In this document: positions 1 through 64,000 of the stretch, piece after piece
How the letters are laid out: every line of letters starts with the position of its first letter
How positions within the stretch are numbered: position 1 is the stretch's first letter
Source of the DNA: Blasia pusilla
Lineage: Eukaryota
NCBI GenBank assembly: GCA_050084515.1
Contig: CM114271.1
Span: forward strand, 35,774,001 to 35,838,000
Reading direction: 5' to 3'
Length of the DNA stretch: 64,000 nucleotides
The notes under the pieces: model-generated
What the model saw: the letters and a program-made list of their open reading frames with translations, nothing else
Database searches by the model: none
Told to the model about the DNA's origin: nothing
Made by a program: the position numbers and the translations under genes

Positions 1-3000
1 ATCTGTAGGATGTCCCGGGCGAATCCTCACCACAACCTCATATCGGGTGATATACTATGTGATACTTACTCCACCCAAGGATGTTTGTATCCGAAATCAA
101 CAACGCTCTACATCGACTCTCATCAAGCCCAATCCTCTTACTAATGCTTTCCCCAACATCAGGGGTTGCGCTCATGAATCCAACAAGACGCGTTACGAAC
201 TAAAAGCTCTACCTTGGGGACTCACCAAGTGGAAGACCTCACCCCGGCTATCCAGCAATACAACACCAAGAGAAGCCATGGCACGCTCTATCGCGGGTTT
301 AACGGGCATCTCCTCCATCTTAGCAGCCGCAGCTTGCCATGAATATGACGTGGACGGCATGAGCATCCGTTCCAAGGGCAGGTCCATCACCTCCTGTGCA
401 ATCACCTCTGAACGTGATGCAGGAACTCCAACTCCATGCTCACATAGCGTAGCGGCCAGTCGGAACACCTCCACAGCCGTACCTCCCAATGTCATAACAT
501 CGGAAGCATAAAATAGCGGAGCACGGTACACCATCGTGGCCGCCCCCAACATCGTACTCGACACATCCTCCTTGTGAGCATCAGCAATCGGAGTCGTCGC
601 ACTTGATTATCCCATTGCCCTCCGCGCCTTTGCGCCTCCACACCAATAACATCACCAACTCTTTGGGAACTCTGATCAAGATCCATCGATGGGGTCCTCA
701 TTGCCTCCGACAACGTGAAAGATTGAGGAAGCCTGGTATATTTCTTGGCTTCTCCTTGCTGTGGATCCAACTCTCAAGCTGTTCCACGCGTCACAACTAT
801 GGCACCCTCCATCTGGGCAACCCCGCACATCCAACCAGGATCCTCCATATCTCTGGTTGCTCCATATGATGTTCATGCCACGGATCCGGCATCGGGTAAC
901 CTCAACGCCATAGCGGCAACCGCTCTTGTAGTCGCCAGATCGGAGACCATCCCCCTCACGCGGCGGCGTCTCCTCGACGCAGCGTCTAGGTGGTGGGACT
1001 CTACCTCCTCCACGGGTAGCTCCACCACCCTGTCGGGAAACTCGAGCTCCTTGTCCCCCAGCAAGACCACCCGGTGCACGACCTCTAGGCGCACTCGGAC
1101 CGGCTACTCGCTCTGGTGCCCTCTCTGGCCCTCGGTCCGGATGTAACTCAGGGTGTAAACTAAAACACCTGGCGCGTGTGTGACCATACCTCTAATAATA
1201 GTCATACTGATAACCTCTTGGTGGAGCACCATCTCCTCCTCCATGTTGAGGCACACGTCCATGACCCTGATGAGTGCAATCGTGCGGATGATGGGCTCCA
1301 CCACATAACCAACAAGTAATCGTAGGCCACTGCTGTTGAGCTGCATATGAAGGTGTAGGTCTCTGTGGCATGGCCTCCCCGTATCCTCCCTGAGCTCGGA
1401 GAGCCATAGTCAACCTATCTTGGAGTCCATGTTGCTACACTAATGGTGCAGGCAATCGTAACTGCTCTCGCCCAGAACCCATGGTGGCTACGTTCTCCTC
1501 TACCATGTTGCGCTCAATGTTCTTGATAGTCCTAAGAACATCTCTCAACCTAGGTGAGGTGTTCATAAGAAGTATCCCCTCTCGCACCCATGTTCGCAGA
1601 GTCCGATCCAACATCGCATACCATGATTGGATAGCCTGAGCCTTAGTCACCACTGAGTGACGTTGATCAACCGGCGCAAGCGAGTGTAAGCCTCACACAA
1701 ACTCTCACCTGGGCGCCTCTGGAAGTCGTGGATGCTCCGCAACTTCTCCGTTCGTATCCCCTGGTAGCTCGCCCTCAACTCAGCGAAGAACTCAACCACG
1801 GGGTTCAACCTGGGACGAACCCGACTGGAAAGTGCAACTGCTCCAATGCAAGTTACCCCTCTTAAAACATCACTGGTGGAAGAGGAAGTAGCCTCTCCTG
1901 ACTCCTCCTCCTCATCTGGGAACGGCTCCGTCCATGATACATAGTGTGGGTCATAGTAGAGTCGCCATGCCTCAATCTCTTGGGCATATCTATGGAAGAA
2001 CTCATGATAATTGCCCATGATGCCCCCTCTAAATGCTAGAACATACCGTTCCATGCTATAAATGGGTTGAACTCTCTAGAGTTCCTAGCCGGCTGTGAGT
2101 GGCACCAACTCCTAAACTCCGCAAAGAAGTCGTGCAACTCTATTGTGCCTACTGCACCTGAGAACCTACGCATTCCTCTATCTCGGTAGTCCATCTTGTA
2201 CGCCCAAAGAGTAGAACTACTGAATGTGAGTGGCAAAGCAATACTCAACTCCTTTATGACCTCCTCCTTGTCTGAAGATGACACAGAAGGAGGTCGAGGT
2301 GGTCCTGCACATGGAGACCCTCGAAACCTCGCGCCACTCCACGTAAATCCTCTAGAGCTACTCTCTTGTCCACCACCTTGCCTCTCAAAGTCCCGAAAGG
2401 ATGCCGTGATGACTCTCGTGCCCCCCTCACACAATCACTCTCAACCTCGCGAGTAATCACGCAATCACTCAATCTAACATGCGGCACTCAAGCTACACTC
2501 TCTCACCAAGACGTGTGGTATGTGGTAACAAGCGGCGTGGTAAGGCAAATCAACTAATCTATAGTCTCATCCATAAACCATCCTCAACTCTGGACATCCC
2601 ACACATATGTCCCCTCAACCCATATGTCATCGATGCTCTCACCATCAACACGAAACCCAATATCACAAATAACTTCCCATTACCCAGAATTCCCTCACAC
2701 GTGCAAGGTAAGAGACCCGAATGGGTAACCTGACAATAATGTCGATGTTGCTCCTCGGCAACTACAAATCTCGATCCCAACGTGGTTGTGAAGATAACTC
2801 CTCCAATCAGCAAGTCGTACTCCTCTTGTACTGACACTGCTCAAACCTCCTCAATATGCGGTACGGATCTAGCGGTACGGTGCAGTAGTGGCTACACACG
2901 CTCTACTCCTCAGTGAAGGAGCGGCTCCATGATCAAGATAGTGAGGTGCGGCCACGAGCGGCATGGCACGGCAATTGGCGGCGCGTTATGGCTACGGGCG

Positions 3001-4445
3001 TCACGGCACGGTACTCGATCGTCGTTGAGCGGCTACCAATCACAACATAGCACAATGAAATGAAAACTCAAACACCATAACCCGAGGTCACCTACCATCA
3101 TTGGTTGATGACAAAACTGTGATGACGGTGGCAGCCAAAACAAAGTACGTGGTGGCGGTGCAAGTTTGAGAATCAACGGTCGTCGTGGAAGACCTTCCAC
3201 TCTGTTTGGCAACCAAGGGTGGACCACGGCTTAACCCGGCTCTAAGCAGCACTAGGCGGTAGAGGCGGCTGACGGTGGACTGCAAACCATTGATGGTGAT
3301 GGTTGACCTTTGATGGTGATGGTGACGGTTGACCTTCAATGGTGGATAGATGACGGCGGCGGCGTGGCGGCTGGTTTAGGGTTTGAACAATTTTACCCTA
3401 AAAATCGCCTAGCAATGGCAGTTTTGCAAGATTGAACATAACTTTTTGCTCGAAACTCCAAATTGCATATTGTTTATTGCACAGGGTGCATAGATTGACG
3501 ATCTATGATGGCGTTAAAAAATATTTTGAATCGGATATTTCAGTAAAAAATGACGGGGACTATTGTAAATCCCAACATCTCTTTCTCCTACACAAAATTT
3601 GGCAGCGCATCCGCGCTGATTTCTTCCAACAAAAATGTAAAACTTGTGAAACCACAAATCAATAAGCTATATGGTGCTCCCAAGAGCACTAGAATGGGGA
3701 AATTTGCTCCCATACTCAATCCCTATCAAAAATTGGGCAGCGCTTCCACGCGCCACTCTTCCACACGAAAAAATCGGCAAAGGAAACATAAAAAATGAGC
3801 GGCTCCGGCTCCGATAAGCACTCCCATGAACCACTAAATGGGGAAGAAGATCCCTAATGTGCAAAACCATTTAGTGACCAGCGAGCTTCCCCATGAAGCT
3901 CTCTCACTCATCTCATTCTCTCTTTGTAAATCAAGATCCAATCTCTCTCAACACCATAGCTCTCAAATGTGTGTACTCTCACATGTCTCTCTCAATGTAA
4001 AACCAAACCCACTCTCCTAATGAAAGACTTGGGTTACACACACAAGGCAAGCAAGACCATAGCTCTGCCGCCGCCTCATGCCAAGAGGTTCAACAAAGAG
4101 AGAATGAGCTCTCAAACTCTCTCTTCTTGAGGTAAATCCCTCCCCTCTCCCAAGCTCTCTCCATGGTAACCTATGCTCCCAAGTCACCTCCTTGGCTCGT
4201 GACCTGATGTAGGAGGTCAAGGGCCACTTACCAAAACTATAAAATCAACCATATACTCAAAATGGTACTTACCTAAAATTGTAAGTTTCTCAATATTGCT
4301 CCAAATGAGTCGAAACGAAGGGAAAATCTGCTCTCTCAGGTTTCCCGGGGCCTTAGCAGATCATCCTCGACCTCCTGAGCATGTCCTCCACTACTCGTGA
4401 AGGCGCTCTACTAGATCTCATCGATCTATTCTAAAAGACGTGACA
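1..4445 (-). mobile_element. Ty3/gypsy-like split-repeat retrotransposon, copy 1 (5' part: A repeat, leader, gag, protease; runs off the left window edge)
   Basis: Minus strand begins TGTCACGTCTTTTAG at 4445. Colinear with 42440-48126. Gag fragments (IELHDFFAEFRSWC; zinc knuckle CWLCGGAHHPHDC ~1270-1315) and protease-like RVLLDS*AQPLMLG ~150-195. Contains stops and frameshifts. Confidence 0.9.
3925..4445 (-). repeat. A repeat (5' terminal repeat) of copy 1
   Basis: Highly similar to 47608-48126 and 39254-39748; ends ...AAAAGACGTGACA on +. Confidence 0.85.
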
Positions 4446-5449
4446 ACATCCACTTTGATTCAGATTATTCACCATCAATCTATATGGCCCCCTTGTATGA
4501 GGAGAAGCCTACATTAATGGTCATGACTTAGATGTTAAAGGAGTTATAATAAAATGATGTAGAGTTATTAGGATAATCTAATTAACCCTATCTTACATCA
4601 AGGTGCGCGTACGGGAAGGGGGGGATTTTCTATTCATAGCTAGAATAGAAGAACATAGATCAAAACCCCTAGTTTTCTTAGTAGTCAAATAGTTGGGGGA
4701 CTATAGTGGTAGTGTATTCTGATATATTAAGTTTTTCTTTATGTTGAAGTTCTATCGAAGCTTTATTCTGACCGCACAAATAGACTAGGCGACTTTTTAG
4801 TTTTAAGATTTACTATATATTTCAATGACTTCTTCACATTCTTTTTTTCTCTCACAAAATGTAACCACTACATGCATAACATACAATAAAATAGAAATAA
4901 TATGTCACATTAACTCTACCTCTTGTCAAACTCTGATGTGACAAGGATGAGGGAAAGACAAGAAAGATGCAAGACCCTTAAGCTTAGTTCCAATTCTAGA
5001 GCAAGTAGCAAGGAAGATGGTATTAATCAAGAAGGGGAGAGACAATGAAGTTAGCCATGAAATAGAAAGGACCGTAAGATAACCATAAGACGCCAAATAG
5101 AGGGAGTTAAGACAAATTCTAACAGACGCTAGCCATGAGACATGGAAAATGCGAGTTGAGGTTGCAAGATGAATTTGGGAAAGTCAAGATGTGCAAAATC
5201 TTCCAAAAGACTTCCCCAAGTCATCTTGGGGATTAACTAGTCAAACACGGATTGGTAAGATGTGAGCCACATTTGGATTATTGACCAAAATTAAGGGCCT
5301 AGAGCACATGATGGGAAAGAAAAAAAGAACCCTAAAATTACCTATAGGGGGGACACACTCTCCCCATGTGCTTAAGTCTTGGACAAGGGATTAACCATGT
5401 TTCAGATTTAAGCTAAAAAAATGATCGAGACACACCTCACTGGAAGAAA

Positions 5450-6135
5450 TCTTGCATTATATGACTCTAATCAATGACTAGGTTTGGTCGTTATAGACAA
5501 TAAATGACTCATAACCATTAGAGTCATATAAACCAAATCATTTGCAAGAAATGTCCGAGGCTATTGGCTTAGTATATGACTAAAGTCATCAATGAGTGAG
5601 TCATTAATATGTCTAAGTCTAATATATATAAAATCTGACATGTCACTCATAAGTTTTACAAATGAATGACACGTGTATATAATGACTCACTCATAAATAT
5701 ACTTTCTATGTCATCAAATAATATGTCATAGTGATTAGGATCATCAACATTGAATCAAATGCAATCACGTGTCATCTTCCATTGGCATGAATGACTAAGT
5801 CATAAACTCAATTGCTAAAGATGTTGACAAGGATTACTACTTATCATATAATACAATATGGAAGTATATTTTGTCAAATGACCTTGTGACATGTGGTGGA
5901 AAAGATTTAGTCACGTACATTCTATTCAATAACCATACACTTCATTTTATATGACTATATGAGTCATTTTAAATTATCATAAGTCTTTTGATATAACAAG
6001 TCTTTATGATTGCATTAGTCATGCACACGACTATATCAATCATTATTGTATGACTATCAGCCATACCTAATTATTGTGTAAGATGATAGGTTGATTGTTT
6101 AAATCTTTTTCTTGACTATGTTAGTCATTGTTATG
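5450..6135. repeat. AT-rich tract densely studded with ATGACT/AGTCAT motifs in both orientations
   Basis: More than a dozen copies visible, several as palindromic pairs (ATGACTAAGTCAT ~5791, ATGACTATATGAGTCAT ~5951, TGACTATGTTAGTCA ~6113). Confidence 0.5.
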
Positions 6136-9100
6136 TTATAGATTATATGAGCGATATCCAATCTCAATGGTTGTATCTCATGTGTGAATTCAGGGGTCAT
6201 ATGTATAACTTTGCCGGTAATATGATGTCCTTATGTTCACATAATTAGAGATTCTCTCAATCATATCCTTCCGTAATATGAAGGTAAACCTTACTAGCGT
6301 AAATATTGGTGAGAATAGATAGAGTTTGATACATAGGGGTCCAAATCATGGACATGTTTTGAGTGTGTAAATTTTTTGTACTTGCCAGAAAATTTTTTAT
6401 ATCCACCATTCGTAAATCTAGAAATTTTCCGAATCTACAGTTCAAAATTTACTTCGTGATTGATATGTCCTTAAGTGCTCTGATCCGCACATTTGGGCTC
6501 TCTTGGATACCAAGGTTAGAGCACAATGTGAATATTAACTACCAAGGTTAGAGATCCTATTATAAAGGCTTGGATTATAAAGAGCTTGCTCAGGTCATAT
6601 ATATCACAAATATATGTACAAATCTTTATCCATCACACTAGAAGAGCATTTATTGCAAAATAATTGAACTTGTATTTTGAACATGGGAATAATTGTTCCA
6701 AGAAACTTTCCAAAGGAGATAAATATGCAATATTTAATCAAGGCCTTTTTGTGACTTTATAGATCCTGTGGTATCTGCTGAAGGTTTCATTGCTCGGTGG
6801 AAAGGTCAAGAACTTGTATTTTATGACTACTTCCAAGAATATTGGGTTCCCGGCATCCATGGTTGGGCCACCCAATATTGGAGCATTGTAAGGAGAGAAA
6901 ATCATAATATAACTAGTGCTATGGAGCATTGACATTCCATGGTGAAGACTAACTTGAAAGCTTCAAGGAGAACTAAATGTCAACGTCGCCTATCATGGCT
7001 ATTGCATGTGTCAGTGGACATAATAGAGTGTTTCATAATGGATGATTCCAAGGAGGAATATGTTGTAATTGAGTACGTGTTTTCTCATAAAATCTCCAAT
7101 CAAATGCTAATATATTTATTATTGTATTGTATAATGTTGAATAGTATAATTTTTATAATCAAACACTTCCAAAGGGTTGAGTACTTAAAAAGTTTAATTT
7201 TTGTCACCTTTATTGTATATAGAGATGTCTTCTTGAGTGTCATGATGTTTCTCTGCATATGGCAAGCTTGGATCAAGGTCAACCGGGAATCTCCGATGAG
7301 ATGGTGAGTTATGCTCTTGCATGTTGGTGAGCGGTGTTTTCGGATGCTTCTTCATATATGCTCCCTCGATCATGTATTCTCTTTCGTTTTTGGGCCTCCT
7401 ACGCTGATACGGGGGAGGGGAAGTGGTCAGGAGGAAGGGAACCCTTTATTGCATCTTCTAAGCCTTGAGCATGCTCAAGGGTGAGTCTCTCTCCCCAAGG
7501 AGGACTATTGCCAAAGTGCGACTTCTTCCACTAACTCAAATGTATACTAGAATCTTCTTGAGATATGGGAGACCATTTAGAACTCTCCAATGGTTGGAGA
7601 TTCTATACACCATAATGCTTTTTCGATGAAGTGATCTTGGATACACTCTTTCAATTCCCTGCCATCATGATGACTTCTTTGTTGTGATTCTGGTTGCATT
7701 GTTGGATTTTTTTGGTAATTTCATTCTATTTTGTACCCTTTTTGAGAATGGTTCTAGGTATGAGATAGTTTTTGAATAGCTCGGGAGGTGTTGGAGTTGA
7801 AGTCAAACTTGGAGTAGCACTTCAAACCGGAAGTTGTTGGAGATGGGAGTTGACTCAGAGTTGCTGAACTTGCTGAGTTGGGAGGAGGTCTTCGAAGCGA
7901 CTTGTAAGAGTAGGAGAGCTACATTCTACTACATTCACATCTCAATAGTATCATGTATGAAGGACTTAGTGGAGCTTAGAGACTCTTATACAACCTACGT
8001 TAGAGATATACAATTGTAACTGTTTGCACACATCATCAAATCTCACAAGTTAAGCTCAATGGCTTGTGTAAATTGTAAATGTTTGCATGCATGAGTAAGT
8101 GGATGTAAGACTTGACTTTACCTTTGTGAGGGGTTGAAGTGCGCACAATGACTTTGAGAGTTTCTAGTTTGGACGTAAGGAATAAATACGGTCTACTCTG
8201 CAAGCTCCTCCCAAGCTTTAAAACCCTAAAGGCAGCCTATCTCCCCCTGACAACTCTCGAAGAAGTGAGAGGGCCATTTCATTGACGCATCTCCCTTGTC
8301 GATAAGCTCTTAACTATCACCGGGATCGAAAATTTGAATGTGTTTGAAGAAAGCCGTTAGAAGCTATTGCGGCATATGCATCAAAACCGTGAAATGTCCC
8401 ATCAAACGCTTGTGAAAAACATGTGTGAGAAAAGAAAAGTATGCCATTGCTTGATTGGCTGAAAATGCCACGTGTCACGAGCTTAGCACGACGAGAGGGC
8501 ACTCTCCCTTAATAGTTTAGATGATGGGAGAAAAAAGCAAAAGAGGAAGAAGAGAGGGAAAGAAAAAAGGAGGTATTTTGTTTGGAACTAGTTCTAGGAG
8601 CTCATCGTGAAGGTGTCGTCTATGGTAGGAGCTCGAGGAAGATTCTCCTTTCATTTCAGCAGAGAAAGCTCCAAACCTCAAGCACTCTCCCCCTTCCCTA
8701 GGCAAGACCCGAGACTCATTCCCATTCGACGAAAGGAGGACGATTCATCACTCCCACGAATACACGATGGCGATGAGATGGTGTGGACTCTGTGAACACC
8801 ACTTTCACGAACAGGCTCCCCAAGAGGTGATCCCTTTCGTCGTCACGAAACAAGTTTGCTTGTCCAAAGCACGGAGCTTTCACGGAGATCCCACGACTCG
8901 GCGGACGTGCTTTCGGCAGGTGGCTGGACAAGGAAGAGGAAGGAGCCCAACCGCTGCCACCGGTGACCGAGATCCGTAGATGTTAATCCCTGGATGTTAA
9001 AGGTCAGATCCACTGAAGGCGCTAACAGTTAGGGATGTTTGACCGCTGCGGGGAGAAGACTTTCAGTCGATGTTCTAATCCGATGGATTGGAACGACGAC

Positions 9101-9551
9101 TCGTAACAGTGAAGAGATCTGCTTTTTCTGGCGAGTCAGGAGTACCTAACGTGGACTTAACGGGCAGTTAACGATCGGCCCGTGACATCCGATGCTCCCG
9201 GTGGTCGACGAGTGGAGAAAACACTCCACCGGCGTAGGCCGGTGGGCTCGACCCGATGCTGTCGGTGGTCAGGGTTTCGTAGGGCGTGAAGGCGAGGAGG
9301 AGGAGGAGGAGGAGAGAGGGGGGGGAGGAGCTGAGAATGAAGTGAGAGAGGGGAACAAGAGGAAGAGGCGAAAAGCTCGAAGAAGACCGAACCCTAAGAC
9401 GAGCGAGAGGGGAAGAGGTCACGGAATCGATGAGCGCTCATTCATTCATTTTCATGATAGTGGCGCAAGGGGAGAGCGAGGTAATCGGATCTGGAGAGAG
9501 AGGAGGGGCGCGAGGAATTGTGCGGTGAGTGGTGGTGGAGAATCGGGTGGG

Positions 9552-10958
9552 ATGTCGGGCAAGAAGCCCGAGGAGAAAGTGCCACTAGGGTCACTGCGGA
9601 ACAACGCGAGTGCGAGGAGCAATGGAGCAGCAGAAGGAGGTGGGACGACGGGGGCGGGAGGAGGATCGGAGGAGTCGATCAGCGGGGAGAACAACGCGGC
9701 AGGCACCACCGATTCGCGAGAATTGACGGAGTTTCGGAGAGGAGGAGTCGAGAATCTGAGCAAGAAAACAAAGAAGATTTCGGTGTCGGATAAACGGCAC
9801 ATGTTTTGGGAGACCCAGCCGGTAGGGCAGTACAAGGATAAGGATCAGGATCTGGCCGAGGGTGCCATAGAGCCACCACAAGACGTGGCGGATGTGCGCG
9901 CGGAGCCTTACAACCTGCCCAGTACGTATGAATGGAGCACATGCGATATCACTTCCGATCATACAATGAAGGAAATCTATACTTTGCTCACCAATAACTA
10001 TGTGGAAGATGATGACAACATGTTCCGCTTCGATTATTCAGTAGAGTTTCTGCGCTGGGCTCTTAAACCCCCGGGTTACTTCCCTGACTGGCATATAGGA
10101 GTTAGGGCTAAAGGATCGAAAAAGCTCGTGGCTTTCATCACAGGAGTCCCAGCGAAGATCCGCACGGGTGATAATGTGGTATTGATGGCGGAGATCAATT
10201 TCCTTTGTGTGCATAAGAAGCTCAGGTCCAAGAGGTTGGCTCCGGTTCTGATCAAGGAGGTCACCAGAAGAGTACATTTGCAAAATATATGGCAAGCGGC
10301 ATACACAGCTGGAGTAGTCCTTCCGACTCCAATTTGCACTTGCCAGTATTGGCACAGATCTCTTAATCCTAAGAAACTCATAGATGTCGGATTTTCGAGG
10401 TTGGCCCCTCGTATGACTATGAATCGGACAATCAAGCTCCACCGACTGCCGGAAGTGACGTCTACGTCTGGTTTTCGAATCATGGAGAGACGAGATGTTC
10501 CTGCCGTCACCCGACTCTTGCGTGATTATCTCTCCCAGTTCGTCGTGGCTCCCCTGTTCACAGAGGAAGACATCGAGTATTTGCTCCTGCCAATAGAGAA
10601 TGTTGTGAACAGTTATGTGGTTGAGAATCCTTCATCTCACGAGGTCACCGACTTTTGCAGTTTTTATACTCTTCCCTCGACTATCATAGGAAACGATAAT
10701 TACAGCGTGCTCAAGGCTGCTTACTCTTATTACAATGTGGCCACATCTACTCCTCTGCTGAATCTCATGAACGACGCCCTCGTAATGGCGAAGCGGCAAG
10801 AATATGACGTGTTTAACGCATTGGATATCATGCACAACGAGCCTTTCTTGAAGGACTTGAAATTTGGACCTGGAGATGGGCATCTTCACTACTACCTATA
10901 CAACTACCGGCTCAGGAATCAATTAAAACCCTCCGAATTGGGTCTTGTCCTGTTATAG
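9552..10958 (+). CDS. NMT1: Glycylpeptide N-tetradecanoyltransferase (N-myristoyltransferase), intronless, ~468 aa
   Basis: Uninterrupted ORF with FWETQPV, NYVEDDDNMFRFDYS and the family signatures EINFLCVHKKLRSKRLAPVLIKE and KFGPGDG, ending LGLVLL. Start placed at MSGKK (9552); the upstream ORF extension is purine-rich and UTR-like. Confidence 0.97.
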   Translation: MSGKKPEEKVPLGSLRNNASARSNGAAEGGGTTGAGGGSEESISGENNAAGTTDSRELTEFRRGGVENLSKKTKKISVSDKRHMFWETQPVGQYKDKDQDLAEGAIEPPQDVADVRAEPYNLPSTYEWSTCDITSDHTMKEIYTLLTNNYVEDDDNMFRFDYSVEFLRWALKPPGYFPDWHIGVRAKGSKKLVAFITGVPAKIRTGDNVVLMAEINFLCVHKKLRSKRLAPVLIKEVTRRVHLQNIWQAAYTAGVVLPTPICTCQYWHRSLNPKKLIDVGFSRLAPRMTMNRTIKLHRLPEVTSTSGFRIMERRDVPAVTRLLRDYLSQFVVAPLFTEEDIEYLLLPIENVVNSYVVENPSSHEVTDFCSFYTLPSTIIGNDNYSVLKAAYSYYNVATSTPLLNLMNDALVMAKRQEYDVFNALDIMHNEPFLKDLKFGPGDGHLHYYLYNYRLRNQLKPSELGLVLL

Positions 10959-13900
10959 TCTCCGGCCTCCACAATTCAGCTCGTCAGCAGTTGTATAACA
11001 CCTGTGGCCCTACGCCTCTTCTTTCCAATTTGTGAGAGCTGGTCTCAGTACGTGCTTTTTGCTTAGGTTAACTCTGTCTGCGGAAATCCTACTGTGTACT
11101 TGAGCTCAAATTTCGATTTTGAGATCCCCGTAGTATGAGAGACGTAGGTAAATTTCGGGACTTACTGTCACTTCAGAGATGGAATTGTTGTCCCCTATCC
11201 AATTTTTTTTGTGTGGATCACTCCGTGGTATTGTTATGGACTGGGCCTCCCTTTCTGGTCATTGTAGATCACGTTGGATAGGATAGCCGCCACCAGTGGG
11301 ATGGATTTGGAATTTCAATTTTTATTGCAAGATCAAGCTGTGGTGGTTACTATGGATGAGATATATATGGTGCTTGTGCTGTTTTCGAGTAGGGAAATGT
11401 GCTCACGGCAGCAGTGCTAGGAAGAGGGTCTTCTACCTTGCAGCCCGGACCTGATCTTTCTGAAATGGGAAATTGCAGAGGAAAATGAGGACGGATGATG
11501 ATGATGATGAGTTGGAGCCCACTGGGATCTTCCTCTGCTCTACTCATGTCCTGTTAATCCTTGTGCACAACGTTTCTCCTAGAGTTAACGCTGGAGGGGA
11601 AAAGTTTGTTTCCCCTCTCCACAATGTGCTCTGGGTCTGGTGGTAAACATGGAGATTGTACGCCAGGTCAAATTTTTCGTGCTACAGCATGAGTTCATAC
11701 ACTTCAGTTCATGCAGGGTAGCATTGGTTCCATTCTGTGGTGGGTGAACAGTTATGAAGAGGTTAAGCTGAGGTTGATGAATTGGTGATCTATGAGGGTG
11801 TAATATTACTTTGTTTTAGCGTGAATTCTTGCGCCGGACTAGCTCTTGAAGGGAATCCATTCTTATCAGCTCTCCTGACCAGCATTCAAAAGAATATAAT
11901 TTCACCCGTGTCAGTAACATGGCTTGCACATCGCTAATATTAAATCTCACCGTTTGGTTATAAGTGCTCCTAGTGGTCTAGGATTTTGATCATTTAAAGA
12001 AACTGTCTTATTTTTATGTCATTGAGAATGCCTCTTGTACATCGAGAGTATTTCAGGGACTCGTTGCATAAGTTACTTGTTTTCGTCATTTAGAGTTTGC
12101 TGGGAGTGAAAATGCAGTTATCTAGTGACAAACTCCTCAATCTTAGATACAGCCATATGCAAATATAGGAAGTGAAGAAGAAGTCACTCGTGGATTCAAT
12201 CAACAGGGGCATGTAAAAAGGAGAGTTGGACGGGATTCTTAGGTCTAGAAAATTGTCGGAGAAGGCGGATAGGTTGAGTTTGTACAGTGGTCTCTAGGCA
12301 GTCTATAGAACTAGAGGGTGGGAGGTATGTGTTTTAGGATTAGAATCAAATATCACATACCAATACACTAGTAGAAACTCCTGGAGTAGCAAGTTACCAA
12401 ACCCCAACCTAAAGAGAGGAAAGCTGGATGAATGAAGATACGTATTTGGATGATTGCCATGGATGTCAGGCACCTTGTTACTCCGATGCTGGCCTTAGCT
12501 TTGGAGATGAGATGGACGTGTCTACTTACACAGTCAGCGGTCCCAGGGATGCGGATCTCCTGGTGTATTGTACTTTCACGGTAGTCCTAACTTACACTGG
12601 GTTAGATCGAGACGAACGTGGCAATTAGTGTGTGAGCATTTCCCAGTGTTATTCATGCAGTCACCCTTGGTAGTTTATGTCAACCTCCACTACTCCTCGA
12701 CTTTCGACCAACAGTTCAAATTTGGCAAGTCTGCAATCAAGGTCGTTGGCACGGTCTGAAATTTGAAGGAAAATGGAGACAATGTTTGGTGAAAGGTCGG
12801 GTGAGTTAGTAGAAGTTCCATTGGTCTTCTCAAATGAGGTTTTCACGGCGTACTTAAGTTGGGTGAAAATGAGTGGCGTGCATGAGCTTACAAGGTAATT
12901 CCTACTTGGGAGAGGGATTTGATCTTTCTTTATGGGCGCATCCTCGTGTAGGATCTGGTACAATTTTGCGAATCATTGGGCTCGTCCATGCGTAGAACCT
13001 GGTAGAGTTTTGTAACTGGGATCACCATGGATAAGTTATGGCATCCTAATCAGGCCCAGAGTAAGAGCTTCAAGCAAAGCCCATTGGAAGTACAAACTTG
13101 TCTGGCTTGTGTCAACGACGAGGTTCAGAGCTTCAAGGAGGCTCGTTGAATGTCCGAGGTTGTCGAGCTTGTGTTCCAGAACTCCGGAGCCTCCCAAGAG
13201 ATTTTTACAGGCTGTATGCCCCAGGGGCGTCTGTGTGATGAAGCGTGCCCACATGTATGCTTGCGAATGTAGCGGTGTACTTTCCTCTTTTCTTTTCAAT
13301 CAATGCGTGGGGTTCCAGGGGCACGGATCCAACGGGTTGCACTGGTCCATTTGGTCTCCAACAAAGTGTTGACGAATTGCTTGCTCGTGCCCGAGCTGCT
13401 TGGAATTGGTGCGCACGGCAGAAGGGCTACAGATTGATTGGGTTGGATTGGGCAACTCGATGTCTGAAAAGTCATGGAATGAGTCCTCACTTGACGGGGA
13501 GTATGGGCTAGGAAGAGGTCTATAATCTTGAAGCCAGCCGTATTTGGGAGCATTATTGGTTTCTTTAAAGAGGTTGCATGGGTGGCTAATTTCGGGACCG
13601 ATTGGAACGTGGTATCAAACAAGCGCATTGTAGCAAGGTCGAGCTATTCGTGGTTTGTGCTTTAAAACTTCCGTAGCCTAGCGAGTAATTTCACGGGATC
13701 CACGGGAGCTTCAAGAGCGCCTAGCGTGAAGCGTGTTCATCTCTCTGTCCGACGCCGAATGTGCAGCGTGATATCTTATCGATGCCTGCTGGCAGCGAAG
13801 CTGGAGGGTTAGAGTTTCCCTGCACATGCTTTCCCCGTTTTGTTTGTATCTGATAAATGCCCTGGCAGACTGGAGCACAGATCTTTTGTTGGGTTGTATG

Positions 13901-16219
13901 AATCTCCCTTCGCGATAGACCCCGAACTATTGGAGAAGAGAAAGGTATTAATCCGTTCCTTTGACCCATTCTTCCTGCTCAGTTGGCCTGATCGTCCGAG
14001 CCCTTCCTGTATCAGACGGTTGAAACCTCTCACGGTTGCCGAAGGCGAAGGTAGGAAGCGAGATCCTTGTGGAAAGGTCAAACTTGGATGCAGTATTTAT
14101 CGTGGATCCGGTTTCAAGGATGTAATTCCATTCGTTACGGACAGAAGAACGCTGGAGCCCACCTTGTCGACAACCGCGTGAGGAAAGCCAACGCAGTTAT
14201 TACTCACAGCCTGCTTTCGATCACCGTACATCCGAACGCCTCTTTTCATCGTCGTCTCGAAAGCTTTGTCATCACCGAGGTGGGAATCTGTGGGACGCAA
14301 GCCGATTCTCCTGCGCTGATCACAGATGATTATTCATCAAAGGATAGCACTGACTACAGATCTACGGAATCCCTCCTTTCTCCCAATCCTCGCTCCTCAT
14401 AGTCGACAACAGCACGGCTTCTCGGATGGCGTTACCGCAAAGCTAGGATGTGGATCGAAATGCCTTTTCAAGTCTTAGTCCTCGCACATCAGTCGCGTCC
14501 CCATGTTGCCACTCTTGTCTGCGCTCGGTCCATCTCAAGCGCAGCCTGACGGGTCCGCCAGCTTCGTTTTCCAGCTTTCGTTGGCACGGCTGTTAGCAAT
14601 ACCTCACCCCTTTCACGAGACCTCCAATGATTCACAGCGCTCGGTGCTAGATCCCGCGGGGCATTTCTCCAGGGAATCGTGTTCAGGATCAACAGGGACC
14701 CTCTCGTCGTCGAGCGATCGTGCGTCGTCGCGGGCTCCGTTACAGTCAGGTCATCCATCCTCTTCCGAATTACGGTCAGAAACACCCTCGGCGACAAAGG
14801 CGCATGAGCTGGAGGCACACGCCGCACATTCGATGTCGCTTGTTAGACTATATCGCTTACATGTGATCGATCGATGCGCTCCATCGATGACTCCTGAGTC
14901 CTGAATCCCGATTCTCGATTCCAGAATCCTGACTGAGAGCATTTTCCCCACCGACCGGTTTTTGCTTGTCTTCCCTTTCCCTCCGCTCGGAGTCTCGGGC
15001 GGACTCACTGACTGGGCCCATGTACCACAGTACCTGCCTCTGCAGTTGAATGAATGATCGGATACCCTTGATACGGGCACTTCCTTCGGGAACCGCACGA
15101 CTATGCCAAGCGGACGTCGCGATTCTACCTGCACGCAACGGTATTAAGGGATATCGACTACGGTCCGTCATTGTCTCCGTCCGCCAACCAGTCGGTCCAG
15201 GGACTCCGTCGACAGGTTCTGGCTGGGCCGTGTCGACTTTGTAGGAGGCAAGAGATCGACAAGAATTCTTCTTTCGGATGTTTCTTTATTTCGCTCGTTA
15301 AGAACGTTTCCCACCTCATTATGGCAGAAAGTAACTTTCTTATGCATAACCGTCCGTATCTTTCTTAGTGTGTTCGGATTGTTTTTTAATAATTTTAGAG
15401 TGCTTTTTTCAAGGTTTATATGATAAATTCAGAATTTGACATTTATGAATTGATTAAGATGGACGGAAGTGAAATTCAATTTGCTCCAAACCCCGTCCTT
15501 TTTTCTTTTAATAAACTCATGTAGGTTTTTAAACCCTTCCCTTCTTGACATGTACGAGACTATTTAATTAAGTGTTAACAAGAAGAAGTAATGGTTTTTT
15601 CACCCGCGGGCCGTACACTAGTAGCTATTATTGAAAATCCAACATGAAAGCCCCTACTTTCGAAAAATGTATCATTTTCATCCCTTATTCTTTGCTTTGA
15701 AAAAAGAATGAACTTTATTTCTCTTATTGATAAGGGGAAAAAGAAATCCCCTTCCCTTGTCAAACCACCATCTCCTCATTTATAAGAAAAAAATTTGTCA
15801 TCACTTTGAAAATGAATTTTTGCCTCACCATTGTTTTATTTCATCTTTACTTTTATCCACAAAAAAATTTTCTTCCAAAATAGAGTTAAATTTTCATTCC
15901 TCACTACATTACAAATTTCAAAATTTGTGGTTTTTTTTCAGAGGATAAAAAAATGATAAATAGGAGATTATTTTCAAAAATATAACTATCAAAGGCCTCT
16001 CTAATTTACATTAATGTAAAAACTAAATGATGGAACAAAAAACTATTAATTTGTTGTCCGTCCAATGCACTAACCTTCATATGGAAGGAAACGAAAAAAC
16101 CTAACATTTGGAGAATGATAAGATGAAACCATTGGACACATGTTGAATTATTTATAGACTTTGTCACATCTTAGTTAGTCGACAAGTAGAGTTTTACCGA
16201 GTCGACATCATAGAGGGTC

Positions 16220-16510
16220 CGTGGTTGCACAAAAATGGACATGAACGAACAAGTTTGGATATGTCCACAAGCATGGATTATAAGAGGTGGGGCCCATACT
16301 TATGGTTCATGATGGAAAGTAGGGCAAGGCCAAGTGAGGCAATAAGTGGGGAGGGAGTGGGGTAAGAGGGAGGAAGAAACGGGAAAATATGAAATATGTA
16401 GGCATGTGAGAGGAATGAGGAAGAAGGCGAAGATGGGGCCAATATGAACAAATCCTTGCATAAGACAAACATAAGTCCACGCACATGGACTTTGTCTACA
16501 TGCAACCTTG
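16220..16510. mobile_element. hAT-type MITE (CAAGGTTGCA...TGCAACCTTG family)
   Basis: Ends CGTGGTTGCA / TGCAACCTTG, flanked by an 8-bp TSD AGAGGGTC (16212-16219) / AGAGGGTT (16511-16518). Confidence 0.8.
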
Positions 16511-16529
16511 AGAGGGTTAGTGGTATGTT

Positions 16530-18899
16530 TGGATGTAATTTCGTCCTGAGATGTCGGATGAGGTTGGAGACACGTCCGTTGCGTCGAGAACATCAGTTCT
16601 GACCAACTTCCTATTTTGGTCTTTGTTAGCTAGACGACTCGTTGACTTAGTCAACAGTCATTTGGTAACCTATGTACGTAGGTAACCATTTGGAGGCTAT
16701 TTTTGGAGAAAGAGCCTTTTGGCTATAAGAGAGGGAGAGATAGCTTTCCCAAACCATTTTTCTCATGGTTGGCCTAAGGAACATCTCTCTTGCTTTGTAT
16801 GCTAGTGTTTGGATTCCCTCATTGCAGAGGGTAGATGTGGCTTGATATGCCGTTGTAAATTCAAGAGTGGAGATTGCCATGTGAGCAATTTTTTTATTGT
16901 GATTTTACATGAGAAAGATGACCGTGGTGGTAGGATTCCATCACAAATCAGAGGAGATGGAGGACGTGTACCCAATATGGAGCTCCTCACTTACATCAAT
17001 CAGTTGGACCAAAGAATTCTTGTCATGATGATGATGCAGCAAGTGACAAACATGGAGCCAAGAGTAGCTAGTGTGGCTCCAGCCTCCACATTGTATCAGG
17101 ATACAAGGGATGATTATACAGGCTTGAGGTCTATGTGTAGTGCGGCTCTTGTAGACACTTTTGCATTGGTGATTCTTGGTGTTACGAGAGTGATCGAACC
17201 ATAGAGAGGTGGGGTTGTGACCGACCCAGAGGAGGGAATCGATGGGCAACGGGCTAGGCTTTCCTAGTTGTCTACGTTGTTGGAGGTATTACATACACCA
17301 TTGATAGTGCCTAGATGACCAATGGTGCCTAGAGGTAGGATAGGTGTGTTGAAGTTAGAAGAAGTTGGATAGATGACTCCTATGCTGGCTCGGGTGGAGC
17401 CAATGTTAACCATGTTGTTGGAGGTGGCCATTAGGACAAGCCCGGATGTATTTTTTTTTGCCATAGAGTTGGCGATGATGAGATTTAGATCACCGGAGGT
17501 GTTCCGTCTGGCCGCCACCCTATGTGAGCATGGAGATGTGACTGCCTCTCATTCGGAGGTGGTTGTTAAGGAAGTAGTGGACCTATCCTCGGAGAAGGTG
17601 CTCATGACATCCCCCACTCATTCATAGCACACTACGGCAATAAAGTTGGTGGATATGCCAACTCGACTAGCCATATAGCGAGCCATAGTGATACTTGATA
17701 TGGTGTTGTTGGATAACCGACCTGAAGCGTTTTGCTTGGTTAGTCCCACAGGTACGGTATATTACCCACAGCGCGTTCTACTTGATTCGGGAGCACATCC
17801 CTAGCTTGATGTTAGGGAAGGCGGCGTGTTTGGCATTGGGGTTTTCAGAAGGCGACATTGAGCCTTGTCCCTTTCAGATACAGACCTCTATTGGGAGTGT
17901 GTCCATCCACGTACTACATAATTGGACAAGAGTGAGTTGTTAGACTCCAACCATAGCATGAATAGGATAGTATGATAGTGCACACTTAGGAGATAATGAC
18001 ATCGGCAGAGTCGTATGATGTATTGGTAGGGAATACGATCTTGAACCCTCTTGGTTTCATCCTTGATTTTTGGGAGAAGATGATTTTTAATCTATGAAGG
18101 TGGCAATCGGGTGATGGATGGATGAGTCATTGACTTGTATGGTTTGCAAGGTAGTGGTTATCTACGAGGTGATGCCGTGACCATGTTGGCAGCATTCAAA
18201 AGTAGGGAGTAGTGGGCAATGGAGTTGCTAGAGGGGAGCATCTATACAGAGCACATCTTGGTAGCGGATAGCCCCACAAAGAGATATGCCAAGGTGGGTG
18301 TATCTTCCCAAGGTGTGTAGACCTCTTTACCGTTGTGGGTACGAGTGTTGATTAGCAGAAGAGTGCATATGAGCTCGTGAGGTAAACATAGAGTCGTGTC
18401 TGTGTCTTGGAGCAAACAAAGTCAAGTGAGAATCATGCTCTTGGAGTGGAAACTTGATATCTTCGGATACCACACATGTTATGTGACAACGTATGGCAAC
18501 GTCTCAAGAGTGTTGGATCTCTTCGAAGGGATCAAAACGGCAAGTAGTTGCTGTGTTGCAGGATGACATTCGAATACATCGATATCTCTAGGTGGAGATA
18601 GATGAGATGGAGCCACGGACAAGAATATGTTCAGAGATGTTATAGAGATGATGGCACTGAAGGTGCTAAATGTGTATAGAGTAGTAGATCATGTCAAATA
18701 GATGTGATGTGTGCTATATAGAGTTAGGGAGACCCAACTACCAACTAGGGGGCGATTGTGCGGTCTCCATGTACATGCATGAGTTTACTTTTGTATGTGT
18801 GTGGATCTACCCTTATGTTGGGAAGATCGATGTTATGTGATGTGGATGTGACTACCAATGTGGATTGTGGATTGTGTAGCAATATGTACGCGCTCGACA
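16530..18899 (+). mobile_element. Old, internally deleted copy of the DNMT-gypsy family (A remnant, gag-end/protease, start of DNMT, B repeat)
   Basis: 16530-16920 resembles the A repeat at 53855-54275. 17260-18100 resembles the gag/protease region (EVFRLAATLCEHG). ~18510-18610 reads VLDLFEGI...VEIDE (DNMT motifs I/II). 18755-18899 resembles the B repeat and ends CGACA. Confidence 0.8.
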
Positions 18900-20167
18900 A
18901 GTTTAACAACCAAAAAGTTGACCTAAACATAGTTTTTTTAAGTTCCACTTGAATATTAATGATAATGAAATTTAGCTTTGGAAAAAAACCAAAGAGTTAT
19001 TATATGGTAAAATAAAATAAAATTTATGAGACTTAACAAACTGGTAAAAATGGAATCTTCTTGAAAATAAGGAAAATAAGGTGGAGGGTTTTTAATAATT
19101 GAAGGCAATCAGAATATTAACCCTTATATTATTTTCATAATTTCTCCAAAAAAGTATGATCGAATTTTTAACGGCCCCTACAAGAAGTCAATTCCAAGTG
19201 CAGAGCTTGCAGAATGCAAGTTATTCTGCATGCTTCTAGATTGTAGGATATGAGTTTTTAATGATCCGATGTTAGCATCCGTGCTAGTTTTAATTACGGA
19301 CTCTTCAAGTTCCTCTTGTTTTTTTCTTGGCCGTCTAGACTATCCACGTGTCCTATACACGTATGAACTAACTACTCTCGTCTCCACTGAGATCACCCTC
19401 GTCCGTCGTAGAGGCCGCACACTGGTTCTTCATTAATACGATACAGAAAAGTATCACAGTTCCTTCTTTAGCCGTGTCTCGATTCTTGTTCTTCAACGCC
19501 GTGTAACTCCCGCCTATTAGTGTTTTCAAACTCCTCCGTCATAAAACTCAAAACCCGAAAAAGAAGCCGCATATTGGTTTCTTGAAAACTAGGAAAAATA
19601 AGGGGAAATAATTATGGATCGTGATTGGAATAATTCTATTTTCTTACCTTGTTCCTTGTTTTGAGGATTTACCCGGATGATCCCAAAACTTGTAAATAAT
19701 ATTTGAAATAATGAAAAGAAGTGGGGACAATTCATGGTGGAAGGTGATAAGGATCATACCAATTTTTCTCCTCATCACATACCTAAATCATAGATTCTTT
19801 TCCATCACATAATGGTGACTGTGTGACTCCAATCACCTTTATCAAATTATTTCTCCCCTTTTTTCCCTTTCCCCTTATTCCCAAGAAAAAAAATCCAAAT
19901 TTTGAAGATGGAAATTTACAAAAAGATGGGGAAAGGTGATTGGAATCAAAAAGTGTATGACCCCAATCACACTTTATCACAAACCTTTTTTTTTCTGAAT
20001 TGAAATTTAATACCAAATTCATCTTATGAAATATGAAGAGAATAATTAACATGGGCAAAAGAAATAAGGATGCCAAGTTGATGAGGATTTTTTCTTGATG
20101 CATGTAGGATGAGAAAAAGGTCATATTGGTAAGTACCTTAAGAAAACAAATCAGTAGGCTACTTGGA

Positions 20168-20170
<3 letters not shown>

Positions 20171-20198
<28 letters not shown>
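20171..20198. repeat. (GA)n microsatellite
   Basis: Direct reading of the run. Confidence 0.9.
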
Positions 20199-21081
20199 TA
20201 GTCGCTACATACTCACACATATATTTTTTGTCTTGTGTATACCTTGTGAATGAAACACAAGTAATTTTTGAGTGTAAGAATATACCTCATTTGACTCACA
20301 CAATATTTTACTTTTTGTTGGTCCTTTGCAAAATTTTCAAATTGTGAGCCACAATGGTTAATTGATAAGTCGAGCAATCGTAAATTCTCCAATGCTTTGT
20401 AGCTCTTCTGCAAGTATACTACAATTTTGATTACTCGCAAGACCAAAAAAATTGGGAGTATTTTTTATATTAGTTTTATATATCAAAGTTTTAGTACCTC
20501 AAGTTAGTGAACGATGGATAATTTTTTTCATCTTAAGGTTTATACCTTAGTGAGTCTTGGTTGGAGTTTGGTTTAACATAATGTTCATGTGATCATGAGA
20601 CTAACCTTTTCCCAAGTATAGTATTTTTTGCAAATAGTCATGATAGTAATTGCTTCGATGAATTACGAATGCATGATTAGGAATGATTACTATTTTTTTC
20701 CCCGTTGTAGGAGAATTTTTTATGTTAGTTAATGACATTGTTTGTTCCATTTCACATTGCATCGTCTTTGATACACATATATTGTAAATGTTTTGTTTTA
20801 CAATTCAAACATGTGTTAGGTTAATTGAACCTAATTCTATGTCTATGATTTTATTCAATTGATCAAATAAAGCTCTATTGAGCACCACTCCTCTCTATAA
20901 TTAAAATTTTCTTGTTTTTTTGTATTACCCTAAAAATTTAAATCTTTGGAATTGAAATAGATTTTATTTTTATTTATTTTTTCATGCATCAATTCCAGAA
21001 ATCTCTCTTTGGTGAAAATTTTAATCTAAATTTCTAAACTAAGCTGATAGGTTCATTTTGAATCCTCTTCTACTTCGGGAA

Positions 21082-22070
21082 CAAGGTTGCACGGAAACCG
21101 ACATGTTTGACCCGATTAGGCACTTTATCTCCAATCAAACATCATTGAATGATGAAAATATGTGGTTTGAGCCCAAAGACAAGTTGGAGCGGCTCATTTT
21201 TTGTTGTGTGGTAGGGATGGTAGGCTCTAGGCATGGGCAAGCTGGGCTCTATGTGAAGATGTAGGCACAACCATTGATAATTATACATTTATAGAAGGGT
21301 ATGAAGGGTAGGTGCATGCTCTCGACGGGCTAATGATACTTGCATCAATCAACGGCGCCCGCAGCTCTCAAGGCGGGCAAAGTTAATCATTAGTTGCATG
21401 GCTTCCGAGAAATAAGAAAAGTGCAAGCTCGAGGCGCATGTTTGACCCGCAGCTTGAGGCGGGTAGGTCCACGCTAGGGCAGGCAGGCGCATGCTCAAGG
21501 TTTATATCTATTGGGCGCAGGATAGGGCGGCAGTGCTAGGCTAGGGGTGGGAAAAGTGCAAGTGCGGCTCAGCTTGAGGCGGTAGGCCGGGCGCGACTAG
21601 GTATATCAAGCGCAGGCTCAGAGCTGATTGGGCGCCGGTTATGGTGGGCAGATGCGGGCTCAAGGTAGGCGGGGGCTCGAGGCGGGCAGGTGAGGGCTCA
21701 AGGCAAGTAGGTGCGGCCTCTCGGCGGGCAGGTGCGGGCTGAAGGCTGATTGGGCGCGGGCTCTAGACAGGTAGGTGCAAGCTCAGGGCGAGCAGAGCGC
21801 ATGAATGCATAGGCTCGAGGGTCCGCAATAATTTGGTCCGTTGGAAAAAAAATTGGTCCGCCAGACCAAATTTTGTGGGCCTTGAGTTGCGGGACTTGTG
21901 CCCGCACCCAGGGCTTGCATCGAGCCCTCCCAGGCCGGGCTGCGGGGCTGTGAGCCTTGAGTTGCGGACACAGACTTTGTCCGTGTGCAACAAGTCTTTC
22001 TATAGGACGGACATAAATCCACGGAAATGGACATGTCAGCGGACACGGACTTTGCTCATATGCAACCTTT
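21082..22070. mobile_element. Longer hAT-type MITE-family copy with GC-rich repetitive interior
   Basis: Starts CAAGGTTGCACGGAAACCGACATG and ends ...GGACTTTGCTCATATGCAACCTT. TSD not clearly preserved. Confidence 0.7.
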
Positions 22071-23693
22071 GGGGGGAGGTTCTTTGTATGGGATATTTGA
22101 AAATGAGTTCAAGATCTAGTTTGATTGTTCCTAACTATGAAATACCAACAATGTTCCAATTTGGGTGATAAAACTCCCACCATCCTAAGCAAGATCTTAC
22201 ATTGACGTACCACTTTTGGATAATCCAAGACAAGGCGCAAAATTAAATAGACATGCAAAGATTTGTGTATCAAGTCCTTTGTAAAGGACCGAGTACAAAG
22301 TATTGAAAACCAATGAGCCATAAGAAGAAGAAAATAAATTTTCAAAATAATTTACATCTGTTGATATTGGTTGGTTGGATTGACATAGAGATCGTAATAA
22401 GCTTGGAAACTTTGGTCACTGTAAGTGTTAGGCAAGGTGTTCCACGTTCATGGAGAATAATTTATATAAAGGAGGCTATTTAATTTTCTTGGAGTAAAAA
22501 AACCTTCCCTTCAAAAGAATTCTTACATGTCAAAATATTTTCACTACTTAAGTTTTGGACCCATTAAAGGGGTGAAAATATTCACATGTTACTTATATGA
22601 TAGTCCCTTTCCAAAGTCTTATAGTCTTGCATTGAAGTTTCACTTTATTATTTTGGGATCACGTAATTAAAGGCTCATAGGAAAAAAAGAAAGTAGAGCA
22701 CCTAAAAAAGGTTGTTGTCTCACCTAGTGTCATGTAACCTACGTTAATCAAAAGAGATGTAACCTCCACGATCACAAAATCCATATCTTAAGGGGCAAGG
22801 GGTAAGGCATCAATTTGCCATGAAGCCAAGGTGTATTCCCCCTCATTTCGTGTTTTGATCACAAAGTTAATCTCGCCCTCCGAAGTGAATATTCTTATTT
22901 TTGTGATGGAATTCTACTAATTATCTTTTTTTATAAAATATCTCACAAGAAATTATCTACGTTATCTAAATTGAAAATATACTAGGTGTTTAGATATGAA
23001 ATAAAAAAGAAAAAACACACGGTGACCGTCGACACAACTACCGTGGGACTCATCGAACAGATGACCGGAAGCCCGAAGGTGGGCCCCCCCAACTGTCTGA
23101 TCTCATCTCCACCCGGAAGCCATGCGAAAGCCTCTATGGCCATGATTGAAGGATCTTCTCTTACGTGCGTGGTCTAATGACAGTATGGACGGAGAGGACA
23201 AACTGACTAAAATATTTATGTATTAAAAAGGTTCAATTGACGACAAATACGTTGCACGCGAGTGACGGGACAAAGTCACAAGATAATTCCACACTCCTTT
23301 GGTCTCGTTAAGTGGCCCGTTCAGTATCTTCAATTGAAGCTATTGAACGAAAAGTTTGAACGAGTTCGTCGCGAGGGCGAGGTGGATGGCAGAGAGGTTT
23401 AAAGGTTAGGAGGTGTGAGCGGTTGATTGACGTTGGTGTACAAGTGCACGCCGCCGCCGCTGCTGCCGCATTAGAGTTTGTGATGGCTGAGTGATGTAAC
23501 GGAGGTCTGCCAGAGATCGCAATTGAGGAACTCGGTCTGCCAATTCGGGCAGGAGTAGCACCGGGTGCAAGGTGGAAAGCTGCTGAATTCTACAGTGTTG
23601 TATAGTTTGTTGCGGATCAGGGTCGAATTTCAGAAATTCAAATATCTGTCTGGTCCGGGTAGTACCGGGCATTGCTTTCAATTTTTGAGGACG

Positions 23694-26234
23694 ATGGCTA
23701 CCAGTACATCGAATGCAGGGACCAGAATACTTCCGTTTCTTGTCCACTTGTCATCGTTTTGCTGGTGAGTTTTTAACATTCTTCTTCTCCTTTCAGACTT
23801 AGTTTTTCTCCTTTCTTCGGAGAATCGTGATTTGCATTTTAACGCTTATGACGTGGCTTTCACCCGTGGATAATGGAAGATTTGATCGATTCTTTACATA
23901 AACGAAATTTTTGGGGAGAATCTCTACACGATTGGTGGTTGTTCAAACGACTGCTCATTCTCTTCTCATGGCAATTATGTGCCACATGTACATTTTGACT
24001 CAGGCTGTGAGAACTAGTTTGGCTCATAGGCTGTCGTTGAAATCGTACAGGCCTCGGGTTCTGTTTGGGGAAATTAGTTTCATTCTAGAATAGGCGGAAC
24101 GAAATACTTGCTCCACGTTTCTGACGCAGGGAAAAGTAGAATCTACTCTTTCTTAACATGTACCCATGCGCTTGATCTGAGTCCTTGATCTAGCTCTTGT
24201 AATATCAGCCAGTGCCTTTCATTGGAAGTGCGCTATGAGTGGTTCAGCACGGGTGTACTAGTTTGCGGGAATTCCCAAGAATATGCGTTTCTTTTCTAAA
24301 GATTGGTGCAGTTTTTGAAAGTGTGCACTCCTCACTGAAGTCGCTTGAAGCCCGTAAGCACCTCACCCTGGTGTAGGACATATGAGAGTGATCTATGAAT
24401 GTTTTACTTAAGCACCGAACACGATTGGAGAGATGAGTACCGTCACTTCAGTTCAAGACATACGTCGGGTTGCCTTGGAATCGAAAGGGTCATCGCTCCG
24501 TAAGCTTCAACGTTAACCACGACAGTACGAGATTCAGTCGAATTCTATCGCGTTTAGCATGCAAGGAGAATCAGCAGAATACTCTCATCATTCAGATAAT
24601 CTTGAAGTCTCGAATTGAAAGTGTATATGGCCTTTCTTTCACGTAACATCGAGCCACCTCTTGTGAAGACGGTAATTTGGCCCCAAGACAACTGTCGCAC
24701 AGGGTAATTTGGCCCTTCGCATATATGGTCATAATTTCCGGTTTACAGAAATCCGAGGGAACGGTTAAGGAGAGAAGGACCAAAATTCAGTTCGTCCACG
24801 ATCGACGTAATTGAACGTGACGACCCATGGTTCAGAAAGTCAGATCTTAGCCAGAGATTTTCATTAATGGTGTCAAGTGACCCGTGCCACATTTTACAAG
24901 TAGGTTGAGCAGGTCCAGGTTGTGTAGGAGTGCCAGGATGGAATATTAGCGTTGAACTTCTCCAAACGCCTATTTGACTCTCTTTATGATGGTCTGAAGG
25001 TTTCTATGCGTTTTGCTGTGGCACTGGGGCGAGGATGCCGCCAAACTTCCCGAGTCAAAAGATTTCGGTTGGTTTTACAAGGTGCGAATCGGGCCTCTTT
25101 GCATCAGCAAGTTATTTAACGACTGTTCTCACTAAGTTGGTAACAAGAAGGCTTCTTTTTATTTGTAGTTTCACGGGCCGTTCTCTTGAGTAAAGATCTT
25201 AGGTCTAAAAGGTTCCTGAGATTCTGAACGTTGAAATCTTACTAACGGCTGTTTTTACAAACTCGAATTGAATGGCAGTATTTGACATTCTGCGGGTTCA
25301 ATTTCCAAGTTTTCACGCTTTTTGTGGTGATGTGTACCTACATCTTTCCTCTGGTACGTGACTGTTACTGTCGTTTCCCCCAATACAATAACGGAACACA
25401 GAAATTTTCTTCTGTAGTACCAGGAGGAACATACGCATTTTGGATTTTGTTAGCTTCATGAGGAATAAACGAAATGTGAATCGGGGTTATTGTCAGTGAA
25501 TAGAACTCCGGTCCTTGGTACGAGTGGAAAAGGGGAAAGAATGTCAGTCAGTCCGACGATGAATTTTCCCGCCAAGCAAAAGAAAAGTCCCATTCCGATC
25601 AATGATGGAGATTGCCTTCAACTCTTTGACGTCAGATGAGGTTGGTGTCGAGCAGTTGAGTTCATACAAAATGTAGTGAATGGCTTCGGGTCGAAAATTG
25701 ACTGACTTGAGGCCTGAATTACAGAGTAAAACGCTGAAACAAGTTGCTGATGATATGTCATGCGCATCCTTCCAAATTGCGAACTCTATATCACTACTGT
25801 ATTGGGGTGTTTTGGTCGCCACTCTCAAGTCTCTTGAGATCAAAACGGAAGGAGGCCTCCAAATAAGTCTCTCTCATGGCATGTAAGGCGTCACTTTTTC
25901 ATCTTCAAGTTGTGGAGTTCCACGACTGTTGTGAACTCGCTTATATGGATTCTTCTAGTCATTTGTTATCACTCGTTTCGTCTTTTTTCTTGTGCTAATT
26001 TCAAGCGCATCTTACAGGAACAATGGTGCTCCTGCGTTTATAAATCTGTCTGTGCATCTGCTTAACTCCATCGTAGTTTGGACTGACTTAAGGATTGCTG
26101 AGCGCTCGTTCCGGTATGTACTTGTTTTATTTTCTTGTCTATTTCACCTCCAAGAGGCAATGAACCTAATTACGGCCTTAACTCTCTAAGAATCATTTTT
26201 ATGCAGAGCACTCTCCTTTGGTCACCTAGGATGA
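23694..26234 (+). CDS. FAR-17a/AIG1-like (AIG1/ADTRP family) membrane protein; exons 23694-23764, 25000-25081, 25279-25353, 25725-25882, 26018-26113, tentative 26207-26234
   Basis: GT-AG introns with matching phases give MATSTSNAGTRILPFLVHLSSFCWFLCVLLWHWGEDAAKLPESKDFGWFYKYLTFCGFNFQ...ISLLYWGV...INLSVHLLNSIVVWTDL. FGWFYKYLT and H-x-x-N match my recollection of the family's Thr/His motifs. The last exon is uncertain. Confidence 0.75.
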
Positions 26235-27299
26235 AAGCATATGCGTACTCATATCCACCATTGTTTGTCTCCTCATCTCTACTAATCCATATCTCATCTC
26301 ATTAATTCCTACTCACCATCCCACCGTCTCAGGGGCTGGCAGCCTAGTTTCAGAAAAAACAAAATCCTCTCGCTGTAGAGAAGAGTAAGTCTCGGGTATG
26401 TCAGTACAGACTGCAGCTTTTCACGGTAAAGTAGAGCCCTGAAAGCACGAGCAATTCTGTAAGTTGACTTTGTGGGCCGCCAGTTTCGTAAGCATGCATG
26501 AATGCACGCTTCCCAATCAGCTTACGCCTTGAGTTCTCAAATTAGAGGGCTTATGTGGACGTATAACTAACTCCACTGTCGTTATTCCGGCTTAAGAGAA
26601 CAAGAAATGCCTGGGATCACAAAAGCCGTCTCTCAAGATGGAAGGAAGCTTCAGATCTACAAATATCACATAAATCCGGAGCAGGCTTGCTCGATATCCC
26701 TACCCTGGCTCTAATAAGGTCAGTTCAACTCGCAATCTGTGTCAACCTACAGCAAATAAGCATCGTAGTGGCTGTCTTGTAAGACAGTCACGGTTTGTGA
26801 AATCTTCCAAGACAATCTATATAACCCAAGAGATTGTATGGTAACGAGGATGGTTGGGTATGAAGTACCTTTCCAATCGGGATTGGAGAACAGGTCACAC
26901 ATATCCCGACTGTCCTAGAATCCAATGGATGTACAGCTTGAATGTTTACTCAGGGAGACGGAACCTGAGTACGGAATCACTAACTCTGAACATATTCTTC
27001 TATCCAGCAGATGGGGATGCATAGGATGTTTCTCGGTGAACAATTTGTGTTTCTATATAATATTACTTCCAGGAACGAGTGATGGTGGTCTCTCTGCACT
27101 AACGTAACTATTCACAAAATAGACATCAACCTAACTTCCATATCTAGAGGCGTTGCAATCAAGAAATCAATGAGTAGATGATAAGAGATAAAGTCACCGA
27201 AGTGAGGATACTTGTTGAGTTCTCAAACTTAGGCAAGTTAGAAAATTCAAGTCTGCCTAACACCATACTCGTCGATGTATAATCCAGGGCCAGAGATCC

Positions 27300-28200
27300 T
27301 TCCACCAACAGGTGAAGGCAAAGTTAAATGTGTGTCCAGTCAAGGGAACGTGCTATCGGCATGCCATTCAACCTGGTTTTCATCGAGGGATAGTAGAACC
27401 TTCATCTTCGATGACCCCAAATCAATCTGTCATCTTCATTCACACGCTGTAAGCATTACCAGACCGCTAGGTGTTTTCATAACTGTAGCATGAAACTTCC
27501 AGCCAGTATTTCTCCATAAAGCCTAACAGAAATAGTTCTGTTGATCACCTCGAAGTGCATCGATCTTGGTTTCTGAATCGAAGACACAAAGCAGCCTACC
27601 TAGGTCTTCACTGTTTCTCCCTAGGGTCATTGAGATACATGTATCAACTACTGTCACTATCGTAAGATAAATGATGAGAGACAGCTTATCTGGGATACGA
27701 TTAATTTCTCAGAACCACACATGGAGTATAAGAATGACTTAAAGTTGGGTAGAAAGATGCAGGGTTTTTCAAGATGAATAAGTTGTAAATCGACTCGGAG
27801 ACTTTATCTCACGGCTTGCTCTCTCGATATTGCAAATGCAGGACACAGGGATTCTTGATTGCAGGCGCTTTTGGGGTCTTATATATGATCTGGTCTCAGT
27901 ACGCCACCTCGATAAACAAGGTGTGTTGGTCTGCTTGATATCCATATAATTTTTATGGAAGATCGTTTGCATAATTCTAGCTCGATTTCCTGCTAATGTA
28001 CCTGAGTGAATGCAACCAATTGGTCTCTGTCGGCCCATGGGCATAAGAATTTTATAGAAATGCATAGCGTAGTACCAGCCCTTCCAAATCTCTGAGGAGC
28101 TGCAAGAGCTGGATTTAGAGACAGGACAGGTTCAAAAGCTCGAGTAATTGATTTTCCTCTTAACCGTGCAAGAACAAGCGTCATTTCTCAGATTAAGAAC
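27300..28200 (-). pseudogene. Possible very decayed non-LTR retrotransposon RT remnant
   Basis: Minus-strand fragments in RT-like order (QRFGRAGTT; DPKSACN; GRNSEDLGRLL; NEDDRLIWG), all degenerate and frame-broken. Confidence 0.25.
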
Positions 28201-30342
28201 ACAGATCACATACGCCTGCCAAAACAATTGTACGACGATAAGGTGTGGGGGCAATTTGGAATGTAAACCAAAGGATATTAAGACCAACTTGTAATGATCA
28301 TATATTTCAGGGCAGGGTTGTCCATTTCACCGTAAGAAATCCTGAAGTTTTGGGATGGTCGCCACGGTCCATTTGTGGTGACCATCCCACAATGGACCGT
28401 GGTGACCACAATCCCACAAATCCTTTAGATTTCGGTAGGAAGGTTTTTGTCAAAGAAAGATAACAACTTATCCTGCATTTTTTTTAAAGAGGAAGGGAGG
28501 ATTAGGATTCATTTCAGTGACCAAGTAGAGTACCAAAGTTAAGTACGTTGGTAGGCAAGTCTGAGCCGTTAAGTAGATCTGTAGCTGAGAACAGTGACCC
28601 CTACACTTCTCAGTTGCAATAAGCTGGGTAATATTCTCAAAGGCCCATTGAGAATGGTTATGGAGGTTTTTCTGACGTTTTGTATCTCTTCTTGACAGGC
28701 TTATCCCTATCCTTTCCTGAATGAAATGCCTCAGCCACAAGGGTTTCTCATTATGACTGTCTTGGCATTCTCCGTCTTATTCTGCTTCTCCAAGTTAGGA
28801 ACGAAGATAGCAGGTAAGCCTGGGAAAACAAAAAGCCCTTGAGGTGTGTCGTTCGTCATCATTACAATGGTATGGCCCTTGGAGGATGCAAGGCTGGGTA
28901 CCTGTACACTGGTGCTAGAACAAATTGGTTCTGGTTGTATTATAGCGTAAATATGACAACCTGAACACCAAGATCTATCTATTACAGAATCCTCCAACTC
29001 CATAGAGTTGGAGAGGTTGAAATCCAAGCCTTAGAGACTGATCTTCCAATGAAACGTACAGTATGAAATGTGTCGGTTCCTGTGGTATCAATCATTCGTC
29101 ACTCGCCAAGAATAAAATCCAAGAAACGGAACTGGTTTTCTACTCGACTTATGACCACCTGTGGCTCATAGCACATCTGATACTTATAGCCAGTGTCGTT
29201 GCTTTTTGAACGCTAGAGATTTGTTTGACACTGTCCTTCCCTTATCGGGAGCCATTGGCGTTCATTCAGCTCGATGGAACATGAGGGCGTGTCATAACGT
29301 AGCAACAGAGCTGTGTATAGCTTTTAACGTAGCAACAGGACTGAAATCGTGACCAATGCGGTGAACGAATCTGGAAGAGCAGATCAGCTTCTTGATCGTG
29401 CAGTCAGTGTTAACATTAGTCTCGAAGAAGTGGTTGTTGGAGGGTTCGGTTTCGTCTTGCCATATATAATCCTGGTTTTGTACCCAGTGATGCCGCGAGT
29501 GGGGAAAGGTTTCTGGTAGCATCCATTACTTAAATGAAGACAGCGAGCTCGTACAGGCAGATATGATATATTGGAAAATTGTCCATGTGAAAAATGATTT
29601 CCTGGACAAACTTTCAGAAAGATTGGTATTCTTTTGAAGAAATCAACTTACAATTCTTGCCATACAAAGAACATTATGAATCAAACTTACAAGCAACTTT
29701 GAGGATAACGATGAGAATCTCAACACATGTCGAGTGTAGATTTATATGGGAGCACTTTTGAGGAAGTTCTTATACTATAGTGGATAGAATCCGGGGATTT
29801 GGAATTTGTTTGCGCATCTCAATCCAAATCTCTTTATTATGCATTCATCAAAAAACATGTGGAAGTGGTACGCCATTTTCCATTCTTCCCTGTATTATGT
29901 TGAATCGGGACATCAAATTGCATTCAGAAAATCTGAAAACTCTATTCAAATGCAATACTTTCCAATTTCTCATATCATTATGCTAATTCGGGACAACCAT
30001 CTTCGAATTTCTGTGGGACCCCAAGTTACAAGTTCTCCCTTTTTTTCTTTTGTCCAAAACACGTGTTTGATAATTATTCTCTCCCCACCTCTCTCAAAAT
30101 GAAACCGGGTCATCTAGAATTTGAAATTTCATAAGGTACTCTATTACCACCTCCCTTCTCAAATTATTAAATTTGGTCGGTCGTAAACTTGAGAAAATGA
30201 GAGTATACTTCTATCTATTCTCCACCATGTTGTCGTATCATTTATAGAGCAGACTGAGGAGGACTTGTCAAGCATAACTTGAGAGGTTGGGCATCAACAT
30301 TCACAAGAAAAGATCCTCTTCCATTTGGAACTCTTTTGTGAC

Positions 30343-30614
30343 CATGGTTGCACGGAAACGGACAAGTCCTACACCCGTTGCGTGGCCCACAGCCCGGTCG
30401 AGATGCAGGCTTGGGACGTGGGGCGAGCCTCGAGCTAGCGCTAGGCGGCCTACGGGCTACGCAACAGGGACGGGCTCCGGGCGGGCTCGGGTGCGGGCTT
30501 GGATGTGGGCCTCGGGTATCCGGGCCCGCACGGACATGTCCGTCAATAGGACGGACGTAAGTCCGCGGACATGGACATGTCTGCGCACACGGACTTTGTC
30601 AGTGTGCAACCTTG
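30343..30614. mobile_element. hAT-type MITE
   Basis: Ends CATGGTTGCA / TGCAACCTTG; flanks TTTGTGAC / TGTGTGTC (6/8). Confidence 0.8.
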
Positions 30615-30691
30615 TGTGTGTCTCTTTAGTGATTGTAGAAGATTTCATGATTCATATCTGATTTCTATGCAACTGCCTAATTTGTGATTGT

Positions 30692-31173
30692 GGAGAGCCT
30701 CATGATAGCTGTAAAATATCAATTTATTTATTTTCAACTATTGGGGAGTCTCGTGATTTCCTCCCATGCCTTTCCATGTTGGAGGAAAATCATGGGAGGA
30801 AAAGTCATTGGGACAAAACATAAGATTGGGCTCAAAATTATAGGATGAAAACTAGGAAATGATGAAAATTTTGGGTAAGAGGGGGTTAATAATCATTTTT
30901 TTTAACAAGTTGTGATTGAGGTAAGATTTTTGACACTCATCATAATGATTGCAAGACAATCACACTACACTAAAAAATCGCAAGACAAATCGCAAGAAAT
31001 TCCTCCCTTCCAAAACAACACCATTTTGCTATTGTGATTGATTTTTTTCACGTTACCATGGTGCAATTATTAATGGTCGCAACCATTGAGAGACGCTTAC
31101 AAAGCACCTAGAGACTCCCTAATAGTTGGAAAAAATAATTTGATTTTTTATAACTATTATGAGAGTCTTTTCC
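30692..31173. mobile_element. Second MITE-like element with ~60-bp imperfect terminal inverted repeats
   Basis: 30692-30751 is the approximate reverse complement of 31111-31173 (GAGACTCCC..AATAGTTG...). Confidence 0.6.
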
Positions 31174-31356
31174 TCCCATGATTTCCCTCCCAAAAAATTT
31201 CCATTTCCTCCCATGATTTTCCATATTAGAGATGAGTCAAGGAGGGGAAGGAAAGTTTTGGAGTATACCTACTTTCTTTTGTCAACAATGGAAAGAAGGT
31301 ATTGTTGAAAAAAGGGCACCCTCCCCAAATATATGCATAGTTGTAGAGAGCCATCC

Positions 31357-31853
31357 CAAGATTGCAGGGAAATGAACTTGTTCGTCCATGTGACGGACAT
31401 GCCCAACAGATCTTCCGCCCAAGTTTTTACAATACTTAGATCGCCCACGTGGGCTCGAGAGGAGAGAACAAGTGCGAGCTCGAATCAAGGGAGGTGGGCA
31501 CAAATCCAACAAGTGTGCAGGCTACTAGCCCACACCGACACATGATAAGCCCACACACCCTATGCGGGCCAAAAGTGGGTCAATGCAAGCCACGCGTAAG
31601 ATTGTGCGAGGCTTGGATTCGGTGCGGGCTACCAAATAGGTGGCAAGAATGAGCGAAGGTTCGTTGTAGTGGGTACGAGATAGTGAAGCCTAGGTCTATG
31701 TTGCAGGCGGCTCCCGCCTGCAACATAGACATAGGCTTCACTATCTCGCACCCACTACAAGTATGGATCGTGAGAACTAAGGACTTCATTGACATGTCCG
31801 TCATAAGACGAACATAAGTCCGCAAACACAGACTTTTTCTATTTGCAACCTTC
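31357..31853. mobile_element. hAT-type MITE containing a long internal hairpin
   Basis: Ends CAAGATTGCA / TGCAACCTTC; flanks AGCCATCC / AGTCAGCC (6/8). Confidence 0.75.
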
Positions 31854-32428
31854 AGTCAGCCTTAAGATGAACATTACTCATGTCAAGAAGGAATTCTACA
31901 TACGTCAATCGACAACATAAAATTGAGGAAATATGGGATTAGCGAGTAGGCCATTTATTTCCAATACTTTGGCAAGGGTATGGCCAACCAATCTAGAGAT
32001 GCATTTGTGAGTATGCCTCACTTCTAAAAAGAGTATCTTAGGATGTAATGAATGTTGTTCTATAAAATTTTGGCACTAACACATATCATTTAGACATTGG
32101 TTGTATCAAAGTATACGCAATATAAGAAATGTCCAACCAATATCCAAGGTTGTACAAAAATGGACTAATCCATTTATGGGATAGACACGTCCGGACATCT
32201 CCACGGACATGCCATCCCGCACATGTTCTCGCACCATGGCCTGTATCACTACCGCAATCCCCACCCACGTCCATCCCATACCTTGCCCATGTTTGGCTTG
32301 TGCCCACCCCACCTCCAGCTTGCATCCCTCTTGCACAGGTTGGACATGGATTTAGGGTGCGAGCTTCACGGGTTGAACATGGGCCCAAAAGAATTTAATA
32401 GAAAAAATAAAAATAAAAAAATAAACTA

Positions 32429-33701
32429 TATCGTATAATAAAATTAGCTAGAGTGTTAATTCATTCCTCATTAAGTGTTAGATAGAGTTTTATTAGTATT
32501 CAGTAAATTAGCTTAGGAAAAGGAAATTTCCATGTTTAAACCTCTTTATGGTGTATGTTTTACGCGGGCCCAACTTTAGGAAAAGATGTAATAAATAAAC
32601 GATGACTTTATAAAAGTAAAGTAATGAGGTTGGTGATTTAATGAAAAGAAAAAGTAGTGTTGGTTTGTGGCTAGGTTAGTTGGGATAATTTGGAAAATAT
32701 CATGTGGGTAAAAAAGGATATTTTGGAAAAGATAAGAGGAAATCTACTTGTGTCAAAATATGATTGGCTAAGCTTTGAAATGAAGTCATGTGGCACAAGA
32801 TAAGATTAGTTCTATTTCGTACTCTTGTGGATCCCTTGTGAGTACATAAAGAAGAGGACCTTCAAGGGTTCATCACCTTCTATTTCACATCTTAAGTCTC
32901 TCGTGTCACTCTTGAGTGTATGGCTTTGGGATTGCTTGTTCTTCCAATGAGAGTGGATCACCCCTCTTGGGAGAGTAACTTGACCATGGTCTATTCTTGA
33001 AGAGGTTTCTAAAGTGTAGTGTATGTGAAGATGAGAGGCTTTTCACCTTGGAAGAGTTTAGTGATACTAAAATAAGGAATGTTTTGGCTTGTTATTTTCC
33101 CAATGAGAGTGGATTATTCTCTTGGAAAATAATTTTGCCAAAGCCCATTCTTGAGGAGAGTAGAGAATGTCTATCAAGCATGGATAGGGGTGGAGCACGA
33201 GTTGTGCCTGACTTTCTTTTCCTCAATCCTTACCATGTCAATGTACTTTTTGTAGATAAACATTGGTTCACTCGTCATTTAGTTTATCACTTTGGGGAGG
33301 CGTTCATGAACCAGGTCATGCAATCTCCAACTCCGGTGATTATTCCTATTGTCACATATGGAAGGACATGGGATTGTACTTTGTATGTCCTTATATAGCG
33401 ATCCATGGACGTCAATAGGCCTACTCTAGTAGGATTTAATAGTAGTTGTGCTATCTTTCTCGTATACAAGCGTAAAATATTTTATAGGGATTTTATGGAT
33501 AGGAATTCCGGGGTCCGATGTTACGAAGAAAAGTTCGCCTCGGCACTTCTATTTATGATACCTCTTGTGAGAGAATGGAGAGTATACATAATAATTTTGT
33601 ATTGAAAAATGAGAACTTCTTAGAGAGTTCACCTTGCATTGACCACGTCTGCCGCAGCTAGAAGGCTCACCCTTACTCGAAGAAAGGCTCTCGATACCAC
33701 A
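32429..33701 (+). mobile_element. ~1.27 kb solo-LTR-like unit, copy 1
   Basis: Colinear with 45378-46654; ends TATCGTATA...CGATACCACA; no recognisable coding region. Confidence 0.75.
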
Positions 33702-33989
33702 ACGGCCCTCCCGCACCCGAACCTTTCCTGTTCAAACACCGGCTATTGTCAAGGGAGGTATGAGGGCCAAAGGGGGGTACATGGTGGGATCAAGTATGAG
33801 TAGGGAAAGCTTGGGTGTGGGATGCATGTGCTTGGGCCCTGTTGCGCGCATACACATCGCTACAGAACATACATTATTGTTACCGAACACACACACAGAA
33901 ACACACACGATCCCATGCTAACTCATGACATCCAAACAACGAGACAAGAAGTACCAAAATATCTCTAAAATATGATCCAATCTCTCTTA

Positions 33990-36900
33990 TATTGAAGATT
34001 GAGTTACAGTCAAACTCATGAGACACCTGAACTGCTATATTTGGTACTCATACGAAGTAGGGAAGCTTAATCTTGGTTAAGTCAATTAAGCACGATTATC
34101 TTAACTAGGATTAGTTAATCACAATTAGTCTAACTCGAGATTATGGTTTAGGGTTGCTTGTACATACCCTATATAATTGAGAAGAGGATCAGCCTCCACT
34201 CATTCTCTCATTGCAAATTTTGTTCTCCATGATGGTGTGTGTGTGTGAGAGCCGTTTTCCACCAGTTATGCTTGTTTAGCAGTTTTCCATATGGTATCAG
34301 AACGGGAGAAGAACATCACTTGAAATTCTTGGTGTTTGAAGAGAGGCAAGAGAAGGAAAATTTTCATTTTGGGAGAAGGAAATTTGATTCAGAGCTCAGT
34401 GTGTGCAGATTTCAGGTGGAGCTTTGACGGTGATAAAACTTTGAAGGCGTTTTGTAGGGCTTTCCCGGTCAATTCAGCCGTCTGGGTCCGCTTTGGCTAG
34501 AACGACATTGATGACTAGTTGTAATTGTTTTATAGAGCTCGTCGAGAGCTTTTCAATGCATCCAAAATCGCTAGATTGTGACACTCTGAGCTCGTGCAGC
34601 AACAATTTCAGTATAGGAAAGTGCAATTAGTAAGAAAAGTTGTGCAGTTTGCTCTCTACATGCCAATTTCGACTAGTTCTTTCTAACAACTGATCAATTT
34701 TTGGCAAATTTCAGGTTGATTTCTATGTAGGAGTGGTCTATGCTTCAATTGGAGCAGTAGAAAGCCTGAAATTATGTTTTCTTGAGTGAAATCGTTTATC
34801 ATGGAGTATTCCTCATCAACTATCACAAACGAGAAGCTAGACAAGCAGAATTACAATATCTGGAAGTTTCGCATGAAACGATTTCTCATGGGTCAAGAAC
34901 TATGGGAGCTTGTCACAAGTGATGAGGCCAAGCCAAAAGGTGACTCAACAGACTTGAATGTTTACGCTTGGAACAAACGCGCAAGGCAAGTAATCCACTA
35001 CATTTCAATAACAATCAGTTCGCCAATCATAGGTCACATCCAAGATGTTGATATTCCGAAGGAGGCTTGGGATTCATTGGAAAAACTGTTCAAGACATCT
35101 ACAAAGGCTAGAAAGCTTCAATTGAAACAACAATTGAACGAAGTGAGGAAAGGATCGTAGAGCATCAATGATTATATTTTGACTATCAGACATATTTTTG
35201 ATCAGTTGAATAGCATTGGAGTGACAGTAGAAGATGATGATCTGATTTTATTCACTCTTCAAGGCCTTCCAAAGGATTACAAGTCCTTTGAGACCTCTAT
35301 CTCTGTGAGAGATAAGTATCCAACCTTTCAAGAGTTAGTTCCTTTGTTGATCAGTGAAGAGATGTGCCTAGTAGGCAGCGGTAGCTCGTCTAGTCTGCAA
35401 GAGAGTGCGCTATTTGCAGGTTATGGATCAAACACAGGCAGGGGTCGTGGCAAAAACTTACGCGATCGTAATGGATATCAAGCATATGGAGGAAGAGGCA
35501 CTCAATATAACATCATTCAATCAACTACGAACCAATACGAGACACAATCACAAGGTGGTGATGGTGGAAGCCGTCGGGGTCAGCAGCAGAGGGTCCCTGG
35601 ATATTGCAATTACTGTGGGATAAAGTATCACTATGCAAAGTTTTGCTTCAAGAAGAAGACAAAACAAGAGCCTTACAGCAACAAAACTATGTGAACCAAC
35701 AATACCAAGAGCAATACCAAGAACAACAACATTCACAAACGGAGCATCTCTTGGTCATGACTCATCATATGGGAGCAATGGTCAAGAAAGACTCGACAGC
35801 AGATTGGTACATTGACTGCGGTGCATCAAAAAACATGATCTCACAAGCGAAATGGTTCAGTAGTTTTGAGTCGGTGAAAGATCCTGCAATTATGCTCACA
35901 GGAGATGACACTCAACATCATATCACGCATATCGGTAAAGTTCAATAACATCATATGGTCTTTATGCTCTTGGAAATGTTCTCTATATTCCTACCATTGC
36001 AAGAAATTTGATCTCTGTAGGACAAATAGTAGAACACGGTTATCAAGTGAAGTTTAACGCATATAGTTGTTTCATTGAAAAAATGGATGACCAAACTACG
36101 ATAGCCAAAGGAACTAGATTTGGCAGAATGTTCAAATTAGATGTTTCTGTGCGAAAGATTCAAACAACAATGTATGGTCAAACCGGCCAACAAGTCACAA
36201 ATCTAAATGTGTGGCATAAAAGAATTGGACATTTGAATCTTCAAAGATTACAGAGTTTTTCATCATCTAATATAGTAATAGGACTCCCTAAATTAGCGAG
36301 TCCTACTACATTAGAGGTATGTCTTGCTTGCCAATTTGGAAAACAAGCTAGATTTCCTTTTCCAAAGCAAGGTAGAAGAGCATCCAAGATATTTGAGTTA
36401 ATCCACAGTGATGTGTGGACAACATCACAACATAGCCTTAAGTGGTTGCCAGTACTTTGTTTCATTAATTGATAACTTCTCTAGGTATATATGGATATAC
36501 TTTCTGAAAGCCAAGTTGGAGGTATTCTCAATATTCCAAACATTCCGAGTTCTAGTAGAGAAGCAGACTGAACAACACATTTTGAAATTGCATTGAGATG
36601 GAGGAGGAAAGTATCTTTCAACAGAGTTTGATGATTATTTATGTTAGAATGGCATCCAACGTCAAGTGACTTGTCGTTACACTCCACAACAAAATGGAGT
36701 GGCTGAGAGGAAGAATCGATATATTTCTGAAGCGGCACGAGCTATGCTGAATGAGAAGAACATGCCTAAGGTGTACTGGGTAGAGGCTGTAGCATGTGCA
36801 GTCTTCTTAATCAACCGAACTCCAACAACAAGAGTTCATGATAAAACTCCATTCGAAGTGTTCACATGAAGTAAACCTGAATTTTCCTTCTTGAAAGTAT

Positions 36901-39248
36901 TTGGCTATATTTTTTATGCTCATGTTCCTTCTGACAGACGTCAGAAATTAGACCCCAAGTCTGAAAGATGTATCTTCATTGGCTATGCTGATGGAACTAA
37001 GGGATATAAGTGCTACATTCCATCTTCTAGGAAGCTTATTATTAGTCAGGATGTTGTTTTGATGAGCTAAAGTCATGGTATGCTCCATCTGAGCCTATTC
37101 CACCTCTAAACTTGTTTGTTGAGGGGAAGAATATGACTATAAACCAACAGACATTGTCTTCAACTTCCCCAAGTACTAGTGCAAGATTAAGAGAGGTCCT
37201 AGATTTATCATTTAAATTTGTGAGTCCATGGACGGGAAGAGTACATATTCAGTCTGTTGACACTAGTCACAGCTCGAATTAGGTGTCAAAGGCATCTACC
37301 TCTGAACAACAACTTTGTAGATCAAGTAGAGTTACACATATAGTTCATAGAATTCATAAATAAAGGTTTCCTTGCGACACATCATGCATTTATGATGACT
37401 ATCTTTCAAGAGCAAGAGCCGAGTTTTTTTGAAGAAGCTACGAGTAAAGTCGAATGGATTGAAGCTATGGAGGAAGAGCTTGCTACATTAAGACATCAAC
37501 AAACATGGGAGCTGGTTGACATACCTTCCGTTAAGGAAGCTATTGGTTGCAAATGGTTTTACAAAATCAAGATGGTACAATTAACAGATAGAAAACGAGA
37601 TTGGTGGCTAAGGGCTATGCACAACAATATGGTATCGATTATGAGGAAACATTTAGCTCTGTTGCAAAGATGGCAACTACGAGAACAGTGGTTGCAATTG
37701 CAGTAAGTAAGAAGTAGAGATTACATCATATGGACGTCAAGAATGCCTTCTTGAATGGAGATCTATACGAGGAGGTATATATGACTCAACCACTTGGATA
37801 CAAGCATCCCAAGTTTCCATTTTGCGTATGCAGGTTGAAGAAAGCTCTATATGGGCTCAAACAAGCTCCAAGAGCTTGATATGGCAAGATTACATACGTC
37901 CTACAAGAGTTGGGTTTTAGGGTATGTGATTCTGACTCCTCGTTATATGTCTTGAGAGGACGAGATCATACAGTTCTTATTGTGTTGTATGTTGATGATC
38001 TCTTGATTACTGGGAGTACTGAAGAAATGGTACAATAAGTCAAGCTTAAGTTACAAGCAGAATTTGATATGAAGGACTTGGGAGAACTCAACTACTTCCT
38101 TGGTTTTGAATTTATCAAGGTTGGAGAGAGCATGTGGTTACTACAATGACAATATGCTCTTCATATGCTTTCAAAATATTGTATGAGGACTTGTAAGCCA
38201 ATCTCTACATCGTTGGACCAGAGCGTGAAGTTAAGAGTGGATGAAGGAGAGTTGCTTTTAGATTCTAATATGTATAGTTGGAAGTTTGATCTATCTAACT
38301 ATAAACAGACCAGATTTGAGCTATGCTATTGGCCTAGTGAGCCATTTTTGCAAGCACCTCGAAAACCTCACCTTGATGCTGTGAGGAGGATGATGCGTTA
38401 TGTGAAATTCTCTATTCAATTCGGGCTTCAATTTGAACCTTCTCCGAGTTTTCAATCACAAGGATTCACAGATGCTAATTGGGCAGGAAGCGTGTCTGAT
38501 CGACACTCCACATCTAGTTATTCATTTACTTTGGGAAGCGTAGCTATAAGTTGGACTTCAAAGAAGCAACCTACAGTTGCTTTATCTTCAACAGAGGCTG
38601 AGTACAGAGGAGCAACCAATACAGCATATGAGGCGGTGTGGCTTCATTGATTACTTGTTGAGATGGATGTTAGTAACTTAGGACCAAGTGTAATATATGC
38701 AGAAAATATAAGTAGCATCAAGCTTGGTAATAACCCTGTGTTTCATGCTCGTACAAAGCATGTTGAGGTGAACTATCATTTTATCAGAGAGAAAGTGCTT
38801 GTAGGAGAAATTGATCTTGTGTATATAGGAACAGATCAGCAAATTGCTGACATCTTTACAAAGGCATTGTCTACATATAAGTTTGAGATGTTTAGAAAGA
38901 ATTTAGGCGTTAGAGATATAGATATGAACTTGAGGGGGAGTATTGAAGATTGAGTTACAATGAAGCTCATGAGATACCTGAACTGCTACATTTGGTACTC
39001 ACACGAAGTAGGGAAGCTTAATTTTGGTTAGTCAGTTAAGCACGATTGTCTTAACTAGAGTTAGTTAATCACAGATTAGTCTAACTCGAGACTATGGTTT
39101 AGGGTTAGGGTTTCTCGTACATACCCTATATAATTGAGAAGAGGACCAACCTCCACTCATTCTATCATTGCAAATTTTGTTCTCCATGATGGTGTGTGTG
39201 TGAGAGAGCCGTTTTCCACGAGTTATGCTTGTTTAGCAGTTTTCCACA
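33990..39248 (+). mobile_element. Ty1/copia LTR retrotransposon, full length but decayed, inserted in the A2 repeat of copy 2
   Basis: LTRs 33990-34291 and 38941-39248; PBS TGGTATCAGA 34292-34301; PPT GAGGGGGAG ending 38940; 5-bp TSD TCTTA (33985-33989 / 39249-39253). Confidence 0.96.
34801..38953 (+). pseudogene. copia gag-pol (gag, protease, integrase, RT, RNase H), disrupted
   Basis: NYNIWKFRM; CNYCGIKYHYAKFC; WYIDCGAS; WHKRIGH...CLACQFGK; TPQQNGVAERKNR; LYVDDL ~37985; DANWAG; ALSSTEAEY; HARTKHVEV; ADIFTKAL. Many stops. Confidence 0.95.
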
Positions 39249-40042
39249 TCTTACAACAACATAATTCTCACATATGTGCACTCTCACATATCTCTCTCAA
39301 TGTCAAACCAAACCCACTCTCCTAATGAGAGGCTTGGGTTACACACACAAGGCAAGCAAGACCATAGCTCCGTCACCTTATGCCAAGATGTTCAACAAAG
39401 AGAGAATGAGCTCTCAAGCTCTCTCTCTCCTTGAGGTATATCCCTCCCCTCTCCCAAACTCTCTCCATGGTAACCTATGCTCCCAAGTCACCTCCTTGGC
39501 TCTTGACCTAATGTAGGAGGTAAAGGGCCACTTTATAAAAATAGAAAGTCGATCATATACTCAAAATTGTACTTATCTAAAATAGTAAGTTTCTCAATAT
39601 GGCTCCAAATGAGCCGAAACGAAAGGAAAACCTATTCTCTCAAGTTTCCTGGAGCTTCAGCAGTCATCCTCGACCTACTGATCCTGTCCTCCACTACTCA
39701 CAAAGTTGCTCTACTAGATGTCACCGATCTATCCTAAAAGACGTGATAGTTGTGGTGTGCATACACATCGCTACACGACATATATACATCGCTATCATCG
39801 ATCACACACACAAACACATACGATACCATGCTAACTCATTGCATCCAAACAACTATCACCCTCCTAGATGGTGGTTAGGTCCTTCTAACTGCAGATAGCC
39901 ATCTATCCCCACTTACCATGACATATATCTCTCGGACGCTAAGAGCAAGAAGGTCGGATGCTCATGAGGCCCCATCGTTAGTCGCTTTCTTGTCATCCAT
40001 GTCACAAACACAAGTCAGAATGTAGAACTACCTAATCTATGT

Positions 40043-40177
40043 ACATCTGGGACACATCCATCGTCCCTGAGGAACCCTAGTGAGAGGTGGTATAAAACAT
40101 GCCATATGCCATCCTCTCGAACACCCATCACATAGTAGCATAGTGGTTGCACCATGGGCGAAACCACACAACACACA
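40043..40177 (-). pseudogene. PHD finger at the integrase C-terminus (copy 2)
   Basis: Manual translation CVLCGFAHGATTMLLCDGCSRGWHMACFIPPLTRVPQGRWMCPRC gives a complete C4-H-C3 pattern. Confidence 0.93.
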
Positions 40178-40186
40178 CCGCAAGCC

Positions 40187-41331
40187 TCAAGCAACTATTG
40201 CTAAGCTTGGATCAACTGTACCGTCAATCTTTGGAACATGACATGGCGCACAGTTACGTACATGATGCTTCCAAACCATACTATCACGTCCCTCGAATAA
40301 GAGAACACCGGATGGCAAAACCTCACGCACTCTCAAGATGGTGCGCCCTATAGTCACATCCAACGTCGTGGATGCCGTCTGCTGCAAGTAGACATAGTCT
40401 TTTTTATGAAACCTTGGGATATTAGATCGATAACCACCTCCCTGAATAGTCGCATACCTTCACCTATCCCGATGTTGCGCAATCGCCAAGTTCTCAAACG
40501 CCATGGGCATCACTCTCCGAAACAACTTAGCCCTCTGAGAACATGCTCGCATCCATACATCAGGGTCGTCAAGGTTCAATACCTCACCAACATCTCGACA
40601 AATGGACGTAGGTAAATCGGGCTCTCGGCCATAAAACAACAAGAACGGTGAGAAAGACGTTAAGGATGCCTGCCTACTGAATCTGTATTCCATCTCCAAC
40701 CACGGTAATTGAAGGTCCCAATCTCCTAGGTGACCTCTCTGCAAGCCATACTTGCGTAGTCCTCTCTTCACCATGTGCACAACCCGCTCTGGTAGTCCAT
40801 CTCCCCCAGGATGATCTCGCGAAGTAGTGCGGTCGTTGATCAGTGCCAGATCACACAAGGCCTGAAACTTCCCGCGGAACTGTGTACTCTGGTCTGTCAA
40901 CACCTCAACTAGTGCACCGTAATGACTAAGCACTTGATCTAAAAAGGCATACGCTCCTCCCTCACTCGCTTTGTCAAGAAATGCTACCAACTCTATCCAC
41001 TTCGAGAAGTGCTCGACCATCACCAACACATAATGACTATGGCGCTCTGTCAAAGGCAAACGTCCTGCAAAATCCAAATTCCATCCATAACCTAAACCCA
41101 TGATTGGAAGTGGATGCAACTGTGGAGTCAGAGCATTGAACGATGCTCGGACTCGATCACACACCATACATATGGCAACAAACTGATGAACGTCAGTCTG
41201 CATGCCTCGCCACCAATATTGAATCTGGAGCAAGTTGTACGTCTGCTTCACTCCAAAATGAACTAACTCCTCGTGGGCATCACGTACCAAACGTGCTATC
41301 TGCGAAGGATGACGTGCCTCACTGCCTGTGA
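40187..41331 (-). pseudogene. gypsy-type DDE integrase (copy 2)
   Basis: H-x4-H...CMVC zinc motif, LDFAG, VLTDQ, DGLPER. Confidence 0.93.
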
Positions 41332-41985
41332 TCAACAGCCCGCATCCAATATAGAACCCACCAATAAATCGGAGGGACGCTCCACTCTTGCATGAGCCTT
41401 CCGTAAAACCTCATGTGGTACCAAGTTGGTCCACCAAAGATGCGGGCGGTGTGCTCTAGAACCTACACTCGCCGTATCTAACAACACTGCCGGGCCGATC
41501 CATGCGCGTACTTGATGTGCACTCGTCACCACGCGGGACCTTGAATCGCCCAAAATCGGCACATTCTCCAAAATGTATGTTGGAGAAATAGGCTGATGCT
41601 CATGTAAATGTTTGCAAGATCCGCATCATCTCCCAAAACAACTTGGACCGAGAGTCAGCTAATCTGCTACCCCGTCTAGCACTCGATAGGCCCTGACAGG
41701 GCCAACCAGCAATGACCAAGTCTATGGTCCCTACCCGCTCCAAGTCCTACGCCCCCAACAATGAAATGTCCCTCAGTGGGGAACTCTAGTAACCCTAAAT
41801 GGCGGACGCAGAAAACAAGTCGGGAATACGTAGGCGTAACAACGCCACATGGTAAAGTAAAGCGCGCCTTGCAACATCATCAATCTCCACATACAAGTAT
41901 TGTTGCACAGCCACTCCAACCTGCAAAATAGCAGCTAACCCAATGTTAATCCCTCCAAAGAGATCCAACACCCGAATATCCTTCT
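41332..41985 (-). pseudogene. C5 cytosine methyltransferase domain, motifs I-VIII (copy 2; C-terminus deleted)
   Basis: IRVLDLFGGINIGL, YVEIDD, DLVIAGWPCQG (~41690-41722), ENV, LDTASVGSRAHRPHLWWTN. Confidence 0.92.
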
Positions 41986-42439
41986 CTATGATGCACCACA
42001 CAATCGGGGTGGTGTCCAAAGGGGTCATAGCAGCACTCATGCCTACCTAGGGTTCCTCTGACCCGTTACACTCTAGTGCAAACGTCTCGCTCCACGCGAT
42101 CTACACATGCTCAGTGGCTAAGCGTCAAAACTCCTCAGTCAAGCCCAAAGCGGCATCTCTCCTCCATGGACTGATGCGGCTATCAGGACATTCCTCTCCA
42201 TAGAAATGTCAGGAACGGGAGTATCCTCTACATGGACATGTCTCTCAATCAAATCACAAGGCCAAGTGATGGCACTGCTAAATGCTGCTTAGGTTGCCAT
42301 CTCTCCTAGCCGTCGCTCGATCACTGCACCTGTGAATCAAACAAGTAATGAGCTAAGGTGCCCATGACCTGATTGCCATCCTGGTCTGTAGGACGCTGAC
42401 TCCTCCCAGTAATCCAGGGAAAACTCTATCGGGTATAAC

Positions 42440-44555
42440 AGTGCTCCACCAACAAAGACGTGGTAGGACTCTGCATCAGTCACTATCGCCTTGGCTGCAC
42501 CACGGACTCATCTATAGGATGTCCCGAGAGAATCCTCACCACGACCTCCTATCGGGTAATATACTGTGTGGTACTTGCTCCACCCAAGGATGTCTGTATC
42601 CAGAATGGACAACGTGCCACATCGGCTCTCGTCAAGCCCAATCTTTTGAATGACGCTTTTCCCAGCATCAGGGGTTGCGCTCCTAAATCCAACAAGACGC
42701 GTTGCGGACTAAAAGCTCTACCTCTTGGACTCACCAACTAGAAGACCTCTCCCCGGTTATCTATTAAAACAACACCAAAATAATCCATGGCACGCTCTAT
42801 CGGGGGTCTAGCGGGCATCTCCGCCATCCTACCAGCCGCAGCCTGCCATGAATCTGACATGGACAGCCCGAGTATTAGCTCCAAGGACATGTCCATCACC
42901 TTCTCTGCAATCACCTGTGAACGTGACGCAGGAACTCCAACTCCAAACTCACATAGCGTACCGGCCAGCTGAAAAACCTCGACGGGCGTACTTCCCAACG
43001 TCATAACATCGAAAGAAAAAAATAAAGGAGCGCGGTACATAACGGTGGCCGCCCCCAACAACGTGCTCGACACATGCCCCTCATGAGCATGAGCAATAGG
43101 AGTTGTCGCACTTGTTTCTCCCATTGCCCTCCGTGCGTGCACACCAATAACATCACCAACTCTCCGGGAACTCTGATCAGGACCCATCAATAGGTTCCTC
43201 ATCACCTCAAACAACGTGAAAGACTGAGGAACCTCAATGCCATAGCGGAAATCTGCTCCTATAGCTGCTGTATCTAAGCAACAATCCCAACCTCACGCCC
43301 AACGTCTCTCTCGACGCGTCTAGGTGGTGGGACTCTACCTCCTCCACGGGAAATTCCAATTCGGGCAACTCCAGTTCCTTGTCTCCCAACGGGACCACCT
43401 GCTCCACGATCTCTAGGCCCACCAGGACCGGCTACTCGCTCTGGTGCCCTCTTTGGCCCTCGGTCCAGACGTAACTCGAGGATGTAAACTGAAATACCTC
43501 ATGCATGTGTGACCATACCTCTCATAAAAGTCACACTGATAACCTCCTGGTGCAGCACCATCTCCTCTACCATGCTCAGGCACACGTCCATGACCCTGAT
43601 GAGTGCAATCGCGTTGATGATGGACTCCACCACATGACCAACAAGTAATCATAGGCGGCTCCTACTGAGCTGCATATGAAGAGGCAGGTCTCTATGGCAC
43701 GGCCTCCCGGTATCCTCTCTGAGCTTGTGGTGCCACAGTCAACCTATCTTGGAGTCCACGTTGTTGCACTAGTGATGCAGACAATCGTGACTGCTCTCAC
43801 CCATAACCCATGGTGGCTACGCTCTCCTCCATCATATTGCACTCAATGTTCTCGGCGGTCCTAAAAAAATCCCTCAAGGTAGGGGAGGTGTTCATAAGAA
43901 GCACTCCCTCCCGCACCCATGTCCGTAGGGTCCGATCCAGCATTGCGTACCCTTACTGGATAGTTTGAACCTCTGTCACCCCCTGAGTGACGTTGATCAA
44001 CCGGCACAAGTGAGTGTAAGCCTCACGCAAACTCTCACTCGGGCGCCTCTGGAAGTTGTGGATGCTCCGCAACTTCTCCATCCGTACCCCCTGGTAGCTC
44101 ACCCTCAACTCAGCGAAGAACTCAACCATGGGGTTGAACTTGGGACGAACCTGACTAGACGGTGCAACTGCTCCAATGCGAGTGACCCCTCCTAAAACAT
44201 CAATAGTGGAAGAGGAAGTAGCCTCTCCTGACTCCTCCTCCTCATCTGGGAATGGCTCTGTCCATGACACATAGTGTGGATCATAGTAGAGTCGCCATGC
44301 CTCAATCTCCTGGGCATATCTGTGGGAGAATTCATGGTAATTGTCCATGGGCATCCCCTCTAAATGCTGGAACATACCATTCCATATTGTAAACGGGTAG
44401 AAATCTCCAGAGTTCCTAGCCTCCTGTGAGTCACACCAACTCCTAAACTTTGCAATGAAGTCGTATAGCTCTATAGTGCCAACAGCACCCGAAAACCTAC
44501 ACGGTCCTCTATCCCGGTCGTCCATCTCGTACGCCCAACTGGTAGGATGACTCAA
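42440..44555 (-). pseudogene. gag and aspartic protease region (copy 2)
   Basis: IELYDFIAKFRSWC; zinc knuckles CWSCGGVHHQRDC and CDFYERYGHTC; RVLLDLGAQPLMLG. Confidence 0.85.
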
Positions 44556-45377
44556 TGTGTACGATGGATCACTAACACACTACTCTAGACACTACCCCTC
44601 GTTTGAAGACGACACAGAAGCAGATTGAGGTGGTCTCTTACGTGGACACCCTTGAAACCTCGCACCCCTCTGGGTAAACCCTCTAGAGCTACTCTCAGGT
44701 CCACAACCTTGCCTCTCAAAATCTCGAAAGAACGCCATGATGGCCCTTGTGCCCCTCTCACACAATCACTCTCAATCTCACAAGTAATCCCTCAATCACT
44801 AAAACTAAACATGCGGCACTCAATCTACACTCTCTCACTAAGTCGTGTGGTATACGGCAACAAGCAGCGCAATCCGGAAAATCAAGTGATCTATCGTCTC
44901 ATCGACATCCCACACACGTCTATGTCCCCTAAACCCATACATCATCGATGCTCTTAGCATCAACACGAAACCCAATATCCCAAATAACTTCCCAATATCC
45001 AGAAATCCCTCACACGTGCAAGATAAGGGACTACAATGGATAACCTCACAATAATGTCAATGTCGCTCCTCGATAACTGCAAATCTCGACCCCAACTCGA
45101 TCGTGAAGATAACTCCTCCAATTAGCAAGTCGTACTCCTCTCGTATTGACGTTGCTCAAAACTCCTCAATGTGCGGTGCAGGTTCAGCGGTCCGGTACGG
45201 CACTGGTGGCACAAAACGGCTACAAACGACATGATACTCGGGAATGGTGTGCGGCACTCGGCAGCATATCCTCCTCAATCAGAAATTCACACGCTCTGCT
45301 CCTTAGTAAAGGAGCGGCTCCCCGATCCGAACGGTGCGGTGAGGCCACAAGCGGCACGGTGCGGCGATCGGCGGCGC

Positions 45378-46654
45378 TATGGTATAGTAAAATCAGCCAA
45401 TGTGTAAACTCCTTTCTGGTTAAGTATTAGCTAGAGTTTTATTAGTATTAAGTAAATTAGTTTAGGAAAAGAAAATTCTCATGTTTAAACGTCTTTATGG
45501 TGCCTCTTTTATGCGGGCCCAACTTTAGGAAAAGAGGTAATAAATAAAAGATGACTTTATAAAAGTAAAGTAGTGAGGTTGGTGATTTAATGAAAAGAAA
45601 AAGTAGGTTTGGTTGGTGGCTAGGTTAGTTGGGATAATTTGGAAAATATCAAGTGGGTAAAAGATGATATTTTAGAAGATATAAGAGGAAATCTACTTGT
45701 GTCAAAATATGATTGGCTAAGCCTTGAAAGGAAGCCATATGGCACAAGATAAGTTTAACTCTATTTCGTACTCTTATGGATCTCTTGTGAGTATATAAAG
45801 AGGAGGGACCTTCAAGGGTTCATCACCTTCTATTCCACATTTTGAGTCTTTCATGTCACTCTTGAGTGTATGGCTTTGGGATTGCTTGCTCTTCCAATGA
45901 GAGTGGATCACCCCTCTTGGGAGAGTAGCTTGACCATGGTCTATTCTTCGAGAGATTTCTAGAGTGTGATGTGTGTGTGGAGATGAGTGGTTTGTCACCT
46001 TAGAGGAGTGTAGTCATACTAAAATAATGAATGTTTTGGCTTGTTACTTTCCCAATGAGAGTGGATTACCCTTCTTGGGAGAATAACTCTGCCAAAATCC
46101 ATTCTTGAGGAGAGTAGAGAATGTCTATCAAACATGGATAGGGGTGGAGCACGAATTGTGCCCGACTTTCCTTTCCTCAATCCATACCATGTCAAATATT
46201 CTTTGTAGATAGGCACTGGTTCACTCGCTATTTAGTTTATCACTTTGGGGAGGCGTTCATGAACCAGGTCATTCAATCTCCAACTCCCGTGATCTTTCTT
46301 ATCGTCACATATGGAAGGAGATGGGATTGTACTTTGTATGTTCTTATATAACAATCCATGGACGTCAATAGGCCTGCTCGAGTAGGATTTAACACTAGTT
46401 ATGCTATCTTCCTCGTGTACAAGCGTAAAGTAGTTTATAGGGATTTTATAGTAAGGAATTTCAGGGTCCGATGTTACGAAGAAGTGATCGCCTCGGCACT
46501 TCCATTTGTGATACATGTTGTGAGAGAATGGAGAGTATACATAATAGTCTTGTATTGAAAAAGGAGAACTTCTTAAAGAGTTTACCTTGCATCGACCACG
46601 TCTGCTACAACTAGAAGGCTTGCCCTTACTCGAAGAAAGGCTCTCGACACAACA
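45378..46654 (+). mobile_element. ~1.27 kb solo-LTR-like unit, copy 2, inserted in the leader of gypsy copy 2
   Basis: Absent from the homologous site in copy 1 (~2984, GGCGGCGCGTT). Ends TATGGTATAG...CGACACAACA; flanks GCGC / ACAC. Confidence 0.8.
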
Positions 46655-46944
46655 ACACGTTGCGGCTACGGGCGTCACGGCACGGCACTCGATCGTCATC
46701 AAGCGGCTACCAATCACAACATAGCAACATGAAATGAAAACTCAAACATCATAACCCGAGGTCACGTGCCATCATTGGTTGATGACGAAACTCCAATGAC
46801 GGTGGTGGCCAAACCAAAGTACGTGATGGCGGCGCAAGTCAGAGAATCAGCGGTTGTCGTGGAAGACCCTCCACTCCGTAATGGCGGAAATGGCAACCAA
46901 GGGTGGACAACGACTGAACGCGGCGCTAGGCGGTGGACGATGGA

Positions 46945-47050
46945 AGGTGGACCGTTGACGATGACGGTTGACCGTTGATGATGACGGTTGACCGTTGATG
47001 ATGACGGTTGACCGTTGATGATGATGGTTGACCATTGACGATGATGGTGA
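46945..47050. repeat. 21-bp tandem repeat (GATGACGGTTGACCGTTGATG-like), ~4-5 units, in the element leader
   Basis: Direct reading; fewer, more degenerate units at ~3270-3340. Confidence 0.85.
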
Positions 47051-48217
47051 TGATTGAACGTCGACGGTTGAAGATGACTATGACGACGATCGCCTAGCAA
47101 TGGCAATTTTGCAAGATTGATCATAACTTTTTGTTCGTAACTTTACATTGCACATTGTTTGTTGCAAAGCGTGCACAGCTTCACGATCTACAACGGCATC
47201 AAAAAATATTTTGAATCAAATATTCTAGTAAAAACAAACGGGGACTATCGTAAAGCCCAATGTTTCTCCGACATAAAATTCGGCAACGCTTCCGCGCTGA
47301 TTTCTCCCAACAAAAATGTAAAACCTGTGAGAACACAAATTAGTAAGCTACATGGTGCTCCCAAGAGCACCAGCATGGAAAAATCCGCCCCCATACTCAA
47401 TTCCTATCGAAAATTGGGCAACGCTTCCGCGTGCCACTCTCCCGTACAAAAAATCAGCAAAGCAAAGCAGCAAACTTGCAAGGCTCTTGCTCCAGTGAGC
47501 ACTCCCATGAGCCATGAAGCGGGGAACACGGTCCCCCAACCTGCACCAAACATCGAGCAACCAACGAGCTCTCCATGAAGCTCTCTCACTCACTTATTCT
47601 CTCGTTGTAAAATATGATCCAATCTCTCTCACAACACCATAGTTCTCACATGTGTGCACTCTCACATATCTCTCTCATTGTCAAACCAAACCCACTCTCC
47701 TAATGAGAGGTTTGGGTTACACACACAAGGTAAGCAAGGCCATAGCTCCGTCGCCTCATGCCAAGATGTTCAACAAAGAGAGAATGAGCTCTCAAACTCT
47801 CTCTCCTTGAGGTATACCCCTCCCCTCTCCCAAGCTCTCTCCATGGTAACCTATGCTCCCAAGTTACCTCCTTGGCTCTTGACTTGATGTAGGAGGTCAA
47901 GGGCCACTTACCAAAAATAGAAAGTCGATCATATACTCAAAATGGTACTTATCTAAAATAGTAAGTTCCTCAATATGGCTCCAAACGAACCGAAACGAAA
48001 GGGAAAGCGTGCTCTCTCAGGTTTCTCGAGGCTTCGGTGGGTCATCTCCGACCTACTGAGCTTGTCCTCCACTACTCACAAAGGCGCTCTACTAGATCTC
48101 ACCGATCTATCCTAAAAGACATGACAGCCCACATGAAGATGTCCGTTGCTAGGACGGACATTATTCTACCAACATAGACTTTTTCCATGTGTAACCTTGC
48201 CAATATATCGTTGACAT

Positions 48218-48400
48218 CAAGGTTGCAGGGAAACGCACATGTCCACAAAGATGTTACTCAAGTACCCACGGCCCGCATCCCAGCCCGTTGAGCCCATAGC
48301 GAGCACCCGGGCTGGCCGAGCTTGCACCGGTTTTGTGGCCCTCGTGCAATCCACGACCAACCCGGGAAGGGCCTCCGTTAGGGGAGCAAGCCTGTCCGAA
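48218..48400. mobile_element. Truncated hAT-type MITE (left end only)
   Basis: CAAGGTTGCAGGGAAACGCACATGTCC at 48218; no right TIR seen; right boundary approximate. Confidence 0.55.
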
Positions 48401-51400
48401 TTCTCCACCGGCAAGAATTGAAGGTTCCTGTACAAAACTTCGAAACACACGTAAATATTACGGAAAAAGCGGTCCAGTCAGTCTCCGCAGCCTTCAACCG
48501 GGAAAAAGAAGTCCTTGGAAACTCTCCTAAACCGTGATCCGGCCAACGTTGACATGCCACTAGTCCACAGTCCAGTGCACTCACTGGTAGTGACAAGTCA
48601 GCGTTTCCTCCGAAGAAAGTGACGATCGAAATTTGAAACACGGACGTTCCGGACTCGGCACTGTCTCGGCAGACTCCGGAGAACGCATCGAAAGTCGAGT
48701 TCATGATGAAATCTTGAGAAGATTTTGATCATGAGCTGTAATTATTATTCAGACGCAGTGACCACGCGCAAGAAGTACCACACTACTATAGAAGGTACGG
48801 GTTAACAGACTCAGAGCACGACAATCTTGAATCTTCGTCCTCGAATGCACATGGGAACTTGAAGGGAGAGAATCTGCGTCATAGAATGAATGCACTGAAC
48901 CACTGTCAAAGAACTCCGAGAATGAAGACCTACTGCAGCCTATTCTAGACTAGATAGACATTAACCGTTTCTGTTCGTGGCTTTTCCCGCCCTTCCCTTC
49001 CTTCCTGGCCTCTGGAGAATGGAACGAAGAAGTGAAGAATCTGACGATCACGCTGCCTCAGCTGCGAGGATTGAAGATCGCATCATCACAATCATCATCG
49101 TGGATCTACTAAGTAACGAACATTGCAGTTCATGCGAAATGTGACCGATTTGAGTTGTTTCTTCGGAGTACCATAGTCGCGGAAGTCAAATTAAGACCGG
49201 CGAAGACAGATCGGATCGCCATTGAGAACCTTGAGAATGATCTAGAATTGCATACGCACGTCGTCTCTACTTTCTGAGCGTTGAGATGTGGATGGAATTG
49301 ATCGCTGCTGGTTTTCCGTTCATCGTGCCACGTTTTAGACTGTCGAAACCTCACGGGAGTCTTCGGGTTCTCCCGTTGAGTGTGTGATCGCCCGTTTCAT
49401 TTCCCCTTTCCCTCCTTTTCTCGTACGTAGAAATTCAAAGTCAACTTCGACAAATCCATATGTACGAGGACCAAATAATAGTAATATTATATTTTATTTA
49501 TGAAAGAAATTTTATTGATTCAAAACAGACATTTGGAATGGTTTTGATTGTTAAAAGGAATGAAGTTTCGTGTATTGGAGAGTGAGATTTAAATGGATTG
49601 TTAATACGAGGAAATGGGTGCAATGACTTCAAATTTTCTATTTTTTATGTTTTACACTCGTCTTAGTTGTGAGTGTGGTCTCCTTGGTGATGCACGTCTT
49701 GATGCCAATTTCAAGTTTTATTTTTGTGGCAATTTTTAATTCTTAGTGTTTGTACCTATTCCACATTAAAAAAGATCCCCTTTATCCTCTTTTGCATTCG
49801 TGCATATCCACATAACCTTTCATGAATTAGAGATGAATATTTGGAATTGAAATAAGCCTATCTCCCATAGAATAAAGCTTGATATCAATAACTTACCTAT
49901 TCTCTTTGAAATCCAATATGTAGGAGTTGTATGTTTAAAACCATTGGACAATTCAATTCATTTGAGAATTTGAGATATGTTAACTCCACTTGGAAAGTGC
50001 CCAATCAAAGATTTAGATATTCTAAAAACCTCTTCAAGAAGAAGGAATCCCTAATTTAGGTTTCTCATTTTTTATTCTTAGTGTGACTATCCATTATGGT
50101 TTTAAAAAGTCCAACTTGTCCTTACTTCTTTACAAATCCATTCATGTCTCTAAAAACTAGCGATAATTTTGGAGGAAAAATGTGGATTTGAAAGAGATAC
50201 AATTCCCATGAAAGGAAACTCCATACGAAATAAAATGCTTATTATTTTCAAACTCTCTCATTCTTGTAAAAATTATATTTTGAAAAAAAATTGTAACAAT
50301 TGCACGAATTTTAATTTTTAGATATATTTAATAAATAAAACATAATGGTATAAAATATTTCTATCTTCCCATAATAAGTGAATATTTCTAAATTTATAAT
50401 TATTTAAAAAAATTACCCGAGAATATAATTTTGATATTATTATATTATGATATATGGATTTTTATGATATTACCTAAAAATCTTATCTATTGGTAAGAAA
50501 GTGTTGTTACATTGATATGACATCTTGGGATATCTCATTCCTTATAGTAATAATTATGCTAGTTGTAACACTAATAATTTAGTAATTCTTGGGACGTCTA
50601 TTCTAATGAGAGCCCAAAAAAACTCCTACCATACCATAGGAATACTAATTAGTAAATTAATGATAATTATTCATTCTTAAGAGAGGGAGAGAGAGAGAGG
50701 GGCTCATAAAAAAACATTTTTCCTTATCTTGGTCTTCACGCAAGATAATTTTAATTTTTTATTAAATGTTTGTCTTCTAGATAGACTTTGAGAAACATCA
50801 TTCAAGTTTTGGATGATTTCTCTAAACTAACATTCTGTAAAAAATCATGCTTGTCATATCTCACTTCATTTTTAGCTGAGCTTTATTTTCTAATGCATGT
50901 AATAATACATCAACCAAATTTACACATGGGTTGGAATTATATACCCACTTATATGGAGGTTTTTATATTTATGTCAAATCATGTGAAGAGAATGGATTGA
51001 ATACTTCTAACATTAATTTATGAAATAAGATCTCATTGGTGGATTTGGATGAGGGTAATAGAATATTCAACCGAGTCCAAAAACTTGAATCACACCCACT
51101 TGTGAAAATAAAGAAACGTTAATATGTTGATATAACTACTCATTTGAGTTATTTCTATCCTCTTGAAGAAAGAAAGTTCATACTTTATCTATTATGACGA
51201 CCACTACCTTTTCTTGTAAAGCCTTCTCTTTAAATGAGTCTTTATCAACATCATCTTTATTGACCATTTAAACTTCCAAGAATTTTCTTACATTTTCAAC
51301 TTGTAATTTAAATGAAGAACCACATTCCTTTTTAAAAGAAAATATAGATGTAATGGAGGTAGTTCATGAGGTGTTGCACTTGACACATGCTACTTTTATT

Positions 51401-52642
51401 ACATAGGCCATTTTTGGAAACTAGGCTAACTTTTAGCTTTATAAAACTCCAATTTCTTCATGGGCCCCACTACACTATGAAAAGCTTAACAAACAAAGTT
51501 ATGTGGTTTATCTAACTTGCCACTTTCACTACTCCTTTTTAATACATTGTCTCCCAATCTTCATACTATTATGGGCTAAGCTTTCAACTACACCACAAAT
51601 CCTATGCTAATTTGAAATTAGCTTAAGTAATTTGTAAGAGTTGACTTTATTTTGGCTCTATACTTCCTTGCTTTTCCTTAGAGTTATGTGTTAGAACCAC
51701 AAAGGAGTGGGATCATTTATGGTTGGGTACCTAAAACATACTTTGGAATGACATACTTCACTTTTACAAAACGTCTCATATGCCCATGTAGCAAAGAGTA
51801 AGATGAAATCAACTTGTTGGAATCTACTGTCTCTATTCATGGGATAAGCTCTATCCATATTCACTTATGATCATATGGAAACTAGGTTGGGAGGATGTGT
51901 TAGTCCATAAAAGAGTGTTACAAGAATTTTCTCTTTTAGGATGAGATAATTTCAAGAGAAAGATATTGTGGCGAAAGGGGTGCTAATCTAGATTAAAATT
52001 CTTCAAGAAATTGTATTATTGATGGTGATAAGTTTAAATGAAAACTAATAATAATTTTAAAAAAATTTAAAGAATTTTTTATCTTATTAAGCTAGCGGAG
52101 GCCAATTATCATGTGACCAAGATAATAATTTTCTTATTGCATGTGACAGAAAAAAAAATCTTGTTATCCTATTACCTTAAGTCAAGCACAGAGTTATTTT
52201 ATTTGAAATAGAAATGATTTTATAGCATGGGAAACTTCTACAATAAAAGAAAAAAATAGAGACATCACAAGATATATCATAATAGAGGTGACGACAATAG
52301 GGAAGTAAATTTTTGTCACTATAAGTAGTTACATAGTAATTTAAATATCTATTTATATTTCATGACTATTCTTTGTAAAAAAGGTTATTTAAAAAAAAGC
52401 TTTTACAACTAAGTGGGGAAGGTAGATAACTTTAATTGATATGGAAGATAATTTTACAAATTTATTATTTTTAAGTCAAGGAAAAAAATTGGAATTTAGT
52501 TTATTTAAAAAAAATTAATATCTAATTTTATAGCAATCCTTGTAATATTTTGATTTGAGAACAAATGGATCATTAAAAAACTAGAACATTTTCTTTTTTT
52601 CAGTATCAGTTTATCACATCTTAATTAGTTTGGGTGCAACTC

Positions 52643-53784
52643 TGTCATAAGGTGGCAGATGATGTTAACGACATGTCCGTTGCGTTCGGAGTGTCGTTTC
52701 TATCAAATCCCTTTTTTTGTCATTTTTGGCGAGGTGACCCATTGACTGAGTCAATGGTTACCCAATAACATGTGCACGGAGGTTACCATTTGGAGGCTAT
52801 TTTTTGAGGAACAGGCTTTTGGCTCTTCCCAAAGCTATAGGAGAGGGAGAGATGGCTTTCCCAAGCCATCTTTATCATGTTGAGCCTTACGAGCACCTCT
52901 CTTGCTTCTGTGTGTATAGGAACTAGGGTGCTAGTGTCCCGATTCCCTCATAACGGAGGATGGATGAGGCTTGATAAGATGATGTAGATTCGAGAGTGGA
53001 GTTGGCCGTGTGAGCTATTTTTACTCCAATCTTACATAAGAAAGATGCAAGGGGGAAGGGGGGAATTTGTTGTATGTAGGTAGGCAAGTGAGTTGCCTTG
53101 GTGGTGAGCCCTTCAAAGTGATGGTTAGTGTTTGTGTTGTCATTGTATTTTACCACTTGTCAAAGGAGACAGAGAATATGCACCCAATGCAACACTCTTC
53201 ACTCGCATTGATCATTTGGAGCAGAGGATTGCTGCCATGACGATGATGGAACTAGTGATAGGTACACAGTTGAGATAGCTAATTTAGTTCCAACCTCCAC
53301 TTTGTATCTTGATACGGGGAAGGATTATGCGTGTTAGAGGTTTATGAGTAGTGGGGCTCAAATCAAGGTTGTTGCGATGGTGACTCGAGGTGTTGTGAGA
53401 GTGACCGAGCTACATAGAGATGGGGTTGAGATAGTCGCACAAGAGGGCGCTGATGGGCGACATATTAGGGTTCCCGAGTTTTTTACGTTGTCAAAGAAAC
53501 TACAAACATCATCGATGGTGCCTAGACGACCTATAGTGCCCACAAGTAAGGCAGGTGCGTCGACGTCAAGAGGAGTTGGAGAGACGACTCTTAGGCTCGG
53601 GTGGAGCCACTAAGCTAGTGTCAACCACGTTGTTGGAGGTGGCCACGAGGATGAGCCAAGATTTTTTGATTTTGGCTATGGACTTGGCGGCGATGGGAGT
53701 TAGTCCAGCGGAGGTGTTTCGATTGGTTGCCACTCTCTGTGAGCATGGAGAAGTGACTGCCTCTCGTTTGGAGGTGGTAGACCT
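52643..53784 (+). mobile_element. Older DNMT-gypsy family copy, left part (A-like repeat plus gag-end); interrupted by copy 3
   Basis: Starts TGTCATA; A-like sequence to ~53050; reads ...EVFRLVATLCEHGEVTASRLEVVDL at the break. Confidence 0.8.
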
Positions 53785-55377
53785 TGTCACATCTGAGTAG
53801 CCGATAGGCCGAGATCTATCGTGGACAGGGTGTAGGAGCCAACAGACTATCTTGAGTGTAACTTCGTCCCACGGTGTCGGATGAGGTTGAGGATAGGTCC
53901 ATTGTGTTAGGAACGTTGTTTCTGACAACCTTCATGTTGAGGTCTTTCACAGCCGGGTGGCTTGTTGACCAGGTCATCCACCCCTGGTAACCTGTGCGTG
54001 CAGGTTACCAAGGGGAGGGCTATTTTTAGGGGAAGAGCCTTTTGGCTCTTCCCAACCCTATATAAGAGAGGAAGGTGGCTTTCCTAAGCCATCTTTCTCA
54101 TGTTGGGTCGTTGGAGCACCTCTCTTGTATGTGTGTGAGATATGACTAGGATGCTAGCGTCCGGATTCCTTGATAGCGTAGGGCGGACGAGGCTCGATAT
54201 GCCGATGTAAATTGAGGAGTGGAGTTTTAGGCCGGGTGTGCCGTTTTTACTACTCTTTATTTTTACATGAGAAAGATGTTAGGGGGCTGGTGGAAATTCG
54301 TTGTTTGCAGGTAGGCAAGCGAATTGCTTTGGTCGGGAGCCCCTGGAGACGTGTGTGTTGCGGGTGTTGGTCATTTTCCTGTTCGAAAGGCCGTGGGCGG
54401 AAGCGCTGTCCATTTTTCTCAAAGTTTGCTGGTGCACATGGATTGAGGACAGTGGCAGAGTGTAGTACGGAGTGGGATGGCGACTTTATTGTTGAGAGTA
54501 GCGAGAGTGTCAAGAAAGAGCATGAAGGAAAGGTTGTAGAGGCAGAGGCGGCCAGGGTGCAGAGGCGTTTAGGTCACAGAGGTGCGGAGGTGTTTAGGTC
54601 ACATTTAGGTTGGAGAGGCGGCCGGCTGCAGAGTCGCACAGTGTGGGAGGCGCGCATAGGGCTGCGCGCCCCCCACAAAAATAAAGAGTAGTAAAAACCG
54701 AACACCCGGCCTAAAACTCCACTCCTCAATCTACATTGGCATATTGAGCCTCGTCCGCCCTGCGCTATCAAGAAATTCGGACGCTAGCATCCTAGTCCTA
54801 TCTCACACACATATAAGAGAGGTGCTCCAACAGCCCAACATGAGAAAGATGGCTTAGGAAAGCCACCTTCCTCTCTTATATAGGGCTGGGAAGAGCAAAA
54901 AGGCTCTTCTTCTAAAAATAGCCCTCCCCTTGATAACCTGCGCGCACAGGTTACCAGGGGCGGATGGCTTGGTCAACAAGTCACCCGGCTGTGAAAGACC
55001 TCAACATGAAAGTTTTCTGAAACAACATTCCTGACACAATGGACCTATTCTCAACCTCATCCGACACGGTGGGACAAAGTTACATTCAAGATAGTCCGCT
55101 CGCTCCTACGCCCTATCCACGATAGATCTCGGCCTATCGGCTACTCAGATGTGACAGCTGTCGTGCGCATACCTATCGCTACACAACATACATCGCTAGT
55201 CACATCTACACCACACAACACTGATCTTCCTCACACACGGGTCGATCCACACATGTACAAAATCAACTCACACATATACATGGAGATCACACAACCGCCC
55301 CCCTAGCTGGCAGTAGGATCCCCCCAACTCCAAATAGAAAAAATCACATCTCTCTGACATGACCTACTACCCTATAC

Positions 55378-55512
55378 ACATCTCGGACACATCCATCATC
55401 TTGTGGGAACCACATCAAGAGGGGGGGTCAGACATGACATATGCCACCCTCGAGAACAACCATCACATACCAACCTGGTGGCTGCACCCCTCGCAGATCC
55501 GCACAACATACA
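55378..55512 (-). pseudogene. PHD finger at the integrase C-terminus (copy 3)
   Basis: CMLCGSARGAATRLVCDGCSRGWHMSCLTPPLDVVPTR*WMCPRC. Confidence 0.92.
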
Positions 55513-55560
55513 CCTCAAGCCTGCAGGTAACCACTGCCAAGCTCGGATCCACCATCCCAT

Positions 55561-56700
55561 CTACGTTCGGAAGATGACATGGCGCACAATTGCGCATATG
55601 ATCCTTCCAAACCATACCATACTATCCCATCCCTCCAACATGAGGACTCCGGTCGGTAATACCTTGCGCACACGTAGGATCGTGCGCCCTGCAGTGACAT
55701 CTAGCGTCGTGGGTGCCACCTGCTGTAAATACATGTAATCTCCAGGATGAAACCTCCTAATCCTTGGATGATAATCTCCTCCACAAATGGTTGCGTACCT
55801 CAATGTATCTCTATGCTGAGCAATAGCTAAGTTCTCAAAGGCCATAGGCATAACTCTACGAAAAACCTCCGCCCTCTGAGAACATGCTTGTACCCACACA
55901 TCTGGATCATCAAGATCTAACACCTCCACCATGTCACGTTGAATCACTGTAGGTAAATCTGGCTCTCTCCCAATGAGCAAAAAGTACGGTGAAAATGACG
56001 CCAAGGATGCTTGCCGACTAAACAATAACCCATAGCCAACCATGGCAACTGTAGGTCCCACTCCCTCAACTATCCCGTTGCAAGCCATACTTGCGCAATC
56101 CTCTCTTCACCGTCTGTACCACTCTCTCCGCCAACCCATCTGCCTCAAGATGATCTCTGGACGTGGTGTAGTGATCTATCAGTGCCTGATCACACAAGGC
56201 CTGAAACTCTCCCCTGAACTCCGTACCCTGGTCAGTCAACACCTCCGCCGGTGCACCAAAGTGACTAAGCACACGATCTAGAAATTCATAAGTTGTTCCA
56301 TTCCTCGCCTTGTCCGGTAGTGCCACCAACTCTATCCACTTAGAGAAATGCTCCACCATGACCAACTCGTACCTATGATGACGTCCCGTCTATGGCAAAG
56401 GTCCCGCAAAGTCTAAACTCCACCAATAACCTAAACCCATAATAGGCAACGGATGTAACTGCGGAGTGGGAGCATTGAAGGATGCTCGCACTCTCTCACA
56501 TACCATACATTTGGCCACAAACTGTTGTACCCCAGTGTGCATGCCGCGCCACCAATACTGAACCTGGAGTAAGCTGTAAGTACACTTTACTCCAAAATGT
56601 CCCCATTCCTCATGGGCATGTCGCACTACACGTGCTCGCTGGGAAGGATGAGGTACCACTTGTATCCTATCATCTCCCCATACCCGCAAAATGTGAGTCC
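55561..56700 (-). pseudogene. gypsy-type DDE integrase (copy 3)
   Basis: HEEWGH...CMVC, SLDFAGP, VLTDQGTEF, DGLAERVVQTVK. Confidence 0.93.
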
Positions 56701-57049
56701 CCTCCCACCTGAACCTCCTGGCTCTCTGTAGGATCCGATCCCGCTACCTGGCACTCACTATGCTCGCTATGACGCTAGTGCGCAAGAACTCCACAACCTC
56801 CACGTCGTCATGGATATCACGACCACCTGTCGCCTCCTCACTGACCTCCGGATCCAAAGACTCATCATCCAACCCCACCATTGGAGTCATCACCTGTAGC
56901 TGACGTGCCATAGTCAACCAACAAAGATAGGCATATGCATGCCAACCGGGCACCATCTCCTCATCACTCTCTCCATCGAGCTCCTGTGTCGTCTCTCTGA
57001 CTCGGACATGGGTTATGACTCAACTCATCCGCATCCTGGTTCAGCCAAC

Positions 57050-58400
57050 CTGGCCTATCAACCACCTCAAACCCATACTCTTGTAGTAATAGAGCCCACC
57101 TGCCAAGCTTTCCCGTAAGCTTGGCGGACTCCATCAACCACCTCTACGGCTGATGATCAGTGGTAAGTGTGAAAGGGTTGCTGAATAAATAGCACCTGAA
57201 ATGTGCCATGGCCCACACTGCAGCCAAGCACTCTCCCTCGTAGGAGCTGTACTTCGCCTCTGCAATGTTGTTCAATTGGCTCGCGTAAGCCACAATGAAC
57301 TCCCTCTCCCCGTCATCCCTCTGAGTAAGCATTGTTCCTAGATCCAACATGCTCCAATCTATATGTAACTAGAATGGGCGACCCCTAACCGGTCTCTATA
57401 AAATGGGTGAGGACGTCAACCTGTCCTTGAGATCCTGAAATGCTCGCTCCTCATCATCTCCCCACAACCAAACCTGATCAAGTCTCGTCAATAAGGTCAA
57501 AGACTTTGAGATCGCACTAAAACCCTTGACAGACCATCGATAGAAGTTCGCCAGTCCAAGAAATGCTCAAAATCGACTCATATCTGTAGGGCGTGGAAAT
57601 TGTGCAATAGCCTCTACCTTCGTCTGCTGAACGCCTAATCCACTCGGGTATATGGTGTGTCCCAAGTACTCAATCTACTCCTGAAATAATCTGCACTTGC
57701 CTGGATATAACTTCAGTCCATGTAACTGCAATCTCCAAAACACCTCCTCCAGGTGTCGCTCATGCTCCTCAACCGTGGAACTAAAGATAAGAATATCATC
57801 TATGTAACATTGTACAAACTCCAAGCCAGCCAGAATCCTATCCATCACTCTCTGAAACTCTGCAGGCGTGTTCTTCAACCCAAATGGTAAGAACCGCCAC
57901 TGATACAAGCAATCTCTCCCGAACCGATCTATCCCCCAGAATGTTGTCTTCCTCCTTGTCCTCCAACTTGATAGGAAGCTCATGATAGCCAACACAAAGA
58001 TCTAAAGTACTGAAGATCTTTGCATGCCCTACCGCATCAAAGATCTCCTCAGGAGTAGGCATGGCATACCGATCTGACCTCGTCTGTCGGTTGATAGGAC
58101 GTTAATCTCCACACATCCGCCTATCCGTCCAATTGTCATACATATCCTTCTTTGCCGGCATGACTCGGGCAGATGCATACTCCCCATGTGATAACTCCAC
58201 AAGTCCTGACTCCTGCTCTGAATTAAGGCTCGCTCCATATCCGAATACGTGTAGGGTCGACGAAAGATCGACGTATCACTAGCCAACTCAATCCGTATCC
58301 CAGGATCCTTCAGCGTATCCAAGTCTCTCATATTGAAGGCAAAAAAATTGACATGCCCTCTCAGAAACCTATGAACTCGCCGTCGCTCTCCTCCTATCAA
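57050..58400 (-). pseudogene. Reverse transcriptase and RNase H (copy 3)
   Basis: MPTPEEIFD..FSTLDL..GYH, LPFGLKN, YIDD (~57800), VAYAS..YSSYEGECLA, TDHQP. Confidence 0.95.
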
Positions 58401-58759
58401 CTTGAGACCTATCATAGGCTCCCAAGTCTCCATCGTGACCTCACTTGATGAGGACGCAACCTCCAGATTTGGTTGCTATGTAGCAACCCTAGCCACCTCC
58501 GCAATAGCCACCTCCGCAATAGCCACTCCACGGTGACCTCCTAGACCATGCTCCACATCCAAAAAATGAACATGTGTTACTCTAGCCGCCTTTGCACTCT
58601 CTGCTCAAACGACGTCCTAGGAAGTCCATGGGTGCCTATCTCTCCTCGTCTCGCCCCCAGCTAATGCCTGTACAGACCCTGTAGGCAATGGTCTAACTTG
58701 TGGACGTAACAGCATGGATGACACTCGTATCCGTCTCTGCTCAGCCATACCTAGGCTGA

Positions 58760-59700
58760 CTATCCATGTGAGACAGTTGAGGACCATCACCTGCCCCAAC
58801 ACCTCTCTTCGGGATGTCTAAGTCATCCCTGGAACCGCCGTAGTAGCGGTAGCAAACCCCATGGCGCGCTCGCGCTCATCTGCTGTAGGCTCCTCCAATG
58901 CTCCGGTCACCTCATCCCAAATCATGCCTGGCCCTCCTTGACGAAAGGCATGGGATGCTGGGAAGCTCACCAACATAGGTAAGGCTGCCCTCAACTCCCC
59001 CACCCTATTGGCCATGGCCAACGGTGGTCTATCATCCTGTGTCACCACCTGAGATTGTCGTCCTGAGCCCCAAATTGCATCCACTATGAGATGTGGTGCT
59101 CTCTGGACTCCATCGTATGCTCGACTCAGTACCTCTGATGGTATCCGGTTTGTCCACCACAGTCGTGGACGATGGGCACGTGATCCAACTCTCGACGCAT
59201 CTAGCAACACAGCAAGTCCCAACCAGGACCTCACCTGATGCACACTCGTCATCACACGTGCATGAGTGTCTCCCAACAACGGCACGTTCTCCAAAATGTA
59301 CGTTGGAGAACATGTCTGACTCTCCTGCAAGTGTCGTACTACTCGCAACATCTCCCAAAACATCCCTGACCTCGGATCGTGCAATCCAAATCCTCGGCCA
59401 GTTGATGAATGACCCTGACATGGCCATCCAGCAATCACCAAATGAATGGTGCCAACTCTATCCAGATCCTACCCCCCAAAGAGATGTCGGCGGGTAGTGT
59501 ATGCTGATATCCCCGTATTGTGGATACCGGCAACAACTCAGGAGACCTCTGGACCAATCTCGTCACGTGACATATTGATACTCGCCACACGGTCTCATCT
59601 ATCTCCACATAATGGTACTTATGCACCCGTATGCCCGCCTGCAATACTACAGCCAATCCGGTGCTAATCCCTCCGAAGAGATCTAACACCCTAACACCCT
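58760..59700 (-). pseudogene. DNMT3-like C5 cytosine methyltransferase domain, motifs I-X (copy 3)
   Basis: VRVLDLFGGISTGL (I), YVEIDE (II), IAGWPCQGHS (IV), ILENV (VI), LDASRVGSRAHRPRLWWTN (VIII), ERERAMGF (IX), VLGQVM (X). One frameshift near 59440-59480 and a stop at 58818. Confidence 0.95.
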
Positions 59701-60059
59701 CCTCTGGGCACTCCCACACAACGGGTGTCGTATCTAGTGGGGTCAACGTCTCCACTCCAAGAGCCCGATTGCCACGTGACTCTCGCTGCTCCGAGATAAA
59801 GGCATGACTCCACGCCTGCCTCACGAGGTCTTCGACACTCCTTTGTAGCTCTCAAGTCGTACCCCACAATGGTGAAGAGGTCTCGCCAACATGGGAAGAG
59901 ACATCCGCCATGGCCTGTCTCTCTGTGGGACTATCCGCTACTGGGACATCCTCCGTATGTGCATTCCCCTCCAACAACTCTCTTGGCCAGCTAACACTAC
60001 CTGTGAAAGCTGCCAACGTGGTCATAGACTCGCCTCGTGATCGACCACCTTATCCCGCA

Positions 60060-62461
60060 AACTACACGGGTAATTGACTCATCCGCCCGTCACCTGACCG
60101 CCACCCTGGCCGATAAGCAATGATCTCCTCCCAAAAGACAAGGATGAATCCTTGGGGATATAACACTGAACTCCCCACAAACACATCGTACGACTCAGCT
60201 GGTGTCGTAATCGCATGTGTGCGCACCATAGCACTATCCGTTGCATGCTCTGGCTGGACTCTAATAACTATCTCTTGCCGAGTCATATATTGCGTGGGTG
60301 ACACACCCCCAATCGAGGTCTGTATATGGAAGACAAGGCTCAATGTCGGCCTTCCGTAACCTCAACGCTAAACACACCGCCTTCCCTAACATCAAGGGTT
60401 ACGCTCCCGAATCAAGTAGGACGCGCTGCGTGTGTTATACCGTCCCCGTCGGACTAACCAAGCAAAATACTCTAGCTCGGTTATCCAGTAGCACTATCCA
60501 AGTGTCACCACTGCTCGCTCTATGGCCGGTCGAGCTAGCATATCTACCAACTTTGCCGCCGCCGCATGCCATGACTATGTGGGGAACGTCCCAAGCACCG
60601 GCTTTGAGGGCAAGTTCACCACCTCCTCAACTACCTATGAACAAGAAACCATCACCTCTCCACGCTCACACAACGTGGCGGCCAGCCGGAACACCTCAGC
60701 TGGTCCAACTCCCAAGGTCGCCAACTCTATGGCGGAGAATAGTGGAGTCTGACTCACTCTGGTGGCCACCTCCAACACTATGGTCGATATTGACTCCACT
60801 CGAGCCGGCATAGGAGTTGTCACTCCAACTCCTCGTGATGTCGACGCACCTGCTAGAGCTATAGGCACCGCTGGTTGTCGAGGCACCATCGATGGTGTGT
60901 GTAGTGCCTCCAACAATGAGAATGACTGTTGAACCCTGGCCTGCCGCCCATCAGTCCCCTCTAGTGGGTCAATCTCAACTCCACCTCTCGATGGCTCGGT
61001 GCCTCTCGCAGAACTTTGAGTCACCACTGTAGCTGCCTCAACCTAGGCTGCACTACACATAAACCCCATACTGGAGAGATCCTCACCCCGGTCAAGGTAA
61101 GAGGTAGAAGCTGGAGCCACACTAGCTGCTCGCGGCTCCATGCCTTCCCTGAGCTCTATCATCGTCATGGCAGCAATCCTCTGCTCCAACTCATCGATGC
61201 GTGAGAGAAGTGTCGGCTCTAGTTCTCCTACTCCATCTCCTTTGGCTGGTGGTGGTCCTCTACCACCACGTCCAGGAAGAACTCCCCAACCTCCTCCAAG
61301 ACGACCGCCCCCAGGCCCTTGGCCTACCTCTTGGTGTGCCTCTCGGTGAAGGTCAAAACACCTATCCCTACTGTGACCATATCTATGGCAATAGTCACAC
61401 TGGTGTTGTGGTGGGGCCATCCTCTGTGGCTCCTTAGCAATCGGAGGTGCTCGTGGTCCTCTCCCATGCTGTGGGGAGTCTCTCTACCTATGGGCCCCTC
61501 CACACGTCCAACAAGACCACATCGGTCCCTGCTGGGCAACATATGTAGGTACGGGTCGTTGCCTCATAGGCTCACGGTACCCGCCCTGCTCTCTGGGCAC
61601 ACCGGCCCGCTCCCGTGGTACTGGTGCTCGCTGTGGCACCTGTGGGGTCATCAGCGCTCATGGACCCGTCGACTCTCAAGAAAATCCTGCGGTCACTACC
61701 TGCTCCTCACTCATGTTGAGCTCAATACCCTCAGACAACTCGAAGACCACCTTCAATGTGGGCTCTGCTGTGTGAATCAGCACCGCATCCCGAACTCTCC
61801 TCCGTAGTTCTCAATCCAGAACCCTGTACCAATACTGGATTGACTGCGCCTCAGTCACTCCATACGTAGCAATGATCAGCCTCCTCATATGTGTGAATGC
61901 CTCTCTCAGACTCTCACCCGATTGTCGCTAAAAATCTCGTAGACTCTTCAGCTTGTCGATGCGTACGCCTTGGTAGCTCTTCCCCAACTTTCGGAAGAAC
62001 TGCACTGTGGGGCTGAAGCTAAGTGGCCCTCTACCACCAGAGATCTCTGCCACATCCCCTGTCTCACTGCCCTCCTCTCCATCTAGTCTCCGGGCTGATG
62101 GTGTGGGTCTCTCTCCTCTCACAATCCCATCATATGCCTCGCGACCACTACTAGACACATATCTTGGAGCCCAATACATCCTCCAAGCATCGATCTCTAT
62201 TGAATATAGTGATCAAAACTCCATGTAGTCATCCATCGGAGGACCCTCCAAGTGCTGGAACAACCCTTGCCATGCCATGAAAGGGTTGAACCGTGTCGGG
62301 GTCCGTATCTCCTGGAAATCGCACCACGTGTCGAACTCCTGGATAAAATCATCTAAGTCCATGATGCCCATTTGCACCCAAGAAACGACGCATGCCCCGA
62401 TGGCCCATGTCGTCCATCTCCTGCCAAGTACTACTATCTCTGTCTGCGATCTTGTCACCAT
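60060..62461 (-). pseudogene. gag and protease region (copy 3)
   Basis: MDLDDFIQEFDTWC; zinc knuckle CDYCHRYGHSRDRC; RVLLDSGA*PLMLG ~60385-60430. Confidence 0.85.
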
Positions 62462-63717
62462 ACCCAGTGTCTAGTGATGATGATCTTGTCACGGATGGAT
62501 GTCGAGGTAGCTTTTTTTTGGTAACCCCTCGGTATCTCACTCCACTCTATGTCACACCACCACCACTACTCGCACTACCCCGTTCTTCCGAACCTTGGAA
62601 GAATGCCGTGATGACAAACCGTGTCTCACCCGCTCAAGCACTCAGACTCACCGAGAGTCTCCCACACTCCTCACTAGCTCACCTATGCTAACATCAATCC
62701 TGTGATGACATACCCGGCCTCACGCACACTCAACACTCGGGCTCACCATGAGCCTCCCAACTGCCTCACCTAACCTAGCGACACTCTCTCGGGTCATACA
62801 CGCGACCCCTACTCGGCAACCACCGTATATCCACCAACATGCTACACATGAAAAGAATCTACACTCATCACCATCACTGCACCCATCTAGCACCAACTAC
62901 TACCCGATACCCAGCACTCTCAATCACACACGACAAGTGCACAAAAGGGACTCGAATGGGTAACCTGATAACGCCCTCCAACCTACTGCACCGTCAACAT
63001 CCACTCCTCCACATGATATGACAACCTCCGCAACACCACACTCTCCTCAACCAACATGTGAAACCTCCCGTCAGTGTAGGTTCGTGTGTCCCCATCACAA
63101 CCCTCGCAATTCCCAGTCGGTGAAGAACTAATGAGTCGTCCTCCAACCTACTCGTAACGACCGACAAAGTCCTATCGCAAATCCCATCCACGCTCGCGAG
63201 ACACTAAGTCCTGCAAAACTCTCCACTGCGTAACCGAATTCAACCACGTCGGACCCCAACCATGTCTTCCCTTATGACTACGTCCGACTTTACCATGTCA
63301 CTCCCGTCAATTGTGGTACCATGTCGGACTGCCCTACCACGTTCAGCCCCTGCAACTCCACCACATCCACTCGGCCCTGACCACATCCACATGTGCCATA
63401 CCACGTCCATCACGGTGCCCTATGCACCTCCTTAAATGCGAAAAATGGGGGAGGAGGAACCTGGCCCACGGCCCTATGCAGGCCTCCCTTAGTACGGGAA
63501 AGGGGGGCGTGCGGCCCTATGCGTGCCTCCCACATTGCGGGGAGGGGGGGGGGGATTTAGGGTTTAGGTGCGCGCATGTGTTGTGTGATCTCCATGTATA
63601 TGTATGAGTTGATTTTTGTACATGTGTGGATCGACCCGTGTGTGGGGAAGATCGGTGTTGTATGGTGTAGATGTGACCAGCGATGTATGTTGTGTAGCAA
63701 TAGGTATGCGCACGACA

Positions 63718-64000
63718 GCCTGCCCTCGGAGCATGTACGCGGTATGTCCCCCACTCGATCATGGCAAGTTTTGGCGGCGAAGTTGATGGATATGCCATCT
63801 TGACCAACCATAGAGTGATCCATGATGACACCAGATATAGTATTGCTGGACAATTGAGTTGGAGTCTTTTGCTTGGTTAGTTCAATAGGTACGTTGTACC
63901 ATCCAAAGTGCGTTCTACGGGTGCGCAACCCTTGATGTTAGGAAAGGTGGTGTGTTTGGTGTTTCGGACATGAAATATTGAGCCTTGTCCCTTTCAGATA
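63718..64000 (+). mobile_element. Right continuation of the older copy interrupted at 53784
   Basis: Rejoining gives GTG GTA GAC CTG CCC TCG GAG (VVDLPSE), followed by family sequence SWQVLAAKLMDMP. Confidence 0.85.

What the first reader, a model, noticed from the sequence alone, without database searches (positions are those of the whole stretch)
33840..48126. Split direct repeats (A1-ORFs-B1.A2-B2) instead of LTRs in a DDE-integrase element
Seen on the coding strand: A1 (48126-47608), ORFs, B1 (39853-39751), A2 (39748-33968, copia-interrupted), a 27-bp spacer, then B2 (33940-33840). The whole unit is bounded by TG...CA and a GCCC duplication. The ends are independently confirmed because removing the unit restores the host MITE (compare GGGCCCGCACGGACATGTCCGT at ~30521). 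No TGG-type tRNA PBS follows A1. Known: this layout is typical of tyrosine-recombinase PAT/Ngaro/TOC1-type elements, not of gypsy. Inference: it is exactly what a 2-LTR circle with LTR = B+A would give if opened at a site inside the LTR. Such elements would be missed or mis-bounded by standard LTR finders.
Basis: partly seen in the sequence, partly recalled or inferred. Interest (0 to 1): 0.9.

Follow-up and report, generated by a model that had tools for sequence, protein, structure and literature searches.

The report
Integrase retrotransposon with permuted split repeats
This is an old, damaged copy of a very abundant bryophyte-type gypsy-like retrotransposon that carries a DNA methyltransferase gene and whose end repeats are always arranged A–genes–B·A–B instead of as two equal LTRs, a layout already noted once in print for a green alga but never explained.

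Summary
A1/A2 are 90% alike over 503 bp and B1/B2 are 80% alike over 105 bp. The ends are TG…CA, with a 4-bp duplication, a copia insertion in A2 and a 27-bp spacer.

It is not an artefact.
- A second copy in the window starts at the same base with a different flank.
- About 1,370 raw reads per run carry the same A-end/spacer/B-start joint, and A-start flanks are heterogeneous.
- Related metagenome elements show the same layout with 4-bp duplications.

- The element carries a C5 DNA methyltransferase and a PHD finger.
- This copy has lost RT/RNase H.
- It holds an unrelated 1.28-kb insertion.
- A polypurine tract abuts B1 and a self-complementary primer site abuts A1. The reverse-transcription unit is therefore B-NN-A, and B1-NN-A2 is a palindromic copy of the two joined ends.

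No tyrosine recombinase was found.

Prior art exists. The Fig. 4c legend of de Mendoza 2018 (PMC5890265) describes a Klebsormidium Gypsy-Dnmt3 element with DIRS-like repeats.

Verdict: a new member of a known kind. How the A-spacer-B joint is made remains open.

The parts
48127..48130 (.). Target-site duplication, upstream copy (GGGC on the element's strand)
   Evidence: Read directly. It matches 33836-33839.
47608..48126 (-). A1, the 5' terminal repeat. It starts TGTCATG.
   Evidence: 90.3% identical to A2. Copy 2 in the window starts at the same base. 1195 and 1302 reads have unrelated flanks at 48126.
47773..47788 (-). Segment inside A1 that is complementary to the sequence right after A. 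It is the candidate 5' end of the transcript (self-primer).
   Evidence: A 16-nt perfect complement in window copy 2, with 0 of 300 shuffles reaching it. It has decayed to 8 nt in this copy.
47593..47608 (-). Primer-binding-type site abutting the end of A1 (self-priming type, not tRNA type)
   Evidence: The same feature occurs in two other families (14 and 17 nt).
46943..47062 (-). 20-bp tandem repeat in the leader
   Evidence: family D7.
45377..46657 (.). Unrelated 1.28-kb repeat inserted in the leader. It is not part of the element.
   Evidence: Absent from copy 2. Reads skip 45376->46658: 43 reads in X13 and 55 in X14. A second copy lies at 32429-33703.
43416..44579 (-). gag-like ORFs with a CCHC knuckle (no Pfam family matched)
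   Evidence: Translation. No significant Pfam hit.
42552..42737 (-). Aspartic-protease-like remnant (weak)
   Evidence: Asp_protease_2, E = 0.054, below the cut-off.
41335..42046 (-). C5 cytosine DNA methyltransferase remnant, frameshifted. The Pfam match lies at about 41609-41785.
   Evidence: PF00145, 33.4 bits against a cut-off of 22. Homologous to 59131-59745 of the related element.
41319..41407 (-). Site of the RT/RNase H deletion in this copy
   Evidence: These 89 bp stand where the related element has 2473 bp (56658-59130), including RVT_1. 1042 reads of X13 diverge at 41280.
40463..41410 (-). DDE integrase (zinc-binding H2C2 domain plus catalytic core)
   Evidence: Integrase_H2C2 E = 9.9e-15. 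rve E = 2.2e-6, 28.3 bits, which is under the 32.6 cut-off.
40043..40177 (-). PHD finger downstream of the integrase, in the same reading frame of the read-through translation
   Evidence: PF00628, 37.3 bits. Also present in L028 and P0068.
39854..39865 (-). Polypurine tract abutting B1
   Evidence: Read directly. The same position is occupied in the two other families.
39751..39853 (-). B1
   Evidence: 80% identical to B2.
39749..39750 (-). Two nucleotides between the B1 end (...ACA) and the A2 start (T[G>A]TCA). This is the image of the two joined termini.
   Evidence: The joint is ...GACA-NN-TGTCA in 6 of 6 related loci and in the second window family.
39249..39748 (-). A2, first ~500 nt
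33990..39248 (+). copia-type LTR retrotransposon inserted in A2. It is not part of the element.
   Evidence: Repeats 91% identical. copia gag domains. 5-bp duplication TCTTA.
33968..33989 (-). A2, last ~20 nt
33941..33967 (-). Spacer between A2 and B2. It is family-wide and heritable, and is 28 nt long in the reads.
   Evidence: 1368 and 1371 loose read ends at 39853 carry it, with agreement 0.92. Joints 39853->47608 have 28 letters between. It has no other match in the window.
33840..33940 (-). B2, the 3' terminal repeat. It ends ...AACA.
33836..33839 (.). Target-site duplication, downstream copy
1..4445 (-). Second copy of the same family. Its 5' part is present and the rest is cut off by the window start. 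A lies at 3927-4445.
   Evidence: 82-88% identity to 42510-48126, without the 1.28-kb insertion. It starts TGTCACG after an unrelated flank.
54678..55308 (-). 3' part of a related family with the same anatomy: polypurine tract 55295-55308, B1 55159-55294, GC 55157-55158, and A2 from 55156 downwards
   Evidence: Its internal genes at 55372-61483 include the methyltransferase, RT and integrase.

Best explanation
WHAT IT IS (shown). The feature is a decayed, non-autonomous copy of a high-copy Ty3/gypsy-type retrotransposon family. Full-length relatives have the order gag, protease, C5 DNA methyltransferase, RT, RNase H, DDE integrase, PHD finger. Integrated copies always read:

4-bp duplication | A1 | primer site ... 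genes ... polypurine tract | B1 | 2 nt | A2 | (spacer) | B2 | 4-bp duplication

The outer ends are TGTCA...ACA.

HOW IT WORKS (inferred).
- The polypurine tract abuts B1 and a self-complementary (Tf1-like) primer site abuts A1. The unit that reverse transcription should duplicate is therefore B-NN-A, an ordinary LTR in that sense.
- The integrase does not use the outer ends of that LTR. It uses a short palindrome inside it (...GACA NN TGTC...), which is the image of the element's two integrated ends joined together.
- The inserted DNA is therefore a circular permutation of the canonical reverse-transcription product. It is a head-to-tail LTR pair (B-NN-A)(spacer)(B-NN-A) opened at the palindrome of the LTR next to the primer site.
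- The result is A - genes - B-NN-A - spacer - B. The internal B1-NN-A2 keeps an archive copy of both ends for the next round.
- Opening a form with a single LTR, or later B1/B2 recombination, gives the A-genes-B copies that also occur.
- A possible function of B2, which I did not test: it supplies a GT-rich 3'-end-formation element behind A2 that A1 lacks.

NOT SETTLED. How the A-spacer-B joint is produced is open. It looks inherited rather than made by end-joining.
For: Layout and ends:
- Searches give the repeats, the TG...CA ends and the duplication in the window.
- 4-bp duplications flank 4 of 4 elements with both ends visible: window GGGC, L028 AAGG, L049 CATA, L015 TACA.

Family-wide, not an artefact:
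- Window copy 2 starts at the same base with another flank.
- In about 1% of two raw WGS runs, 1368 and 1371 reads that end at the B start continue into the same spacer plus A end, with agreement 0.92.
- In the same runs, 1195 and 1302 reads at the A start continue into unrelated sequence, with agreement 0.35-0.36.
- In related metagenome loci, 0 of 10 distinct A copies upstream of the genes are preceded by B.
- There, 6 of 9 copies of polypurine-tract-plus-B1 are followed by NN-A2, and 5 of 5 A2 copies that can be judged run straight into B2.

The reverse-transcription unit is B-NN-A:
- A polypurine tract abuts B1 in three families.
- The sequence abutting A1 is complementary to a segment inside A. 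Perfect runs are 17 nt (L028, L041), 16 nt (window copy 2) and 14 nt (second window family). In each case 0 of 300 shuffles reach that length. The other 10 of 15 copies have 6-11 nt.
- A1 and A2, and B1 and B2, show no type-specific columns (10 A1 vs 6 A2; 8 B1-type vs 4 B2). L028 and L020 each share a rare variant between their own B1 and B2. This fits both repeats being copied from one template at each round.

Integrase type:
- Integrase_H2C2 and rve domains are present.
- No tyrosine recombinase at E <= 0.001 in the three forward frames of the L028 interior.

Precedent for integrase cutting a palindromic LTR-LTR junction:
- PMC1180852 and PMC1905944. I saw only the titles and the starts of the abstracts in a search listing.
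Against: 1. The spacer between A2 and B2 is conserved in this genome (agreement 0.92) and has variant forms in contigs of X1 and X4. It matches nothing else in the window. By my reading it resembles neither the primer site nor the polypurine region. A joint made afresh by ligation should not be heritable, and canonical reverse transcription does not copy anything 3' of A2.

2. A symmetric circle has two identical palindromes, so the mirror product (A-B-NN-A-genes-B) should be common. It is seen in 0 of 10 loci.

3. No extrachromosomal form, transcript end or integrase activity was observed. The primer site and the polypurine tract are assigned from sequence alone.

4. In this copy B1/B2 (80%) are more diverged than A1/A2 (90%). 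A 4-nt indel in B is carried by about half of all reads (1166 of 2252). This could mean that B1 and B2 are inherited separately in this family.
Confidence: 0.55

Rival explanations
1. DIRS-like templated restoration without a cut circle. The RNA runs from inside A1 to inside or beyond B2, so A2-spacer-B2 is copied from the parent. Template switches onto the internal B1-NN-A2 restore the missing outer parts of A1 and B2. The resulting linear DNA, with ragged ends just beyond the palindrome halves, is trimmed and inserted by the DDE integrase.
For: - It explains the heritable spacer.
- It explains the strict polarity, with 0 of 10 mirror forms.
- It explains why an internal joined-ends copy is kept. 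The equivalent internal region of DIRS-1 is experimentally essential (PMC7192593, passages read).
- The 4-nt indel in about half of the B reads would fit separate inheritance of B1 and B2.
Against: - It needs a minus-strand primer 3' of the spacer. No candidate was found, because B2 is followed by unrelated flanks.
- It leaves the conserved primer-type site after A1 and the polypurine tract before B1 without their usual roles.
- In the metagenome family there are no A1-specific or B1-specific columns.
Confidence: 0.3
2. A one-off product: tandem insertion, unequal recombination or mis-assembly of an ordinary element with two equal LTRs.
For: - The copy is old and damaged: 10% A1/A2 divergence, two foreign insertions and an RT deletion.
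- The region is full of nested repeats.
Against: - The same joints occur in more than a thousand raw reads per run.
- They also occur in L028 and L049, which are complete elements with their own 4-bp duplications.
- L011, L020 and L063 show the same 3' ends, and a second family in the window does too.
- No copy with B in front of the gene-proximal A was seen (0 of 10).
Confidence: 0.02
3. A tyrosine-recombinase (PAT/Ngaro/DIRS-type) element, or an element mobilised by such a recombinase supplied in trans.
For: The repeat layout is the one that defines PAT-like and Ngaro elements (PMC7192593).
Against: - No Phage_integrase-type domain was found in the forward frames of the window copy or of L028.
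- A DDE integrase is present in every relative examined.
- TG...CA ends with 4-bp duplications in 4 of 4 elements point to a staggered transposase-type cut. From my own recall, tyrosine-recombinase elements make no such duplication.
Confidence: 0.01

Closest known systems
KnitGypsy-Dnmt3 of Klebsormidium nitens (de Mendoza et al. 2018, PMC5890265; section 9 and the Fig. 4 legend read, figure not visible, supplements closed)
   Same: A Gypsy-type polyprotein with a C5 DNA methyltransferase inside pol. The legend states that the repeat structure is that of a DIRS element while the domains are those of Gypsy.
   Different: - The host here is most likely a bryophyte. The best named homologues are from Marchantia, Calypogeia and Sphagnum at 60-70% identity.
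- Kinship with the alga's elements was not tested.
- The parts of the paper I could read give no account of termini, duplications, primer sites, the palindrome or the mechanism.
PAT-like and Ngaro elements (DIRS order)
   Same: Split direct repeats A1 ... B1 A2 B2, with an internal joined copy of the ends. Some also carry a methyltransferase.
   Different: - Those use a tyrosine recombinase. They make no target duplication (recalled).
- Their methyltransferase is of the adenine (Dam-like) kind (PMC5890265).
- Here there is a DDE integrase, a 4-bp duplication, TG...CA ends, and a polypurine tract and primer site placed as in LTR elements.
Tf1/sushi-type self-priming chromoviruses, including the plant Tcn1 clade (Neumann et al. 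2019, PMC6317226; passages read)
   Same: There is no tRNA-type primer site. The sequence abutting the LTR is complementary to a segment inside the LTR. The Tcn1 clade is reported from mosses.
   Different: - Those have two equal LTRs.
- Chromoviruses by definition carry a chromodomain (recalled). Here there is a PHD finger and a methyltransferase instead.
- Phylogenetic placement was not tested.
Integrase cleavage of the palindromic LTR-LTR junction of retroviral 2-LTR circles (PMC1180852, PMC1905944; only titles and abstract starts seen)
   Same: A retroviral-type integrase cutting an internal palindrome made of two joined ends, which yields insertion-competent ends.
   Different: - In retroviruses the palindrome forms only on circularisation and the route is a side path.
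- Here the palindrome is built into every LTR unit and appears to be the only site used.

Membership tests
Ty3/gypsy LTR retrotransposon | pol with RT, RNase H and then a DDE integrase, preceded by gag and protease | tested here: met
   - The L028 interior has RVT_1, RT_RNaseH, Integrase_H2C2 and rve in that order.
- The related window element has RVT_1 and an integrase.
- The flagged copy itself lacks RT/RNase H through a deletion.
Ty3/gypsy LTR retrotransposon | Two equal long terminal repeats at the two ends | tested here: not met
   The 5' end has A only. The 3' end has B-NN-A-(spacer)-B. This holds in the window, in the reads and in related loci.
Ty3/gypsy LTR retrotransposon | TG...CA termini and a short target duplication | tested here: met
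   The ends are TGTCA...ACA. 4-bp duplications flank 4 of 4 elements with both ends visible.
Ty3/gypsy LTR retrotransposon | Primer-binding site next to the 5' repeat and a polypurine tract next to the 3' repeat | tested here: met
   A self-complementary site abuts A1. A polypurine tract abuts B1, not A2. These roles are inferred from sequence only.
DIRS order (PAT-like / Ngaro) | Tyrosine recombinase gene | tested here: not met
   No such domain was found in the three forward frames of the window copy interior (E <= 0.01) or of the L028 interior (E <= 0.001).
DIRS order (PAT-like / Ngaro) | Split direct repeats A1 ... B1 A2 B2 | tested here: met
DIRS order (PAT-like / Ngaro) | Insertion without a target-site duplication (recalled feature) | tested here: not met
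   4-bp duplications in 4 of 4 elements.
KnitGypsy-Dnmt3-like elements | C5 DNA methyltransferase domain inside a Gypsy pol | tested here: met
   PF00145 was found in the window copy, in L028, and in P0007, P0064 and P0068. The related window element (59851-58818) shows the methylase motifs by eye, is homologous to the PF00145-bearing stretch of the flagged copy, and its best database relatives carry PF00145. It was not itself scanned against Pfam.
KnitGypsy-Dnmt3-like elements | DIRS-like repeat structure with Gypsy domains | tested here: met
   As in the rows above. The published statement is in the Fig. 4c legend.
KnitGypsy-Dnmt3-like elements | Common descent with the Klebsormidium elements | not tested
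   - No Klebsormidium-named protein appeared among the 73 hits.
- No tree was built.
- Two domain orders exist among relatives: methyltransferase before RT (P0064, P0007, L028), or between RNase H and integrase (P0068).
Tf1/sushi - Tcn1 chromoviruses | Self-priming primer site | tested here: inconclusive
   Perfect complements of 14-17 nt in 5 of 15 copies from three families, with 0 of 300 shuffles reaching them. The rest have decayed. Priming itself was not shown.
Tf1/sushi - Tcn1 chromoviruses | Chromodomain at the integrase C-terminus | tested here: not met
   A PHD finger is found instead. No chromodomain hit.

The most novel reading that the evidence does not exclude
A lineage of integrase-bearing LTR retrotransposons, found in bryophyte-type sequences and perhaps allied to the Klebsormidium elements (kinship untested), never inserts the canonical linear reverse-transcription product. 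Its integrase recognises only a palindromic 'joined-ends' site built into each LTR. Every provirus is therefore a circular permutation of the cDNA, and a head-to-tail LTR intermediate (a circle or its equivalent) is obligatory. This would be a natural system in which the long-abandoned 'circle junction as integration substrate' route is the main route. It would also be a mechanistic bridge between LTR elements and DIRS-type or pararetrovirus-type replication.
Probability: 0.35. Interest if true: 0.8.

Novelty: new member of a known kind. Interest (0 to 1): 0.55.

Why it matters
- These elements are very abundant in the source organism. Read depth on the element is about 1,100-3,700, both directions summed, from about 1% of one run. 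Related sequences occur in Marchantia and other bryophyte assemblies.
- Tools that look for two equal LTRs are likely to place their boundaries wrongly. I infer this and did not test it. It would affect repeat annotation and LTR-based dating in these genomes.
- Biologically they are a natural test case for three questions: how a retroviral-type integrase chooses its ends, how an element restores its termini from an internal archive copy, and why a retrotransposon carries its own DNA methyltransferase.
- The anatomy worked out here turns a one-line remark in a figure legend into testable predictions. That anatomy is the palindromic joined-ends site, the polypurine tract before B, the self-complementary primer site after A, the 4-bp duplication and the heritable spacer.

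Tried and rejected
- Long-LTR reading (A plus leader plus the 1.28-kb repeat as a 2.7-kb LTR ending at 32429). Rejected. The 1.28-kb block is absent from copy 2, and reads skip it.
- The genome search 'own'. No genome is held for this window.
- The spacer as a copy of another part of the element. There is no second match in the window, and its best complement to A is only 8 nt. By eye it resembles neither the primer site nor the polypurine region, and it does not look like the 3' end of a typical tRNA. That last judgement rests on recall and was not tested against tRNA genes.
- L039 tandem 465-bp repeat as a possible B-A-B-A array. It is unrelated sequence with no palindrome or G-run.
- Several reverse-transcription schemes worked through on paper:
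  - an extra minus-strand switch from B1 to B2;
  - the RNA 3' tail acting as plus-strand primer;
  - homologous insertion of a one-LTR circle into a resident solo A-spacer-B;
  - insertion next to a resident unit.
  
  Each either predicts symmetric or mirror products that are not seen, or cannot create new insertion sites, or predicts 4 nt rather than 2 nt between B1 and A2.
- PDB sequence search with the 216-aa methyltransferase piece: 0 hits at E <= 0.001. The Dnmt3 assignment of the published family could therefore not be checked here.
- Cluster look-up of six relatives gave no organism names.
- Earlier notes of this scan held nothing on this genome or these sequences.
- Literature searches for liverwort or Marchantia Gypsy-DNMT elements and for 'KnitGypsy-Dnmt3' found only PMC5890265. 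Supplements were closed and figures are not held, so that paper may contain more on the repeat structure than I could see.


Full report
1. THE OBSERVATION

- A1/A2: 47627-48127 vs 39249-39749, 90.3% over 503 bp.
- B1/B2: 39751-39853 vs 33840-33940, 80.0% over 105 bp.
- A pair at 33990-34292 and 38941-39249, 91.0%. These are the repeats of an element that splits A2.

On the coding (minus) strand:
- A1 begins TGTCATG at 48126, after GGGC.
- B2 ends AACA at 33840, before GGGC.
- B1 ends at 39751, two bases follow, and A2 begins at 39748.
- After the insertion, the last ~20 nt of A2 (33989-33968) are followed by 27 nt and then B2.

The insertion is copia-type: copia gag and pre-integrase domains and a 5-bp duplication TCTTA.

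The 'restored MITE' argument is weaker than stated.
- The left flank is part of a repeat with three other copies in the window.
- The rejoined flanks align across the joint to the copy near 30.5 kb.
- The only BLAST piece spanning the joint is 35 bp at 80%, E = 0.005.

(a) A fourth repeat pair, 32429-33703 vs 45378-46656 (89%, 1280 bp), at first suggested a 2.7-kb LTR. It is a separate repeat inserted in the leader.
- A second copy of the element at window 1-4445 passes straight from the homologue of 45382 to that of 46658.
- Reads skip 45376->46658: 43 reads in X13 and 55 in X14.

(b) The interior holds these features:
- gag-like ORFs with a CCHC knuckle;
- a weak protease remnant;
- a C5 DNA methyltransferase remnant (PF00145, 33 bits);
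- Integrase_H2C2 plus rve;
- a PHD finger.

It has no RT or RNase H. A 74%-similar element at about 55.3-61.5 kb has 2473 bp, including RVT_1 (70 bits), where this copy has 89 bp. This copy is therefore a deletion derivative.

(c) The best named relatives of the methyltransferase are Marchantia polymorpha, Calypogeia fissa and Sphagnum proteins at 60-70% identity. Several of them also carry RT and RNase H domains.

3. ARTEFACT OR FAMILY ARCHITECTURE?

Three independent lines say family architecture.

(i) The second window copy starts at the same base (TGTCACG at 4445) after an unrelated flank.

(ii) Raw reads of the same organism were laid on 39700-48300 at 80% likeness (two WGS runs, about 1% of each read).
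- Depth is about 1,100-3,700 (both directions summed) over the genes and about 4,600 over A.
- At the B start, 1368 (X13) and 1371 (X14) reads leave the window's sequence and continue with one consensus, agreement 0.92. That consensus is the spacer plus the A end.
- 171 and 177 further reads were reported as joints 39853->47608. For 57 and 53 of these the output lists about 28 letters between the two sides.
- At the A start, 1195 and 1302 reads continue into sequence with agreement of only 0.35-0.36, which means many different flanks.

(iii) A scan of metagenome contigs with a methyltransferase alignment gave 80 loci. Searching them with the A and B of L028 gave:
- 10 distinct A copies upstream of the genes (L026 and L028 share a flank and are counted once). 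All begin TGTCATGACC, and 0 of 10 are preceded by B.
- 9 loci with polypurine tract plus B1. Of these, 6 continue NN-A2 (L003, L011, L020, L028, L049, L063) and 3 continue into unrelated DNA (L010, L012, L015).
- 5 of 5 A2 copies that can be judged run directly into B2 (L003 is cut by its contig end).
- L022/L027 and L036 are internally deleted variants and were left out of these counts.

Elements with both ends visible have 4-bp duplications: L028 AAGG, L049 CATA, L015 (form A-genes-B) TACA, and the window copy GGGC.

The L028 interior carries the methyltransferase, RVT_1, RNase H, integrase and PHD. It has no tyrosine recombinase at E <= 0.001 in three frames.

4. ANATOMY THAT BEARS ON MECHANISM

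The polypurine tract:
- A purine run abuts B1, not A2, in all three families.
  - Flagged family: 39865-39854.
  - Second window family: 55308-55295.
  - Metagenome family: a run of six G directly before B in 9 loci.

The primer-type site:
- The sequence that abuts the end of A1 is complementary to a segment inside A.
- Perfect runs are 17 nt (L028, L041), 16 nt (window copy 2) and 14 nt (A at 53785). In each, 0 of 300 shuffles reach that length.
- The other 10 of 15 copies show 6-11 nt, consistent with decay.
- This is the Tf1-type self-priming signature, which Neumann et al. predict for the moss-containing Tcn1 clade (PMC6317226, passages).

The B-NN-A unit:
- By the usual logic of reverse transcription, the duplicated unit is B-NN-A.
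- Inside that unit, B-end/NN/A-start reads ...GACA-GC-TGTCA... in 3 of the 6 metagenome joints. NN is AC in 2 and TC in 1. It is GC in the second window family and is decayed in the flagged copy.
- This is a palindrome, and it is exactly the two integrated termini joined with 2 nt between them.

Homogenisation of the repeats:
- A1 and A2, and B1 and B2, carry no type-specific columns.
- L028 and L020 each share a rare variant between their own B1 and B2.
- This fits both repeats being copied from one template at each round.

5. MOST LIKELY MECHANISM, AND ITS PROBLEMS

I infer that reverse transcription makes the canonical product with B-NN-A at both ends. The integrase then acts at the internal palindrome instead of the outer ends. 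What is inserted is a head-to-tail LTR pair opened at the LTR next to the primer site. This gives A-genes-B-NN-A-(spacer)-B. A one-LTR form, or later B1/B2 recombination, gives the A-genes-B copies.

Integrase cleavage of palindromic LTR-LTR junctions has retroviral precedent (PMC1180852, PMC1905944; listing only).

Two results do not fit a simple ligated circle.
- The spacer is conserved within the genome, has variant forms in contigs of X1 and X4 and matches nothing else in the window. It is absent in the metagenome family, and a different sequence follows A2 in the second window family. It looks inherited, yet canonical reverse transcription copies nothing 3' of A2.
- The mirror permutation expected from two equivalent palindromes is absent (0 of 10).

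A DIRS-like scheme explains both points. In it the RNA reaches into B2 and the internal joint restores the ends (PMC7192593). It lacks a visible 3' primer and leaves the primer site and polypurine tract without their usual roles.

My estimates are about 0.55 for the permuted-LTR reading and 0.30 for the templated rival. The step that makes A-spacer-B is unexplained.

6. COMPARISON AND NOVELTY

The closest published case is KnitGypsy-Dnmt3 of Klebsormidium nitens. Its Fig. 4c legend says that the repeats are as in DIRS and the domains as in Gypsy (PMC5890265; section 9 read; figure and supplements not seen).

My searches found no other paper on such elements, and none in liverworts or mosses:
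- 'KnitGypsy-Dnmt3';
- Marchantia + retrotransposon + DNMT3 + Gypsy;
- split direct repeats + integrase + LTR retrotransposon (with passages in 32, 33).

The element fails DIRS membership: it has no tyrosine recombinase and it makes a duplication. It also fails the 'two equal LTRs' criterion of gypsy, while meeting the other gypsy criteria. Kinship with the algal family and with Tcn1 was not tested.

Verdict: a real, family-wide architecture and a new member of a kind already noted in print, with new anatomical detail and an open mechanism.

Noticed in passing
window 45377-46657 and 32429-33703: A 1.28-kb repeat, 89% alike between the two copies. One copy sits inside the element's leader and the other 136 bp beyond its 3' end. 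It is high-copy in the reads. I saw no clear target duplication or terminal inverted repeat, and its ORFs match no Pfam family.
   Followed up: partly
window 52600-64000 and 16500-18900: A cluster of nested or rearranged fragments of a second, 65-75% similar methyltransferase-bearing family.
- It includes an intact-looking stretch of polypurine tract, B, GC, A at 55308-54678.
- An inverted A copy lies at 53785-54264.
- A B copy in the opposite orientation lies at 63580-63719.
- A2 is followed by a different, longer sequence. A 36-nt piece of it recurs 43 nt upstream of the B copy at 63580.
   Followed up: partly
window about 63545-63565 (+ strand): Two units of the plant telomere-type repeat (TTTAGGG) lie in the stretch just upstream of the B copy at 63580.
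   Followed up: no
window 39780-39784: A 4-nt indel in B is carried by about half of all reads (1166 of 2252 in X13). The window's own B1 has the 4 nt and its B2 lacks them. It could be a B1/B2-specific difference or a subfamily marker.
   Followed up: no
window 43230/43231: About 900-1100 reads per run diverge on both sides of this point, and window copy 2 has 167 extra bp here (731-897). The flagged copy therefore has a second internal deletion.
   Followed up: partly
proteins P0068 vs P0064, P0007; locus L028: Relatives show two domain orders. The methyltransferase lies before RT in P0064, P0007 and L028, and between RNase H and integrase in P0068. This suggests a rearrangement or two acquisitions.
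   Followed up: no
L047:1-3228 and 6557-9787: A 3.2-kb direct repeat at 99.9% identity lies next to a distant methyltransferase homologue. The structure is not understood.
   Followed up: no
window 46943-47062: A 20-bp minisatellite of about 5 units in the element's leader. Read depth is lower there.
   Followed up: no
L015, L010, L012: These copies end at B1 with no A2-B2, giving the form A-genes-B. L015 has a matching 4-bp duplication. They could be insertions of a one-LTR form or products of B1/B2 recombination.
   Followed up: partly

Follow-up and report, generated by a model that had tools for sequence, protein, structure and literature searches.

An internal palindrome joining the two element ends in a Ty3/gypsy-like, methyltransferase-carrying retrotransposon family with split repeats from Blasia pusilla

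Introduction

Among the described systems, the nearest is KnitGypsy-Dnmt3 of Klebsormidium nitens, which combines the repeat structure of DIRS elements with Gypsy domains (de Mendoza et al. 2018, figure legend, PMC5890265). As far as it is described there, it shares with the elements considered here a Gypsy-type pol with a Dnmt3-like domain and DIRS-like repeats, and Klebsormidium proteins are about 45% identical to the integrase encoded in the window, i.e., the whole stretch of 64,000 nucleotides of Blasia pusilla DNA analyzed in this work (GCA_050084515.1 CM114271.1:35774001-35838000). In the passages on KnitGypsy-Dnmt3 considered here, neither a palindromic joint nor a spacer, a target duplication, a polypurine tract, a primer site or an insertion mechanism is described. 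The window differs in that its nearest named relatives are liverwort proteins (identity of at most 76%) and in that the position of Dnmt varies between its two subfamilies. In the portions of the literature searched, the repeat layout was found to have been described once before, for Klebsormidium, and nothing else was found on split-repeat or permuted Gypsy/integrase elements.

The elements of the window share with the DIRS order (PAT and Ngaro types) split direct repeats arranged as A1-coding-B1-A2-B2, in which the joined ends recur internally, while the geometry of DIRS-1, with its inverted repeats and internal complementary region, is mimicked by a rearranged copy at 53785-63717. However, DIRS elements possess a tyrosine recombinase and produce no target duplication, whereas the window family encodes a DDE integrase, ends in TG..CA and is flanked by duplications of 4 bp.

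In the retroviral 2-LTR palindrome, 4 bp lie between CA and TG. The integrases of PFV and HIV-1 were reported to cleave the palindromic 2-LTR junction (Delelis et al. 2005, 2007; PMC1180852, PMC1905944). The window family resembles these viruses in having a retroviral-type integrase and an internal palindrome of two abutted ends, the cutting of which would give processed ends. The retroviral palindrome is, however, the U5|U3 junction and is formed anew in circles, whereas that of the window family is encoded in the LTR, inherited through RNA and spaced by 2 bp.

In yeast Ty3, the LTRs are canonical and the primer site is of the tRNA type. The window family is homologous to it in the RT, RNase H and integrase and has the same domain order, but Ty3, unlike the window family, carries neither Dnmt nor PHD. 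For the Tf1/sushi and Tcn1 Ty3/gypsy elements, self-primed reverse transcription has been described (PMC6317226); in these elements, compared here by their priming arrangement, the primer site beside the LTR is likewise complementary to the transcript start and not to a tRNA, although, unlike the window family, they have ordinary LTRs at both ends. The passages searched in this plant survey make no mention of PHD, methyltransferase, Marchantia or Klebsormidium.

Results

Joint of the Q and P modules in the window

Two repeat modules, Q and P, were delimited by self-comparison and alignments and named on the coding (minus) strand, on which Q ends with ..CGACA and P starts with TGTCA(C/T). The sequence GTGACAGCTGTCGTG was located at 55151-55165, exactly on the boundary between Q and P, and its 10-bp palindrome GACAGCTGTC (55153-55162) occurred once in the window. 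The palindromic CA-GC-TG junction reported in the earlier note was thus confirmed. As a bare 15-mer with up to three mismatches, GTGACAGCTGTCGTG was at the chance level (3 matches versus 1.2 expected; 14 of 100 shuffles reached 3); what is non-random is its position, not its sequence. Other copies of Q and P form the element termini in the window, and the 2-bp spacer is missing at all four termini of the two window elements. The ancestral form of the joint, ACA-GC-TGT (i.e., ..GACA-GC-TGTC..), is palindromic. The palindrome is an internal copy of both joined element ends, which meet there head to head across a spacer of 2 bp. The element copy with this joint comprises the following features (window coordinates, strand, feature):

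53781-53784, no strand: left target duplication ACCT; its empty-site paralogue is at about 17540-17620
53785-54264, plus: terminal copy of P, in inverted orientation with respect to the coding region; starts with TGTCAC
near 54059: TATA box in the terminal P
near 54090-54103: segment of the terminal P complementary to the putative primer site
54265-54676, plus: 5' leader of 412 bp on the inverted P
54265-54278: putative 14-nt primer site of the self-priming type, at the start of the 412-bp leader
54677-55156, minus: internal copy of P, carrying the promoter, R and U5 of the 3' LTR
55151-55165, minus: Q.P joint; Q end ..CACGACA (coding strand), 2-bp spacer, P start TGTCAC..
55157-55158: spacer GC of this joint
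55159-55295, minus: internal copy of Q, with which the 3' LTR begins, just after the polypurine tract
55298-55303, minus: polypurine tract, a G-run (C-run on the plus strand) just upstream of Q
55378-59767, minus: degraded pol
55560-55396, minus: PHD finger, C-terminal
56821-56066, minus: integrase zinc finger and DDE core
58224-56967, minus: RT in the degraded pol, including RNase H at 57368-57144
59767-58743, minus: Dnmt in the degraded pol
59768-63579, minus: 5' region, in which no gag domain was recognized
63580-63717, plus: terminal copy of Q, in inverted orientation with respect to the coding region; ends with ..CGACA
63718-63721, no strand: right target duplication GCCT

The segment 53785-63717 is one insertion with the duplication ACCT/GCCT (3/4 matching). 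It splits an older related fragment, which resumes at 63722, and a paralogous empty (uninterrupted) site for it was found at about 17540-17620. The terminal modules match the internal ones in inverted orientation (P, 53785-54264 versus 55156-54677, 92.5%; Q, 55157-55295 versus 63719-63580, 95%). The first 78 nt of the 412-bp leader resemble the leader of a fragment at 53034-53111.

The window, which is a dense nest of retroelements, also contains elements of a second subfamily. The segment 33840-48126 is a single insertion with TG..CA ends and a perfect GCCC duplication (33836-33839 and 48127-48130), and its order on the coding strand is P1, leader and coding region, Q1, 2 bp, P2, a 25-bp joint and Q2. 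The features of this subfamily are as follows:

1-4445, minus: third copy, cut by the window start; its 5'-end P finishes with ..GTGACA at 4445
33840-48126, minus: second-subfamily element with the canonical split-repeat layout
33840-33940: Q2, followed by the 25-bp joint
33966-33989 and 39250-39748: P2, split by a copia insertion
33990-39249: copia element nested in P2
39743-39757, minus: decayed joint GTGATAGTTGTGGTG, ATA-GT-TG on the plus strand and ACA-AC-TAT on the coding strand
39749-39750: spacer of this joint
39751-39853: Q1
40043-41308, minus: integrase
41338-41971, minus: Dnmt
45378-46656: foreign, unrelated repeat insert of 1.28 kb
47608-48126: P1

The decayed equivalent of the joint that had been proposed for the other subfamily was found as GTGATAGTTGTGGTG at 39743-39757, and the proposed loss of the spacer at the true termini, with a 4-bp duplication in its place, was observed in both elements (GCCC perfect; ACCT/GCCT 3/4). 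The direct layout A1 B1 A2 ... B2 holds for the second subfamily and for the family at large, but in the copy 53785-63717 the terminal modules are inverted, and its joint at 55151-55165 is the reverse complement of the "right end + GC + left end" described in the earlier note.

Layout, spacer and target duplications in the family

A total of 80 metagenome loci were fetched with the integrase alignment and oriented with the integrase on the plus strand, and P and Q were mapped by homology. Downstream of the integrase, the pattern Q.P.Q was present in 28 loci and Q.P followed by the locus end or a deletion in 2 loci, whereas Q only, followed by unrelated DNA, was found in 24 loci; Q was truncated at the locus end in 1 locus, and 25 loci were uninformative. 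The full-length units (n = 16) comprised 7 with P-coding-Q.P.Q and 9 with P-coding-Q; neither P.Q.P-coding-Q nor the inverted layout was found among them (0/16 each). Thus, the inserted form is a circular permutation, P-coding-Q.P.Q, of [QP]-coding-[QP], and P-coding-Q is the second common form.

A Q.P joint was available in 29 metagenome loci, two pairs of which shared flanks, giving 27 distinct elements; L008 was excluded from the count because a deletion spans its joint. The spacer was exactly 2 bp in all 29 distinct joints (27 metagenome and 2 window), namely, GC in 10, AC in 10, AT in 5, GT in 2, and AA and TC in 1 each, so the check for a constant spacer among copies suggested earlier had a positive outcome. 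The alternative raised with it, that the spacer is captured target DNA, was not seen: the variants were mostly transitions of GC, and the flanks beyond the terminal CA were unrelated to one another among loci. Departures from ACAGCTGT were mostly C-to-T or G-to-A, and both CA and TG were seen changed to TA. Such changes are those expected when methylated CAG/CTG sites decay, and we infer a link with methylation from this pattern. The intact 10-mer palindrome was found 4 times in 852,825 bases of the loci (about 0.8 expected), each time at the Q.P joint.

Target duplications were assessed in 18 scorable units, with 12 perfect 4-bp duplications, 4 matching at 3/4 positions and 2 absent. In P..Q.P.Q units, 5/9 were perfect, 3 matched at 3/4 and 1 had none; in P..Q units, 6/9 were perfect, 1 matched at 3/4, 1 had none and 1 was truncated; the duplication of the solo P.Q unit in L079 was perfect. 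Both half-sites of the palindrome were the exact insertion termini in 18 of 19 units, the exception being L070, which is 5'-truncated at the P start and therefore lies outside the 18 scorable units.

Joints and termini in host reads

Host reads were taken from WGS run X19 (likeness of at least 90%) and from RNA run X20 bearing the same species label. The read depth of the family was about 450-1,000, compared with about 10 for the single-copy stretch 63232-63575. The most frequent joint in the WGS reads was a perfect abutment of the P end and the Q start (317 + 17 reads); minor P|Q variants were shifted by 1-5 nt in reads or carried 1-6 inserted letters in contigs. WGS reads diverged into unrelated sequence exactly before 55159 (933 reads) and exactly behind 63717 (491 reads), with an agreement of 0.33 and 0.34, respectively; these points are CA/TG termini lacking GC, with diverse flanks. 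The strand pattern of the RNA reads fits sense transcripts, and 35 of them cross the joint into the P start, which indicates that the palindrome is carried in the transcript.

These data also bear on the possibility that the layout is an artefact of nesting, tandem insertion or assembly, with two elements lying side by side. The density of the retroelement nest in the window speaks for it, as does the copy 53785-63717, which is itself rearranged and for which no reads were seen bridging its two odd internal joints. Nevertheless, the layout recurs in 28 independent metagenome loci, where the duplications flank the whole P..Q.P.Q unit, a gap of 2 bp is too short for a 4-bp duplication lying between adjacent elements, and the raw host reads reproduce both the P|Q joint and the termini, so that an artefact of this kind is hardly credible.

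Coding domains and classification

ORF scans and tblastn with full-length relatives as queries revealed a C5 cytosine methyltransferase, an RT, an RNase H, a zinc-finger and rve integrase and a C-terminal PHD, the domains of the first subfamily lying on the minus strand of 55378-59767. The integrase matched PF17921 (zinc finger) and PF00665 (core), and the methyltransferase matches in the window and in its relatives were to PF00145. No Pfam family of gag was found; of the six upstream ORFs scanned, two gave weak matches to an aspartic protease, which fell below the Pfam cut-offs. Nearly all 80 metagenome loci had Dnmt first, then RT and then the integrase; in the second subfamily (39751-48126), unlike the first, the methyltransferase lies directly upstream of the integrase (tblastn).

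The best-preserved ORF was that of the second-subfamily integrase (40460-41410, minus strand), which matched 70 longer proteins. Many of these carried RVT_1, RNase H, rve and PHD, and several carried PF00145; the named relatives were from liverworts (identity of at most 76%) and Klebsormidium nitens (about 45%). The residues D113, D173 and E208 were invariant in 13/13 aligned sequences, with the D,D,35,E spacing kept. The closest solved relative was the Ty3 Gag-Pol polyprotein (7q5b, E-value = 2e-94), whereas the best match to a stand-alone solved integrase was that of PFV (E-value = 4.5e-18).

On these sequence features, the elements can be assigned to a Ty3/gypsy-type retrotransposon family with Dnmt, RT, RNase H, DDE integrase and PHD. 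The RT-RNase H-integrase order, a Ty3-like RT, the D,D,35,E integrase, TG..CA ends and a short duplication are all present, together with a polypurine tract before the 3' LTR and a putative primer site after the 5' LTR. Identical LTRs at both ends, on the other hand, are not: the 5' end is P only and the 3' end is Q.P.Q, in 7/7 full-length Q.P.Q units and in the window. With DIRS elements, the family has in common the split direct repeats or, in one copy, inverted repeats with an internal complementary region, but it has a DDE integrase and 4-bp target duplications, and no recombinase family was found in it. With KnitGypsy-Dnmt3-like elements, it has in common a C5 methyltransferase within a Gypsy pol and the DIRS-like repeat layout. 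All the copies examined were degraded, and no intact, demonstrably active element was among them.

The repeat layout, being that of DIRS-order elements (PMC5890265), might suggest that another enzyme integrates a circle, as in true DIRS elements, either a tyrosine recombinase acting in trans or host recombination. However, in three full polyproteins and in the window ORFs, no recombinase domain was found, only rve, and 4-bp duplications with TG..CA ends are the signature of a DDE integrase; to our knowledge, tyrosine-recombinase elements make no target duplications. The involvement of another enzyme is therefore considered very unlikely.

Polypurine tract, primer site and LTR ends

A G-run was found immediately before Q1 in 23/23 loci listed and at 55298-55303 in the window. 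Immediately downstream of P1, 10-16 nt can pair exactly, in reverse complement, with a segment of P located 31-34 nt past the TATA box. This complementarity was scored in 17 loci and in the window copy, counting exact matches only, against about 1,950-2,000 random controls. It spanned 14 nt in the window copy, which 0/2,000 controls equalled, 16 nt in L003 and L004, 12 nt in L058, 11 nt in L055 and 10 nt in L047, L051 and L032; 7 of the 17 loci exceeded at least 99.7% of about 1,950 controls (at most five controls matching each), and the other 10, with a complement of 0-8 nt, were mutated copies. Inspection by eye of the sequence after P revealed no tRNA-type (TGG-type) primer site. Being complementary to the start predicted for the transcript, the primer site corresponds to the self-priming arrangement of the Tf1 type.

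Since the plus strand would start at Q and the minus strand at the P end, the canonical LTR is [Q.P], and with the transcript start in P, the palindrome falls within the LTR, in its U3 part and before the TATA box. Although the palindrome was called a "circle junction" in the earlier note, the classical U5|U3 circle junction is P2|Q2. This abutment carried indels in 9/23 loci (+1, +1, -2, -2, +4, +6, about +17, +19 and one truncation), compared with 0/29 for Q.P, and was occupied by a 25-bp filler in the second subfamily of the window. The U5|U3-type joint of the family (P|Q) is thus a separate and imprecise joint, unlike the retroviral palindrome.

The location in U3 upstream of the TATA box would also suit a palindrome with some other role, for instance in regulation, in the binding of a protein or in a structure of the RNA or DNA, which coincides with the element ends since Q and P are reused modules; moreover, we take its CAGCTG to be an E-box-like motif as well. 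This explanation is nonetheless quite unlikely, given that the half-sites are the exact insertion termini in 18/19 units, with 12 perfect 4-bp duplications, that the CA/TG positions are the bases required by a DDE retroviral-type integrase, and that the 2-bp spacing yields the geometry of processed ends.

The positions of the primers are also relevant to a different origin of the layout, in which RT itself produces the linear cDNA in its permuted form, P..Q.P.Q, by switching templates additional times or by priming elsewhere, the palindrome is a chance meeting of modules and the integrase trims ordinary ends. For DIRS-type elements, which have this repeat layout, completion of the cDNA is considered to be guided by a template, DIRS-1 was reported to amplify via linear single-stranded cDNA (PMC7192593), and the joint does occur in RNA reads. 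However, the sole polypurine tract lies before Q and the sole primer-site-like complement after P, so the primer-defined ends are the Q start and the P end and not the P start and the Q end. The flanks of the Q end and the P start are neither purine-rich nor tRNA-like, and P2|Q2 is imprecise, as predicted by end joining and not by templating. Direct synthesis of the permuted form by RT is thus judged unlikely.

Discussion

A permuted layout in which the polypurine tract precedes Q and the primer site follows P would require joining of the canonical cDNA ends and formation of the insertion ends at the palindrome. Judging from integrated copies and genomic reads, the integrase probably nicks each strand of the palindrome behind its CA, while the canonical cDNA ends are joined imprecisely. 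An att-like integrase site and a permuted or circular intermediate, as envisaged in the earlier note, are supported by the spacer, the permuted layout and the duplications, to which it can be added that the permutation is opened at the palindrome, presumably by cleavage there. A broader reading, to which we give an even chance, is that the DDE integrase never uses the natural cDNA ends but makes an obligatory, restriction-like double nick, 2 bp apart, in an LTR-encoded palindrome, and that end-joined cDNA termini (in a 2-LTR circle or by post-insertion repair) carry the complete LTR in; the DIRS-like layout would then have arisen by convergence, without a tyrosine recombinase, in a streptophyte Ty3/gypsy lineage.

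According to the proposed mechanism, reverse transcription would first give an ordinary linear cDNA with two [Q.P] LTRs. Its outer ends (the P end and the Q start) would not be substrates of the integrase. They would be joined imprecisely, and this could happen ahead of cutting, giving a 2-LTR circle, or once the DNA is inserted, through end-joining by the host. The integrase would then bind one palindrome and nick 3' of CA on both strands; because the nicks are 2 bp apart, each end would bear a recessed CA-3'OH and a 2-nt 5' overhang, which would be the geometry of a processed retroviral end. Concerted insertion would produce the 4-bp duplication, and the loss of the overhangs on repair would explain the absence of the spacer at the termini. 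Cutting of a one-LTR circle, or of both palindromes, may give the P-coding-Q form, which, having no 3' R, should be a dead end.

It should be noted that random cutting of 2-LTR circles is expected to yield P.Q.P-coding-Q and P-coding-Q.P.Q equally, whereas 0 and 7 full-length units, respectively, were found (binomial, about 0.008); the circle model therefore needs an unexplained directionality or a faster collapse of P.Q.P-coding-Q. The P-coding-Q form may equally come from recombination between Q1 and Q2 after insertion, so that its abundance is no proof of the one-LTR-circle route. The constancy of the 2 bp could in part reflect simple inheritance through RNA rather than selection.

Integration from retroviral 2-LTR circles is a long-debated idea, and the family described here offers a natural, sequence-defined system in which the action of a retroviral-type integrase on an internal palindrome and on circular or end-joined cDNA can be tested, with exact landmarks supplied for experiments (the polypurine tract, the putative self-priming primer site, the TATA box and the presumed cut site). 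Although split direct repeats are regarded as diagnostic of tyrosine-recombinase retroelements, they are found here alongside a DDE integrase; consequently, the layout alone misclassifies such elements, and standard LTR finders will miss them or misplace their boundaries. The methyltransferase-carrying Gypsy lineage is also extended from Klebsormidium to liverwort-like genomes and to many plant-associated metagenome contigs.

The copy 53785-63717 consists of P with 412 nt of leader, then an upside-down body (5' region, coding region and Q.P) and then Q, and both outer ends of its canonical LTR (the P end and the Q start) are fused precisely to new partners. An inverted layout as a DIRS-1-like trait of the family was rejected, being seen in 0/24 loci with long flanks. 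Since inverted loci were not found and the stretch beside the inverted Q (about 63232-63579) is single-copy in host reads, this copy is read as a one-off rearranged derivative, the body of which was re-joined upside down relative to the two terminal pieces. Autointegration as the cause of the rearrangement was rejected as well, there being no 4-bp duplication at the two internal breakpoints (CCAC versus ACAT). The structure of this single copy fits the proposed mechanism, in that the integrase would hold the two terminal pieces while repair would join the rest. An inverted Q was also observed upstream in L078, without a matching duplication, and unrelated inverted repeats were present in L051 and L065. 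In addition, the 412-bp leader resembles, over 37 nt at its end, positions 43-80 of the 5' region, a similarity that may be a repeated motif only.

Primer Site and Transcription

In the window copy located at 53785–63717, the stretch directly following the LTR (54265–54278) was perfectly complementary to the site at which the transcript is predicted to begin (about 54090–54103), and the same post-LTR complementarity was identified in seven metagenome loci (L003, L004, L032, L047, L051, L055 and L058). In these eight copies, the complementary stretch was 10–16 nt long, and its partner in repeat module P was located approximately 31–34 nt past the TATA box. As predicted from sequence, the primer arrangement of this Dnmt/PHD Gypsy family of the plant lineage is Tf1-like self-priming. 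Stranded reads of the RNA run X20, which carries the same species label, covered the pol region at a low depth (2–19; window 53600–63900) and, assuming a standard type of stranded library, correspond to the sense direction; therefore, at least some family members are transcribed.

Unit Types in Metagenome Loci

Among the 80 metagenome loci fetched by integrase (L001–L080), P-coding-Q units, which are devoid of the second P and Q modules, were found in 24, whereas full split-repeat units were found in 28 (9 versus 7 when only full-length units were considered), the frequencies of the two types being about equal. Perfect 4-bp duplications occurred at P-coding-Q units; the mirror form P.Q.P-coding-Q was never found in these loci. 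Locus L079 contained a solo P.Q unit (6131–6610; approximately 480 bp), which was bounded by TG..CA and flanked by a perfect duplication of CAAT, and which represents either a remnant of recombination or a small fragment inserted directly.

Rearranged Copies

Both terminal pieces of the 53785–63717 copy were opposite in orientation to its body, and this inverted body mimics the geometry of DIRS-1. According to the host WGS reads, 63232–63575 was single-copy. The copy looks like a one-off rearrangement that arose at or before insertion. In locus L078, an inverted Q copy (192–278) was located about 2.9 kb upstream of Dnmt, and a Q with a CA end (7139–7327) was followed by unrelated DNA; a matching duplication was absent. 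This locus possibly represents another rearranged copy, or else two elements.

Methyltransferase Position and Neighbouring Sequences

The methyltransferase domain was found in different positions in the two subfamilies:

58743–59767, minus strand, upstream of RT in one subfamily
41338–41971, minus strand, between RNase H and integrase in the other

No RT was detected in the latter copy, and both domain orders were present among database polyproteins (P0018 versus P0040).

Other repeats were as follows:

33990–39249, plus strand, degraded copia-type element (traces of gag, beta-barrel, pre-integrase and RVT_2)
33990–34292 and 38941–39249, plus strand, its flanking LTRs (~305 bp)
45378–46656 and 32429–33703, two copies of a 1.28-kb repeat (89% identity)
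16529–18899 and 52628–53784 plus 63722–64000, fragments of a third related, shorter family

The copia-type element was nested within the second P of the second-subfamily element (33840–48126), the body of which also held one copy of the 1.28-kb repeat, missing at the homologous position of the 1–4445 copy. In the third-family fragments, the 5' coding region followed P almost directly, and one of them was the insertion target of the 53785–63717 copy. An uninterrupted 590-codon frame (9186–10958, plus strand) encoded both myristoyl-CoA:protein N-myristoyltransferase domains (PF01233, E-value = 1.7 × 10−76; PF02799, E-value = 1.2 × 10−75).

Follow-up and report, generated by a model that had tools for sequence, protein, structure and literature searches.

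The segment 55378-55512 on the minus strand encodes a C-terminal PHD finger, the last domain of a Ty3/gypsy Pol integrase. It lies in copy B, one of the two diverged copies (A and B) of the element that we have compared in the window, i.e., the whole analysed stretch of 64,000 nucleotides. Both copies are dead relics. The element appears to be a gypsy element of the KnitGypsy-Dnmt3 kind, and by analogy with known retroelements we consider it fairly probable that the finger tethers the integrase to the histone H3 tail.

When 55378-55512 is translated on the minus strand, the pattern C-x2-C-x11-C-x2-C-x4-H-x2-C-x14-C-x2-C appears, with a single in-frame stop at codon 39 (55396-55398). The corresponding segment of copy A, 40043-40177, gives the identical C4HC3 pattern with no stop. 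We have scanned 135 minus-strand stop-to-stop ORFs from 38-64 kb with Pfam, where the gathering cut-off of PF00628 is 24 bits. The copy A ORF 40040-40186 covers the profile completely (positions 1-47 of 47) at 46.5 bits, and the copy B ORF 55399-55560 covers positions 1-33 of 47 at 31.5 bits (E-values in Table 1). The latter match ends at profile position 33 because the in-frame stop lies inside the finger. An earlier note on this DNA, made from the letters alone, had proposed a C4-H-C3 PHD after the integrase in both subfamilies, intact at 40043-40177, and had named PF00628 as the check. Both statements hold, as the two copies score above the cut-off and the copy A finger is complete.

The reading frame gives further information. 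A single reading frame, interrupted by two TGA codons (40460-62 and 40187-89), runs in copy A through the integrase ORF 40463-41410 (Pfam Integrase_H2C2, E 9.9e-15, and rve, E 2.2e-6), the ORF 40190-40459 and the PHD ORF. That is, the PHD is in frame with the integrase, a point on which the earlier note had staked its reading. Pol of copy A terminates at the TAG 40037-39, one codon past the last Cys of the PHD, and the natural Pol stop of copy B (55372-55374) is also one codon past this Cys. Several frame breaks have to be crossed between the integrase core and the finger of copy B; in the DNA alignment, this part of copy B has, relative to copy A, two gaps of 1 nt, one insertion of 5 nt and another of 1 nt. 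Overall, the two copies are 74% identical in DNA across 1289 columns. Since copies so diverged retain all eight zinc ligands, and since 280 of the 290 PHD-matching relatives that were retrieved also have the C4HC3 pattern, the finger pattern is not a chance one.

Table 1 Features of copies A and B of the element (positions in the window)
Feature	Position	Strand	Details
PHD finger of copy B	55378..55512	minus	45 codons; PF00628 E 1.8e-7, 31.5 bits
Integrase of copy B	55513..56917	minus	Integrase_H2C2 2.2e-15; rve 1.6e-11; frame shifts and stops
Parts of the copy B integrase	HHCC ORF 56393-56743; catalytic core ORF 56069-56389; C-terminal region 55564-56031	minus	
Reverse transcriptase (RT) and RNase H of copy B	56979..58179	minus	RVT_1 2.7e-19; RT_RNaseH 2.5e-19
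C5 DNA methyltransferase (DNMT) module of copy B, upstream of RT	58200..59468	minus	PF00145 E 2.7e-9; matches P0173 1380-1816
Protease-like region of copy B	59816..60497	minus	similarity to P0173 982-1190
PHD finger of copy A	40043..40177	minus	stop-free; PF00628 E 3.7e-12, 46.5 bits
Integrase of copy A	40190..41410	minus	Pfam; fold matches prototype foamy virus (PFV) and Ty3 integrases
DNMT N-terminal half of copy A	41338..41971	minus	PF00145 E 2e-9 at 41603-41746
Protease-like region of copy A	42498..42845	minus	tblastn with P0173
Repeat A1, 5' terminal repeat of copy A	47627..48127	minus	90% identical to 39249-39749
Repeat B1 of copy A, adjacent to A2 on its upstream side	39751..39853	minus	80% identical to 33840-33940
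Repeat A2 of copy A	39249..39749	minus	90% identical to A1
Repeat B2 of copy A	33840..33940	minus	Copia insertion 33990-39249 between A2 and B2

The modules of both copies have been placed by tblastn of the window with P0173, an intact metagenome relative of 2811 residues, together with Pfam support (Table 1). With this query, the integrase of copy B is matched at 56069-56917 and its C-terminal region together with the PHD at 55378-56031, while the integrase-PHD of copy A is matched at 40043-41308. Copy B has the Ty3/gypsy Pol order of RT, RNase H and integrase, and its integrase is of the HHCC and D,D,E type. Its protease-like region gives no Pfam match; a gypsy protein of Klebsormidium also aligns, with its protease region, to the same part of P0173 (982-1190). 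In the DNMT of copy B, motif IV (P-C-Q) and the E-N-V motif are still legible. By DNA match, 41408-42027 of copy A corresponds to 59131-59745 of copy B, and as the DNMT half of copy A adjoins the integrase directly, about 2.5 kb (the rest of the DNMT, RT and RNase H) has been deleted there. An order of RT, RNase H, DNMT and integrase for copy A was rejected, since its DNMT piece is the N-terminal half, aligning to that of copy B, and has no RT upstream.

Two identical LTRs are not present in copy A, which has split direct repeats A1...B1-A2-B2 instead. These are seen in copy A only, copy B being cut by the window end and disrupted at 55151. The order of the family is therefore a protease-like region, a Dnmt3-like DNMT, RT, RNase H, integrase and PHD, with split direct repeats. 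That the element encodes a C5 DNA methyltransferase and has split repeats, as previously noticed, is borne out by the PF00145 matches and by this layout. A third partial copy of the family lies at 1-4445. Compared with solved structures, the broken DNMT ORF of the window itself gives marginal matches to M.HaeIII/HhaI (E 0.006). The intact DNMT module of P0173 is nearest to the catalytic domains of DNMT3A/DNMT3B (E 1.3e-7), followed by M.HaeIII (2e-6) and plant DRM (7e-6), an affinity in agreement with the published Dnmt3 affiliation.

We have further used reads labelled as the same species, from one DNA run and three stranded RNA runs, counting those of at least 85% likeness over 39900-59800. 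In both orientations together, the DNA depth is ~1940-2170 in the integrase-PHD bins of copy A and ~1350 in the PHD bin of copy B, compared with 0-0.84 in six unique bins at 48.5-52.5 kb. This difference indicates that the family has on the order of thousands of copies. In the PHD bin of copy A, the RNA depth is 107-160 where the first mate lies on the plus strand and 1.5-6.5 in the opposite orientation, which means minus-strand, i.e., sense, transcripts if the libraries are stranded in the usual way. A likeness of at least 99% is reached by only 6, 8 and 1 RNA reads in the three runs, so that the transcripts are those of other copies, not demonstrably of this one. At position 40460, within the first premature stop of copy A, another letter is found in 1783 of 1926 DNA reads and in 116 of 118, 135 of 136 and 84 of 84 RNA reads; as the reads mostly differ here, this stop is private to a minority of copies. 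Overall, the family is abundant and transcribed.

The same reads also tell how the copies decayed. At 882 places in 39900-59800, at least 60% of the DNA reads differ from the window, with 294 T>C and 263 A>G differences compared with 32 C>T and 38 G>A. From this excess, the copies in the window have decayed mainly via C-to-T and G-to-A changes relative to the family majority. Such decay is as expected from the deamination of methylated cytosines, and the element itself encodes a cytosine methyltransferase.

To what extent the finger was conserved can be read from the divergence between copies A and B. By the Nei-Gojobori method, dN/dS is 0.117 for the integrase N-terminal part and core (266 codons), 0.104 for the integrase C-terminal region (105 codons) and 0.153 for the PHD (44 codons), all of which are rough values because dS is saturated (~1.3). 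Even so, they show that the finger was under purifying selection like the integrase during the divergence of the subfamilies. In addition, the eight zinc ligands, the HHCC of the integrase and two catalytic Asp are all invariant in a 52-sequence alignment. This alignment also shows a conserved short motif about 20 residues ahead of the finger, at residues 387-392 of P0001 (the integrase-PHD of copy A read through, with X at stops), which correspond to about 40235-40252 on the minus strand of the window. Here C390 is invariant, and A388, P389, H391 and L392 are conserved in at least 90%.

An AlphaFold model of 458 residues built from the 52-sequence alignment has a mean pLDDT of 81.4, with 88-93 in the finger; a single-sequence AlphaFold run on the 49-residue finger gave a poor model (pLDDT 52.8). 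In the former, a five-stranded domain at residues 339-389 is followed by a linker of 20 residues and then by the finger. Foldseek matched the first ~400 residues of the model to the PFV and Ty3 integrases, and since the five-stranded domain precedes the finger, the finger comes after a complete three-domain integrase. This is the position at which chromoviruses carry a chromodomain, just as the earlier note had placed it. For the whole model of 458 residues, Foldseek returned integrase matches only, and the homology of the finger to PHD domains rests on its sequence.

We have searched for relatives with P0001 as the query. Proteins of 803-2290 residues gave 152 matches, and among the 120 of these that were listed, 111 have PF00628 together with integrase domains, 17 have PF00145 and 15 have both. 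Against 1.84 billion cluster representatives (50% identity), 35,093 proteins were found at E <= 1e-3. The nearest 150 of them were rescanned with the finger of the window and with two DNMT modules from relatives, by which the PHD was detected in 141, a DNMT module in 75 and both in 71. That is, 70 of the 141 PHD-bearing representatives are without a DNMT module, and many of these 70 are truncated proteins. Among the named relatives, Coleochaete scutata shows 64% identity and Klebsormidium nitens 39% and 49% in the integrase region, and proteins of Volvox, Tetrabaena, Chlamydomonas eustigma and Hariotina have homology over integrase and PHD at 35-46% identity. Within a large clade of the green lineage, DNMT and PHD travel together. 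Two named proteins of K. nitens were recovered, one having a PHD with no DNMT detected, and the other (P0108) being truncated before the PHD and having no DNMT. A search with the DNMT-bearing N-terminal part of P0011 returned 4 proteins, none of them from Klebsormidium.

Two architectures have been observed among these relatives. The one of the window type runs DNMT, RT, RNase H, integrase and PHD, with the finger 2-13 residues from the protein end; the 11 closest relatives (P0002-P0012) and P0173 have such a terminal finger with tails of this length, as in the window. In the commoner architecture, the order is RT, RNase H, DNMT, integrase and PHD, followed by 175-490 further residues, and this order is found in 90 of the 100 relatives having both RT and DNMT. 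Overall, more than 100 residues follow the finger in 185 of the 290 PHD-bearing relatives, and in P0077 and P0109, both of the commoner architecture, a chromodomain comes after the PHD. As individual examples, the DNMT stands before RT in P0173 and P0011, and between RNase H and integrase in P0035, P0042, P0062, P0091 and others; in the latter position it is sometimes followed by a G-patch. The DNMT modules of the two architectures are homologous (30% identity, E 1e-33), so the module has either moved within Pol or been captured twice. In a FastTree tree of 269 rows, calculated from integrase-only columns with local support values and no bootstraps, the clade of the window has a local support of 97-98. 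It consists mostly of terminal-PHD proteins and includes all six of the six proteins labelled as having the DNMT before RT and a terminal PHD.

A published element with much of this architecture is KnitGypsy-Dnmt3 of Klebsormidium nitens, for which a Dnmt3-related DNMT within the polyprotein of a gypsy-type Pol and DIRS-like repeats of the form A-coding-B-A-B have been described (de Mendoza 2018, PMC5890265). As far as the main text of that paper and one supplement go, the window element resembles it in the repeats of copy A (A1...B1-A2-(Copia)-B2) and in the DNMT of P0173, which is nearest to DNMT3A/B. Judged by this published description, the window element appears to be of the KnitGypsy-Dnmt3 kind. 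The word 'PHD' occurs 0 times in the main text and in one supplement of PMC5890265, and figure 4c or the other supplements may show the finger. The hosts are different, KnitGypsy-Dnmt3 being from a charophyte alga and the window from an apparent land plant, and the nearest named Klebsormidium proteins reach 39% and 49% in the integrase region.

PHD-bearing gypsy elements of chlorophytes have a precedent in REM1, which was reportedly described by Perez-Alegre in 2005. According to the consulted parts of the work of Craig et al., the PHD is a common accessory domain of Chlamydomonas transposons (PMC8557442, PMC9940879), and for Gypsy-7a_cRei, in which a PHD is drawn, the order in the legend places it between RH and INT (Craig 2022, figure 6). 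Like the window element, the chlorophyte elements belong to the green lineage and have a PHD finger as an accessory domain of a gypsy Pol. Relatives of the chlorophyte type have 175-490 residues after the finger, sometimes with a chromodomain, and their DNMT stands between RNase H and integrase, whereas in the clade of the window the finger ends the protein and the DNMT is ahead of RT.

Chromoviruses carry a chromodomain at the C-terminus of the integrase, as Gao and colleagues reportedly described in 2008. They resemble the window element in having a small histone-tail reader behind the integrase C-terminal domain, although in the window this reader is a predicted one, and it is a PHD zinc finger but not a chromodomain. 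The window element is not a member of the chromoviruses, and PF00385 (chromodomain) has no match in any window ORF scanned. EpiLTRs, another group of LTR retrotransposons, combine DAM, a DNMT4-like DNMT and a chromodomain in Cymbomonas and Euglena according to the accessible part of a preprint (10.64898/2026.05.21.726589). With these the window element shares, so far as that part of the preprint goes, a DNA methyltransferase and a chromatin reader in one Pol; it differs in having a Dnmt3-like DNMT and a PHD, with no DAM detected. In the same accessible part, the preprint refers to streptophyte Gypsy-DNMT3 and names no PHD for it. According to a published opinion paper, land plants have no methylase-encoding transposons.

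The earlier note had regarded the combination of PHD, DNMT and split repeats as the notable part. Our literature search found no text on the pairing of a DNMT with an integrase-PHD, nor on a DNMT-bearing retrotransposon in a liverwort. The view is weakened by the published KnitGypsy-Dnmt3 architecture (DNMT, gypsy Pol and split repeats) and by the presence of both modules in 71 of the 150 nearest representatives.

What the finger may read has been approached through solved PHD structures. The window finger matched 99 of them, and the best 60 include CHD4, KDM5B PHD1, Lid, KDM5A PHD1, KAT6A, ATXR5, PHF12 and DPF3, and further PHF21A, BAZ2A/B, AIRE and UHRF1, with E from 7e-16 to 1e-8. A family profile of 19 fingers matched 118 solved PHDs and gave the same set (KAT6A/B included) with E down to 7e-24. 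KDM5B PHD1 (2mny), KDM5A PHD1 (7klo), CHD4 (6ryr), ATXR5 (5vab), PHF21A (2puy) and AIRE (2kft) align to the window finger over all 45 residues, with E of about 1e-13 to 1e-16. Most of the best-matching solved PHDs are, we assume, readers of the N-terminal H3 tail that recognize unmodified K4 or R2. No H3K4me3 reader of the ING, BPTF or TAF3 type is among the best 60 of the 99 matches to the window finger or of the 118 to the profile.

Two sequence features bear on this comparison. Readers with an aromatic cage have a Trp two residues before the His ligand; in 91% of 186 distinct 45-residue family fingers, the residue there is Gly. A distant clade has an acidic loop between the first and second Cys pairs, as in the KDM5B alignment, whereas in the window copies and the relatives closest to them this loop is neutral or basic; at loop positions 8-10, an acidic residue is found in 39-46% of the family fingers. 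Overall, the finger appears to be nearest to solved PHDs of the H3K4me0-reader subclass, without an aromatic cage, and such binding is predicted for it. Because the loop is neutral or basic in the clade of the window, recognition of unmodified K4 is least certain there. In this respect the window clade differs from fingers of the KDM5 type, which belong to host chromatin proteins and have an acidic loop, while its own finger is on an integrase and its loop is not acidic.

Judged by analogy, the PHD most likely serves to tether the integrase to chromatin. After cleavage of Pol, the PHD would presumably remain on the integrase behind the SH3-like C-terminal domain, and would dock the pre-integration complex on the N-terminal tail of H3, most likely where K4 is without methylation. 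Insertion of new copies would thereby be biased to silent or promoter-free chromatin, away from active promoters; that is, the element could steer its integration by histone state. The principle of tethering would be that of the chromovirus chromodomain, with another reader, and the co-encoded DNMT is taken as a separate module of the polyprotein. Since P0077 and P0109 have a chromodomain after the PHD, the PHD is not simply a replacement of the chromodomain, and may do something else.

The PHD might instead serve the DNMT in the manner of an ADD domain, reading unmethylated H3K4 and directing or licensing methylation of the new copy or its surroundings, either in the uncleaved polyprotein or in a processing product of DNMT, integrase and PHD. 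In animal DNMT3A/3B, the catalytic domain is paired with an ADD that reads H3K4me0, and it is to DNMT3A/3B catalytic domains that the DNMT of P0173 is most similar (E 1.3e-7). The joint presence of DNMT and PHD in 71 of the 150 nearest representatives, and the position of the DNMT directly ahead of integrase-PHD in the commoner architecture (90 of 100), would also fit such a service. Nevertheless, half of the PHD-bearing representatives (70 of 141, many of them truncated proteins) are without a DNMT, the window architecture puts the DNMT upstream of RT and ~1300 residues away from the PHD, and the finger always adjoins the integrase C-terminal domain. We therefore regard this role as unlikely; it is more plausible for the architecture with the DNMT before integrase-PHD than for that of the window itself.

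PHD fingers are functionally diverse, and this one might read H3K4me3, or bind a non-histone partner or nucleic acid, with promoter insertion, nuclear import or particle assembly as the outcome. The loop that is acidic in K4me0 readers but basic or neutral in the clade of the window would be in line with this, and so would the family copies found within ~5 kb of an intact host gene, the N-myristoyltransferase at 9186-10955. As for H3K4me3 itself, the best 60 solved matches of each search (out of 99 for the window finger and 118 for the profile) include no cage reader, and 91% of the family fingers have Gly at the usual position of the cage Trp. We consider this group of roles quite improbable, somewhat more so than a service to the DNMT. 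That the finger is foreign to the element, as a Cys/His pattern arisen by chance or an exon captured from the host, could be suspected from the broken copies and from finger ORFs of only 49 and 54 codons, but it is rejected as next to impossible by the same frame and position in two copies of 74% identity, by one ORF with the integrase in more than 100 intact relatives and by the dN/dS of 0.15.

With tethering of the integrase kept as the preferred role, the place of these results can be stated. In the parts of the literature consulted, DNMT-bearing gypsy elements were known already from one charophyte alga and PHD fingers of retrotransposons from Chlamydomonas. What is added is the presence of the clade, with many copies and ongoing sense transcription, in a probable liverwort, and the co-occurrence of PHD and DNMT in about half of the nearest relatives. 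The advance is incremental, because its functional part is an inference and the architecture is visible in public domain annotations. How mobile DNA negotiates with silencing by the host can be seen from transposons equipped with chromatin tools. This family offers a natural system for asking whether integration may be directed by a PHD, as it is by chromodomains, and whether a transposon-borne Dnmt3 may act on the copies of its own element. The widest reading would be a gypsy lineage with both halves of the DNMT3 logic of animals in one polyprotein, combining a Dnmt3-like catalytic domain with an H3K4me0-reading PHD on the integrase, choosing silent chromatin and methylating its own copies, with a DNMT that moved within Pol and with thousands of transcribed copies in a liverwort; we hold it tentatively, as possible but rather doubtful when taken as a whole.

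Several other features of the window have been observed. The N-myristoyltransferase gene is an intronless and uninterrupted frame of 590 codons at 9186-10955 on the plus strand (NMT 1.7e-76; NMT_C 1.2e-75), with the liverworts Calypogeia fissa (83%) and Riccia fluitans (75%) as best named matches, and it lies ~5 kb from family fragments on both sides. From this one gene, the host is taken to be a land plant and probably a liverwort. A Copia-type element at 33990-39249 on the plus strand, with gag, Pol_BBD and gag_pre-integrase matches, interrupts copy A at its A2/B2 junction; its LTRs of 303-309 bp are at 33990-34292 and 38941-39249 and are 91% identical. Copy A also contains an insertion of 1281 bp at 45377-46657. 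Neither the partial copy 1-4445 nor other copies of the family, in which DNA reads join 45376 to 46658, have this insertion, and a second copy of it, 89% identical, lies at 32429-33703. As the RNA over this insertion is opposite in orientation to the host element, it is a separate transcribed repeat of the plus strand.

Just downstream of the Pol stop of copy B, we have found two inverted repeat pairs, 53785-54264/54677-55156 (92.5%) and 55157-55295/63580-63719 (95%). Numerous reads connect 48120 with 55151 or, on opposite strands, 54264 with 55295. From these joins, copy B seems to be interrupted at 55151, where other copies run into the A repeat. In addition, 16527-18899 on the plus strand is occupied by an oppositely oriented fragment of the copy B subfamily; it is ~71% identical to 59593-61270, and pieces of it match 63581-64000.

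What the first reader, a model, noticed from the sequence alone, without database searches (positions are those of the whole stretch)
58760..59700. Gypsy-like retrotransposon with a DNMT3-like cytosine methyltransferase inside pol, between protease and RT
Seen: C5-MTase motifs I, II, IV (catalytic PC), VI (ENV), VIII, IX and X in unpermuted order, co-oriented between protease and RT. The same domain sits at the same position in two other copies (41332-41985; start at ~18510), so it is a family trait and not a one-off capture. Known: the motifs closely resemble DNMT3 (IRVLSLFDGIATG; IDAKEVSAAHRARYFWGN; EMERVFGF). Retrotransposon-borne DNMTs were reported in dinoflagellates and charophytes (de Mendoza et al. 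2018, from recall). Inference: a land-plant lineage of elements that may methylate its own cDNA or its insertion site.
Basis: partly seen in the sequence, partly recalled or inferred. Interest (0 to 1): 0.92.

Follow-up and report, generated by a model that had tools for sequence, protein, structure and literature searches.

The report
Methyltransferase-carrying Gypsy retrotransposon, bryophyte-type family
This is a dead copy of a jumping gene whose family carries its own DNA-methylating enzyme; such elements were known from one green alga, and close relatives turn out to be common in liverworts and mosses.

Summary
On the minus strand, 58740-59725 encodes an unpermuted C5 cytosine methyltransferase domain (Pfam PF00145, E 2.7e-9). 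It lies between protease and reverse transcriptase of a Ty3/Gypsy-like element. This copy is broken by a frameshift and in-frame stops. Two other copies in the window carry the same domain.

A family profile and a predicted fold both match DNMT3A/3B/3C best. The kind is already published as KnitGypsy-Dnmt3 of the alga Klebsormidium (de Mendoza 2018).

What I add:
- The closest named relatives (60-70% identity) are Marchantia polymorpha (19 protein models), Calypogeia, Riccia and Sphagnum.
- In this lineage the domain ends a gag-protease-DNMT frame. A conserved in-frame stop (TAG/TAA then CAA/CAG) separates it from RT-RNaseH-integrase-PHD.
- The terminal repeats are arranged A-coding-B-A-B, with TG..CA ends and 4-bp target duplications. 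The paper reports this odd arrangement for the alga.
- Stranded RNA reads and roughly 200 copy-equivalents show the family is transcribed and abundant in the source organism.

Catalytic activity and target remain untested. I could not place Klebsormidium sequences in a tree. Verdict: new member of a known kind, moderately interesting.

The parts
58740..59725 (-). DNMT3-like C5 cytosine methyltransferase domain of copy A (motifs I-X). Broken by a frameshift near 59435-59468 and an in-frame TAG at 58818-58820.
   Evidence: PF00145 E 2.7e-9; sequence; tblastn with the Marchantia domain, 68% identity
58476..58478 (-). Family-conserved in-frame stop (TAG followed by CAA CCA) between the gag-PR-DNMT frame and the RT-RH-INT-PHD frame. 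Both frames are the same reading frame. Candidate programmed read-through site.
61043..62371 (-). gag of copy A: N-terminal region 61523-62371 and CCHC knuckle region 61043-61483
   Evidence: alignment by eye with Marchantia P0123
59939..60553 (-). Aspartic protease region of copy A (LLDSGA at about 60413, then a stop)
   Evidence: Asp_protease_2 in relatives
57528..58409 (-). Reverse transcriptase of copy A (several frames)
   Evidence: RVT_1 E 2.7e-19
56979..57527 (-). RNase H of copy A
   Evidence: tblastn with Marchantia P0127 RNase H part, 62% identity
55564..56743 (-). Integrase of copy A (HHCC zinc domain, DDE core, C-terminal part)
   Evidence: Integrase_H2C2 E 2.2e-15, rve E 1.6e-11
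55390..55540 (-). PHD finger at the end of pol, copy A (interrupted by a stop)
   Evidence: translation; same domain intact in copy B with PF00628 E 3.7e-12
55295..55304 (-). G-rich polypurine tract directly upstream of repeat B1
   Evidence: same position in L048 and L063
55159..55294 (-). Terminal repeat B1 of copy A (ends in CA at 55159)
54675..55156 (-). Terminal repeat A2 of copy A (starts with TG at 55156). The expected B2 after it is missing.
39249..48127 (-). Copy B. Repeat A1 47627-48127, gag about 43653-44510, PR 42214-42830, DNMT 41317-42097, integrase 40271-41311, PHD 40040-40186, B1 about 39751-39885, A2 39249-39749. RT and RNase H are deleted. A foreign 1.45-kb insert lies at about 45210-46658.
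16527..18899 (+). Copy C, internally deleted. A-like repeat 16527-16920, gag, PR (DSG at 17784), N-terminal part of DNMT 18356-18630, B repeat 18670-18899 ending in CA.
1..4445 (-). Copy D, cut by the window start. PR 1-321, gag 1324-2179, leader, repeat A1 3949-4445. No DNMT part lies within the window.
52630..54342 (+). Fragment E of the same family (A-like repeat, gag piece, A repeat), tail to tail with copy A
63580..64000 (+). Fragment F (B repeat 63580-63719, then a protease piece) that interrupts or bounds the 5' side of copy A

Best explanation
The finding is the methyltransferase domain of a decayed copy of a streptophyte 'Gypsy-DNMT3' retrotransposon.

Shown. The family's plan is: repeat A, then gag(CCHC)-protease-DNMT3-like methyltransferase, then an in-frame stop, then RT-RNase H-integrase-PHD finger, then a polypurine tract and repeats B-A-B. 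Ends are TG..CA and the target duplication is 4 bp. The catalytic motifs are kept across the family. The family is abundant and transcribed on the sense strand in the source organism. Close relatives fill liverwort and moss genomes.

Inferred.
- The stop (UAG/UAA followed by CAA or CAG) is read through at low frequency.
- Gag-PR-DNMT would then be the abundant product and RT-RH-INT-PHD the rare extension.
- The methyltransferase would be made in Gag-like amounts, probably released by the protease.
- It would be well placed to methylate cytosines of the element's own new DNA, or DNA at and around the integration site. The PHD finger would steer integration by reading histone tails.

I put about 0.9 on the identity and architecture. 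I put about 0.45 on the enzyme being an active DNA C5-methyltransferase acting on the element's own DNA.
For: Identity of the domain:
- PF00145 on the window's domain.
- PF00145, RVT_1, RNase H, Integrase_H2C2, rve and PHD on the intact relative L054. Its protease match (Asp_protease_2, 22.4 bits) is just under the cut-off of 24.3.
- All the same domains except PHD in one 2188-aa protein, P0219; its Asp_protease_2 match (22.0 bits) is likewise just under the cut-off.

DNMT3 likeness:
- The family profile scores DNMT3A 2.5e-20, DNMT3B 8.6e-20, DNMT3C 3.9e-19, DRM 4.6e-12, M.HaeIII 6.9e-8, DNMT2 1.8e-7 and DNMT1 0.78.
- The fold model's listed Foldseek hits are all DNMT3A/B/C, E about 1e-13, TM to target mostly 0.6-0.68 for methyltransferase-domain chains and 0.35-0.46 for longer chains.

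Family trait:
- Three copies in the window carry the domain.
- 169 of 707 and 73 of 1669 candidate proteins are relatives.
- 441 of 524 metagenome stretches are relatives.

Constraint:
- 58 invariant columns across 12 sequences of 42-85% identity, including F-G-I (I), PCQ (IV), ENV (VI), H..R (VIII) and ERE (IX).
- Window copies A and B differ at 26% of non-synonymous but 71% of synonymous sites over 230 DNMT codons. For PR the values are 37/79 and for gag 39/75.

Conserved stop:
- 38 of 45 lineage-1 sources have TAG (26) or TAA (12) followed by CAR-YYN at the same place.
- DNMT and RT share a frame in L054, L004 and window copy A.
- In 12 of 39 sites the frame is uninterrupted from motif X to the stop.

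Repeats, ends and target duplications.

Expression:
- Three RNA runs give 12-28x with the first mate on + over 54600-58512, against 0-8x on the other strand.
- Over the gag-PR-DNMT part the depth is mostly 2-7x.
- Most reads are 90-95% like copy A, so they come from sister copies.

Copy number: DNA depth is about 1000 against about 5-6 for reads at least 99% alike.
Against: - No activity was measured here. In the paper the Klebsormidium domain gave no methylation in yeast, a result the authors call inconclusive.
- Motif IV is PCQ and motif X is GQ, unlike DNMT3A in the alignment.
- The window fragment alone matched only bacterial M.HaeIII and M.HhaI, at E 0.006.
- Pairwise dN/dS among mostly dead copies is higher for DNMT (median 0.55) than for RT (0.40) or RNase H (0.41), though lower than for protease (0.64).
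- Only 6 of 80 loci keep an uninterrupted domain.
- RNA cover is 3-5 times lower over gag-PR-DNMT than over RT-INT.
- Read-through is inferred from conservation only. The common context CAA CCC does not fully fit the tobacco-mosaic-type CAR YYA rule, which I cite from recall.
- The fold model is only moderate (pLDDT 62.2).
- CpG depletion of the copies (o/e 0.57-0.73) is what any methylated transposon shows, so it does not point to self-methylation.
Confidence: 0.75

Rival explanations
1. The domain is kept but is not a DNA methyltransferase in the element's life cycle. It could be a structural or DNA/RNA-binding module of the Gag-PR polyprotein, or it could methylate RNA (genomic RNA or the primer).
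For: - The Klebsormidium domain showed no DNA methylation in yeast.
- In the sister architecture RT-RH-DNMT-INT, 77 of 135 aligned proteins have another residue, mostly Glu, in place of the motif IV proline, and 96 lack ENV.
Against: - In the window's own architecture, 55 of 81 aligned proteins keep PC and 63 keep ENV. The cysteine is kept even where the proline is not.
- All SAM-binding and catalytic motifs are invariant in alignment A2.
- The nearest solved relatives are DNA enzymes (DNMT3A/B/C), not the tRNA enzyme DNMT2.
Confidence: 0.17
2. The enzyme is active but works in trans on host chromatin, not on the element's own new DNA. It might lay gene-body-like CG methylation to escape non-CG silencing, or mark the neighbourhood of insertions.
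For: - The paper discusses such interplay with the host epigenome (abstract, section 9).
- Gag-level production would give much free enzyme.
- A PHD reader sits in the same element.
Against: Nothing here separates cis from trans action. The enzyme has no reader domain fused next to it. Copies are CpG-depleted like ordinary silenced transposons.
Confidence: 0.2
3. Chance juxtaposition: a host DNMT3 pseudogene fragment trapped between unrelated transposon pieces.
For: The region is a nest of fragments, and copy A is broken in many frames.
Against: - The same order and frame recur in three window copies.
- They recur in single annotated Marchantia proteins.
- They recur in intact L054 and in P0219.
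- They recur in dozens of loci.
Confidence: 0.01

Closest known systems
KnitGypsy-Dnmt3 of Klebsormidium nitens (de Mendoza et al. 2018, PMC5890265; I read the abstract, sections 9 and 10, and passages with figure legends)
   Same: - A Gypsy-type element with an unpermuted Dnmt3-related domain in the polyprotein.
- Conserved catalytic residues and purifying selection.
- Intronless copies.
- Repeats arranged as in DIRS elements. The legend of Fig. 1 defines this as A-coding region-B-A-B, and the legend of Fig. 4 says the Klebsormidium element has the same. I found that arrangement here.
   Different: - The host is a land-plant relative set (Marchantia, Calypogeia, Riccia, Sphagnum by name).
- The main text does not mention Marchantia, Physcomitrella, a PHD finger, a stop codon between domains or read-through.
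- I could not see Fig. 4c or the supplements, so the alga's domain order and ORF breaks are unknown to me.
- No Klebsormidium-named protein appeared in three searches, so common descent is not shown by a tree.
SymbioDIRS-Dnmt3 of Symbiodinium (same paper)
   Same: A Dnmt3-type domain in a retroelement with A-coding-B-A-B repeats. Two of its domains methylated CG de novo in yeast.
   Different: It has a tyrosine recombinase and DIRS-type pol. Here there is a DDE integrase with HHCC domain, TG..CA ends and 4-bp target duplications.
Green-algal RT-RH-DNMT-INT-PHD Gypsy elements (unnamed in print as far as I searched). Named examples in the protein search: Monoraphidium neglectum MNEG_11595 and Cymbomonas tetramitiformis CYMTET_8324.
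   Same: The methyltransferase domain is homologous (38-48% identity to P0188; 40-41% between P0188-type and the window). Both have a PHD finger after integrase.
   Different: The domain sits between RNase H and integrase, and motif IV is often E-C instead of P-C. In the tree the two architectures separate with 98% support.
EpiLTRs of Cymbomonas and Euglena (bioRxiv 10.64898/2026.05.21.726589; passages read)
   Same: LTR elements that carry a cytosine methyltransferase plus a chromatin reader.
   Different: Their DNMT is reported as sister to DNMT4 and appended at the 3' end of pol, together with an adenine methyltransferase and a chromodomain. The authors state it is distinct from 'streptophytes (Gypsy-DNMT3)'.
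Animal DNMT3A/3B/3C catalytic domains (solved structures)
   Same: Best sequence-profile and fold matches; unpermuted motif order.
   Different: About 20% identity. Motif IV is PCQ, not PCN. The segment between motifs VIII and IX is longer (profile positions 202-290 against chain residues 173-236). There is no PWWP or ADD next to the domain.

Membership tests
Ty3/Gypsy (Metaviridae) LTR retrotransposons | pol order protease - RT - RNase H - integrase, with gag upstream | tested here: met
   The extra DNMT lies between PR and RT.
Ty3/Gypsy (Metaviridae) LTR retrotransposons | DDE integrase with HHCC zinc domain; TG..CA ends and a short target duplication | tested here: met
   Integrase_H2C2 and rve. 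TG..CA ends and 4-bp duplications (AAGG, GGTC) in L048 and L063. In the window the TG and CA ends are seen at 55156 and 55159. No window copy has both ends, so no duplication could be read there.
Ty3/Gypsy (Metaviridae) LTR retrotransposons | Two identical long terminal repeats, one at each end | tested here: not met
   The repeats are split: A at the 5' end and B-A-B at the 3' end. This is seen in L048, L063, L056 and L072/L073. It is consistent with the window copies and with read joints and loose ends.
Gypsy-DNMT3 of streptophytes (KnitGypsy-Dnmt3) | Unpermuted Dnmt3-related domain within the element's polyprotein, key residues conserved | tested here: met
Gypsy-DNMT3 of streptophytes (KnitGypsy-Dnmt3) | DIRS-like repeat arrangement A-coding-B-A-B with Gypsy domains | tested here: met
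   paper legends
Gypsy-DNMT3 of streptophytes (KnitGypsy-Dnmt3) | Purifying selection on the DNMT domain (paper: Ka/Ks below 0.2) | tested here: inconclusive
   Median dN/dS is 0.55 over 1628 pairs of mostly dead copies, against RT 0.40 and PR 0.64. For window copies A and B, pN is 0.26 against pS 0.71, which is saturated. Copies with an uninterrupted domain gave only 2 usable pairs.
Gypsy-DNMT3 of streptophytes (KnitGypsy-Dnmt3) | Clusters with the Klebsormidium element sequences in a tree | not testable with these tools
   No Klebsormidium sequence could be obtained: none was named, and the supplements are closed.
DNMT3 clade of C5 methyltransferases | Closest to DNMT3 among methyltransferase classes | tested here: met
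   Profile against PDB and Foldseek. This is a ranking among solved structures, not a phylogeny.
DNMT3 clade of C5 methyltransferases | Placement inside DNMT3 in a tree with plant DNMT3, DRM, CMT and MET1 | not tested
All of the best 150 representatives scored E 2.5e-65 or better; of the 74 that are at least 900 aa, 73 carry retroelement domains.
DNMT3 clade of C5 methyltransferases | Motif IV P-C-N and motif X G-R/N, as in DNMT3A | tested here: not met
   The family has GWPCQG and LGQ. DNMT3A shows GSPCND and LGRS in the alignment.
DIRS / Ngaro / PAT-like elements | Tyrosine recombinase instead of DDE integrase | tested here: not met
   Pfam on L054 ORF2 and on P0219 finds rve and Integrase_H2C2, and no tyrosine recombinase family.

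The most novel reading that the evidence does not exclude
A green-lineage-wide clade of integrase-bearing Gypsy elements with split repeats carries a DNMT3-like enzyme and a PHD reader. In bryophytes the enzyme has moved into the Gag-protease frame ahead of a programmed read-through stop, so it is made in capsid-like amounts. These elements are still transcribed and run to hundreds of copies. They would then be an overlooked, transposon-encoded source of de novo cytosine methylation in land plants, including the tractable model Marchantia. The A-coding-B-A-B layout may mean that integration uses a palindromic B|A junction inside a circular two-LTR intermediate.
Probability: 0.25. Interest if true: 0.75.

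Novelty: new member of a known kind. Interest (0 to 1): 0.5.

Why it matters
Retrotransposons that carry the very enzyme class hosts use to silence them are a known curiosity. What the enzyme does for the element is still open: the only streptophyte example tested gave no activity. Close relatives turn out to be numerous and already annotated as 'hypothetical proteins' in Marchantia polymorpha, and present in mosses. That moves the question into organisms with transformation, genome editing and published methylomes.

The conserved stop before RT gives a concrete, testable expression logic: enzyme abundant, polymerase rare. The split repeats with integrase-type ends pose a clean mechanistic puzzle about how such elements are copied and inserted.

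For annotation, these protein models should not be counted as host DNMT3 genes in surveys of plant methylation machinery.

Tried and rejected
- Whole-genome analysis: no genome is held for this window.
- Identifying the organism. The ESM Atlas search with the window's N-myristoyltransferase gave only broad eukaryotic clusters. Organism names of sequencing runs are coded. The scan's notebook has nothing on this genome or sequence.
- The look-up of sequencing runs: no RNA holder listed.
A2, without fragments, worked.
- The single-fragment search of solved structures gave only weak bacterial hits. It was superseded by the profile search.
- Inverted terminal repeats, DIRS1 style. The 140-bp inverted match 55157-55295 / 63580-63719 turned out to be a B repeat of another fragment, not an end of copy A.
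- Canonical-LTR reading of copy B (503-bp direct repeats, 90.3%). It was replaced by the A-coding-B-A-B reading once L048 and L063 showed the second B. In window copies A and B the last B is missing. I cannot explain that beyond truncation.
- dN/dS restricted to uninterrupted domains gave too few pairs: 2 for DNMT.
- Looking for Klebsormidium relatives by name in three protein searches found none.
- Literature searches for bryophyte or Marchantia elements with a DNMT. Passages were read in PMC12344493, PMC11982613, PMC6453930, PMC9033089, PMC6673714, 10.1101/2021.02.12.428880 and 10.64898/2026.05.21.726589. No statement of such elements in land plants turned up. Two papers say 'streptophytes' while citing the 2018 work. 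Supplements, which may list Marchantia sequences, could not be read.
- In the second, more distant lineage (L062-L080) I looked for the same stop and found none in 14 loci. L063 instead has a TAG before the DNMT. That is single-locus evidence and was not pursued.
Full report
**What is there.** The window's last 10 kb holds, on the minus strand, a retroelement copy (copy A) whose reading frame is broken into many pieces. Pfam finds four domains on its ORF pieces:
- DNA_methylase PF00145 on 58818-59468 (E 2.7e-9, 37.4 bits against a cut-off of 22)
- RVT_1 on 57675-58001 (2.7e-19)
- Integrase_H2C2 on 56390-56743 (2.2e-15)
- rve on 56066-56389 (1.6e-11)

Of the 10 pieces scanned, 4 passed a curated cut-off. 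The N-terminal methyltransferase piece (59435-59851) and the protease piece (60062-60361) gave nothing by themselves.

Reading the sequence shows these motifs:
- motif I: VRVLDLFGGISTG
- motif IV: GWPCQG
- motif VI: ENVP
- motif VIII: AHRPRLWWTN
- motif IX: ADERERAMGF
- motif X: VLGQ

They stand in that order. A frameshift near 59435-59468 and an in-frame TAG at 58818-58820 interrupt them. The protease active site LLDSGA lies at about 60413 and is followed by a stop.

With Marchantia domains as queries, tblastn maps copy A as follows:

| Domain | Coordinates |
|---|---|
| gag | 61523-62371 |
| PR | 59939-60553 |
| DNMT | 58740-59725 |
| RT | 57528-58409 |
| RNase H | 56979-57527 |
| integrase | 55564-56743 |

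The copy is dead.

**Other copies in the window**.
- Copy B (39249-48127, minus strand) has gag, PR, DNMT (41317-42097) and integrase, but lacks RT and RNase H.
- Copy C (16527-18899, plus strand) keeps gag, PR and only the first part of the domain.
- Copy D (1-4445, minus strand) is cut by the window start.
- Two further fragments lie at 52630-54342 and 63580-64000.

Protein identity between copies is 47-80%, so these are old, diverged subfamilies. The domain is a family trait.

**Which methyltransferase class.** The 216-aa fragment alone matched only bacterial M.HaeIII and M.HhaI, weakly (E 0.006; 16 matches up to E 1, none DNMT3). A profile of 16 family sequences (A1) gave this ranking:

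| Solved structure | E-value |
|---|---|
| DNMT3A | 2.5e-20 |
| DNMT3B | 8.6e-20 |
| DNMT3C | 3.9e-19 |
| plant DRM | 4.6e-12 |
| M.HaeIII | 6.9e-8 |
| DNMT2 | 1.8e-7 |
| DNMT1 | 0.78 |

An AlphaFold model of an intact relative (P0129 with alignment A2) is of moderate quality (pLDDT 62.2, pTM 0.68). All its listed Foldseek hits are DNMT3A/B/C catalytic domains, with E about 1e-13 and TM to target mostly 0.6-0.68 for methyltransferase-domain chains and 0.35-0.46 for longer chains.

So 'DNMT3-like' is supported as a ranking among solved structures. It is not a phylogeny, because I had no host plant DNMT3, DRM, CMT or MET1 sequences to build one. Differences from DNMT3A visible:
- PCQ instead of PCN in motif IV
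- GQ instead of GR in motif X
- a longer stretch between motifs VIII and IX

**Relatives.** The fragment finds 169 relatives among 707 candidates of similar length and 73 among 1669 longer proteins. None is above 70% identity. The named ones are:
- Marchantia polymorpha: 18, 1
- Calypogeia fissa: 5
- Sphagnum troendelagicum: 2
- Sphagnum fallax: 1
- Riccia sorocarpa: 1
- Marchantia paleacea: 1
- one 2.4-kb contig labelled as a bacterial bin

Marchantia P0123 (1278 aa) reads gag-CCHC-protease-DNMT. P0127 runs from DNMT into RT and RNase H. A library-wide profile search counts 13,895 representatives at E up to 1e-3, 2,797 at 1e-10 and 479 at 1e-30.

Among the best 150, 74 are at least 900 aa:
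- 66 show the order RT-RH-DNMT-INT or parts of it.
- 7 show PR-DNMT(-RT), as in the window.
- 1 shows DNMT only.

A search with the RT-RH-DNMT-INT type (P0188) finds 113 proteins. Almost all have a PHD finger. The named ones are from the chlorophytes Monoraphidium and Cymbomonas, plus the Marchantia proteins. No protein named Klebsormidium appeared in any of the three searches.

In a quick maximum-likelihood tree of 40 domain rows, window copies A and B pair (SH-aLRT 90). The pair sits inside a fully supported clade of 20 rows. That clade holds every named bryophyte row. Marchantia, Calypogeia and Sphagnum each form their own cluster, and the two architectures split with 98% support. The window's organism is thus probably a bryophyte-grade land plant, but it is not one of the named species and I could not identify it.

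**Expression plan of the family.** The metagenome scan returned 80 loci (441 of 524 matched stretches were relatives). Most are decayed. Uninterrupted domains are rare:

| Domain | Uninterrupted / loci with a hit |
|---|---|
| DNMT | 6 of 80 |
| RT | 7 of 58 |
| PR | 4 of 69 |
| RNase H | 5 of 45 |
| gag | 1 of 39 |

L054 is intact. ORF1 (976-5082, 1369 aa) carries CCHC, protease and DNA_methylase. A single TAG follows. ORF2 (5086-8226, 1047 aa), in the same frame, carries RVT_1, RNase H, Integrase_H2C2, rve and a PHD finger.

The stop is conserved in place. Of 81 sources, 59 had a pre-RT match. Among the 45 of the window's lineage, 38 have TAG (26) or TAA (12) followed by CAA or CAG and a pyrimidine-pyrimidine codon. 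None of the 14 loci of a more distant lineage does. Window copy A has it at 58476-58478 (TAG CAA CCA), in the same frame as the methyltransferase C-part and the pre-RT ORF. Of 39 such sites, 22 have motif X in the same frame upstream and 12 are uninterrupted from motif X to the stop.

Many relatives of about 1330 aa end 120-175 residues after motif IX, which fits the same stop. I infer programmed read-through. A glutamine codon after UAG is the hallmark of the tobacco-mosaic-type context, which I cite from recall. This has not been tested.

The consequence is that protease and methyltransferase are made with Gag, and RT-RH-INT-PHD only as a rarer extension.

**PHD finger.** pol ends in a PHD finger in window copy B (40040-40186, PF00628 E 3.7e-12), L048 and L054. 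Copy A has it with a stop inside. PHD fingers in retrotransposons are known (passage in PMC6673714). Their pairing with a DNMT in this family is not mentioned in the main text of the 2018 paper.

**Ends of the element.** In L048 the repeats are A1 1676-2017, B1 10238-10350, A2 10350-10691 and B2 10693-10805. In L063 they are A1 3615-3906, B1 12286-12461, A2 12463-12754 and B2 12755-12930. L056 and L072/L073 show the two B copies. Other features:
- A starts with TG and B ends with CA.
- The outer flanks carry 4-bp duplications (AAGG in L048, GGTC in L063).
- A G-rich polypurine tract stands directly before B1.

The window fits this. Copy A has the tract at 55295-55304, B1 at 55159-55294 and A2 at 54675-55156. 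Copy B has A1 at 47627-48127, B1 at about 39751-39885 and A2 at 39249-39749. Copy C has an A-like repeat at its 5' end and B at its 3' end. The last B is missing in A and B, and I cannot explain that beyond truncation.

Genomic reads of the source organism show the A-end to B-start joint (317 reads for the main form). They also show unrelated AT-rich flanks at the A start and the B end.

This A-coding-B-A-B layout is what the 2018 paper describes for SymbioDIRS and, by reference, for KnitGypsy-Dnmt3. It is my strongest link between the window's family and the published one.

A reading I offer as inference only runs as follows. The reverse-transcription repeat is B-A, bounded by the polypurine tract and the primer site. 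The integrase ends lie at the palindromic B|A junction. The integrated form then looks like a two-LTR circle opened inside one repeat.

**Activity of the family in the source organism** (reads laid at 88% likeness or more).

DNA:
- Depth is about 800-1900 over the element, against about 6 in the last bin.
- Only 330 of 65,402 laid reads are 99% alike or better.
- I read this as roughly 150-200 copy-equivalents. This is a rough inference.

RNA:
- In three RNA runs, reads whose first mate lies on the + strand give 12-28x over 54600-58512 and mostly 2-7x over 58513-63027.
- The other orientation gives 0-8x.
- With the usual stranded chemistry this means RNA of the minus strand, the element's sense strand.
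- Most RNA reads are 90-95% like copy A, so sister copies are the ones transcribed, not this one.
- Copy A also differs from most genomic reads by private indels.

**Selection and composition.** Pairwise Nei-Gojobori dN/dS, with dS between 0.1 and 1.5, over 80 loci and the window copies:

| Domain | Median dN/dS | Pairs |
|---|---|---|
| DNMT | 0.55 | 1628 |
| gag | 0.48 | 335 |
| PR | 0.64 | 739 |
| RT | 0.40 | 610 |
| RNase H | 0.41 | 365 |

Neutral decay of dead copies inflates all of these. The domain behaves like the element's other parts, somewhat less constrained than RT. Between window copies A and B the domain differs at 26% of non-synonymous and 71% of synonymous sites, and is the best kept of the three regions that could be compared.

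Motif IV in aligned proteins:
- Window's architecture: 55 of 81 keep P-C, 16 have another residue before the Cys (mostly Glu) and 10 have a gap.
- RT-RH-DNMT-INT type: 57 keep P-C and 77 do not. The Cys is kept.

Copies are CpG-poor (o/e 0.57-0.73) with TG/CA excess (1.18-1.37). The neighbouring host gene shows 0.92 and 1.0. This is expected for any methylated transposon.

**What is known.** De Mendoza et al. 2018 describe Dnmt3-related domains in the Pol ORF of a Gypsy element in Klebsormidium nitens. They report conserved residues, Ka/Ks below 0.2 and DIRS-like repeats. They found no detectable activity in yeast and call that result inconclusive. Two later papers refer to 'streptophytes' when citing it. 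My searches and the passages read found no main-text statement of such elements in bryophytes, nor of the stop, nor of the PHD pairing. Supplements were closed and may hold such data.

**Verdict.** This is a new member of a known kind, extended to land plants. The added anatomy comprises the Gag-frame position ahead of a conserved stop, the PHD finger, and the split repeats with integrase-type ends. Function remains inferred.

Noticed in passing
L048:1676-10805 and L063:3615-12930; window 54675-55304 and 39249-39885: A DDE-integrase Gypsy element with split direct repeats A-coding-B-A-B, TG..CA ends, 4-bp target duplications, and a polypurine tract directly before the first B. The B|A junction is palindromic (...CATGACA GC TGTCATG...). 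The integrated form looks like a two-LTR circle opened at that junction. How such an element is copied is unexplained.
   Followed up: partly
window 40040-40186 (-), 55390-55540 (-); L054:5086-8226: A PHD finger ends the pol frame after integrase (PF00628, E 3.7e-12 in copy B). The element therefore pairs a DNA methyltransferase with a histone reader.
   Followed up: partly
proteins P0188, P0389, P0418 and 60-odd representatives: A sister architecture, RT-RH-DNMT-INT-PHD, is much more diverse in the protein libraries. Named examples come from the chlorophytes Monoraphidium and Cymbomonas. In 77 of 135 aligned members motif IV reads E-C (GWECQD) instead of P-C, and ENV is often ENT or ENA.
   Followed up: partly
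L062-L080 (for example L063:6753-10517, L077:5542-8969): A second PR-DNMT-RT lineage, 36-41% identical, comes from the same metagenomes and lacks the stop after DNMT. In L063 a TAG lies before the DNMT instead. In L077 the DNMT frame overlaps the upstream frame with a shift. The break between frames may have moved during evolution.
   Followed up: no
window 9186-10958 (+): A host gene for N-myristoyltransferase stands as one uninterrupted 590-aa frame (PF01233 E 1.7e-76, PF02799 E 1.2e-75). It has a 200-aa N-terminal extension and no visible intron, which is unusual for a plant gene.
   Followed up: no
window 35161-36472 (+): Fragments of a Copia-type element (Retrotran_gag_2, gag_pre-integrs). 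The window as a whole is a nest of transposon pieces.
   Followed up: no
window 58212-58813 (-): RNA depth falls 3-5 fold at about 58500, close to the conserved stop at 58476-58478, although DNA depth stays level. The cause could be a subgenomic or 5'-truncated transcript, or greater divergence of the expressed copies in the 5' half.
   Followed up: no
protein P0153: A 2.4-kb contig carrying this eukaryotic retroelement domain is filed in NCBI under a bacterial metagenome bin (Candidatus Obscuribacterales). It is probably a mis-binned plant contig.
   Followed up: no
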